Shown here in pieces: positions 1 to 64,000 of a stretch of 64,000 nucleotides of DNA. Made by a program: the position numbers and the translations under genes. Source of the DNA: Bigelowiella natans CCMP2755 (taxonomy: Eukaryota; Protista; Cercozoa). The stretch spans positions 1 to 64,000 of the forward strand of contig ADNK01000245.1 of the NCBI GenBank assembly GCA_000320545.1, written 5' to 3'. The notes beneath the pieces are model-generated. The model did not search any database. It saw nothing but the letters and a program-made list of their open reading frames with translations, and had not been told where the DNA came from. Within the stretch, counting starts at the first letter, position 1; each line of letters starts with the position of its first letter.

Positions 1-121
1 CCCCCCCCCCCGCCCCCTTCCATCTTGCAAAACCAGGATTTCGTCGGGAAACCAACTTGGGCAGGGAGAGTGGTGGTGAACTCAGAGGTCTACCACGTTT
101 GACGATGCATGTGCTTGGTAG

Positions 122-1072
122 GTGATATGCCCTCTATATGCTGCCTTACCTGCACACCAGCAGCTGGAAGCCTTCAAAGCGGCTGATCGAGGCTGTCGGA
201 AGGTGTGCAATGGTGTATTATCGTATTAATAAGGGCCTCAACTGGACCACACTCACACATGGACAGAGGGGGGGGGGGGCAGAGAGGGAGAGAGGGGGAG
301 AGGGGGGGGGGGGGAGAAAGAGAGGTGACATGGCGCATTGTATGAAGCAACATGATACCGCTGCCAAGCACGGCGATTGATGAACGAATACATGTTAATA
401 GATGCTTACATATGTGTGGTATGTGTGTAGGTGGTGCTAGCTACCAACATCGCAGAGACTTCCGTGACCATTCATGGAATCGTCTACGTGATTGATGCTG
501 GAGTTGTCAAGGTAGGCGGAGGAGCTCTAGTGGAGAGTGTCTTTCTGTAAGCTATCACACCATGGTGATGGTGATGATGATGGTGATGATGATGGTGATG
601 ATGATGGTGATGATGATGAGGACGATCATGATAGTAGTACACACTCAGTCGTCGCTTGTCGGAAGAATCGTGCCCTGCTACTCATGTGCTGATAATACCT
701 TTGTTTCAATGGAAAAAGGTACGGCAAAATCACCCGAAAACAGGCATCGAAAGCTTGGTTGTTGTTCCGATCTCCAAGGTGCTCAAGATACTTCTGCCGT
801 TTGTCTGTCATCTTGCTGCTGCCGTCGTCGTCGTTGTTGTTGTTGTTGTAGAATATCATTTTTCCAATCTTGATTCTTGCTGCGGTGCTTCCCCCATGCA
901 TTTGTTAGGCCGAAGCTTGGCAGCGGAGTGGGAGAGCAGGGCGCGTCCAACCGGGTAGGGCACTTAGCAAATACGAACTTGCAGCTGGCAGTTGGGAGCC
1001 CAGACGACTCATTCATCATCGACTTTTTCTCGCATGACACGGACGCTGCTGCTACTGTACTGATATTCATAT

Positions 1073-1121
<49 letters not shown>

Positions 1122-1330
1122 CATAAAATGCATTATTGCGGTAGACCAGCCCCCCTGTTGATTATCATCTCTCCAATCCAACAAAGGCACCTGCTATCGA
1201 TTATTCATGGAAGCCACTTTTAAGGACCTAAGGGAAACGAGAGTGCCTGAGGTAGTAGTAGTAGTAGTAGTAGCAGCAGCAGCAGTAGTTCAATCTGTCT
1301 AGACTCTGTTTGCCTCCTGTTAAATGCAAT

Positions 1331-1366
<36 letters not shown>

Positions 1367-2100
1367 ATAGCAGCAGTATCTAGTGCCTGATTGCTGACCT
1401 AGGAGGAACAAAATGATAACAACAAATGGAGACTACTACATTACCACCACCATACGTGGTCATCGCTGCTACTCCTATCATCATGTTTATCTTTGCATAC
1501 TGGCTGACGATCCTCTCCTCCTCCACCTCCTCCTCCTCCTCCTCCTCTTCTCACCCTGACAACCCGCTCTCCTGGCGGGTTTCTTTTCCCCTCCTTTATC
1601 TGATTGTGACGATGAAGGTGCTACGCACAAGCCTAGCCAGTGTGGTGTTACAGCTTAAGGTAGTATACACGCATCTTTTATCCAATCATTCATTCATACA
1701 TACAGTACCAAAATGCCACCGTCATCATCACCATGGTCCACCATCGTCGTTCTTCATCGCCCCTCCGCTCCGTCCCCTCTCTTGCTTGCATGTATGGGCA
1801 TTAGGCGCTAAGAGTCGATGACGTCGGAAACTTTGATTTTATGAGCAAGCCCCCTCGAGCAGCGATTATGAGGTGGGGGGGGGGGTAGATACAGCAAACC
1901 ACGTGTGATGATGGGTGCACATGATGCGGGCCAACAGGCAGAAGAGGGTGTCAATCAACCATGGCCAGCACCGGCGAGGGAAGCGTCAATGGGCGCCACT
2001 TAGCAGACGCAGGGCTTTGTAGCTGGCCAATACCTCATCGATATTTTCCAACATGTCAATAGCAACAACTGAATATATATATATATATATATATAATATA

Positions 2101-2137
<37 letters not shown>

Positions 2138-2361
2138 TATATATGTGTTAGGGCTTTAGAGGAACTAGTCGCTCTTGGAGCGATAAATCGTAAGGGCAAG
2201 CTCTCAGAGCCCCTTGGTAGGTGGTTTTTTGATAAGATGCAAAAGAGTGAATTGAAGGGCTTGACGATTGGGATGAGGAGAAGGAGGAGGAGGAGATATG
2301 AAAGGGGACGAAAGGAATAATGTGTCTCATGGAGCACGTAGTTTATGCCATCCTAAATATT

Positions 2362-2396
<35 letters not shown>

Positions 2397-2680
2397 TTGT
2401 GCTTGTACAACAACTATCAGGGCGGAAGATGGCTGAGATGCCATTAGCTCCAAAGTTCTCCAGGGTGTGTGTGTGTGTGTGTGTGTTGTAGACGTAGTAG
2501 CCGTCCTCATCGGCGCTTCCCTTGTTATTATAGATATACAATACTACTGGGGGGGGGGGGGGATTAGAGCGCTACTGGGTTTTTATGTGTTTACGTACCC
2601 ACAAATAGCTGCAATCGTAGTCGCAGCAGTTTTTAAGGCAAGTTCCAACTGACTGCATGTGGCCAATGGGCGTGTCTCGC

Positions 2681-2714
<34 letters not shown>

Positions 2715-2802
2715 TACCAGATCATAGCTGCTTGTTTGTTTTTTGTACGACTCTTTTCAATATTTCTCGTTCCTCATCCTACTCTCTCTGTTTGCGTGTA
2801 CG

Positions 2803-2838
<36 letters not shown>

Positions 2839-2971
2839 CATTGTTACTGTACGCAAGGCTCTTCTGTCCAGCGAAAAGTTTGACTGTGTTAATGAGGTAG
2901 TGGTGGTGGTGGTGGTGGTGGGGTTTGATGCATAGTGCGTGAGGTTTGTTTACAAATCGCCGTGATGAGAA

Positions 2972-3011
<40 letters not shown>

Positions 3012-3432
3012 GTAGAAAATTAGCAAGAAGAATTCACCCCAAAAACGCATTAGGTGCTAACAATCGTGTCGCTCCTCTCGTCCGACGCAGGTATGCTGCA
3101 GGATTATTATTTTTATCTCACTTATGATATGTGCGAAGGAATGCATAACAACAAGCCTTGTACCCCTAACCCTAAACGGTCATCTTGAATTGTTGTCATC
3201 TGCACAGGTGGACTGTTCATTACTCCGCGCACAAAACGTGTCGAGGTGAGAAGGGGAGAAGCAGGGGGGAGGAGGGGCTGTCGGGGGGTAAGCAACAACG
3301 AGAGGGGTTGGAGGGAAACGATGATGTATTATCGTTGGCCTCTTGCTTGCTCAAACTACTCTGTGCGAACAAACACAATAGAAGTCATTGTACTCTTCTT
3401 GCTCAAAGAAATGAACCGAATCGCAGCTCTTT

Positions 3433-3463
<31 letters not shown>

Positions 3464-5156
3464 CACAAGCACGCAAACCTCACTGGGCTAAAGCGCATGG
3501 TCTTCCTCAAACACTACGTGCGAGCACGACATTGAAGTGGCTGATATCATCGTCAACCCGCTATTATTATTTTGCGTTGTCGTTGATTTATCCATTCAAT
3601 CATTCGATTACACCACATTTTCACGCAGGCTGCAGCTGCTAGAAGGCAATTCGCAGCTCCCGAGGGAGATCTAATCACCTACTTGAACGTAGTACCTCCG
3701 CTCCTCAGAAGCGAATAGAAAGTGGAGAGAGAGAGAGAGAGAGAGGGGGGGGACGGAATATTGCTGCTTCCCCTTTTGAGATGGTCGTTTTCTTTCGTAT
3801 TTTCTGTCGTGTTGCAGTCGAAAATCATCGTTCTAAAAACAAAGGTGCTGCTGATGATGACTGACCATATAGACTGAATGGTTTTGACCACCTTCTCTCT
3901 CTCGACATTATCATCCCTACCCCATTCTCCACCCCATCCCTCTCCTCCCCCAATCATGTGCGGGGATGTAGGTATTCCAGGAGTACAAGAGTGCGGGACA
4001 ATCAAAGAATTGGTAGGGGAAGAGGGGGGGGGGGGGAGAAGAGAGATGAGGAAAAAATGGAGGGAAAGAACGTAGAATCGAGTCCAAATCAAACTTGAAG
4101 TAAAAGATAAAATACACACCTCATCGCCATTATTTGGCACCATATACACCACCACTAACTTTCTCGACGACACCGCCGTATGAAATAGGTGTACAAAGCA
4201 CTACATCAATGGTCGCTCGCTACGGCATGCTGTGAAGGCACGTTCCAACCTCTTATAGCTCGACTCTACGCGAATTAAGCTATAACAAGATATTCTACTT
4301 CTAATTTCGTTCTCGCCACCATCCCTCCCCTTGGTTTTGTAGGTCCGTCAACAACTTCGTCGACTCCTCTCAAGGATGAAGGTGGAGCTTGCGCTTAGCG
4401 TGATTTATTCCTTGCCGCTGCATGCATCTCGTTGGAAACTGTTTGAGTCATTTCTTTACGAATATGTGCGCCCCCCTCCCTTTACTCCTCACGGCCAGGT
4501 CAACATAAGCTGCTGTCGAAGCGAAGAAGATAGGTCGGATATCATCAAAGCGCTGCTGTGCGGTAATAAATTTGTCCGCACTGCCCCACACCGTGATTTT
4601 CCCAACAGCAGCTGCTTCTAAGAAGGACTACTTTGTTATAACTCCAAACAGGATTCTTTCTCAACACGGCCCGAAAGCAGTCGAATGGAGCCTACAGAGC
4701 GATGCAAAGCGGGCAAGAGGTATTGGTTATTGTTTCCCAAAGACGTGTTGATTATGTTGTCCTTGTTATTGTTCTTTTTTGGGGAAACCTAGGATAGATT
4801 ACACGAATACAATGATGACATCGGAAATTTATCTTCGTGTCTATCTTCTTTGTACTCTGCAGGTTCGCATCCACCCCTCATCCATATTATGCTCCGCCAA
4901 ACCAGAGAGCATTATGTTTACTGAGCTTATCGTGACTTCACAAAAGTAATGCAATCACTTAATCAACTTTTTGGTATTTGATTCTTGCGAGGACGAGCAA
5001 TGAAAACGTTCTTGATTTTTCGCCTTCCCATTCTACCTAATTTTTATATGCGACCTATGCACCCCCAGATATCTGAGAGAAGTCTCTGCAATCGAGACCC
5101 GGTGGCTAGCCGAAGTAGTCCCGAATTATTTCTCAAAGCAGCTCATAAATAATTAG
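122..5156 (+). CDS. DHX33: DEAH-box RNA helicase, DHX33/Dhr2-like; many exons, 5' part lies outside the window
   Basis: Manually spliced exons give PLYAALP, VVLATNIAETSVTI..VIDAG (432-511), AWQRSGRAGR, GTCYRLF, RTSLASVVLQLK, GRKMAEMPLAPKFSR, EGDLITYLN, VRIHPSS and YLREVSAIETRWL; stop TAG at 5154-5156. The subfamily is inferred from the AWQRxGRAGR and LASVVLQL motifs. Confidence 0.85.
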
Positions 5157-5850
5157 CATGATTAGCATTATACAGGATTGTGGACTGCAAACGTCTGTGT
5201 TGCTTTAGAAACAATTTCATGTCAGAGGCATATAATAAATTGCAGCCTTGCTCATTGCTTTAGTACAGTATGCCAAAAGGCACAGACCCTATGCTACGTA
5301 GACTAGCATGTATTTGGATATGCATTTTGAAAAGGCCTACGTTTCTCTAATGTTGTACATGGGATTAAGAGCGCTGCTCGGGTGCTATAAATTTGGGTAT
5401 ACAGCAGATACAATGTGCAGCTTATGTCTGTCTTATTTGGCGGAGATTTTCGGCTGTTGCTGCAATCAGAAAGCAAGGCATTGCTTCGAAGGGATGCTAT
5501 GGCTTAAGCACTTGTAATTTATGTGGGTGCGCGGAACAATGTACGTTCCTACGCAGCACTGCATATATAATCTGCAACATTACCATGCCTAGCTACACGC
5601 GCAAATATACAAAGTGCTAGCACTCATCAAGGGCACATTCTGCATGTCACTGTGCCTAGTTTGTGTGGACCAAAGCAAGCGATTTACCTCAGTATTATAT
5701 CTCTAAAACGTTACATCAACGCACATACGTGGCACGATTTGCTGCTGCAACAAATATATACTGAGGAGCGGGGGCTCCTCACTATAGACCTAGCTAGCAT
5801 CTAGCTAAGGAACATCTAACAAGCATGCAAAGTACTAAACATTTGTAGCT

Positions 5851-7236
5851 TTAATTCGTTATATTCCTAGGCCGCAACGATGTGACGCATAATTTTGAGT
5901 TTAAGCTCTGTAGCGGTTTTCGTCTTCTTTGCCGTTTCACCGAACAGTATGCCGTACAAGAATCTTGAAGTCCACGTTTTTCACATCCTGCACATGGAAA
6001 TCGCTGACCATTAGCTCCCATTTTGCACCTTACTTTCATTCTATGGCAGGTCTCGCAGGCGGTTTCAGTGCGTGTGAACCTTCTCTTAAGTATTCTTGGA
6101 GATAACGCGGGAACATCAGCACCATAAGCACTACCACTATTCAGTTTCAATACTTGGTTTTCATAGGAAGCCTTTTCATTTCCATGTGATGCAAGTTGGA
6201 GGAGAATTCCAGCTGGAATCAAGAATTCCCTCTTAGCATCTCGTTCGAACTTGTATGTCCCCGCTCTAATCGATCGATGTTTGATGAAATTCGATATTTT
6301 ATGATGTGAGAGTGACTTGCCTCCTCCCTGTTTCGATATATGACTTGATTTAGAAGAAGCTTCATCTATATTTTCAGATTTCAAGCTCCGCTTTAGTAAT
6401 AAGTGCTGGGCAGCTCGAACCCTACCAGCTTCATAGGATTCTCTAAAAATCTTTTTAGGATTCGTAATAATTGCCTCTCGCTCGGGCAAAAGATTCATAG
6501 TTCTGTTCGAAGAAAATTGGAACTTACAACGCAAATCTTTCGATACGCGTCTTGGTGATAATTGCTGGATAGCCTGCACTTCTTCAGCCTCATAAGCCTC
6601 TTTGAAGCTATTTAGTATATGGCTGATCGACGGTCCTTGATACTCACTAGAGACCCCCACAATAAACACTAATACGCGTCCATTGACCCACGCACTTTGA
6701 TGATAGTACTGAATTCCTTGTCCATTCGAGACCAAGTTGATTGTTTTTGATGGGAAGCAGATGGTGAGAATTCTTTTACAATGCTCAATAATATTTTTCC
6801 TTGGAGCTTCGCAATTTGGAGCTCTGAAGAAAGTCAACATCTTACCTTGCTCGGTTCCGACAAAGCAGAACTGTATCAATGATTTTAAACCACGGTTCTT
6901 TGCCAAAAAATAATTTTCGTGTAACTCGTCAGTTGAAGATGACTTACTACTTTGCCACAATCTAATGAAAGTGCGGAAGCATTCTCTTCGATGCTTGTGA
7001 ATAGAACGAGAACTCGTCTTTTGCAAAGACTTACCACATCCCAACGGGCAATGCCATACAGGCTTACTACTTTTCGCAAAGTCCTTATCTTTAACCCTTG
7101 ATGCGTTCATCTTATTTTCTCTGACTTTTTCTTCCTTCCAGGAAGTGCCCAATGCTTCCCAATTTGTGACGTCAGACTTGGAGTGGAACGTCCTTGGGAA
7201 AGAGAGTTGAGGAACCATGGATTTCTGTGTTACCAT
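5851..7236 (-). CDS. Intronless putative transcription factor: N-terminal C2HC-like knuckle, longin-like central domain, C-terminal Zn(II)2Cys6 cluster
   Basis: Long single ORF, first ATG at 7236. Contains ACETCHRMKVRC..PCAGCEKRGLQDSC (GAL4-type six-Cys pattern) and CPLGCGKSLQKTSSRSIHKHRREC. The central IQFCFVG..CKRIL..YYH..LVFIVGVSSEY..HILNSFKEAY segment resembles a longin fold. Confidence 0.8.
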   Translation of the reverse strand: MVTQKSMVPQLSFPRTFHSKSDVTNWEALGTSWKEEKVRENKMNASRVKDKDFAKSSKPVWHCPLGCGKSLQKTSSRSIHKHRRECFRTFIRLWQSSKSSSTDELHENYFLAKNRGLKSLIQFCFVGTEQGKMLTFFRAPNCEAPRKNIIEHCKRILTICFPSKTINLVSNGQGIQYYHQSAWVNGRVLVFIVGVSSEYQGPSISHILNSFKEAYEAEEVQAIQQLSPRRVSKDLRCKFQFSSNRTMNLLPEREAIITNPKKIFRESYEAGRVRAAQHLLLKRSLKSENIDEASSKSSHISKQGGGKSLSHHKISNFIKHRSIRAGTYKFERDAKREFLIPAGILLQLASHGNEKASYENQVLKLNSGSAYGADVPALSPRILKRRFTRTETACETCHRMKVRCKMGANGQRFPCAGCEKRGLQDSCTAYCSVKRQRRRKPLQSLNSKLCVTSLRPRNITN

Positions 7237-8634
7237 GTTTCTTATTGGTGCTAGTAACTTTACTGGCAAATTGGCTCTTGTCCTCCCGATGTTGCTTATG
7301 ATGGTAATCTGACGATAAGGCCGAGGATGATCGGTTCGGTGTCAGTGCCGTTTGAGAAGTGCTTCTTCGGGAGGAAGAAAGACCGGAACGCAAACGCAAT
7401 GGAATGTCGTCGCGGGGTGTTTAGCCTCGCGACATGACGAACAGTTTGTCGTCATTTGAAAATCTACGGAAGAAGTTCCAGAACTTTCTCGTCGGAGGAA
7501 GAGGCTTTGAACTCTCTTAGAATAAGAATTGCGGGAAGGCACTAAAAAAAATACAGAGATGATACCACCACACAGCGACAATTGGAAACTGAACGTTTCA
7601 ATTGAAAATACAGGGCATATGTACAATTTTCGCGGAGAAAACGTCTGGTTTCTAGCTTCCGGCGTCACTGCGGGTGCCGCTCGAGGAAGAAGGTGTCAGC
7701 GTCGGCAGCTTGCACGCTTGCACGCTTGCACTTTGAGCGAGGCGTCGCGCAAGGACAAAAATGCTACACATGCATGAAGTGAGGTCCTGCAACCAAAACA
7801 AGGTTGACTCAGAAATTTGTTTGCCTGAGCAGTCACACCAACAAGGACGTTTTTCTCACATTTTTTCTCGCTTGCTTGTTTCGCTAGTTCGCCAGTGCCC
7901 TGCCTGCGCTGTGACAGTTGTGCGACTGCAGATGCACCGCTACAGAATCAGCAGGTGCTCAAATAATTTTGAAAATGTGAATGGTGTTTGTTAGCTACTA
8001 GCAGATGGCGGCGGTAACAACGCTAGAACGGTCGAACAAGCGCGCGATGTGGCTGTCATCTGCGTGCGTCGTGCCGCCAGCACGACCTTTGAATCCCAAT
8101 TATGCAATGTATATGTCTTGGTTGAGGGCACTGCTTGCACAATTAAACATCAGCAAAGACATTGGAAATACAACTCATTCATTGTGGTCATGCACGGATC
8201 GGAATATCGGAATGCACATGCAAGAGGCATTCTGCACATCTAGACATGTGAGCCGTGGCAATGATGGCCAACCTCCCAACGCTAGAACGGCCAACTCACA
8301 CACATGGCTTTGTCGGGTCTCATTCACACTAGGCAACAGCACTCTATAGTCAAAGTACTGCACGGTATCATGTGCCATGCATGCCTGCAGATTGCCTTCT
8401 GCTGCAAAAATTACGTCACTTTCATTCTGCTACATTTGCTCGTGTGCGCATGGTGCGCTTGCAACATGATGGCCTTGTCATGCACATGTGATATGGAATT
8501 GCACCACAACACGATGAGTTGTTACTTGAGATTTTTAGCGCATGATTATCATGACCTGGACCGGCAAAATGTCCCATTTCATCGTAAAATACGCAAAAAG
8601 TGTATTGGCAATGATGTCAAAAATCATGCTTAAA

Positions 8635-9955
8635 TTATTTTGATTTTATTGCGTATCCCGAACGTTGTTCAAAACCCCTGATCGCATTGAGAATGACAGT
8701 CCGATTAAGGTTGCTAGAATCGTTTAACTTCTTCCACCAGCAGAACACATCATATATAGATAAATAGTGAACCCCCCTAGTAAGTAGGAGCCCCCGCCAA
8801 GTACAATCTTGAACAACAAATACATCCGTCACCTACAACACAATTCATATAAAGAGGGAGAGCTTACCAGCATCCAGTATTTCATGTAGTATCCCCCCAT
8901 GATAAAATCCAAATATTTGGCAATTGACATAGATGAAGATGAAGATGACGGCTGGGGCGTCTGGCAAAGAGTAACAAAGTTTATTTGATGTTCAAAAGTA
9001 ATCATGATCCTATTTGACCTGCATATTTGGCATCTGAGTATACTTCCTTCCTTGCTGGCTCATGTCCTTGGAATAGTAGGTGCGTGGATCAGATGTAAAC
9101 GAAAGTTAAAACCCCAGACGAGCGTTATCAAGGCATTTTTATATGTCCTACTAGAATTTATATGGTGGTTTCCAGACGATAATGTGCAGGGGGAAAAAAT
9201 GTACACAATTGAGAACTTTTCTATATGAAGCTACCATGCTTTCATCAACTGCCGGAATGTTCGAAGTGAATGGTTTGGGAGGGGTTTCTCCATCGGATAG
9301 GTCGAGATTGGGGTCACCATTCGAAGCCGATATTGTCATATCCTCGCCATCGTTCTTCATGCAAGCAAGATTATGAATTAGTTTTTTAAAAAACGCATCT
9401 GAAAACAGAGAAAAAAGCATCCATCGAGTCAGACACCTCAGTGGGCCCATCATGGTCTTTCTTTGTCATGAAGCTGTGATCCGTCCTTGTGAATTTTGTC
9501 GTTGTATTTCGAAACCCCACAACTAAGTCATTTAATTTACGTTTGAGGACAGACTCAACAATAATATTGAAGTTTCCCTCACCTTCATGTTGCTGCAAGA
9601 CTTGCTTCACAGAAGAAATGTCTGGAAACCACGTATCCCAGGTCGCCGAAAACGAAATTAGAATAACACGTCCGGCGATTTAAACATGCTATTCATTTTA
9701 GTACTAATATTTACGGCACTTGTACCTGTGTCATGACGACGGCCATTGCACTTAGAAATAGATAGCAAAAGTAACAATGCTAGTGTCAAAGCTTGAGGGA
9801 AGGCTCTGTACTTGTTTCCCAATCTGAGCATGCTTCCTGCTAATTTACCTGATCGTAAGTTTCCAAGAAATCAAAAGTCGGATGTCATTGATGATATGCT
9901 GCACACATTATGCTCCTGTGACTTCCTGCCCCCCACCCCGTGTTTCCCATACCTC
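8635..9955 (-). CDS. Hypothetical multi-exon protein
   Basis: Several short minus-strand ORFs with protein-like composition, separated by short GT..AG gaps. No family recognised; boundaries approximate. Confidence 0.4.
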
Positions 9956-10266
9956 CATCTAAAAACCCTGTGCAGAAGAATTCAAACTTCGATTCAAATT
10001 CGGATTCGAAGAAGTGTGTTATTATCACATGCGACAAACTCAAAAAAGAGTCACAGGGTGATAATCCTCTAAGTTTGTTCTCGACGGTACAATCCTAATA
10101 ATCACGGGGCGATTTTGTTGTGCGACAATAAATGTCAGTTGAATTCAGTACTCAATAAAACGGCGGTAGGTATCTCGGATCAGGTCCTTGTTCGAGACCC
10201 CCTTCGCCAGCCAGCCAACCAGCCCGAACGAATCCAAGCCGAGGAGGGAGAACGCAAAGATTCGGG

Positions 10267-11807
10267 ATGGCGGCCTTTTCATCAGGCCTGAAGCGATTCT
10301 GGGCCATGTCGCGTGGCCCTCTCGGCATTCTTGTGCAAGTTGTTGGACTTAACCATCTCCTTACGAAGTACGGGGGCGATGTCACTCAAATCATTGGGCC
10401 TTCTATGCTCCCCACGATCAATAGATCTGGCGATCTAGTCCTCTACGAGACCAGTAGCGTAAGAAGGTGACTACTATCCTCAATTTCTTATCTATAATTA
10501 AGACACGCTTGACAGAGGCCTGAGTGAGCATTTATGCTGCTTCTTCTTTTTCTTCATCGTCACCCCCTTTATCAGGGATAAACTAAAGAAAGGAAACATA
10601 GTTATATTGAGGTCGCCAAGAGACCCAGATCAGGTTATTTTGATGATCCACTACTGCATTACACGCCTTCTTTGTAAAGATACCCACCATCTTATTTCGA
10701 GCGATTTGTAAAGGTGTTATGCAAGCGAATTATAGCCATGGAGGGGGAGGAAGTGGAGCTGGAGTCGCGGTATTCGCCAGGACACTATAAAAAGCAATTC
10801 GTCCCGAAAGTAAGAGCATTAATTGATTTTGTCGTTGTAGTCTGAGCTGTCTAATCCTTAAACACACTTGATTCCCCACATTATTGACAACTCTCCTCTC
10901 GTTCTTACGGACCTCCTGCAGTTAAAACAAAGATTTCACCAATGAAAACCGAAATTATTTTAAATGGAAAGGGTTTGATAAAAATCCAATGCATGTATCA
11001 TAATGCTTGCTCAAGCTCTGAATAATATTCGCATTGTTCGGATACACAGGGGCACGTCTGGATTCAGGGAGATAATCTATCAAATTCCTCGGATTCACGA
11101 ACATATGGCTCAGTGCCGCGAGCGCTGATTATTGGGCGAGCATTCGCAAGAATATTTCCTCTCTCACAGGTCTTATTTCGGCATAATCATCTTGCACTAA
11201 AAAATGCATCATGGAGTGAAACATGAAATAGTGGGTAAACGATTTCATCGAGATTTCCACCGTAGTAAAGATAAGATTCTGTTGCACTTTCCACGATTGT
11301 TTGTTGTTTCCTTAGGCAAAGTGGCTTGATGATACTCTTGAGTTCGCGCACACTCCCACCTTCAGGGAGGCGAAGGAGGCAGCTAGATTGAGGGCAGAGG
11401 AAAGGCATCGTAAGCAACTTAAGCGCGTGGAAGAACAGACCTCGTCTATTATCTCGTCACCTCCTCCTCCTCCTCTGACAGAAAATACAGTAGTTGAAGA
11501 TATCCCGATGCAAAGACGCACGCTGCCAGGGGTTACAATAATCCGGCAACAGACCAAGGACTCCATGAGCACAGTACAAGACGATATTGTTGCTGCTACG
11601 ACGACTCGCAACGGCGATGATGGCGCTTCCCGCAAGATAGAGTTCGCCAGTGGTAGCGACAGTGGTGCGACGAGTTGTTTCGCTGAATTAACGGTTGATG
11701 AATACTCGATGACACTTCTTAGCGGCTATTTTGGCCTTGGCGCATCGAGATTCCCACCGGCATATGAATGTCTAAATGCCGCTGAAAAAAAGAGCTCGTC
11801 CATATAG
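10267..11807 (+). CDS. IMP1: Mitochondrial inner membrane peptidase subunit 1 (peptidase S26) with C-terminal extension
   Basis: Spliced exons give GPSMLPT (catalytic Ser), [12 protein letters not shown] (catalytic Lys) and [23 protein letters not shown]. Confidence 0.9.
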
Positions 11808-12549
11808 AAAAGGGAATACAGCAACTATCTCTAAGTCGACTGCTGTGATGCGTGTTTTAGTCTCATTGAACGTGCCACGCATAAAACTCGTACGAATGGC
11901 GGAGCATGGCATCATCATCATCATCCGATTATTCATTATTATGTATTAATATGCGTGATTAAATTGTTTAACATTAGTGAACGAATGAACGCATTGTTAG
12001 CCACTCGCTACCCTTTTGGCGCGCGTGCGTAACTACTGCAGCAGAAAAGCATACCATGTATATAGCTACACACTCATTGCACAGCTACATAAGGATGACC
12101 ACTGACCAAATTTAATTGATTAATTACGTCCGTCTTACACATCTAGACATATTAAGCAATTTCTGTCGTATATGTCGCTTGCGATGCGCTGATGTTAACA
12201 AATGCGTGAACGCAGCAGCTAAACACGCGCGCCACCAGTGTCCGCAATGAAGCTGTTGAACGTTGTGAATGTATGTTTACGTGGCATCGCTATATGTCTG
12301 CATCAAATATATACACTATGCTATACGTGCCTAAGAAGTCTGCCGTGTGCATTTTAAGCATATCTAGCTTGCCAGCGCTGTCTGTACACACTCGCAAGGC
12401 ACGTGTAGTTATTATAAGAAGATGCTACACTGCGCAATGTACACGTATGTTCTACAAAAAGAGACTGTATAGCATACACAAGTTTACATGTGCTGCGTCT
12501 CAATCGATAGCGGTTGTTGCGCGCCCTTCCGCGCACAATCTATCCAGGA

Positions 12550-15408
12550 CTAGCTAATCTTGCTTTCTACTGCTTTCCAAACTACTGAGAAAAGTGCGCC
12601 TTGTAGGCAGTTCACCAGAAGCCTGGTTTGCAGGCCTCTTCCAAACAAGCCTGGGAGACCATCCTATTCGCGTGCCATGGAGCCGTCGGGACAATATGCA
12701 GCCAGGTAACAATCATATGCATAATCAGTACATTATTGAAAATTTACCGCTCAATATTGAAACGACTCAAGAACCGGGTGTAAGGAAATCTCAGCGATAG
12801 CGAATAAGGTGACAAAATATACGTATGGCGTTTGCCTTGCCGGGGAAAATCGGTAGTGATTTTGGTGGGCATGCGTATTTTATGTGTTGTTTCTCCGCTG
12901 GTAATAGCAAAGATGACCTTATCTACAATTTCTTTGACTGCGTCCGCGTATGATATTGGGACCTGTATGGCGTGAAGAGAGAAATGACATCGACCCGCGG
13001 CATATGCATGTAGGAAGCATTCCGAATCATTACAACATCAAGATAACAGCTTCTTCGCAATATATCGTCGCACCTGCGATGTCTGCTTCGTTGTCTTTAT
13101 CACCCGTAGTGAGTTAGAAGTCGTATCCGAAACCCCCGACGCGATGATTCCGATGAAGGCCCGACGAACTAAGCTGTGGGTAACGATCATCATCAATCGA
13201 TCTCTCACATGGGGTTGCTCGAAAGTAATGAAAGGGAGGAAAGGGAAGCATGATTGGGTTGGGAAGTCGGAAGGGGAGATGCAAGGGTGGAGGGTGAGGA
13301 TTTTGGCACAGTCGATCTTTATTCAATTACAGTCGTCGTGGATATTGTTCAATGCCTTGCGTGTTGCTAAACCGCTGTTTTTCGCGATCAAATGACGTCT
13401 GCGTTTCTACCTGGCGACCACATCGCCTTCAGGAGCTTGGGGCAACGATGAGTCCAAAGAGTTGTACGTCAAAAACCTGAGACAGGGAGGGTTGCAAGTA
13501 TAAGAAGAGTGTCCTCACGGTATAACATTCAAGAATATCCGAACGCAACTCAAAGACGACAGATAATTGTACATATTTTCGTCGTGCTTCGCAGCATCAT
13601 CAAAACTGATGACGTGCAGGGATGACGATCCTCGAACGGAATAATAACAATTCGGAGGACTTGAAATAATTTGATTGACCCAAGCAAAACATATCCCATT
13701 AAAATTCCTCTAACGCTTTATCTATCTTCTTCGGTAGAACAAAAGAGTTACGCAATAAGGACCAAGGATAATTTCCAACGAACGTCGCAGCAGCAGCAGC
13801 AAATGCCCCGTTCCACAGGACACCAGGCCCTCCAACTTCGACCTGATTTTGATCATTTCAAACTCAAACTATGATTCTAAGCATTTGCAGCATTCTTTTG
13901 TGTTGGATGTCCCTCTACGACCCATCTTCATATGCATTTTACTCGCATTTACCTTCTTGCCCAGCCGCTCTAGCGCGTCCTCACCATTCACCTGCAACGC
14001 TGTCTTGTACGTGTCGATCGGAGTAATGGCGATCCTCCAAGTACTGGCTGCTGCTGATGCTATAGCTTGTTTCAGCTGATTAGAAAAAGTCATTCGTGAA
14101 CCGTTTATTCGATTCATCAAAGAAAACTGACCACCATCAATTCGAGGCTTGTCATCTTCCTAATGTGTCTCTTTGTTCGGGGGTGGAAAGGGGGGAGGGT
14201 TCCTACTATCTACAAGGCTGACCGGGAAGGGAAGTGATTGGGCCTCGGGGATGGCTTCAAGAGCCACCAAAATACCAGCGTTTGCCGCGGTGTCGCCAAA
14301 TCGTGAAAGTGGATTTTGGACGAGAGCATAACCGAGTCCTTGGTAAAATCGTCGTACTCCTCCCTGAATCGATACGATGATGCCTATCAACAAGAGAGAT
14401 AACATCATTGACGCCGCATATTGCAGGTACCTCCTTCCATAGGGTCGTTATAGCCTCTGTAGTTGAGGTCCCGTAACGATACTGGTAGTTCATGGCCGTC
14501 CTGTATGACATGAGACGATCGGCAAAAGTTATTAATACACAGCGACGAAATGGCAATGTGGAGTAGTCGAAATCGATAGAGATGATTCTGATGTTACAGA
14601 GTCTACATATACGCCATAGATGAAGAGAAACCTTGTGATTTTCACCCCTTTTTCTTTTGGTAGATTGATGGAAAAAGGAGTTTCTCAAGAGAACGAGCTT
14701 ATTAATACCTGAGCCACATGAGAGACAACACCTGCGCAACTCCGGCCAGTGCCCCCTTAATATCAGGGAGAAGAAAGGTGAAAACACATGACATCAAGTC
14801 GAGCAAATACCATATCAGGCCTATTTGTAGTTGATCGAACATACACGGACAATACATTCAGACTACCGATGTCCCTCCACCCAATGCCCTGCTCGCAGCT
14901 TTTTTGAAGATAGCTTGGTAGTCCACTGTTGCCCCCCCCACAGCCGCAGCTGCTGATGCTACATCTAGGATGTGGTTGGGGGAGAGAGGGACCTACAAAC
15001 GTGTATGAAGAAGTATGCAGATGAGAAAGTGGAATTCTCTAGAGTGCACTTTTCGCTTCTCCCCACGCCGTCACCTCAGAGTTTTCAACTCTGATCCCCC
15101 CTGCTGTAGACACATGAAGCTACAAGCACTACCAGATGAGGCAGCTGATCTGGAAAGATAACAGCGTTGCATCGCACAGCGCCTGTGTGCCTACAACCGT
15201 CTCCACGTTGCAAGCGTGGCCGTGTTTCATCTTCCCTGTTCCTCAAGAAACGTGGCGGTTTCGATAGCCTGAACCTGCTTCGGTGTTGCCGGGCGGGTGA
15301 TTCTGCAACGTGAAGATGTTTATGGGATGTGGTCGATGGCAGGAGAGCCACGGCCGCGAGAAGAGAGAGTAGATGGCGTGTGGCTCCGGGCAGCCGTGCA
15401 CGTGCCAT
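12550..15408 (-). CDS. Mitochondrial carrier family (SLC25) protein with N-terminal signal-peptide plus transit-like extension
   Basis: Exons give MNYQYRYG, GGVRRFYQGLGYAL, PLSRFGDTAANAG, ITPIDTYKTALQV (Px[DE]xxK signature) and DGLPGLFGRGLQTRLLVNCLQGALFSVVWK*. The leader MARARLPGATRHLLSLLAAVALLP is followed by an Arg-rich stretch. Confidence 0.85.
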
Positions 15409-15613
15409 CCGGCCAACGACTGTGCTTGTTCCGACGACGAACATCATCGGGGACTTTGTTCCTTTGGATGTCAATCTGTGGATGTCGCAGGGATCATTTC
15501 ATAACGATTTTTCAATGAAGAGTTTTTGTGGCAGAAAGATCCAAATTTTGTTGTCGCAAGAGCTGGAAACCAAGGAATCCAAGAAACATGGCCATGCACA
15601 ACAGGACACTTCT

Positions 15614-15641
15614 CTGACCCCAACCCTGACCCTGACCCCAA
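15614..15641 (+). repeat. Degenerate interstitial telomeric-type array (CCCTAA)n with every TA converted
   Basis: Reads ctga-ccccaa-ccctga-ccctga-ccccaa. Intact cccctaaccctaa occurs in an intron at about 3163-3175. Confidence 0.75.
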
Positions 15642-15652
15642 AGAAATCGACA

Positions 15653-15728
15653 GGGCAGACGGACGCACTCCTTGCAGCTTGGCAGACTTGTCAGCCTCTG
15701 ATGAAGTCAAAATCTTGATCAAGCAAGA
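15653..15728 (+). pseudogene. Possible ankyrin-repeat exon remnant inside a TpA-depleted island
   Basis: AG/GT-flanked segment encoding ADGRTPCSLADLSASDEVKILIKQE; restoring TA gives DGRTPYSLA, similar to the ankyrin GxTPLxxA..EVVKLL pattern. Confidence 0.35.
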
Positions 15729-16699
15729 GTGCGTCGGGAGACGGATCCAGGTGTTGTTTGACAGAGCTAGAGAGACTCAACTGAATGGATTTGCACTCAT
15801 TGAGTGCGGAACAATGGCGGGCGTTGGGAGCGCCTCTCACTCTGCACGGACGAAGGAAAAGAAAAATGTGAGTCGTCGAATGGAGAGATTCGATTTCTTC
15901 AATGCTGAACGGATTTTTCACAACTCTAGACCTCTTTGATGACTCCACATTCGATCGTTCGTGCAAACAACAGCACTGCACGTCTCACTGTGTCACTTGT
16001 GTTGCATGAACGTGCACACCGCATCCATTTTTGTGTGCACGCCTCACACCATGTCCATTGTTGCGCAAGCGCGTCTACGTGAATGATCATTTCAGCTGCA
16101 CAGCACTGCTAGACTGGCACATGTTGGAGCTGCTCCATTCTCACACGTCATTGATTGAGTCGTGATTGTTGCATTCCATGAGATGCTCGCTTGTGCATCT
16201 ACCACATCAATGATTCAATTCAAAATCCAAGTTCAGTGTTTCTAGACACGGTGCATGGAAAAACACATGGCTCGCAAAGCTGCATTTTAGCATGATGTCT
16301 AGACATGAAATCAACACTTTGGAAGTAGTTCGTTATGCACAATTTTCTCAATTTCTGAGATGAAAATCGATGATTGATTCGTTCTTAAATTTGACCTCAT
16401 TCAAGCATGCATAGGCCTACATCTGTTGAGAATCGAAACAAAAATGCCAACACGCACCACTCATCTAGCTGTGAACATGAGCTTGCACGCATTTTGAGAT
16501 GGCATCATGACGACACTGAAAACATTTTACACGTCCCAGCACATGATCTTTATCTATGTGGTACCAAGTATAATGTCTTCTTCACTTCTTCATGTTTAGT
16601 TTGCTCTCAATGTCCCGCACGAGTTCGTCAAATTTAATTTTCGTTTTTTTTGCTTGAGCAGCACTTTTTTCTTTGACTACTTGAATTTTCTATTCAAAA

Positions 16700-18600
16700 G
16701 GAGAGAAAGAGAAACAACGGTAAATGTATGTAATTATATAATAATCCCAAATTCCACACGAGCGTTGCAAATGAGTTTTGGAATTAGGCGTACACCTGGT
16801 CGAATCTGCCATTAACCATTGGGCGGATGGTTATCATAAAATCTGCTCTATTAATTGCTTGACCTGCAGCATACATTGAAAACATATAAATTAGTACCTC
16901 TCATTTAAAACCATCTTAGTAATACCTTTATGCTCAACGAACGAGTCGAACCGAAGGTCTTCAATGAGGCATAACAAATGGGTGATGATCACACAATTGG
17001 ACATAATGAAACATTTCTTTCTCCATACCTTCGTTTGAGAATGAAGAATACTTGCGCAAAAACCTCCTTAGCCTCGGAAGTTCACTTTCGTCAACGACCT
17101 GTAAATCGAATGTTTAACAGTCTCATTTTTATTTCAACAAAATTTAACCTTATCAGATTCCCCTGCGTCCTGAAAATAACATCTGCATCTTGAAATTGTC
17201 TCACCTAAAATAAGCAAATCTCAACGGTCAATGTATAATTTTCGAATTTTGTGTGAAGACTTCGTAGCCACTCCAATTCTGCGATCTCATCTCCACATCG
17301 AATCTTTGTAGTAAATAAGAGCCAAAATACTATTATCATCAGCACCCAAATTCTGAACCATCCTACCTTCTCTTGTTCTTCTCGCAAGCTTTCGCGATCT
17401 TTCAGTGTATTTAGGGCGGTTCGCAGCATCTGTTCAAATATCAAATGTCCAAAACTAAGAAACAAACGAATTCGCATAAATTTATGGCTGTTCCACCTTT
17501 GCTTCCATCTCTTCCAATCGCTTTAAGTCTTTCACGTCTTCATTTATTAGTTTACTAGCATCCTGCAATTATTTCTGACTCAGACAATTGAAGATTTATC
17601 ATAACATTAGGGAGGCAACCTGAAGTTTCGTTTCTTGTCCTTTCAGTTTGTCGACATTTTCGTGCAGTTGCTTTCAGTAGAATGAACAAATGAGGAAACA
17701 AAGGAGATGGCAGTAAAGTTAATTGTAAAATACTTGATTTTGTTGCTCAAATTCTTTATTTCTAATCTCCATTTCATCCACCTCTCCTAAGATTGAATGC
17801 AAAGAAAATTATGCTGGAGTATTCATTCGCGGAATGTTATTACCTTTCATGCTTTCGTAGGTTTCAAAGATTTTTGCTGCAGATTCTGCCAAAGCTGAGA
17901 AAATTAGAAAATAACTCGAGTTTATTAACCTGCAACAAAAATGGAAGAATAGTGCTGCTCTACATTTTGTCGTTTCGTAGTTCCAAGTAAACGTAAAGCC
18001 AACGAGGGATACGAACAGCCAAATCGCTCCAAAGATAATTGGAAAGTTTGCAACTGGACTCAACTGTAGCGTGTACAATTCTGGTTTTACTTGTGAAAAT
18101 TTCATGATTAGTGAGACGCACCTCATGCAAAGCAATACCAGCACATCCGGAAAGACATGCCAATCCAAAAAATACTCTCACTTTGTGCCTGTTGTACAGA
18201 TGTCAAACAGTCTGTATGTAACATGAGTAAGGGTGCCAAGGGAACCATTGACAAGAAGGGAGTTTGAGGTCCTTTCCATCCAATTTCGCCTCTGTGGTCT
18301 CTATCTCTTCCTTTGTGGCTTTCTTATCGATCTTTGGTGCATCGGCATCATTTGGTGCTTTAGAAGGTAGCTTAGAATCTTTTAATTAAATTTGATACCA
18401 CACATGAGCAATGAAAAATGTGAGGAAAGAAATTTAAACGAAACAGACACTAGCATGTTCATGTCGAATTTCAACTGTTAATGCATCCACTAGAAAGAGC
18501 AGTAATGATTGGACCACCCTTACTAAGTAGTGTTCCCCAATTTGTTATTTGTGATTCAAATAGAATTCAAAGGTACACTCTAGCTAACCCACATTTTGCG
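16700..18600 (-). CDS. Hypothetical membrane protein with coiled-coil C-terminal half, many short introns
   Basis: Hydrophobic exons (VFFGLACLSGCAGIALH; FPIIFGAIWLFVSLVGF) followed by charged heptad-like exons (EVDEMEIRNKEFEQQ; LNTLKDRESLREEQEK). Boundaries approximate. Confidence 0.5.
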
Positions 18601-18839
18601 TCGGCCATTTGAAGAATTTGCACTCTGTACCAGCGCAGTTCGAAGCTTTTGTTCATCGAATGCAGTCGCACCTTAAATTCCGTCGAGAAAGAGTCGCGAA
18701 GATATTTTTGATGAGATTATTGAAACACCATCGAATTTTTAGTTGCGTCTAGATGCGTAGTAACATTTCCAGGAGTCCAGGAATGTTTCCAAAAAATGGA
18801 TGACTGGTGAAAAAAGCACTGAACTCACTCTCTTTGCTC

Positions 18840-19065
18840 TGACAATTTCCTGTTCCAATGATCATGGTCGATTGCCAGTTTCTGCCACATGCAAATGCCT
18901 GTCTCCCATGTGGTTCTGGCGCATGTAGATTTGATCAATGCTTCATCACTTTTTCATTGTTCATTGTTCATCATTCAATGCCTGTCTCCAATGTGGTTTT
19001 GTTGTTCTGGCGCATGCACGTTTGCATCAATGTTTTGTTCATTGTTTGTTGTTTGTTGTTCATCG
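18840..19065 (+). mobile_element. Two tandem truncated copies of a LINE/SINE-like 3' end with degenerate (TTA/TTTA)n tails
   Basis: gcctgtctcccatgtggttctggcgcatgtagatttgatcaatgc matches copies at 51370-51650; a second partial copy starts at about 18978. Tails ttcattgttcattgttcatca and ttgttcattgtttgttgtttgttgttca restore to T/A simple repeats. Confidence 0.65.
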
Positions 19066-20039
19066 AAACGGAACCCCAATTTTGCGCACTCTGGATCACG
19101 AATGCCATTCACAAAGAAACCACGTGTGTGCAGAGCCAGAGAGATGGCATTGCACCACTCACGCTAGCACGCTAGCACGGCTAGACGACCCAGACAAAGT
19201 GGGGGTCGGGAGCAAAGTGATGACAGGAAAATCGTTTGTGGCACAACTGCAGAACGCTGCACTTCCACGGGCTTTCACGTGGCTTTTTCTCACGCAAAGT
19301 GCACCACGTCTCACATCTTTCCAGAACTTGGGAAGAGAATGGCAAACACACCTTCACGTCTTCGCTGGGATGTTTTCGGATTTGTTTTTGACAAGCGAAC
19401 TTGCACCAAAAGCACATTGCTAGATTGGTTTGCCGGGAGATTGACATCATGGCTTGCACCATGGGTGCCGCGTGCCAGCGTGTGAACTTGACACCTTGTG
19501 GGTGCAAGGTGTTGTGGACATGGCAACATGCACATTGTCCATCACAGGTTTCAGAAGAACATCATGCTCTCATCAATGACAATTTCACACGTTGCATGTG
19601 CAAGGCGCACTCAATGAAGACAGGCACTTTTGAACACGTGAATGCTGAACGATGACTGAACAGAACGCACCTTGCGCAAAACAGGCACATCAACGAGTTG
19701 AATTCTAAGCTTGTCTAGCTGTGCACCCCGTCTAGCCGTGACTAACTTTTGCGTTTTCCAATGGTCCAAGAATGTTTCAACTCGATCCTCTGTAGCTCCA
19801 TCCAGGGTCATTGCGTCTGCACAGAGATCCCATGATGGACTTGTGAACAGGATTCTCACACAACCCAAATTCAGCTGGAACAACATGCTACAAGGGCTAA
19901 ACCATTCGAATTGCAAACACATTCGCCATGCCATCATGATGACAAAAAAAAATCGAGTTTGAATGATTGGCAAGGGTGGCAGAAATCTTGAATCTTTGAT
20001 TCTTCCTGGTGACATATTCTTTCTGGCGGCATAGCTAGA

Positions 20040-22600
20040 CTAGGTGGTACTAACTTTAGAATCGCCATCCCTTGGCACAGTTTCTTTCCGACAAAGTTGA
20101 AGAATGACTGAGGCGACAGCTTTTCCCAATATCTCGTAGCCATTAGCGCCATCACCAGCGTAAGGAATGCTAACATGACAGAAAAAAAAAGGTCCGGAAC
20201 CGAAAATGGGAGGTGACCACGGGATTTTGAAGAGTAAAGAGAATCTATAAGTAAAGTCAAGAGCAACAAGAAATCGAGGAGAGTGACATATAGAATACAC
20301 AGTAATTACTGGAGGAAGTAAGCGGCACGAAGTCTCGATTTCTTTGACTCGCGACTATGTCTGCATTAGTGTCATAGCATTTATGATTTGCGCTCATTCG
20401 TATATTAGCTCATTTAGCGATTTGATGCGCACGCGTGCGCGTACAGCGTCAAACTATCGTCCAAATAGTGTACGCGTTGACATATTATTGCGATAATATA
20501 TTATTCTGCAACCGTAAGGCCTGGAGAGCCCGATAATGAACCTCGTTGCATAGATACGCGTTGTCGTCCCTAGCCCCTATACTCTTGACCTGATAAAAAT
20601 CACAAAATTAGTGATGTTTTACCGAGTTTGTGTTCATGGAACAACAAGTAAACCGCAGGTAGCGTGAAAGAAGCCGTTTCCCATCTCAGGAACATGTGAA
20701 AGGTTTATTCTACGACGGAGCTAAAATGCCCGATGATGATTGTGGAAAAGATCTTCGAGGGAGTTATTAACTACATGTTTAATATGTCGTTATATGCTCG
20801 AGATGATTCTGAACACTCTCATATCTTCGTTGACTAACCGTAAACGAGCCGAAGTGGGCGTTGTTCATGCTCTTCACATTTTTCGTCATCTGCTCATCTC
20901 TACGAAAATAAGCAGCTTGGTCTTTACGACGAATGAGTGAGGAAGAGGAGATGGTGTCATGTTTCAGGTAGTGGAGGTGCATAAATCTCGTCGACGTCTA
21001 ACGAAGAGGGACATCATCATCGCGCTTGGCGAGGAAGAATGTAAGTCATCTTATCTCCCTGCTGCGTTTTGTTTTCCCGACCTTAAGTGAGACCCTGCTG
21101 GCTTTGCTTTGTCGATCAAGTCCGATGGAGGTTTAGTTCCTGAAATGAAATGAATCTCATCAGTGCGTGGCAGTAGCAGTGGCAGTAGCAGTAGCAGTAG
21201 CAGTATCAGTAATTAGCCCCGCAATCGGCAATTTTTCCGTTTGGGCGTCAAGCTTGTTGTGCACTTTGCTTGTTTTGATAAGGCTTTTGCATTTGGTTAC
21301 ATCGACTACGTGTAGCCCCTTCCCCACCCAAACTCAATTTTTGGGGTTCTGTATATATGTCCCCTGAAGTCTACTTTCAAACAATCGTCGTTTCCTTATC
21401 ATTAGTTCGTATCATCTTCGCTACCTTGGGCGTCGGCTTTTCTCCTGAGATTTACTGTAATAATAATAACAGTAACAATATTAAGGATTATATCAGAACT
21501 ATCTACCATAGGCTCACAGCGCATCTGGACAGTTGTGAATTAGCTATTATAACAAGAGCAATGCCAGAGGATATTAGTGGTGGCAGTAGAGAGGAGAGGG
21601 TACAAACAAAAAGGACTAAGAAATTGAACCCTCTTCTCGAAATATCGTAGGTGTTTCCGCCCCAGTGGAGATTTACAAAGCGTCATCCATTATTATTAAA
21701 TGATCAGGTGTGGCAGCAGCAGCAGAAGGCATGCCTGCTCCGTCTTCCAAAAGCATCCCATCCAACTTATCGTACACCCCTAGCCCAATATGAATGGCCA
21801 CGTCGTAGCTGTAGGGAAAGGGGGTGATACTTCCATCACTCACAGGTTTACATGCCACTCTAGAGAGGGAAAACACAACAGCAGTAGTGGTGCGAGAGCA
21901 ACTAGAGGGAGATATGACAACAAGCGATAAATCAGTAAACTACGAGTACCTGGATAAGCTGACGACCCCGAAGGATGCCCCCCAAATAACGGGAAGGACT
22001 TGAAAGCTAAACTCCCAGTCAGCAGGGCACTCTAACAAATACACGTAGGGTTAGTGGTGAAGATGATTGTGATTTATGCGGTAGGACAGATCTTGAACGA
22101 AGCCTGAGATGATATATACCTTTGTTTAGAATCCGAGGTAGGACGCCTTCAAGTGACACTGGGGGGCTGAAGTATTGATCATGTATCTATACTCATGCCA
22201 AATATTCAGAGCGTTTAGGTATTCTCCTCCTTCTTCCACTCGTCCACCCCTCTCTCAAGTCATATGCTGGTATTAGGCAGAGACACACATACGCTGACCT
22301 CTCGCAGGAGCCCCCTACTAGCAAACGACCGCTTGGGTTATCACGCACGCGCCAAATATTCATCCTTTCGTTTTTAAACCTTAGTAAAAAAAATCATCAA
22401 ATCAACTTAACGATTGGCAGCAGCCTGCGTGGAGCCAACTTTGCCCATCTGACCTCCAATCACAGAACCCGGTCACCAGAACTCGCAGACTACGCTTAGG
22501 GCAGTCTGTCGAAGTCTTCGCGTCATCGCCCCCTCCTTTATTATGTTGGAAGAGGACAAAAATTAAAGCGATGTAGCAGATGAAAGAAATGGGCGTAGAA
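20040..22600 (-). CDS. Pyroglutamyl-peptidase I-like protein (peptidase C15)
   Basis: Spliced motifs LRVLVTGFCDW, DNPSGRLL, AIHIGLGVYD..LLEDGA (Glu), NAYLCNEVHYRAL (Cys) and AAYFLHIPY (His); stop at 20040. Start codon not resolved. Confidence 0.8.
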
Positions 22601-23628
22601 TTTATTCACCAGCAGATGGGGAGGAGAGATGGACTCCCATTGGTTTTACGATCTCAGGCTCCATTCAAGGAGCACTGTCTGCTGCAAGAAATTAAAAACC
22701 TAAGTTAGCGTATCCGACTAAATTTATTCAAAAAATTGCTTGAATTTGATCCTGCGACATCATAATTTGGATAGATTTCCCTTTAATGCCCTTTTTCGAA
22801 TCGCCGAAGGGGATCTGTGATGTCTGAGGACGATTCCCGAAGACCACCACCCCCTCATTTGGCGATCGAGAGAGATCATTTAGAACGGGGTTCAGGATGG
22901 ATCATAAATACGATGACCTCCACCTCCACCAAAAGTAGGAATTAGAAGCTCGCTCGTGTCTGCCACATTGTTCGACAGCTGGAATGAAGTCACCGAGTCC
23001 TTGGAAGTTTGTCCTCATGTCACACTCACAGGCGGTGCATGCTCGCACACGATTGGTGTGTTGGTGTGGCTACACTGTGTTCAGGAATCAGAAGAATCAG
23101 AACAACGCTGCACGTAACGCACAATGTGTCCAGTGTCGCCCAACCTCTTGACCTCGTCGATCACGCACGCCCGCCACGTGCCTTCATGGCAAGTTGCATC
23201 GCATGCGAGAAATTGCGGTGCATCAGTGCGATGTTGCATGCATGCTGCAATGCATATGCAGCTAGTGAAAGCGTCGAATTTCAAGCTCTAGAATGGACAC
23301 ATCATGTAGCACCGATAGTACCACATGTTCATCTCTACGTCGCGCTCTTTGCTACGACATGCAGCACACGGGCGGATGGAGACATGTCGATTAGTCGCGC
23401 AAATCGCAGACATGTCGTGCACACCATTTGGCCACATCACAGCGTCATCGGCGCACAGCTATCATGGCGAACACGCTTCTCACGACCAAAAAAAAAGGTG
23501 TGCGCCCTCACCAGTAAGTAATGGCTTCACATTTCTATGCAGTTCTGCAATGCATGCAAATACTTGCACATTGCCACTATGGTTCAAGTTGTCATGTTAC
23601 TCATTACAGCATGGGAGAGGATTAGGCA

Positions 23629-24303
23629 TTACTGCAGCTTTTCATCATCCTCCATTGCTGCCGGACTTGGCGCTGTACTTGTAAATGGGACGGTCGACGT
23701 GTACATGTGCACGGCCGACGGAGTTGTTGCCCTTATGTCTCTAACTTCCATATCGCACCCGACAGGAGTAAACTAACAAAATTATAATATTTCAAGAATC
23801 TGGTTGCAAACTCTCTGAATTGTGGTTGCTCATCTAGCGTGACAGTCACCTGTAGATGGCCGAACTTCAAGCTGCTATCTTGATGGATGGCAATGCAATG
23901 GCCATTATAGTAGTCTTTTCAACATTACATGTAGGAGAAACAGAAGTCAAACGTCAAGCAATGACAACAGGTCAAATATCACTAAAGTTTTTGTAGCCCC
24001 GATCGCCTCTCCCCCCAGCCCGAATATCGGCTATAGATTTCGGCATTAGCTATTGTGCATCTTTCGGATATGACGACGATTACGAGATGGAAAGAATTGG
24101 GGGTTTCGGTACACATCTGCATAGGCAGCATGCATGTGCATACTATGCACACGTCTCAACGTACATCGGACTTGGCCGTTGGCTAGGGCATCAATTCGAA
24201 TGGTGTGCCACTCGACGTTTCTCCTATACCACACAGCCATAAGACATTCATAGCACTCCGTCATTGATGGCCAACGATGAGTCTTTGATTTAGCGCGCGG
24301 CCG

Positions 24304-24345
<42 letters not shown>

Positions 24346-24976
24346 ATTACCATCATCATAATCATCATCATTATCATTCCTATCGTCTTCTCTCGCAACC
24401 TACCCTACAGTGATGCGGTCTTCCTGGCCGTTTGGGCTGACGATTCTAACTTTGTTTCCGTACGCTCCCGACTCGATGGCATATCCCGATGTTGCGCCAT
24501 AATCTGTTGAAAAGTAAACAATGATGAGTTACACTAGATGGAGATGAAAATACGTTGGCAAATTCCGACCTTACATCGGTATTGAGGCAGATCCAGCAAA
24601 CGACATACACACACAGACGCACGCACACGCACGCACACACAGCAATTGATTCGAAGAGCTAAAACATCCACTCCCTAGATCTATTATCGTGCTATTGGAG
24701 GAATGGGGGTTAAGCGACCTGTCGCGAATAGGGTCATACTAATCTCCGTAGATATCGTGGAGGGCAGTGAGGAGGAGGAGGATGATGATGATGAGGAGTG
24801 ATGAGAGGTGGCTGAGAGCCGATTACGATGAGGAGAATTCAAAGACGAAACGCCATTCGTTGACCCTGACGACTTGACGGCACAGCGCACATAGGCCTCG
24901 ACGCTGATCGGTCGCCTGAACGTCTGTTTACTCCGGAAGAAATGACCAGGAGTGATCCTGCAAATCCATTTAAATA

Positions 24977-25012
<36 letters not shown>

Positions 25013-26400
25013 GTATAAATATGATACGAAATATGCTCCACGTGTTGATGTACAAAGCTTACGATGACGGCTTATCTACCTAATGCCTGACTCTACGGGA
25101 AGACCAACGCCATCCCAATCACGAGATCCAAGCCCCCTGAGCACCATTTGCTGCTGCTGCCCCTTACCACTCCCGAATGCTGATGCAATTGGCGCAGGGC
25201 GGGAGGGAGAGAAGGGAGACTTCTTTCCATCGGCCACTTCCTCATGCTCCTCCTCGCCTTGGTGCCGTTGCTGGGCAATTCCATCCTGGAATGCATTCTC
25301 AGCCGTCATCAGCGAAAAGGGCTTTCCTTCTCCGAGTATAGACACTCCTTCAACGGAGTGAGGGGCATCTGACCCTTCTCCTGACGAGGGAATGAACGGG
25401 TTGTAGGCGCTGAAACGGCGGCGTGTGGCGCTCGCGCTGCTGTTGAGTTCGTGAGCTCTCGTGTACCCGTGGAGGGAGACGACGCTGCGTAGCTTGATGT
25501 ACTCCTGGCGGTATATCTCAGCCTCATGCTGATTAAGCAGTAGCAAAAACAAAGGAAAGGGGGGGGGCTTCAAATCTACCACACATACAGATAGGGGCCG
25601 GTAGCACGTACAACCTGTGCCTTCTCCTTCGCAATAGCCTGATCTTCTATTTCCGCATATAGCATCCGGATATGCTCGGTCATCTCGCCTGCACGACGAC
25701 AACATAACAATGTCAATCAGCACGTTTTTGGCCTGGCGTAGCGAGAATGTTGTTAATTAAGCGTTTACGGGAAAGTGCTTGGACGGAGCCTGGGCCCATT
25801 TGTGCTCCATTTCCCTCCTCCCCGATCACACGACCGCTGGGTTTCGTGGACACCTGTGACAAGGGGTGGGGGTCAGCCTTGTTATTGCGGTGCATAGAAT
25901 GAAAAACCGAACGAAGACGGGGTTAGGAGCCAATGTTAGAATACTTGCTTCTTTCAATTCTTCGGACAATATGTACATCATGCAGTTTTATCTAATACTA
26001 CCCTCCTTCCAGTCTCTATAGATGACTGGCTTGTTATGCATCAGTCGCTTGCCCCCCACCCCTCTACAACTCTCCCTCTGGCTGCCACCTTTCCACAAAG
26101 AAGGTCGCGGAGTACGACCATATTCTTGATGCTATGCTGAAAGTTTAACTCGGACTTCAACAAGTCTTTCTCGATAACTTGGTTCTGATAAGAAGAAGGA
26201 GCCCGGGGAAGGGGAAGAGGGAAGGAGGTGTTGGGTCAACCTCGCTGTTTGATTTCAGGCTAGCACTGCGGGCATTGGAGTAGAGTGTGCTTGCGAGTGT
26301 GTGTCTGTGTGTGTGTGTTATGTGCCTTTTTTTCTGTGTCTAAGACTGCCAGATTCCGCTCTTGAATTGCCCTCCTGTGTTATCGATCGACAAACACAAA

Positions 26401-26470
<70 letters not shown>

Positions 26471-26593
26471 CTTTTATGCATGTGTTGCTGCATTTTCTGT
26501 TATATCGGGTCATGCCCCACCTCAGATGCTGGTTCTCCGAATCCAAATGCTTTACGCCGCCTGTTGGTGATGGATATATCCGATGAGGGGGGG

Positions 26594-26637
<44 letters not shown>

Positions 26638-27052
26638 CGGACAAATAAATCAGCAACGAAATGACACGAAACACCTTTCATAATACTCACATCTATCCGT
26701 AAAAAACTAATGCATGCGCTCTCCAAGTGCTCTACGACCCCACAAGAACAATGCAGCAGCATTATTATGCCCTAGTCAACCGTCTTTATCATCACTATAT
26801 GATACTGACGTGGATGGTAAGTCATGCATATCTCCAAATCGCTAAGCGACGACCTGCAATTTCTCGGCAGAATGATAGCATTCGTTTCGCATCCTTGGCA
26901 ACGTCAGACGCAAGGCCCATCTGCGAAAAGATACTATCTTAAGCGGAGACGACGCTCACTCTTGTTGGTAGATTGGAGAATGTGCGCTAAAAGTTAATCC
27001 AAAAATGCTGACAAATTTTACTCGGGGAGATATCGTGTTGCTTCGCCCAAAG

Positions 27053-27090
<38 letters not shown>

Positions 27091-27496
27091 TTATTAATAT
27101 ATGTATATCAATATATCTATATTATATATATATCCCGTGATAGTGATAATCACTTCACGGCTCCAGTATGGCACCAATTCGGTTCCAAATATTCTATTTT
27201 TTTAAAAAATCTCTCCTTCGAGAAGTGAGACTTAGGATTTCCCTTCTGTGGACTTTTCTTATGCGTGTTTCGGAGAACAACCGACCCCTCTTGTCAATCA
27301 CCTTTTCGCTATTATGCCATTGACGTATCTTCGGTGTGAGGCCTGCAGCTGACATTGGTCTATACATAGCGAGAAGTCGGCGCAAGGATTCCTGAGGAGG
27401 CAGATTCGTCGATTAATTCTATGAGCAGCAGCAGAGCGCTTGTCTTATTTCTTTGTTGGTTTGTATGCGAGTTAATACAACGCTGAGAGAGGGAGG

Positions 27497-27538
<42 letters not shown>

Positions 27539-30500
27539 GAGAGAGAGATAGAGAGAGAGGGAGAAGTGTAGAACTACTATACGTCCTCGCATTCTCATGA
27601 TGCTTAGTTTTCACACGAATTTGCTTGTTAAGGAAGCAAGGTCGGGGGGGTTGGGATAATTGGGGCGAGGAAGGTGGGTGAACGTAATAAAGCACATGAC
27701 ATATATATGAAATACCCATTGCAAGATACTATTTTGGCCTTTAGTGATATGGTTTTATGGTCGAGTCACAGAAAGGAATGCATATGCGTTGTCGTTGGTA
27801 TGATGATGAATCATCGTTAACTGCACCGACCTGGAGATCAGAGTATGCCTGCTCACACCTGCCCATCACCTCATCCTCGTCGACTACAATCATAGGATAT
27901 GTATGGGATTTGTGAGGGTTTTTTGGTTTAGGGGCAAGGAAGCATTAATCAAGAACGGGCTTGATGCACTTGTTTGATGTAGAGCACAGCTATCATCTCA
28001 TTAAAATATTTATGTAAGATCTGTGTCCCAAGCGGTCGGTCGACGATATTTCCCCAAGCATTCCGGCATTCATGGTCGTCATCATCGTCGGCCTCATCAT
28101 CATCATGATCATCATCATCATCATGATCATCTTCATCAGCCTCATTATCATCATCGTGTCCTCTTTCAATCTTAGTTAAGGTCATATTATCTCTGTAACC
28201 ATCACCTTGTCCAGAAAGCGTGAGCTGCTCCCTGCCGCCCCCCCGTCCTTCGTTGCCCTTCACCTCATTTGAGGCCGAGGGGTAGCGAGACTCGTCACCA
28301 CGACCTCCTCGTTGTTTCGCGGAAGAGCTCCCTCTTCTACCCCCCCCCCCTCCGCCGCGATGCTTGTGCTCACGAAGAAACCTGCGAGATGACGGTGACG
28401 ACGATTATGATGATGATGGAAAGGGCATTGGAGCTGCCTGTGGCCTAGGCTCGTGTCTCTTTCCTCCATGAGAGGACGGCGACGATGACAAGTGACGATC
28501 ATGATCATTCCCACCAGATGCAGATGCACGCTTCGCGTTCGTATGATTTCTTCTGAGGCTACTATTTGAAGCGGCGTCGTCGTAGGCACCGCCGGCGTCA
28601 TTATGCCCTCCCCTCTTTTGGCTTGGCCGTTGCTTCCGAACAACATCGTCACTATTGTCATTGCCCTTCGCGTCACCAAGAGTCCCCCCCACCCTTCTCC
28701 GGTCGGTCTTGCTGTCCCCCCTTCTCATTTTCCTCTCGTCGCCCTTTGGATTATTAGAAAAGGGCGTCGATGACGGCAGGGCATTCTTCAGCCGAATGGG
28801 GGAGGGGGGCGTGGCGTCCTCAAGAGGCTCTTCAAGATTTTCCTCGCGCTGCTGCTGATGCTCATCAGCACTGCCGTTGTGGATCAAGCGATTGACAGCG
28901 TACTCCAGGTCGTCGTCGCTGAGCTTGCTTCTCTCCTGATTGGCTCTTTCCTCCTCTACCCCCTTCATGGTCAGCATCTCTGCAGATGCAACGGAGAGGC
29001 TGCATTCGTCTTCTCGACTGTGGCCCTCTCGACCATCATCAAGGGCATTCCTCCTGCTAGGACCGCCTTCCTCATCGTCGTTACCACTATCATCTAAATA
29101 TTCTGCAACCTCCTCCCCCTCCTCCTCCTCCTCCTCCTGCTGCAGCACGTTTGGGAGAGCTCCCCCGCATCTGTTGGCCCTCATCAGCCTCTGCCCGAAA
29201 TTGAGGAGGCTGAAGGTGTGGCGAAACTGCGACGGACAGGGATTCGCAACAAGCATCACGACTACGTTCGTGACCCCTCTGAGGAGGTACGTGAGCTTTG
29301 ACGCCCGATAGTTTGGCCTCCAGGAATCACTCGCGCGAGCATAGTCGACGAGGAAGCTCTCGAAAGCACTGATCTCTTTTGCTACCCTCGTACGAACTCG
29401 CTGCGTCGGTATGCTGGGACTTCCGAAGGTCCTCACACCCGTGCTGCTGCTGCTGGAGAGGGAGGGGCCTGTCGCTGACGTCGCTGTCTTCTTCGGAGGT
29501 ACGGCAAACGAATCAAACCACGATGTAGGCACTTGCAATTTGTCATGCACATCCCACGGCGCAATGTCCACGAAATTCAGCCGTCCAACACTCCTTCGCA
29601 CGTAATAGGGCTGTGAGGGCCAAGATGATGGCGACGAAGACGACGATACTGGCCGCCGCTTGCTTCCAGATGTGTTGGAAGACGACGATGATGACAACTC
29701 GACTTGCTCCAGCGACACGGTGAAAATTAGATGCGTTGCAGAGGGTTTGGCTCGGGCCAGTTTGATCCTGTGCATTAAGCCAAGGATGTCGTGCAAAGAC
29801 TCTATAGTGATGCGCTCACACCCGATAGTGGAGACCTCACCGCTCTCTGGAATTTTCACAATCTTAACCTCCCCGTCGTGGGAATTGAAGACGTCTAGAA
29901 CCTGCGGCAGTTGTGTCATCACACGCGGTCATTTTCACCCCTCGATAAACAAAAGCGCCAAGTGTGATGATGCGGGAAAAAGGGAGGAACGAAAGACAGG
30001 GAAACAGTTTTTTTGGACATTTGTAGCGAACGTATTTCTACAATCATAGCTCATCGCCTATCTAGGTGTTTTGTACACGTACTTTTTCTTTGTTTGTGAT
30101 CAGTTTTGGAATGGGGTTTGCTTGCACTTACCATATCCCCTTTGAGGAAGACACCAGTGACTACGATCTGAAGTCGTTGCCCCGTTGTCGCAGCCATAGA
30201 GCGCGTCCTATTCAGTAGAGTCTCCAATGATCTCTAAAGAAACACAAGGCTATGAGGTGGTACAAGGAAATGCACGAATATACACATACATACACACAAG
30301 CAGTATGTGTTCAATGCAAGCAATAAACATGTATCTTTACATCATGCGGTTAATTTTACTGTTGGCCGCCCTTATGAGCGTGTTTGATGTGATGATCGAA
30401 GGTAAAAACCTGAATCAATCCACGATGTTTTCCCATATCATTGCCAAGTATTGTTCTTGTCTTGCCACTTCTCCGCGTCCCGATAGTAACATATGCGATG

Positions 30501-30614
30501 TTGCTGCCCTAAACAGGGGGGAGGAAGAGAAAATGTGAGAACGCTTAGTTGAATATAAACGCAATAATGTATTCATATTATATATATATAATTTAGAGTT
30601 TGTGTGTTTGTGTT

Positions 30615-30670
<56 letters not shown>

Positions 30671-31333
30671 GAAAGTTTTGTCGCTGAGAGCCCAATAACA
30701 TAAAAGTCTTGAATTCGCAGCTACGAACTGTACCTCGAACAGGTGGTTGATGATGGGGTTTAGTGTGCCTTTGAACACGAAATCTCGCATCCTGCTATCG
30801 TCACGAGCACCTCCATTCTTTTCACGGGAGGAAGAGGAGGTAGATGAGCGGAAAACATGATCGAAATTGAAAACCGTCGTGGCTGAGGGTCCCAGCATAA
30901 CCTTTTTTGGCGATTCGTTGTAAAATACAGAATCACATATACGTACGCACAGCATTATGAAGTCATCTAACTAATTAAATATAAGATAATTACTTTTAGC
31001 CATCTTACCAACCTGATTCGTATCGTTCTCCAGATAGAGCTGATACTTCTTCTCAGACGAGAGGATAGCGGTTTTGCCTCTGTTTGCAACGCCAATCGTC
31101 TGATTCAATGATCCGGACAGTGATGAGGATTGCGTCACAGAAGAGAAGGACTGCGACAGAGTGTGCTGAGGTCTCTTGTTCCTTGGCTGCCGCTTACGCC
31201 GTTCTTTTGGCCTTAATTCGGTGTGGAAGGCAGTATCATAAACATTAAAAATTGATAGTCTACGTTCTCATCCCCCTTCCCCAACTCCTCTAATGTACCT
31301 TGAAATCTGCAGGTACACGTTCAACGTTGCCAT
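23629..31333 (-). CDS. Highly divergent kinesin-motor-domain protein with long low-complexity and coiled-coil tail
   Basis: FNFDHVF, GTRRSGKTRTI (P-loop), HLIFTVSLEQ, GRLNFVDIA, PNYRASKLTYLLR and HTFSLLNFGQR occur in kinesin order. Continuity of the 3' exons down to 23629 is inferred. Confidence 0.75.
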
Positions 31334-32098
31334 ATTCCAAACTACCTGCTCTTTTACGCAAGTAAAGAGAAGGAAGTAGCCCCCAAAGACAAGATTCGCA
31401 TAGTTATGGAAATCCAGGAAATATACGTTTTGCAGGAACATCATAGTGGGACCTATAGCTTATTTATTAGCTGCTCACATCTTTCACTAACCTGTGCAGG
31501 GAGGGGGCGGATGATCAGTTACAATGCGTTCTCGTGAGTTGTAGTTAGACATTATTAGTAGGTTATTATGTGGATAGATTGTCTATTTTACGTGCATTCA
31601 TAGATCCAAAAACGAAAGCCCGGTGTTGGTCCCAGAAATATCTGTTTAGAATATTACCGGTGTAAAATACAGAAGGTAAAAAACCCAGAATCACGGATAT
31701 TGTCGTTTTTATAGGAAATACACAAATTATATACATACGTCATAGAAAGGACGATGTCGCAAGAAGAAAATAGAAAAGATCCTGATTTTTTTAATATAAA
31801 TTAAAGGTTCTTCAAGACGCACAGACAAAATAGAATACATTCTGCTCCCGAGCAGCTAGAATTAAAAAGTCGGGTAATGGCGCACTGCATGGGCTGGCTT
31901 GCGTGAGCGTTCAGCGAATTCACTCGCTGAAGAAGCATGCTTGTTTCATTCGATGTGATATGTTCGATACTACCACAGAATATTATGATCCTGTGAATAG
32001 AACAGTAGGTGGTGATGGTGCTGGTGGTGTGGTGGGGGTGACAGAGTTATCGGTTATTGTGCTCTATGCATGTTAGATTTGCCAACACCAAACACGCT

Positions 32099-32656
32099 AT
32101 GTCTCAGGTCACGAGGATGTTTAAGGAAAAAGTGCAGGATATTGGGACAACGTTCTTAGCGAAGTACAAAGAAGTACATAAGGACAAGAAGGAGGTGAGA
32201 AAATAAATGCCCTCAGCAACATCAATAAGAGTCTTAAGATTTTTTTATATTATTTAGGTTATACTAATAGATATGTTCCTTCTCTTCTCCTTCTTGACCG
32301 GAGTCGTCCAGTTCATCTATCTTATCATTGCTGGCCAGTTTCCATATAACTCATTCTGTGCTGGCTTCTTCTCTGCGCTTGGCGTCTTCGTCTCCACGGG
32401 TATGAAGAGAGTTGTAAGAATTTTGGAAGAAGGTGCTAGTATGTCTATCTTTACTTCGAGCTATAAAAGTTAATACTCCAACCTTGAAGAGCGACCTGAA
32501 ATTCTAAAATTTGTTTTGGGATTTATATCAGCCTGCCTACGAATGCAAGTCGTCGCCCCGGAGGATTTCGATAATATACCGAAAGAAAGAGCATTTGCAG
32601 ATTTCGTAGTCTTCAATGTACTCCTTCACTTCGTTGTAATAATGTTTATGGGTTAA
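32099..32656 (+). CDS. DAD1: Oligosaccharyltransferase subunit DAD1/OST2
   Basis: Three exons: ..LIDMFLLFSFLTGVVQFIY..GQFPYNSFCAGF..|ACLRMQV..ERAFADFVVFNVLLHFVVIMFMG*. Confidence 0.93.
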
Positions 32657-32859
32657 AAATTGATTGTAAATTCACGATAAATGTTGATATTAGCCGCTCA
32701 CAATGCTGCTGTGAGCATGCAAAGGCAACATGAACAGATTTCAGGGCATGTGTATCTGTGCCTCTCTCATCATGTCATGTAGCGTGGCATCACCAATGGG
32801 CACATTGCATGCACCATCCATCAACATGCAGCATGCCACATGTTGTGTCCATGTGTAGT

Positions 32860-34528
32860 CACCATGCACCATGCTGACATGGTTTGTTCTAGTGAGGCGC
32901 AATGGGCATGCTTTCAAATCGTCATCTCGCCATTGGCGCGAGACGGATGCAATGAATTGATCAAATCTGCAAATCTTTTCAATGGTCGACCGTGACAACA
33001 TGAACTGCGTTCTCGATCACGTCGACCTCATCTCAATGTGGGCGGCAAATGCAGTGCGCTGTCATGACCAGATGAGACGAAGCGCAATGGAAGCTGATCG
33101 AACGCATCATGCAGCTCGCAATCTAGCAATGGCCCGTTTCGACGCGACAACAATGCAATGGACATGCGCATCACGCCATGGGCATGCACATGCTGGCATG
33201 GCTGCTGGCATGCTGGCATGCAAGCATGATGCAAGACGGATGTGATCAATCAAATCAAACTTCCAGACTTGTTCAATGGTCATCTCAACGTGGCTGTGCA
33301 ATGCGCAGTGCCAGAGTGATGTGCACTGTGCGTGTGTCGTCTGCAGTCTTGCTTGCACAGGCTGGCCTGGCTAGCTCATCTGGTCATTTTCACATTGAAA
33401 ACCTGCACGACACATCCAGACATCGATGCATCGAACACCACTAGACGTGCAGACCAGCAAGGAAGGCATCGCACGACGTTTGCACAAACACAACGATGTG
33501 CTGTTTGGCTCTGGGGCTGTGTGCACTGCGATCTGCACGTGTGCACGTGCTTTTTGCACATTGTTCACCATTGCGTTGCCAGGCGCGCGCCAGCTGTGCG
33601 TCTGCTTTTGTTCCAATTGCAATGAGCAGAGTGTGAGCTGCACACCAGCAGACCAGGCTGGCAGCAGGCCAGCCAGCTAGCAGGAGACACAGGTGCATGA
33701 TGGACATGCAACACACAATGCATGTGATGTGCACAGTGCATTGCTGTGTCCATCATGTGCACATCCATGTGCACCAGTCTGGCATGGCAGTGCACATCGT
33801 GCAAACTTCTCAGCATCGCCTCTGCAAGGAAGAAACTCACATCGCAGAAGAAATGGCCAGAGAGAGCATCTGCGGGGGGGCGGTGCAGACTTCACCACCC
33901 TGCTAGCCTGCTCAGTGCACTTGCACGTGCACAAAATGGATTCCTTGCACAGGCAATTGTGGTTCCATCCATGCATTCCGTTGAAGGAATCATGGGACGA
34001 AAGTCCTGATGCCTTCTCTCAAGATTTGATGCCACTGTGTTGCATTGAGCATGCTGGCATGCACTTGACCGCTGCTGTGATGAGTTGATGCGCCCAACGT
34101 GCGATTTCTGTGTTTCTGCTTCAGGAAAAATGCTGTGATCGATCAGTTGTGTCTAGATTTGTGTGGCCGCAGCTGGTGAAAACACTTTTTCTTTTCACTT
34201 TTTCTTTTCAGAAGATTGGGCTTGCACGAAATGACATTTTCTTTTGGTTCAACGACAACGGCCAAATCTCCATTCCGTTTCTTCTTGCGCTCCTTTTCAC
34301 ACACATGGATTTTTCGTCGCCACCCACGTTTGCAGCCATGGGAAAGGAACAATTTGTGGGCTTTGCTTTTTGATGCCAACAGTTTGTTTCGAATTCGTTC
34401 GAATGGCGCCATGACTTCGTTGCCCACCCTTGATTGCTGTTTTGCTGTTCTTTCATCTGCATGAGATTGGATGCAAAGGAAAGACCCGATTTCAAAAGCT
34501 TGAACACATCGCATGTGATTCACAGTGG
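32860..34528. other. TpA-erased island (hypermutated intergenic DNA)
   Basis: By-eye count: 7 TA dinucleotides in about 1.67 kb, all within CTAG. CpG is common and TG/CA are strongly enriched. Confidence 0.9.
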
Positions 34529-35059
34529 TATTTTTTGAGAACCAACAGAGTTACATAGTTTGACCTGGTTTGCTGTTCATTTTTTTTTTTGTGCTGGCAT
34601 TCCCCCTCCGCCGAGGCTCGTCTAGAGCGACTGCTTTCTTCTCCATCTTCCTCGACAATTTCGAGTGCTTAGAACGATTGAAATGAAACGTATGAAGGAT
34701 TCACTCAGTTCTTGATAGATGTTAAAACCAAGCAACTCCACCTTTGGGTCGTCGCTGGCAGCTTCTCTCTTCCTGGCCCTCTTCTTCGGAGCCATTGGTA
34801 CCCATTATATAGCTTTTAGAAAAGGGATGCCCTTACATACGTGCGACAACATATTGTGGGATATAATCTTAGAAGGAAAACCGGCATGCAAGTCCACCGC
34901 TGCAAGTACGTGAGCAGCTCCCGATATTAACCAGCGTTTAGATAGTGCGACATGATATAATATTCTAAAAAGGAAAGAAATATCCCCTGTAGCAGACGTG
35001 ATGATGATGGCAGTGTGACGAGAGCGCCCCATTAGGAGTCGACGTGGTTTTCTGACATC

Positions 35060-35467
35060 ATGCAGACCCTCTTTCCCCATGGGGTTGGGAAGCAGGTGTC
35101 CTGGCTACTACTCATCTATGTTCTTTGTAGCTACACCTTTTTGGGCCGAGATATCTATTGTTATGCGGAAGCTACAGCTGGGGGGGCACCTTCCCCTGCA
35201 TCATCTGCCCGCAGCAACAGCAGTAGCAGCATTAGTAGCACTCACAGTTATGAGACTCCCCAGAAGGTGAAGCTCTCTTATTCAGGAACAACTAGGAAGG
35301 TTTCGGTACCTCCAACCTATAAGGAGCTTGTGAAGTCTGTGCCGACGTTCTTTCCCAGCATTATTGTTACCGATGACCACACACCCCGGGTTGGTATCAG
35401 TTATGTGGACAATGATGGAGACGAAGTTACCATCCAGAGGTGGTGAGAGAGGGTTCATTCATATGGG

Positions 35468-35517
<50 letters not shown>

Positions 35518-35545
35518 CATATTTTCGCATACACTAACACACACA

Positions 35546-35606
<61 letters not shown>

Positions 35607-36536
35607 TATGGTGTGTTTGTATGTAGCAAGCGATATTTGAAGGACAGTGGTATTTCAGCCATGTAGTTTCTATTCGCTACGATTCACTTATCAACCGCAC
35701 CGCTTTGCGAACCGTGATAGTGCTACTACGTTCTTTTCTTGCGACTGGCTTGAGCAATGCTTTGCACTATTCAGCGATGAGGAGCTCACAGAGGCTCTTA
35801 AAACGGCAAAGTAATATTATCAGCTACACTCAATTCTTCTGGAAGATTTGAAAACAAGAACAAACATATATAGAGAAATGAGATATAGAAAATGAGATAT
35901 ACACAATGTCAATATTAAAATGAGATACACTGTTAGGATAAAATTAAATTATTGCTCATCATCCCCATGGTTCACCTATGGAATACTCTACTATTCCCAC
36001 TCTTCTACTTGCGTCTGTGTACGATATCAACAATTAGGGACACTGGACGTGTGCTCAAGATGTCGATAACTACTATCTCCTCCTCCTCCTCCTCCTCCTC
36101 CTCCCCCTCCTCCTCCTCTTCCTCGTCCAGTGAGATGGAGGAGTACACGAGCGAGTCTGACATGGAAGCAAACGTGATAAAAGATGCAAAGGCAGGAAGG
36201 GGGGGGGCGAAAAACAACACCCCAGAAACGACTACAACGACGATAGCAATGGATGGGGACCGTCGTCACTTCCCTTTATTGGTTAAAGTCAAAGGCAGTC
36301 AAGACAGCAGAATGGACGGTGTGTACGCACTACTGCGAAATGGTTCATCTATGCCGGAGGAGGGGAAGCATGCGGATGGTAGTCTTAGAGAGACTGCTGC
36401 TTCTTCTGCTGCTGCAACTCGGCGGGGGGGGAACAACGGTGAAGAGGATGAGGTGGCGAGGGAGGATAATTGGCCGGTCTACCGACACATAGAAAACCCA
36501 GAATATGTGAGTAGTATATCATGTTTCTGTATGATA

Positions 36537-36569
<33 letters not shown>

Positions 36570-36908
36570 TAGCACGACCAAAGTTGTTGAGCTCACCTCC
36601 AACATGACTGTCATTGAGATAGATTTTAGTAAAACACACACCAATCTCAAACCGTTGCTTTTCCATGCCTGCATGTGAATAAGCGTAACCTCCTTCTCCC
36701 CCCCTCCCATGCAATATCCTGTACAGTGGATACGGCATTTCGGGAAGAATTGGGTGGTAGATAAGCACCCTACTTGCGGGATTCTGCTCCTGCAAGGCAT
36801 TTGCGAAGGTAGGAACGGGGGAGGGGGGAGTTGGTGTACGTACGCGTACATGACGTTCGTGTTTAGACGAATGCAAGCGCACATACACAAATACACACAC
36901 ATATTTGC

Positions 36909-36960
<52 letters not shown>

Positions 36961-38031
36961 TTCGTTTTTTCAGAGTCTTTCTGCCGATCCTACAAGTGTA
37001 AAAGTCGGCAAGTGGCTAATTTACGCCGTTAAGGTATTAATCATCCCTAATTCTTCACAAACCTTGCCATTATTATCATTCTTCAATCGCCACAACCAAT
37101 CGTCCTTCTACCACCAGGAGAAGCAGTGGGTCGATGCGAAGACGATGGAAATTGTCGCTGAAGGGAAGGGGGTTGGCCAGGAAAAGAGCGGCAAAAGTTA
37201 CAGCAAGAGCAGCAGCATTGAAGGAGGAGAGCAAAGGAGTAGTAGTAGCAGTAATGCTACCGGGAATGAGTACCGAAGCCAGCTCCATCGACCCAAATCA
37301 TCATCAACCTCCTCCCAAGTTGCTGTTGGTGCTGCTGCTGCCAGTAACATCTCAGATCCCCAAGAGACACCAACAGGCGTGATAAGTGATCCTGAGGAGG
37401 GGAGAGACGTAAAGCGACCATCATCATCTCAACAACAACCACCACCATCATCATCATCATCATCATCGTCGTCGTCGTCTCCGTCCCCCAAAGATACCAC
37501 CAGAAGAGACCGCACAAAGAGCACGAAATCCTCCTCCTCCTCCTCCTCCTCCTCCTCTTCCACGTCTACGACACCCACAAAGAGGACTAATAGCTCCTCC
37601 TCCTCCTCCTCCTCCTCCTCCTCCTTCTCCACATCGTCGTCGTCGCCACCGCCACCACAACCTCCCTCGTATGGCAGTGGAGACAGACACGAAGTGCGGA
37701 CTCCCGCATCCACAGGGAGAGGGGCACAAGGAGAACAAGATAATGACGATGATAATGATGATGATGATGATGACACAAACCACACCATCAAAACCCCACC
37801 ACCACGCCTCAATAGAACCAGCGGTAGCAGCCCAGGCGATGGGGACAACGATGGCGTCGATATTGTAGGAATCAACCAAACACATCTAAGCATGCAGAAT
37901 TGACCATCAATCGTAACATAATATGTCTTAATGTTGGCTGCTGCGCGAAGCAACCATCAATAGTCCTCACCATCATAAAGATGAAGATTCATCGCCACCA
38001 TCGTCAACCCCGCCATCGTCATTACCATCAC

Positions 38032-38065
<34 letters not shown>

Positions 38066-38265
38066 GTTTTGCGTTTTGTTGTGCTTCCTGCATTGTTGGC
38101 GTTTGTGTTTACAACTGAGTAGTTTCGAACCCATCCTGGAATAAAGCCCCTCCTCGGTAACGACCTTCCCTCGCAACCGGTCAGTACCCCGCCCCTGGTT
38201 CTCTCTCCTCCTTGCCCGGCATTTTCCCTTCAGCCTCTCTAATCTTTACTGAATGAAATATTTAT

Positions 38266-38307
<42 letters not shown>

Positions 38308-38327
38308 CTATGTTATGATATTACAGT

Positions 38328-38361
<34 letters not shown>

Positions 38362-39279
38362 CCTATCTTTCACTCGCAGGGCGATCTGCCGCGTATAGTT
38401 GTAGAGCACCGGCTGCTTCTACAAGTAATGTACACCAAACGCACACCGACACATCATCTCACTCGCAATTCAGTCGCACTTGAGGGGTGGTGGTGATGAT
38501 AGTATCTGAAGATAGAGTCGTAGTAACAGTAATAGTAACGGTAGTAGTACTACTAGTAGTGGTAGTTGTAGTAGTAGTAGAAGAAGTAGTAGCAGCCCCC
38601 CCCCCGCAGTTTCCTCCTGCATTTCGTGGGTCAAACATACACTTAATCATGTGGGTAGGGCTTATGCGATGTTAGAGAGAGAGAGAGAGTGAGAGGGGGG
38701 GGGAGGGGAGAGATTGGGGGGGAAGGGAAGGAGTGACGATTGAACGGTAGATGTGTGCATTAATCTGTTTATGATTAGGTTGCCCCTCTTCTAATCATCT
38801 TGGTTACGGGTATCGAAACATATCATTACAGCCTTTATAATTTAACACAAGCTCTATCATGTATGTATGTGAGTTAGTGTTTGTGTGTGTGTGTGTGTAC
38901 AATCATTATTCATATCACCAATGCGAGTACAAAAGCGATACTCTCGTACACGACGACAGGATGTTGTCACCTCTTCTTCATACTCTCTGTCATTTTTCCC
39001 TTCCAGGGATGTGTATGGCGCGAATCGTGTCTCCGATCTATAGCGGGCTCTTCTTTAACACCCTGGCAGCGATTATGTTGTCCATATTCGGAAAGATCCG
39101 CTACCAAATGAGGTACTACGAACGGTACAGCAATACCTTTATAGCTACTTGCATGGTATCTCCCAAGATCGATGGGTGACAAATTGCTGGCACTCTGCGT
39201 ATCGAATGCATGGTCAAATATAGTTCGCGTGCTTATGATGATACTTCCTGCAAATGGGTTTCAAACACGGACACAAACA

Positions 39280-39322
<43 letters not shown>

Positions 39323-39856
39323 GCGCGCGCGCGTGTGATTACCCAACCATAAAGGATGCTGTCGATGGCTCTCTTCTCGCCCATTTCTGGCCGCAAAAAA
39401 AAGCAGGGCGACAGCAATGATGACGTGGAAACAGCAGCTGCAAGGAATGCTACGACGGGGAACAGGCCATCACAAACGCGAGCGCAAGCGGAGAGGGCAC
39501 AAACAACAGCTACGGCGAGGCTGAAGAAGAAGAAAGGCCGCGTCCACAGCAGCAATAGCATCAACAGCCATACGATAGAAAACAAATCGTCGTCGTCGAG
39601 ATATATAGGAAATCGTCGCGGCAGTAGTACAGCAACATCAAATAATTATGATACCTCGTCTCTTGACGGGATGATCCCTGGATTAGCCGACAGCATGCCT
39701 AACAGCATCTCCTCATCGCAGCTGCGCGCGTCATCTGTATCATCGTCGGCCGCTAGTAACAGAAGACCACCTGGGAGACAAAGCGGCGGGAGAAAAAATA
39801 CGAAGACAGTGAGGAAGAAGAAACCTCGATTGGGGAAAACTCGCCGATACACGTAA
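35060..39856 (+). CDS. PB1-domain protein with N-terminal hydrophobic leader, Ser-rich middle and probable C-terminal TM region
   Basis: KVKLSYSGTTRKVSV..ISYVDNDGDEVTIQ|SDEELTEAL (PB1 Lys plus OPCA motif). Joining of the downstream exons (36030-39856) into one gene is inferred. Confidence 0.6.
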
Positions 39857-40691
39857 ATTGAACAAAAATGACTGTGTGAATGAATATGATGAACTTCCCC
39901 GTGATGATCTTCGGTATGCTTCATGCTACAAATTATGTTATTAAGCCTACACGGACGGCCAATGATTCCTAATGAGCAACGCCGCAGCACGTAATTCGAT
40001 ACACACGTTACTGGCGAATGTCACTAATTAAGCGTGCGCATGGATGGATGCACGTAGGTGCCTCTACTAGACCTGGCGTATATATGTACCTGCATCATTG
40101 TAGTGATACATATATTACAATTGCAACTACTGCACGACATTGAGCTGATCATTGCGTTACCCGGTGCTTAATCAATAATTAGCCGATAGGCAGGTTCACA
40201 ATGCACAACTGTCAATACCAACCTAAATAAGGCTTTCATCAATGCGCTGCAGTATGCATATGGCAACCATGTAGAATTTCGAGCGGCTCAGCAAGTGTAC
40301 ATAACGACTTTTAAAGGCTGTGCCCAAAGCTAAGGACGTTTATTTGCAGAAACATCACACGCATGCTGTAGTTGTTAATTTGTTCGCGATAATGATAGTA
40401 ATATGCGTGTAGATTGCGACGACGGGGAAACACAACGTTACACACATAATAAATGCGTAAGTGGTAATGGAGATTGAACTACCTTTAAAAAGTCCATACT
40501 TTCATGAAGTGAACATCGCGCACATCATAGTTGCAGCCTTGTAGCATGCTATTTTGCTACTTGCACATGAGTAAATTCATCAATCCTCCATCATCTCAAC
40601 CATTCGGGAAACTACACTCCGGTGAGGATCTACGAATCGATCCTGGTCGGCATTCAAAGCGAAGAAACCGTCATAAAAATTTCGAGTAAAA

Positions 40692-43600
40692 TTACAGTCG
40701 AGCATTGCCGTATCCATAAACGTTCGCAGCACTTCTGGCTTGCGACCGAGGGTCACCTTTAACAGGAGACTTCCCGCGAGAAGTGTTTTTGTGGTTCACC
40801 CCACGAGCACGTCTCTCTCCTCGCCCTGTGCGCCTCATCGCAGAGGATTCATGATGGTGATGAGAATGACGATCAGTTGACCACCCCCCCTTTGCACTGG
40901 AACCAACATATTTATTTTTCTGTGATTTCTTGTGAGTTGAAGAATGAAACGAGGCGTTGCTCCTTCTAAAAGCCAAACTGCTTTCTTTAGATTGGCGCAC
41001 GGTCAACGTGCTAATACGATCTCCCAGCGGCTCCCTACTTGCATAAGAAGTGTTGCTACTTCTAATGGTAGCGATACCAAGCCCTTCGTTTTGCGATTCT
41101 CTGTTCGTTAGAGTAGAAGGAAGGGAGCTGTTTCTACTTCTGAAGTCAGAAATTCTTTCATCTTGAATTATCGACTGTTGTTTCAGCTCATCAATGGATA
41201 AGCTGTTTTCCTGTTGCGAGTAAGATGATGAAGAAGTTGCGACTCTCCCGCCCAGTGTCTCGGAAATTGAAATCGGATTTGCATGCGGAGTCATGGCCGA
41301 TATCGACGTGTTTTGATGTGTGTAGCTGCGGCTCAGATTCCCAGTTGCGTTGCTATGAAGACTGCTCAGTTCCCTGAGGTGCTTCGCCCGAGCATCAGCA
41401 TGCCTTTTCTGGTCAACCTTTCGAAACACCATTTTCACCTTCTTTTTCTCCCGCTTGGCGCGGTGCAGCACGGCTTGCATTTTTTCGAACGTCCTCACGA
41501 CTATGTGGCTGATCTTGACGAGTTTCCACCCCACTTTCACGCCGTTCTTCTCTGCGTCACCTCCCTTCTCAACGGAGCTCACGTGCATTGTTTCGTCGAG
41601 CTGGAGGCCAGGATTGTACACAGAAATCTTTAATGTGACAATTTGGGAGCCAGCGCTGGGAACGAGGAGGGTGAGCTCGCATCCTGATTCTGTGGACTCA
41701 AGCGCAATTTTTGCTAAGTTGATAAACCCTTCTCGTGTAGTCACAACGTTCGAGTTCACCGCGTCGACCTGTTCCACGAACAGACATATCGATGAACCAC
41801 AGCGATGCATGCATCCATAGGACAATCAACATGTGAGAAGAACGACCTTGCACCCCATGCGGACCCCCTTTTCGGCTGCAGCTCTCGTCATGGACACCAC
41901 CCGTAAAGAGTCATCGACTTCAATCTCATCGAGTTTGTCGATCCACACGTAGTCTTCCACAACCTAAGGAAAAAGTCATCATAAACGAGAAAGCCAGAGA
42001 AGAGCTTTCAATCAACGCCCCACCTTTAGTTCGACCTCCGCCTCAACACCTTTGGTGCAAAGGGGCGCGAAGAAAATGCCTTCGATGGCCAGGATGGCTA
42101 AAACACGAGTGAAGAAGTCGATCGCAAACGTAGTTAGCGCCTCTGGCAACCAGGCCCTCTCGCCCTCCTTGGATAACTTAGCAGACAGCACAACGATGAG
42201 GAACCAGCATCCACACACAAATGCGGTGGAGAACACAATGGCAATAATGTCCCCCAATGTGTAGTCTCTATTGCTAAGACTGGGGTCGTTCCCAGAGCTC
42301 AAGCATTTACCGCAGATGCCTCCACAACACCCTCCGCGTTCCTTCCTAGTACCCCGTGCGAGTACATCAGGCTCGATTTCGGTCAGATCGACTATGCTGG
42401 AGGACATGTCGTAAATCTTAAAGCTATTCCTCATCATGGATGCATTCTTATCAGGATAGATGGGCTCGAGAGTATGGGTTGGAGCCGATTTTGAGTTTAA
42501 GGATTTTTTCCCGCCACTCGATTCTTGGACAACATTCTGGGCTTCATCAAAATTGGCAACGTTGAGCGAAGACGTGAGAGAGCTGGAATCTCTTTGCCCT
42601 TCAGCAACAGCTTGAAGCGCTCGAGTCTGCATGATTTTCTGTTCTACATCGCCGGGGCGGGCTATGTTGAACGCGGAGGCGAGAGAGCTAGATTCCCTTC
42701 GCCTCTCGGCAACTGCCTGAAGTGTACGAGTTTGGAAAATCTTTTGTTTTATATCGGATATCTCTTTCTGCGTCCCTTTCAAGTGCAATTTCGAGCTCGT
42801 TGGTGGTTGCTTTTTTTGAGGGACCGAATTTGCTTCGGAGTTCTCCATTTTCATTAGCTCGATGCTGTCTTGCTTCTTTCGGTTGAATAATGCTTTTTGT
42901 TTTTCAAGAAATTCCAAATTTTTCTGAGACTTTGTTTTCTGCTCCCCTTCATCGTCCGCCATGTCCTGGAATTCAACATCCCCAAGGAGAGTATCCATAA
43001 TCCAGTTCAACGCCTTTCCAAAACGGCTACGGGAATGAGGGCGCACAGTCTCGGGCCTGATTCGCAATGCCGAAGGCATATGGCGGTTGAAGAAGGAGAC
43101 AACGAGGAATGGTACAGGGAAGGAGAGGATTGCTGACACAAACGCTGCTGCCGTCTCCTCCGATAGAAATGGTAGCCTCTGTTTTTGGCCCATCAGCAGC
43201 ACGAGTACGACCATGCAGTTGAACAACAACACTGCAAGAATAATCGTCCGCTTGGTCGAAACCAGGTGGTCGCCCTTGTGGTGCAGGAAGATGCTGAGCC
43301 AGGGATGCTTTTGGCGGATGGACCACTTCGTTCTCCTGCAGCAGCGCCCTAGGCTCCTCGACTTGAACCGCATATTGTACATTTGGTTGGACATGAGCCA
43401 AAATGCTTTGGTTTCGACGGCACTTGAGGAAGGGGAAAGATGATTCGAGTCAAACAACACCGCGGCTCCGAGGAGGAGCGCTAGTGCAACAAGGGCTGAA
43501 GTTCCGAAAATCATGATAGGGTTATTGCTCAATGAGAACGCATTCTCATCACGGGCGTCGCCTTCATCCAGTGTATTTATGCGGATTTGCGTCTTTGTAT

Positions 43601-44902
43601 CCGACGAAAATGCTGTGAGGTGTGGAGAGGCGCAGACGATAGTGCCCCCACTACCAACTGAACCATTCACAGCTGAGATGACATCAAGACCCCTGCCATC
43701 CCACGTTACACTTGTTTCGTTCCAAAACTTACAACTAAATAGATCCCCCACTGATGATGAGGCTTGAGCAGCGCTCACACCGACTCCGAGCACGGTTCGT
43801 GGGATAGTAATTTTGTAAGGCGTTTCCGCGGTGTTCTCCTGCACCACTTCGCCTCCTTGCGACATAGTCGCCAACACCGTTGTGGAGCTTTCATTTCGGA
43901 ATGATAGATACAGCTTTAGCTCTGAGCTTAGCTGCATGTTTAGAAGTACACATGAGCGCATATTTGTTATGCATAGTATGGCTATGTTTGGCATGTATAT
44001 GTGCAGAGAGAGGAAGAGAGAAAGGGAGAGAGAGAGAAAGAGAGAGAGAGAAAGAGAGAAAGAGAGAGAGAGAGAGGGGTGGGGGGGAGAGAGTATTGGT
44101 TGTTTTCTGATCTATTGTAGTGTAGAAAGTAAATACACGAAGAACGTCTAGCTCTAATCTTTGAGCATGAGTGAACGCACACGCACCGTCGCAAGTGCCA
44201 GAACGACTGAATCGGAGCTGGAGAGTTCGACTGAGATGGGAACCTCAATACGAGATCCTGTGCTGCTGCTGGAAAGATTGGCGCCACCGACCTAAAAATA
44301 TAGGGCGCAATTAAAATTTTTAGCACTCTCGCATGGAATAGCAGGAAATAACGGGAGGAAAAGTGCGGAGGGTAAAGAATCCAGATGGCAGCGTTGGGTT
44401 GTGAAAGAGAAAATACATCTGAAACGTCATGATCTAACAACCAAGATGGCGGATCAAGGAGTAATTCTGCAAACGCTGCAAATCACACAAGCATTCACCT
44501 CCGTTGATGACAGTAACTGCGCAACAACTGTGATGTCACCGACGCTCACTTCCCTTGGGACCTCCCCCTCAATTGCATCGGCCACTAATCTCAATCCTAA
44601 AGCCGTGAGAGACTGCTCCAGCACTGCTGAAAGTTTAATGTTCTCCCTTATGCTTTGGAGCATATCTATCGAGCGAATGAGATTCTCAATTGAAGATAAA
44701 GATGCTGCAATTGCGGTCGGAGAGAAATCATTGAACGGGCTGTAGTAACACGTATGAACCAATGGAAGAGCATAGATACATATGACAGAATAAACTCAAT
44801 TCGTTATCGTTTGAACCCGAACGCTGAATGCATATGATTAGATTATTGCGTTCTTAAAATATTTACGCGCGCGCGTCTCCCCCCCCCCCCCCCCCCTCTC
44901 TC

Positions 44903-44941
<39 letters not shown>

Positions 44942-47900
44942 AAACAGTTGCGCACATAAACTTGATATAAATGCAGCATACCTGCGGGTCAAGTTGAGGA
45001 CAAGCTCGGCAGCAGTGGTCCTAGTTTTTTCTGTCAGCTCTTCCGGGTCGTTGAAGTCGGTAGCTAAACTTACTAACACTAACGGCGCCGCTACTGAGCT
45101 ATTATCACCATCGATCGTCTTGACGAACGACTGCACAGACGATATGAGCGAAGTTCGTATTTGCGCTGCTCTACCGCTGGAAGTGGACTGATCGAATTTT
45201 AGTGACGAAGCAGTTCCAGATACCAGGGTTGCAAAGGAATTAAAATCCCTCTGCCCAAGCTTTTCCGTAATGTCGTACATAGTTGCGTTCACATCAAAGC
45301 TCACTGGCTGTCTCACAGTAGCATTAAAGAAGAATGAAGTCTCAGCTGCAAACACGTCAGAAATGACTGCGCTAATCTGTAGAACTGCTTGCCCGTCGGG
45401 GGGGAAGGGCAAAGCTGTGGAATAGCTCGATATAGCTTGGAAGGAGCACAAATCTTGGAAAGCTGGGTGCTTGGTTCCTTCAGAGACATAAACAACAGGC
45501 AGTTTATACTGAAACTTGTAGCTGAGTGGGAGATCTTCGTCCTCCCACAAAGCACAAGCCATGACGAAAGTATCTTCAAGCGCAACACCAGAGGATGGAG
45601 ATATGCTACATGATCCCAGCGATGGGGGAGTATTAACGGTGAAACTCACCTCAGAGGATCCCATCAACCCTCCTCCCACCAGTGGGTTTGCCGTCCTTGT
45701 TGCAGTAACGCGAAAGGTGTAGGACTGTCCAGGAACGAGGGAGCCTGCTGCAATTGCCATGACCGACTTGTTTATTGGAGACAAAACTACACCTGGGGTT
45801 GTAAGATCAAGGCCCCCCTCTGTGCAGCTCCATGCCCATGAGTAGCCAACAGAGCTCGACTGATCCATCTCCGTCCCCGCCGCATTAAGCACAACTCGCA
45901 CATTTGGATTCACCTTGTACGCTCCATTCACAATTGCCACGCCCTGTGCGGCGACTGACGAAGAGACAATAGGAATGTCTGCGGACACAGTTCGGAACTG
46001 AAGGGAAGCAAAGGCTACTCGGGGAGCGGAGCTATTAAAGAAGGTCACTCCTGTAGCATTTGCTGTGAGCTCAAACGTTGCGTTCCCCTCAAGGACGGAC
46101 GTGTTAATCGTTGCTGTATTGGTTCCAGTTGAAGGAAGCATAACCAGCGGCGTTGCTCCTGAAGCAACTGACGACTTCCGTAGCTCCCACACGTAGCGAA
46201 GAGCATGAGACATGTTTACCGGGTCATACTTGGGACTTGCCGTTATAGAGATGACATATGGGTTGGAGCTTACAACTGGAAAATGTTGCAGCGACCCACC
46301 TGTAATAACGATAGATAAAGGGAGGCTGGAAGTCACGGCGATAACCTAACAGTATTATGCGATTTGTCTCATCCTCGGGAAGATATGCACACGAGCAGCA
46401 CACACAGCAACTGGAATGAAGACGGATAAGAAGGTGATTTACCTGTGTGATGTTCACATCACCAATGAGATAGCCGCTCGAGTCATAGCTTGACACATGA
46501 AGATTTAGCCCGTACGTACTCCCTAAACTGAGAGTTCCTTTAAGAATTTCCAGTATAGTTCCCTAAAGAAGGTAACGTTAAGGTTGAGAGTAAAGCATGT
46601 TACAGCCTTGCGACACATCAGAAAATTTCGCTCAATAGTGATCTCGCTTGACTTTGGGAAATATTTGTTTAAATTCTCTGGCAGCGATAATTCTCACACC
46701 TGGGGTAATCCTTCTGAGATGAGTGAATCAGGAGGTGAAACGATCTCAGCTGCGTACTCTTTTGCGCTGGAGGAGATTCTTTCATCGCCAGGCTGCAACC
46801 AGGTCCACTGAGCAGTTGTTCTGGTGTTGGTTGTGAATGGTGACGTCCCGTTGGGACAGCTCGGGGCATTGACAACAGGCTGCAATATCCAATCTTTGTC
46901 TACATAAATCTGAGAAAGTAGCTGCGTCGGCATCTGCGCCGTTGGAAGTAGCGCTGTAGAATCCTTGATGAAACTGTGTGACAATGCAATAGACTCGCCC
47001 AAGAAGTTTGTAGCAATAACGGATATATTATGTTCCCCAGAGGAAAAGTTTCGGGCGTTCAAGGTTATGAAACTGGTTCCAAGAACGGACTGACTTGACA
47101 GGTAGGCATCGACGGCTGTGTACGGTGATCATGCAAAGCAAATATTTCATGTCGTAGAGTTAGTGAATGAAAAACTTAAGAAAAGAACCTGGTTTATTCG
47201 CATTGGAGCTCGACGTAGTATAGCTCCAGTTGAAGGAGACTTGCCGACCAGCTGATCCTATGAGTGAGGCTACCATGATGCTCACATCACCACAAGCACC
47301 CACACTCTGCGGTCCTTGGAGGGATGCAGCCAGCAATTGCGGACTTATGGGTTGTGCAACTGCTACCGAGTGTGCGCTGGAGAATCCACTCGAAGTGGGA
47401 TCGCTGAGCACCCCACCGACCATATTCAGATATTGGTTGGGTACGATAACAGGAGCTTCACCAAGATATAGACTCAGCTGTTTCTGGGAGCTCCACAGGC
47501 AGCGGTAGCCGTTTCCCAGGAGGGACAAAGTTAATGCAGTAAACAGTGAACTGCACGGGGGCTGGTTCGTAATTGAAGAGAATACCACAGTGATAGCTGT
47601 TAACGCGTTTGAGAATATTGCTGAATATGCAAACTTATAGCAGAGAGTAGATACAAAAACAAACAAATGAGTCGCGTCAAAGAGGTGAACTGTGAAACAG
47701 GCAAGCAGCATCCCCTTAAAATACACCGCTATTTCTCTCCCCTATCATCCCCACATTTAGTTACCGGAGTGGCTGGGCTCGGGGTATTTGTAATCGGGGT
47801 GGACGTGGGACATGAACTCGGGGAAAAAGTACTCGGAGAATTGCTGATTGGAGACAAACTAGGGAAAGAGCTTGATGGTGAAGATGAGGGAGAGATGGTC

Positions 47901-49110
47901 GGATTTATAGGTGCAGCGGAAGGCGCGCACGATGTTGAAAAGGTCGGTGTTTTTGTTGGAGAAATAGAAGGATTTGACGTTGGGAAAAAAGTAGGGGCAA
48001 CAGATGGTGAGGTCGTAGGTAGAGACGAAGGCGTGGATAGAGGTGAAGTCGTTGGTGATGATGTAGGTGATGATGTAGGTGATGATGTAGGTGATGATGT
48101 AGGTGATGATGTAGGTGATTGTGTAGGTGAAGTCGTTGGCAATAATGTAGGTAAGAATGAAGGAGAGGCACTTGGGCTTATACTGGGTGTGGTGGAGGGC
48201 GCACTGGAGGGAGACTCCGTTGGCGCAGTTGACGGAGACACCGTGATGCAGAGAGAATACTTCGTTTTGAGGTAGGAGTGGACGGTAGACATCTCTGAAT
48301 CGTTCAGTGTTCGATTGTATATTATAACTTCTGGTGTCATTGACTTCATAAATCTTGTAGGTGTTTGGCCTTGTTTCTTCGACTGAGCTCCAAGAGTGAA
48401 ATAGGCAGGACCAATTGTCGTTGAGTTCAAAGCTGATATCGAGGTTCCGGATGCAACTTTGACCCCACATCGGAAAAGATCTTGCGTGCGACTGGACAAA
48501 TTTATTCTGAATGCAAAAGTATAGATGGATTCTTGGTAATTACTAGGGCTGTAAAGTGTTTGGCTTCCTCCATAGGTAGTGCCGCTATATGCTTCAAATG
48601 CGCCCATCCTGATGTCGATAATTTCAACTCCTTTGGGGGCCCAGTTGCCTTCGCCCCCGAACCATGATCGACTGCCATCGTGTTTGATATTATGAGCAAC
48701 TGCAATCATCGTAGCACCCGAATTCGAGATGAAAGGTGAGTAAGGGTAATCGTTCTTAAACCCCAAACCCTGAAGATACATGTTGTCGGCGAAAGATACT
48801 GTGTTGTGTCCATTGACGTAATTTCGAAATAATATTGGGTCAACATTGGAATCTCCGGTAGAATTGAGTCCTCTACCATAACCTGATGCGTCCTCCCAAT
48901 AGGCAACCCTAGAGCCATTGGGGCTGGCTAAATCATCGGCCTTCAGCCAGAGGGACATCCCCTGTTTAAAAAAAAAAGGCGAAAGATTTGTTGGGCTTCA
49001 TTAATTTAAAATGAGGACGAGGAAGACCTGGGGTAGACCGCTGCCGCTCACATCTTCGATCCAAGTGAGAAAGAAGAAGAGCGGGGGCAGCATCGGGCCT
49101 GTCCATGCGA
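40692..49110 (-). CDS. PKD1/REJ-like multi-pass receptor: LamG/ConA-like domain, S/T/P stalk, REJ domain, GPS site, TM helices, PDZ-like domain
   Basis: SLWLKADDL..VAYWEDASG; PT-type repeats; REJ motifs VNTPPSLGSCSISPSSGVAL..WEDEDLPLSYKF; GPS CKFWN..W..G..CASPHLTAFS; HPWLSIF..STKR TM block; PGLQL..VSSVEKGGDAEKNGVKVGWKLVKI (PDZ-like). First exon uncertain. Confidence 0.85.
48056..48128 (-). repeat. 12-bp coding minisatellite (gatgatgtaggt)n encoding PTSS repeats
   Basis: About five near-perfect tandem units inside the 47729-48958 ORF. Confidence 0.9.
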
Positions 49111-50639
49111 GGATCTAATCCTTAGGTGCAAGGGGTCGATTCCTATCGGCGTTTCGCTTTTGAAAAGTGTGAGTTGACGCATGCAGAGCCGTTTCACTCG
49201 AAAAGGGTCTTGCCGCACGCTCAAATGTGAGAAATCCTCGGAAATCCCCAATGAATTACAGGGTTGAAGACCGAAAAGTGTTGTTTAAATTTCTCGTTAG
49301 ACTTGAATACGATTAATAATAGATCTAATAGAGTCTGGGGCGCATTAAGAAACAGTCGCATTAAGAAACACTCAGAGAGAAAAGAATTTTTTTTTTTTGA
49401 AAATGTTTCACCGGGATTCCAGGGCATTTTCAGACAACGACAACAGGATGTTACTGTGAATACCCCGTGGGCATACCTTGCTTTTTGAATTTGAAACGGA
49501 AGCCTGCTCATCGATGAACATGAGCGGGGAGGCAAAGCGACGGCGCAGTGGGGCGAAGCGACGGCGGACCAGATCTCTGTCTACGTTTGGGCACCATCAC
49601 TTGAAGTTTGAAGTTTGTGGGGAAGTCCGAATATTTGAAATTTCCGCTCGAAGGCCGTTCAAGTCGTCCAAAGCAAAGCTTGCTGCCACGTATACCATAA
49701 ACAGCTCTGCTCCGGCATGAAGATCACTTACAAAGACTCAGAAGGTGACGTCGTGAGGGTCAAATCTGAATGGGAGATGACGCATGCACTTGTTTCCACT
49801 CAAAAGTTTACTGTGGTCGCCGTCAATCAAGCCCGTGCGTCGAACAGTGAGTCAGCTAGTAACGAGGCAATGGTGCCAGTTGACCAGAACCAGAGAGTCC
49901 TAACTACGTATTTCAAACCCGTTGATGAGAATAAAAACAAACCTGGGAGGCCGAAAAAGAAAAGGAGAAAACGATCATCGAAAAATGCTGCGGCTAATAA
50001 CGTGGGCGATGATGCTACCGTCGTTGAGGTGAGCAATGTCGAGACGGAGATGATGAGAAGGTGCAAAACATTCAAGGCCACCCGCAACAACAAGGCCACT
50101 CGCAAGAACTGGGGATATGGGAAAAACCTGGAAATTCTCAATAAAGCTCTTGAAAGGTTGCACGCACACAATATGTAGCGTGCATGATATGATCATGCGA
50201 GGTTGTTCTGATTGTGCATTGGGAGCAGCACAATTACGTGTCATATTTGATACCAAAGGATGTCTGTAACCTCGGTAAAATTCCATAGGTTTTGATGTTT
50301 TTCAATGTGTTTGTCAGTTGGGATCGTAAGAAAAAACACATGAGTGCCAGAGAATTTACTCGATGGCATTCGACAACTCCATTGGTGCCAGACACAGAAC
50401 GGGTGCCAAGGGGGACTCTCCTCCAGTACGTAACTGGCAATCGAACCATTGGAAGAAGCGTGGGGAAAAAACCCAAAATACCAATATCGGCGAAGATAGC
50501 CTTGGCACATGTCGTAGCCATGAAAGACGAAGCATCAAACGGCGTGGGTCCAAAAGGTGTCAGAAAATTCATAAACTCAATTGCTCCAGATGAAGTCGGG
50601 ACTCACGTGCACACTGCTTGCAAGAAGGTGATGTAGCAT

Positions 50640-50713
50640 TGTTCTATACAGGGATCGAACCTGTGACCTTGCGTTTATTAGACGTATGCTCCAACCAGCT
50701 GAGCTAATAGAAC
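50640..50713 (-). tRNA. tRNA-Ile (AAT)
   Basis: Reverse complement folds as GTTCTAT-TA-GCTC-AGCTGGTTG-GAGC-A-TACGT-CTAATAA-ACGCA-AGGTC-ACAGG-TTCGATC-CCTGT-ATAGAAC-A. Acceptor and T stems are perfect, A and B boxes are present, and there is one A.C mismatch in the anticodon stem. Confidence 0.9.
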
Positions 50714-50913
50714 TTGCAATAGATTGATTGACAAGCCTCCATTCGGAGTTGAACTGATGACCATCTGCTTTGCTTATCTGCACGATGATGACCATTGATT
50801 CATCACATCCGTAGGTGGTGAACCTTGGGAGAGAACTTGGTCTGATCAAGGGCAGAATGGTGAAGGGACAATCGACAACGTCGAAAAGAATCGCTGCATG
50901 CTCGGAAGATCTA

Positions 50914-51650
50914 TAAGCTCATCGACCCTTTGTTTTTAACCTTAATATTGGACCTGTTCTTTATCCGGCATTTTGGGGGTACGACAACCTAGCAACCCCC
51001 GCCTTGTCGCAGGTGACTTTCGGCCATGTCACCTTGCCACACGATGGCTACTACATGGCAAGCTCTGCCTTGCTTTGGGGGCGAGGACTGGTGTTCTTCA
51101 AACTGACAAAGAAATCGACAGGGCTTTCCGTCGAACCATTGTCCTGCTTGACAATTTTGCTGCTGTTCGCCAATCCAACTTCTCCCCGACGCAAGCTTCT
51201 TCCTCCTGATTCCATTGTGTCTGTCTCCGATTGCTAGTTTCAGCTGCAACTTGGTCACATTTTGACTGCATCAATGAACAATGTTCACTTCACCTAGCTG
51301 CAACTCATCATCTTAGCTTCCCTAGATGTAGGTCATTGGCTAGTTGTGTGACTCATCACCAACAGGGTGCTGACAAGTCCTTGCAACGACTGTTGTTGAG
51401 GCTCTGTTGCATGCACATGCTTGTCTCCCATGAGGTTCTAGCACATGCAAATTTGATCAATGCTTCATTCAAATTCAAATTCAAATTCAAATGCTAGTGA
51501 CGCAGTGCAACAACACTCCCATGAGTCCTTGCAACGACTGTTGTTGAGGCTCTGTCACATGCACACGCCTGTCTCCCATGTGGTTCTGGCGCATGTGAAT
51601 TTGATCAATGCCACAGCTTTGTTCATCTTCATCATCATCATCAATCATCA
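50914..51650 (+). mobile_element. 5'-truncated non-LTR retrotransposon end (ORF C-terminus, 3'UTR, tail) followed by a second tail copy
   Basis: An ORF remnant to 51209 interrupts the transposase exon. The 3' segment is duplicated at 51370-51492 and 51522-51650, each ending in a degenerate simple repeat ((ttcaaa)n; (tca)n), and the same family occurs at 18840-19065. Confidence 0.55.
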
Positions 51651-52269
51651 CAGCAGCACAATGAAGTGCTGGAGTGGCACCATGCTGTCGCATCGCTCTG
51701 CGAGGGTGTGCTGGTGTGCCTTGCACACCACGCCGCCATTGTTTGGAAGTCGTGACAATTTGTCATTGTCACTTGCACATCACACACCCGGAATGACTAG
51801 ATGAGAGCACAACGACACTGTCTAGCTGTGGCAAACATGCATGCAAAATGGAGCCTGATGGCGAGGTGTGTCCAGGGAGACGTGCTAGCGTGGAGTGGTC
51901 TGGTGGTGGAGCTCTAGAGCTGTGTGCGCTGCGAGCACTCGCACCATCATTGTGCAGCTGTGCCTGAAAAACTTTGTGAAGAACAAAGCACATGAGGTGT
52001 CTTTTGAATTTGGAGTGGTCGACAACTCCCTGTGCAAGACTGTGCTCCGTTGTGCCCTGCTAGCCTAGCTACGAGTGCAGCGTCACATTGTGATGTCGTC
52101 ATTTCCAGGAATATTTCACATTGCATGAACACATTGAACAACATGCATGCCGCTTACACATTTTGTTTGAGATTCAAAATGTCACATTCATTGCATCACA
52201 TGCAGTCACTCTCATGAATGAGGTGGAAGACTTTGCTAGCTTGCCACTGCATTGCACTAACTGCCTATC

Positions 52270-53841
52270 TTAATATCCAGAAGAGGCTTGCCGAATGAGA
52301 GGAAACGGGGGCATTGGAGTTTCCATTTCGTTAGCAGGGGGGACACGGACCTCATGTCCAACACCACTAGGTGCAGGTTCGAAATCGAAAATGGATGATT
52401 TTGAATATAGCTCCTCATGGATATTGCCTGTTCCTGAAACATCTTCACCGAGCAACTCGTTTTGGTGTCTATCTTCCATCTTTTGTTTTGAGTTGTCATT
52501 GGACTAAAGTTCATAGGTTTGTACACCAAGTTTAAAAAGACAAAGCTAACCGATCGATAAAAATCATATTGATGCAAAATTATACCTTGCAGAGTAGAGA
52601 CGGTGGAGAAATATAGGAGCTCTGCTGGAAGAAGTTTTTTGGTACTGCATTGATTGACTCTATCTTACTTTCATTTATCCCGACATTGTCCAATCTTTTT
52701 GACTTTGTTTTTGGCTTTTCGCTCCTTAGAGCAGCTTGGTGTTTCCTTTTTCTCAAATTTATCTGACAACACATGTAGATGCTCAAAAAGTAATTAATAT
52801 TCTCCATTATTTATTACTTGATCATTTCGACGATCTCGTTCCTTGAAAACAGTTTCCACTGCATCCAAGCGTGTTGTAAATTGTTCCAAAACAAGAAGGG
52901 CTGAATTCATGGCTTTGTGGGTATTGCTAAGTTTTGCTTGGGTTTCCTGAAGTTGCTTCAAAACTTGGGTAATATCAGACTCTTTGTTTGGGAGGGGTGG
53001 AAGAATAGTCCGTGATTTTGCCATGCTTGGTCGCTTGGATCGGGACTAACAAACAGGTTTATGATGAGGTCATGCGGCTTGCATAAAATTGTTTGTACCC
53101 CGCACCTCAATCGGGTTTGAGAAAACCTCATTTAGGGATGGAAAAGCCTGAATAAATGCCAGGTTTAATTTTCATACTTCCAAAGTGTATCCCTTTAAGT
53201 ACTAACCATCTCTTCAGCTCTTCCCTTTGGATCAGCGAAACACCGAACACGAAATTTTTGGTTCATAAAGCTCTTAGATACTTTATTAATCCTAAACCTG
53301 AACATAGCTTCACGTGCTTCGCGATTTACAATGATAATTTTACTTTTCGTCTCGTCAGGAAAGCAGAGTTGAAGAATTCCCTGAAATTTATCCCCTACTC
53401 TCCTGATGAATGATATTAGATCATACTTCCTAGAATGTTCTTTTTTGCACCCAAGAGCGTACTTTCGATCCTCAAAATAGAGATCTAACTTCAGCTCTAC
53501 TTCGAAGTTAAGAGGGAGTTGGCCTTCCAGTTTAACCCCAACAGTCAAAAACTATGCAAAATGGGTGTTTATGTATGTTCTGAAGCGCATGCAATCTACA
53601 CAAGCTTACAGTGTCCTTTTTCACGCCGACATCCTGAATGTGGTCATGCATGACAACAAAAAATCAATTCTACTGGATCGCATGATTGAAGCTGTGGTTA
53701 CCTTGTACCAAATGGGAGACGGTTGACTCGTTATTACGATTCGAGGAATATCACTCAATTCAAAACTGCGAATGCAAATACACTTGTAAAAACGTATAGT
53801 CAACCCTTCCTGGTCTACATGAACCTGGTCTGGTTCTCCAT
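52270..53841 (-). CDS. CudA-like DNA-binding protein
   Basis: Spliced MENQTSFELSDIPRIVITSQPSPIWYK|DVGVKKDT|FLTVGVKL..AMFRFRINKVSKSFMNQKFRVRC..SKRP followed by a coiled coil. It resembles the WYKDEGG..FRIxxVSxxHxxQxF signature I recall for protist CudA-like factors. Confidence 0.6.
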
Positions 53842-54106
53842 GTTCAATTTTCGATCCTCAAAGAAAATTCTTTGTACCATCTTACGAATTCTCTTTAAGA
53901 ATGGTACAATCCTATGTCGCAAATGGCTAACGCCATGCGGGTATCATTTTTGATCCAAATAGTGCATCACTCAAAAATGCGTAGATTTTTTCCTCCGTAA
54001 GAGTCATTTCCCCGTCGCGCATTTCACCTTCAGTGTTGTCTCAGAAAGATTTCGGCCTTGATTGATCTCTTTCACATCATCAATGAAGACTTTATTTTGA
54101 TCTTAT

Positions 54107-56653
54107 ATGTTTGGGGGAAATGAAAGTGGCCCTTCTTCACAATCTACTTTGTTTCAGTGTGCCTGCATGCCACATTCCTTCAATAATTCACTTGAATCTA
54201 CAGGATTCAAAAAGCAAGCGATCCTTTGGATCCTTCGGTCACACAGGGAGAGCATCATTAAACAGATCTTTGCTGCAACAGTTACAGCTACTGAAGGTGG
54301 AGAAAATAATCCGATCAAGGACAACGATGACTTCGCTATGATTGACGAAACTTCATTGCCATTCGTGCCAATAGTTCTTAAAATTGATCTTATTCTGCTT
54401 TTTCAAAGGTATGTACATTCAGATTGGTAATTTAAGTGAAAAAGTGCTTTAAAAATGTCAATTTAACACAAATTTTTATTGTGCAGGGACATTCAATTTG
54501 CCAATCATCTTTTGAAGAAGTTCAACACCAGTCACAAGATCATCTCTGATATTTTACCAAAGTTAGTGAGCAGTAAATTCTTTCAAAGGTTGCCTGAAAA
54601 ATCACGAAGGAAATCATTTCATCTCACATTACGCTTTTCCACCTTTGGACCGCCAGTGAGGTTGTTTCTGGTTCGTGTCCACTTTAGACATATGACACTT
54701 GTTTTTGGTCAGGAGAATCACAGGTTTTACAAATCTACAATTTGGCTTATAATTATCATCACCACCTAGATTTTAGGGCGAATGACAGGTTGCAACATTG
54801 TCATATCTGGAGTTATTCAAAAGGTTGCCTAGATATATAATTGAGTTAAGGATTTCGAAATGTTCTTGATTTATTTACCTCGTACCGAAGGTTTTCCCCG
54901 CGAGCCATTTCTTCTACTCAAGTGCCAGTGTTTCTCGAATCGAAATGTCATGCCAAGTCTTGAAGGTGCAAATTACAATTTTCTGTGGAAATCTTAATGT
55001 GTGTCATGCAGTTAGCCCCAATAATAAATTTCTGGAACCGCTCTGAGGAACGCACTGGTTCGCCATTCTCAAAGTCTCCTCTTTGGATGATTCTAACTGC
55101 AGAACTCGTACATTTATTGTTTGATGTACAAGATTAGTTTATCTCATCATGCTATTTCAGGTCAACCTAAACATTGCAGAAGGAGATGAGATACTGGTAA
55201 ACTACCGAACATCGAAATCCAATGGCGAAATAATTTACAACTCCCATGCTAGTCTTTTTGCAACTTTCAGTCCATTGGAATGCTTCAAATGAAACCTCCT
55301 AAGGAGATTATCAGCATTCTACCTCAGAAATGCAAGAGGACGACATCGTTTCTGTTTTTGGTCGTCATATTAATACTAAGAAACACCTACTGTTTAGATT
55401 TCTAACGAATAACTTCAGGTAAATAACATTATCTGGGCTGGCCATAAATCCCTTGATAAAGCATTAGTAGACACTTCACTATCACCACTCGATGATTGTA
55501 CTGAAGATACAAAATTTGATGGATGGTCCCAGACGTCAGTGTTCTTAGATAGTTTTTCAGCTAAAGTAGCACCTCATGGATATGGACGGTAAACTTTTCC
55601 AGTTAAAATTTCTATTGTTTGAGTTTATGCTATTTGTGTTGCATTTATTTTCCCGGAGATCACTAAACTTAGCCATGCTATTGAGCGTTCTCTCTGGAAC
55701 TCAAATCTCGAAGGATTCTACTCTGACCAACGACCAATTGCACTTGCTCGTTAGCTCAAACGATGTCATTGTTCAGCGTATGATGACCTATGTAAGCTAT
55801 CAAATACAATTTATTGAATGTTGATTCACAAAAACATAAAATATTTACTTCCATAAGGCAACCACATTCTACAAAAGATGCATTATCTACAATGAAATAC
55901 CCAGCCAAAAAGAGTGGATAAAAATGAATGGCGGTTTGATATTCTTCCGTTTACAAGCTACACCAAAGAAAAATACAGTACTTCTGGAGAAAATAATTAA
56001 AGAAAGGACATCGACTGTCTGGGTCCTAGTTCCATCTTCGATTCGAAATATGAAAAAAGATTACAATAAACTGGCTTATCAATTTGATCTTGTTGTTAAT
56101 ATCGATCCAATTTACGATTCCAAGATGGATACTATGTTATCCTCTTTTATTTTAGATGGATATCGATCTCCAACTGCTGGATTTTCCGTGGAGAGTTTAT
56201 CACAGCGCCGTTCATTGGAAGTTCATATGACTAGGCATGCACAGGAGTTAATTAAAGATTACTTCATGGCAGCCCGTGCAAGAAGAAATAGCTATACATT
56301 TCATGAATTAGAAACGATTGCAAGAGTTTCCAGGTGTCATTGTAGGCTGCATCAACGAAAACTTGTTACTCTGTTAGGTATATATGTAATGATGAATACA
56401 TACCTCCTCAAATTCTGACATAATTTATTTTATAACTCTTATGTCAAAATTTGTATGAAACACTACAGACGTGTTCGTTGCCATCATGGTGGTGGAAGAG
56501 ACTATGGTGAAGAAACTAAGGAGGTCCCACATGGAATTTGTGGATTTAGAAAACGGAAATCTTAATGTTGACTTGCAATTTGAGGGTGAGCTGCCCATTG
56601 AACGGTTTCAAAATTTTGTCGACCAAGCTAATAGATTTATGGCTAATTTGTGA
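54107..56653 (+). CDS. MCMDC2: MCM-domain-containing protein 2-like (degenerate MCM AAA+)
   Basis: C-terminal lid YQFDLVV..MTRHAQELIKDYFMAARARR..ELETIARVSRCHCRLHQRKLVTLL|DVFVAIMVVEET and N-terminal LKIDLILLFQ|RDIQFANHLL. No intact Walker A motif seen. Confidence 0.65.
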
Positions 56654-57217
56654 GAATGACGTGGCTACGATGTGATGATTGTTGAGCTTTACATTTCAAC
56701 GTGTCTACGAAAATTGAAGTCTAAAACATTAGACTGAAACATTAGAGTCACTGCTGAGACTCATGCTAGCATGGTAGTGCACCTTCTTTCAGATAAAGAC
56801 AAGCTGACATGCAGGTTGCAGCACGATCTATTTTTCCGATTTTGCATTTGAATCGCAGAGTGACATTGCAGTGTGCGTTGATGCATGGACATGCACAGCA
56901 GGCCAGAAAGCAAACGGGACATGAAGCAAGCATGTTTGGCATTGTGCAACACGATGATGCATGTGCGGAGATGTCAAAATTTGCTCATCAATGCGATGCA
57001 TGCATTTGGATGTGACTAGTACTGTCAAATTGATCAATCTAGCGTCATGTGGCATGATTGAACGTTGTCGATGTCTAGACGTTTTTGTTGCGAATGGTCA
57101 TTGCTGTTGTGCAACACGTGACAGAAAGCAAACGAATTTTCTAATGACACGTTTGGTTGTCTGTACAAATACTCGTCTAAATAAAAAACAAGTGGTCCAG
57201 CAAATGCGTGCATTAAT

Positions 57218-62336
<5,119 letters not shown>

Positions 62337-62639
62337 CGTGCGGATTTAGTCCGCGGTAAGGCGGGGAGGAGACAGAGAGTGATCTCTGTAGTTAGTTAGT
62401 TGGTGTGAGAGCTGTCCGTTCCCCCTCCGTGTTCGGGTTTTCCGAACAATAAACAGCACCAAAAAGAGATCGAGTAGAGGGCGTTACAAAGGTGCGACAA
62501 TATCTTACCACCCAAAATATGTGCTAGTGCATATTTCGAAAATAGAAAGATATCTTACGATATTGAATGGATGAAAAATAGACCAAAATAAGAAATGTGT
62601 CCCAACAGTCCCACAACATATCACCACATCACAACAGCT

Positions 62640-63393
62640 ATGGCTACTGGAGAGGAGCCGGCCAAGCCCAAGCCCTCCAGCCTTGCTAAAAGCGAGGAGA
62701 AAGAGGATCTTGTCACGGGAACGGATTCAAAAACCAAGGAAGGAGAAGAAAATCCCGCCGGAAAGAGCAACACTTCGAAGAAAAGGAAAAAAAAAAAGAA
62801 AAAAAGGAAGAGGTGACTTTGTCTTCTTCGTCTTCTTCTCAATTGTGATTGCTTTTTTGCTTGCATTGGCATCAGAAATGCAAAGCTATCCGCTAGTGGG
62901 CTCCCATCTGCTGCCGACCTACTGGGTTCCGTTGACGTCCCCGAATTTCTTGAGAAGAAACTGAAAGAGGTGAGAGAGACTGAGTCAAGAGAGAAGAAGG
63001 GGGATGCAGCACCAACCTTAATCGTTTTCTTCGCACATTAATTCTTCGATCAGGATAAAACTGCAAGATTTGAGGCCAGATTAGAGGCTGAAGAAGAAAG
63101 AAAAAAGGATCTAGAGGTCAGAGTTTGTAAACCATATTATTCTGCATGCAGCCCCGGATCAATCAGCCATCGTGTGGAGGGACCATCATATATGTAATAT
63201 TTGGTGGAATCGTGGGCGTAAATATGTTCCGTAATTGCGCAACAGGCTCAGATCACTATGATGGAGGAAGCGAACGAAAGACAAGCTCAAATTGACCTTG
63301 AACACGAGGAGGCTACGACAGCATACAAGGTGTAGTATACTGATGCAATATCTAGAATAAAAATACTTATATTTATCCATGTGTAGGTGTGCA

Positions 63394-63430
<37 letters not shown>

Positions 63431-63564
63431 TTCCTATTAGTTATCAAAGAAAAAATGAAACGCTTAAATTATGCAAAATGTTTGTTCTTCTTTTCCTTAT
63501 AGGAGCAGAGAAGGCGTTCGAAACAATCAAGGCCAAGAGGCCCAAAGCAGCCAAAATTGTATGA
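62640..63564 (+). CDS. Small Lys/Glu-rich hypothetical nuclear protein
   Basis: Five short GT-AG-bounded exons, a poly-Lys NLS-like run and LPSAADLLGSVDVPEFL. Family not established. Confidence 0.55.
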
Positions 63565-64000
63565 ACCGAATGTCGATACACAAGTTCCATTAATACAGCA
63601 GCAAATACGAAGCACACTCATGCACGTGAGCGCCATTAGGATGTGCGTATTGCAAATGTAGGTGATATTTGTCACATTTGCACACATTAGATACGTTATT
63701 TGTATTTGATTGCCTCTAAAGCCGCATTAGCACAGCTTTTGATTTGCAACAGACGGGTCTTTGTGCACATCTAGACATCTCCAAGCAGCGATGTACTAGG
63801 GTTTTGTTCGAAAGTTTGTGGTGCTCGACAGCATGCACAGTTTAATGTGCATAACCACGCATGCTAGCATGCACCAGCCGGGTCTAGCCAATTATTTCAA
63901 TCGCACGTGCCGCCGCGAGACTAATTATAGCTGCTAGGACCTGCAATGCAGCTAAAAGCATGGTCTGTACTAGTGTAGTCCATGTCTACATGTGCAGCAT

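What the first reader, a model, noticed from the sequence alone, without database searches (positions are those of the whole stretch)
50628..50814. tRNA-Ile(AAT) gene nested antisense inside a transposase intron
Seen: a complete cloverleaf (50640-50713, minus strand) begins 12 bp after a GT donor. Splicing 50628-50814 joins HTACKK to VVNLGRELGLIKGRMVKGQSTTSKR in frame. The tRNA keeps its many TA sites although downstream DNA becomes TA-poor, and it has no oligo-T terminator immediately 3'. Inference: either a DNA transposon carries a Pol III gene as cargo (possibly an insulator or shield against silencing and hypermutation, or a source of antisense read-through), or a tRNA/SINE head inserted into the intron.
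Basis: partly seen in the sequence, partly recalled or inferred. Interest (0 to 1): 0.75.

Follow-up and report, generated by a model that had tools for sequence, protein, structure and literature searches.

The report
tRNA nested in transposase relic's intron
An isoleucine tRNA gene sits backwards inside a spliced intron of a single-copy, likely decaying, likely transposase-derived gene of the alga Bigelowiella natans, which looks like an ordinary nested tRNA rather than the cargo or shield of an active transposon.

Summary
ARAGORN and Rfam find tRNA-Ile(AAT) at 50640-50713 (-), and an RNA contig splices exactly 50628-50814. The window is Bigelowiella natans. The host gene is single-copy in the one DNA run laid and is transcribed. 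It encodes a 283-aa protein: a PB1 half-domain, a basic stretch and two likely HTH motifs of the pogo/CENP-B type (weak support), stopping 33 codons after the intron. No DDE domain or TIRs were found. All 10 differences from a wild variant of exon 1 are non-synonymous, so it looks like a decaying relic. The TA-poor DNA downstream is a separate high-copy repeat, and TpA hypermutation of foreign DNA in this alga is already published. The tRNA is TA-richer than its host (p=0.014), but its flanks are not, so no shield effect is visible. It has two non-canonical bases (G21, A28·C42). No other element copy was found, so 'cargo' is unsupported. tRNA expression was not shown. Open points: no close tRNA paralogue was seen, and a 6-nt repeat flanks the tRNA plus trailer.

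The parts
50640..50713 (-). tRNA-Ile(AAT) gene, intronless, no encoded CCA; G21 and an A28·C42 mismatch are non-canonical
50628..50814 (+). intron 2 of the host gene (187 nt, GT-AG, phase 0), holds the tRNA on the opposite strand; 5 letters (AGGTG) fit either end
   Evidence: spliced RNA contig
50157..50317 (+). intron 1 of the host gene (161 nt, GT-AG, phase 2)
   Evidence: joints in runs X15 and X16
49499..50156 (+). exon 1; ATG at 49717; C-terminal half of a PB1 domain (below Pfam cut-off), basic stretch, start of first HTH
49514..49720 (+). 68-aa upstream ORF in another frame whose TGA overlaps the ATG at 49717; possibly the N-terminal half of the PB1 domain cut off by a frameshift (resemblance recalled, not confirmed by any search)
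   Evidence: sequence; searches negative
50318..50627 (+). exon 2; psq-like HTH and likely CENP-B/Tc5-like HTH
50815..51172 (+). exon 3 (at least to 51172); stop TAA at 50914-50916, then 3' UTR running into the repeat
50618..50623 (.). TTGCAA, 17 nt 3' of the tRNA; the same hexamer lies directly 5' of the tRNA at 50714-50719 (possible target-site duplication)
   Evidence: about 1% by chance for one fixed test
50564..50567 (-). first T4 run after the tRNA (+73), inside exon 2 on the opposite strand; candidate Pol III terminator (inferred)
51078..51682 (.). separate high-copy, TpA-depleted repeat (borders approximate, from depth bins); 88-nt internal duplication; related pieces at 18881-18946

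Best explanation
A tRNA-Ile(AAT) gene lies antisense in the spliced second intron of a single-copy, transcribed gene that is likely the decaying relic of a pogo-type transposase, and the tRNA likely works as an independent Pol III unit. Shown: the tRNA sequence, both splices, the early stop, single copy number in one DNA run, and a separate high-copy repeat downstream. Inferred: Pol II transcribes the relic and the spliceosome removes the intron, so the mRNA carries no tRNA sequence. [quoted passage not shown] The host has lost its catalytic domain and shows a moderate TpA-to-TpG/CpA bias. The tRNA keeps its TA steps because of constraint on its own structure, or because it is younger than its surroundings, not because it shields the region.
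For: tRNA and splices. Single copy: one unbroken 1627-nt DNA contig at depth 117 over 49487-51113, neighbouring unique contigs at 107.5-109.2, and bins of 525-56,627 over 51078-51682 (1 of 14 DNA runs laid). Host ancestry: Atlas feature search of residues 110-266 gives HTH_Tnp_Tc5/HTH_psq/CENP-B clusters at 0.88-0.90, 10 of 10 best named hits in one family or clan. The only non-self hit among 1.84 billion representatives (E 6.6e-4) has a sub-threshold HTH_psq match and aligns 34% over 76 aa. Third-position T before A is depleted in the CDS (11:31 against 51:34, p=0.0004), more than in four neighbouring ORFs (odds ratio 0.24 against 0.76, p=0.01), in line with the published enrichment of DDE/RT domains among TpA-poor CDS. 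Decay: stop at 50914-16 in RNA contigs of three runs (X15, X16, X17); no Pfam match in 3 kb downstream in three frames; 10 of 10 exon-1 differences in a wild variant are non-synonymous. Nesting is common: the mean B. natans intron is 184 bp and introns are 31.3 of 91.4 Mb; 44% of 609 C. elegans tRNA genes are intronic, only 56% of those in the host's orientation.
Against: No Pfam transposase or HTH match for the host protein itself. Atlas scores of 0.88-0.93 with 136-165 shared features are leads only, and the top hit has no family. Both fold models were low-confidence and matched no HTH. tRNA expression is not shown: about one minus-strand read in the tRNA bin of X23 and no tRNA contig in X15. 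The tRNA has two non-canonical bases; 9 of 9 viral tRNAs with the same 5' arm have A where it has G21. 0 synonymous of 10 has p=0.09 under neutrality, the contigs have depth under 5, and the variant may be a paralogue because it splices to another sequence. The neighbouring ORFs used as controls are stop-to-stop frames that may include intron DNA.
Confidence: 0.55

Rival explanations
1. The tRNA is an inserted, now decaying copy. A 5'-matured pre-tRNA with a 16-nt trailer was retroposed, or a genomic tRNA fragment was patched in at a break, and the insert supplied or created the intron's donor site. The working Ile(IAU) genes lie elsewhere.
For: TTGCAA lies directly 5' of G1 and again 17 nt 3' of the tRNA; such a recurrence is seen at 72 of 5889 local positions, 1.2%. 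The GT donor lies inside the bracketed 90 nt. Intron 2 also has a 5-letter direct repeat at its ends. G21 and C42 are both what a TpA hit on a canonical base would give, and C42 is in a favoured product context. No poly-T terminator lies near.
Against: The repeat was found after scanning k=5-15 over 60 nt, so the real chance is higher than 1%, and CAA upstream is a usual Pol III start motif. No donor copy was seen: no shared 31-mer, and nothing else laid at 85% or more in DNA run X2. All other invariant positions are intact and 7 TA steps survive (2 of 9 lost has p=0.09 at a 50% loss rate). The G21 context (TTGG) is not enriched in hypermutated patches.
Confidence: 0.22
2. The tRNA was cargo of a once-mobile pogo-like family and came to this site with the element; the other copies have been lost or have diverged.
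For: The host looks transposase-derived and TpA-biased. The tRNA has no close paralogue in the DNA run laid, which would fit a foreign origin. A stretch upstream of the gene (bin 49384-49504) is at a few copies.
Against: Single copy; no convincing TIR pair in 48990-53600; no DDE domain; no relatives in protein, metagenome or viral collections beyond two short HTH proteins; viral tRNAs are only 72-78% alike and are Ile(TAT) or Val.
Confidence: 0.12
3. The tRNA gene acts as a chromatin barrier that keeps silencing and TpA hypermutation from spreading out of the adjacent repeat into the transcribed gene.
For: tDNA barriers are established in yeasts (PMC7990762 passages). The gene is transcribed and less TA-poor (CDS rho 0.44) than the repeat (0.19) 365 nt away. 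The published hypermutable viral region is silent.
Against: No TA gradient around the tRNA: the flanking 200-nt bins are 0.46 and 0.28 against 0.33-0.63 further upstream. The TA boundary follows the repeat's edge, not the tRNA. The host CDS itself is TpA-biased.
Confidence: 0.08
4. The host is not a transposase relic but a lineage-specific PB1-HTH DNA-binding gene (domesticated or native) that is still functional as a 283-aa protein.
For: It is spliced and transcribed in culture and in the sea; the 283-aa frame is open; fusion to extra domains is known for domesticated pogo genes (PMC7386202 passages).
Against: No synonymous change among 10 differences; only half a PB1 domain in frame (profile 43-66 of 84); no orthologue found.
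Confidence: 0.18

Closest known systems
Intronic (nested) tRNA genes, e.g. Caenorhabditis elegans (PMC4999229, passages read)
   Same: A Pol III tRNA gene lies inside a spliced Pol II intron; about 44% of the intronic ones there lie opposite to the host gene.
   Different: Here the host is likely a transposase relic rather than a conserved gene, and expression and conservation of the pairing are untested.
pogo superfamily transposons and their domesticated genes (PMC7386202, passages read)
   Same: Likely N-terminal HTH_psq plus HTH_Tnp_Tc5-type DNA-binding pair (Atlas leads); extra fused domain, as in POGK/POGZ/CENPB.
   Different: No DDE_1 domain, no TIR/TSD found, single copy, 283 aa, a PB1 remnant in front, no sign of purifying selection.
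TpA-specific hypermutation of foreign DNA in Bigelowiella natans (bioRxiv 10.64898/2026.01.13.699255, parts 1-3 of 5 read, supplements closed)
   Same: Same organism; TA-poor, TG/CA-rich patches; DDE and RT domains enriched among TpA-poor CDS.
   Different: The main text does not mention CTAG sparing (0 hits) or tRNA genes as boundaries.
tDNA chromatin barriers of yeasts (PMC7990762, passages read)
   Same: A tRNA gene with A and B boxes lies between a repeat and a transcribed region.
   Different: No compositional sign of a barrier here; no functional data.
nimtRNAs, intronic tRNA look-alikes that enhance splicing (PMC7722341, abstract and outline seen)
   Same: A cloverleaf inside an intron close to a splice site.
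   Different: Those are mitochondrial-derived; this one is a cytosolic-type Ile(AAT) on the opposite strand, so the pre-mRNA carries its complement.

Membership tests
cytosolic tRNA-Ile(AAT) gene | Cloverleaf above the Rfam gathering score, AAT anticodon in a 7-nt loop | tested here: met
cytosolic tRNA-Ile(AAT) gene | All stems paired and invariant bases kept | tested here: inconclusive
   20 of 21 stem pairs; A28·C42 mismatch and G21; A73, C4-G69, U12-A23 and C29-G41 present (their role as Ile identity elements is recalled, not from a call)
cytosolic tRNA-Ile(AAT) gene | Transcribed by Pol III, processed, I34-modified and charged | not testable with these tools
   RNA runs at hand are mRNA-type or contigs; about one minus-strand read
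intronic (nested) tRNA gene | Lies wholly inside an intron that is spliced from a Pol II transcript | tested here: met
   joint 50627/50815 in X15, loose end in X16
pogo transposon | N-terminal HTH_psq / HTH_Tnp_Tc5 DNA-binding motifs | tested here: inconclusive
   no Pfam hit; Atlas leads 0.88-0.90; indirect psq link through P0002; folds uninformative
pogo transposon | DDE_1 catalytic domain in a transposase of 300 aa or more | tested here: not met
   stop after 283 aa in RNA of three runs; no Pfam match downstream in three + frames over 3 kb or in 12 nearby ORFs
pogo transposon | Terminal inverted repeats with TA/TAA/TAAA target-site duplication | tested here: not met
   19 short inverted pairs in 48990-53600, none convincing as TIRs (longest spanning pair 24 nt at 79%); decayed TIRs could be missed
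pogo transposon | Several dispersed copies | tested here: not met
   flat single-copy depth in DNA run X2 at 85% likeness; 1 of 14 DNA runs laid
domesticated pogo-derived gene | Purifying selection and orthologues in related species | tested here: inconclusive
   0 synonymous of 10 differences, small sample; no orthologue found
tRNA-derived SINE | Many dispersed copies of the tRNA-like head with a body and tail | tested here: not met
   tRNA lies on an unbroken single-copy contig

The most novel reading that the evidence does not exclude
This is the alga's only tRNA-Ile(IAU) gene. An essential host tRNA would then be held inside a dying transposon gene, which keeps the locus from being deleted, silenced or fully TpA-hypermutated: a hostage form of protection against the host's deaminase-type defence.
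Probability: 0.1. Interest if true: 0.7.

Novelty: new member of a known kind. Interest (0 to 1): 0.3.

Why it matters
As it stands it is one more nested tRNA gene, in an unusual host. Its use is as a small natural record of the TpA hypermutation system of B. natans: repeat, transposase-like relic and tRNA lie within 2 kb and show three levels of TA loss. If the tRNA proved to be the only Ile(IAU) gene, or if tRNA genes genome-wide bounded hypermutated tracts, it would show how the mutator is targeted and how foreign DNA can escape it.

Tried and rejected
No whole genome was held, so tRNA gene counts and element copies could not be searched directly. Homologue searches found only the JGI model itself and two short HTH proteins. 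Metagenome and viral contigs gave no relative of the protein or of the tRNA core. Viral origin of the tRNA: 9 viral loci share the 5' arm but differ at 16-21 of 74 positions, and the matched genes are Ile(TAT) in 8 and Val in 1; not a source. PDB sequence searches were empty or trivial. Two single-sequence folds had mean pLDDT 36 and 56; Foldseek and VIA gave nothing significant, only weak PB1 rows for the N-terminus. The idea that 49514-49717 is the N-half of the PB1 domain was not confirmed by Pfam, Atlas or PDB. Energy folding of the tRNA is unremarkable (z -0.65). The JGI model's third intron (339-aa product) is not seen: RNA contigs run through 50813-51172 unspliced. The other sequence joined to exon 1 in X18 is not in the window. 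tRNA-like pieces in X17, X18 and X20 are about 80-90% alike and look like other tRNAs; they are not evidence of expression. The bacterial promoter/terminator scan is not applicable. No B. natans tRNA count by anticodon was found: 'Bna' in the PMC13578239 supplement is Brassica napus, the PMC9858662 supplement has no hit, PMC13437025 has no mention, and the genome paper is not held. Paper searches for a tRNA in a transposase intron showed no such title or abstract in the listings; this is a weak negative, as the library lacks most subscription papers.

Full report
Observation. ARAGORN finds one tRNA in the window, tRNA-Ile(aat) at 50640-50713 on the minus strand; Rfam RF00005 scores it 58.7 bits against a cut-off of 29. 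Twenty of 21 stem pairs form; the exceptions to the canonical pattern are an A28·C42 mismatch and G at position 21. Its 3' end is 12 nt from the GT at 50628. The first T4 run is 73 nt downstream, with TTCTT at +14.

Organism and gene model. Exon 2 is identical to JGI model Bigna1/67693 of Bigelowiella natans. A 1326-nt RNA contig (run X15, RNA by guess but spliced) joins 49499-50156, 50318-50627 and 50815-51172, removing GT-AG introns of 161 and 187 nt. Metatranscriptome X16 shows the first joint and a loose end that fits the second. The spliced frame from ATG 49717 gives 283 aa and stops at 50914-16. That stop is present without change in contigs of X15, X16 and X17, and the JGI model's third intron is not seen. 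X15 has no coverage inside intron 2: its bin depths equal the exon share alone.

Copy number. In DNA run X2, the only one of 14 DNA runs that I laid, one unbroken 1627-nt contig at depth 117 covers 49487-51113; neighbouring unique contigs are at 107.5-109.2. From about 51078 to 51682 summed depth rises to 525-56,627. So gene and tRNA are single-copy, and the TA-poor DNA is a separate high-copy repeat with relatives at 18.9 kb in the window. An unbroken contig implies that no 31-mer of the tRNA occurs elsewhere (inference from how such contigs are built). No other record was laid on the tRNA at 85% likeness, although the same tool picks up 39-62-nt tRNA arm matches at 80%. This falls short of proving a sole copy, because the tool drops human-like records without notice and short tRNA contigs could be among them.

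What the host is. Pfam finds no transposase or HTH domain, only the C-terminal half of PB1 at the N-terminus (E 0.003, 17.9 bits, cut-off 23.6), echoed by weak Foldseek rows. The Atlas feature search of residues 110-266 returns HTH_Tnp_Tc5, HTH_psq and CENP-B clusters at 0.88-0.90 below an unnamed hit at 0.93. The only non-self hit in 1.84 billion representatives carries a sub-threshold HTH_psq match and aligns with residues 129-204. That pair of motifs is the DNA-binding part of pogo transposases (PMC7386202, passages). No DDE domain follows and no convincing TIRs flank the gene. A 68-aa upstream ORF ends on the ATG and resembles the missing N-half of PB1 by my recollection of the family, but three searches did not confirm it. 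A wild variant of exon 1 (X18; 4 of its changes also in X16) differs at 10 sites, all non-synonymous, where 21.6% of sites are synonymous (p=0.09 under neutrality). These contigs have depth under 5, and the variant is joined at the intron-1 donor to a sequence not found in the window, so it may be a paralogue. I read the gene as a likely transposase relic in decay; a functional PB1-HTH gene is not excluded.

TA content. A preprint on this species (10.64898/2026.01.13.699255; parts 1-3 of 5 read, supplements closed) reports TpA-to-TpG/CpA hypermutation of integrated viral DNA and finds DDE and RT domains enriched among TpA-poor coding sequences. That explains the patches. TA obs/exp is 0.19 in the repeat, 0.44 in the host CDS and 1.23 in the tRNA. 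The CDS is depleted of third-position T before A more than four neighbouring stop-to-stop ORFs (odds ratio 0.24 against 0.76, p=0.01), which fits a foreign origin. The tRNA has more TA than the rest of the gene (7/74 against 50/1506, p=0.014) but not significantly more than the other intron DNA (p=0.15). The 200 nt on either side are as TA-poor as DNA further away, so any protection stops at the tRNA's own edges. That points to constraint on the tRNA, or to a younger age, rather than a shield. G21 and C42 are both changes that a TpA hit would make. Nine of 9 viral tRNAs with the same 5' arm have A21, and C42 is in a favoured context while G21 is not. Without close relatives the direction of these changes is not shown.

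How it got there. Two weak hints suggest an insertion: TTGCAA directly 5' of the tRNA recurs 17 nt 3' of it (1.2% of local positions show this, before allowing for my scan over lengths), and five letters fit either end of intron 2. Neither is decisive; CAA is also a usual Pol III start motif (PMC13578239 passage) and AG/GT is the usual splice context. Nesting itself needs no special cause: the intron is of average size for the species (184 bp), introns are about a third of the genome (31.3 of 91.4 Mb; PMC12730881 passages), and 44% of C. elegans tRNA genes are intronic, many on the opposite strand (PMC4999229 passages).

Mechanism, committed. Pol II makes a spliced mRNA from the relic (shown). 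Pol III likely transcribes the tRNA from the opposite strand by its internal promoter, with a trailer of 14-76 nt antisense to the donor and the end of exon 2 (inferred). The two units are likely independent. I put this at 0.55, a decaying inserted copy at 0.22, family cargo at 0.12 and a barrier at 0.08; a still-functional host gene (0.18) is compatible with several of these.

Verdict. Real feature, known kind, modest interest (0.3). Paper searches (listings only) showed no report of this locus or of a tRNA in a transposase intron, which is a weak negative. The most novel reading still open is that this is the only Ile(IAU) gene of the alga (about 0.1); a tRNAscan-SE run on the assembly would settle it.

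Noticed in passing
window 15201-16300, 18751-19850, 32701-34650, 51078-52050, 56801-57150, 7651-7950: In the TA-poor patches the surviving TA steps are mostly CTAG: CTAG is 2.9 times background while the other 15 xTAy words are 0-0.26 times. This suggests that the TpA mutator spares CTAG, or that CTAG is regenerated. The preprint's main text has no 'CTAG'.
   Followed up: partly
window 49514-49720 and 49717: A 68-aa upstream ORF ends in a TGA that overlaps the host ATG (ATGA); it may be the frameshifted N-half of the PB1 domain. Not confirmed by Pfam, Atlas or PDB searches.
   Followed up: partly
window 50156 (run X18, record 6): A wild variant of exon 1 continues exactly at the intron-1 donor into 195 letters not found in the window: another allele or paralogue with a different second exon.
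   Followed up: partly
window 51078-51682 and 18881-19064: High-copy TpA-depleted repeat family with an 88-nt unit duplicated at 148-nt spacing; the host transcript's 3' end runs into it. Family not classified.
   Followed up: partly
window about 52148-52500: Minus-strand reads with a poly-T loose end at 52148 in X23 suggest a convergent polyadenylated transcript ending there.
   Followed up: no
window 49330-49516: Stretch just upstream of the host transcript is at two to four copies in DNA run X2 and has a 16-nt tandem repeat at 49341-49372; could be a remnant element end.
   Followed up: no
window 44843-48997 (-) and 55840-56418 (+): Neighbouring host genes: a large REJ/PKD-domain protein gene and an MCM-lid-like ORF.
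   Followed up: no
JGI model Bigna1/67693 (P0001): The model's third intron and its last 73 or so residues are not supported by RNA contigs; the transcript stops at 50914-16.
   Followed up: yes
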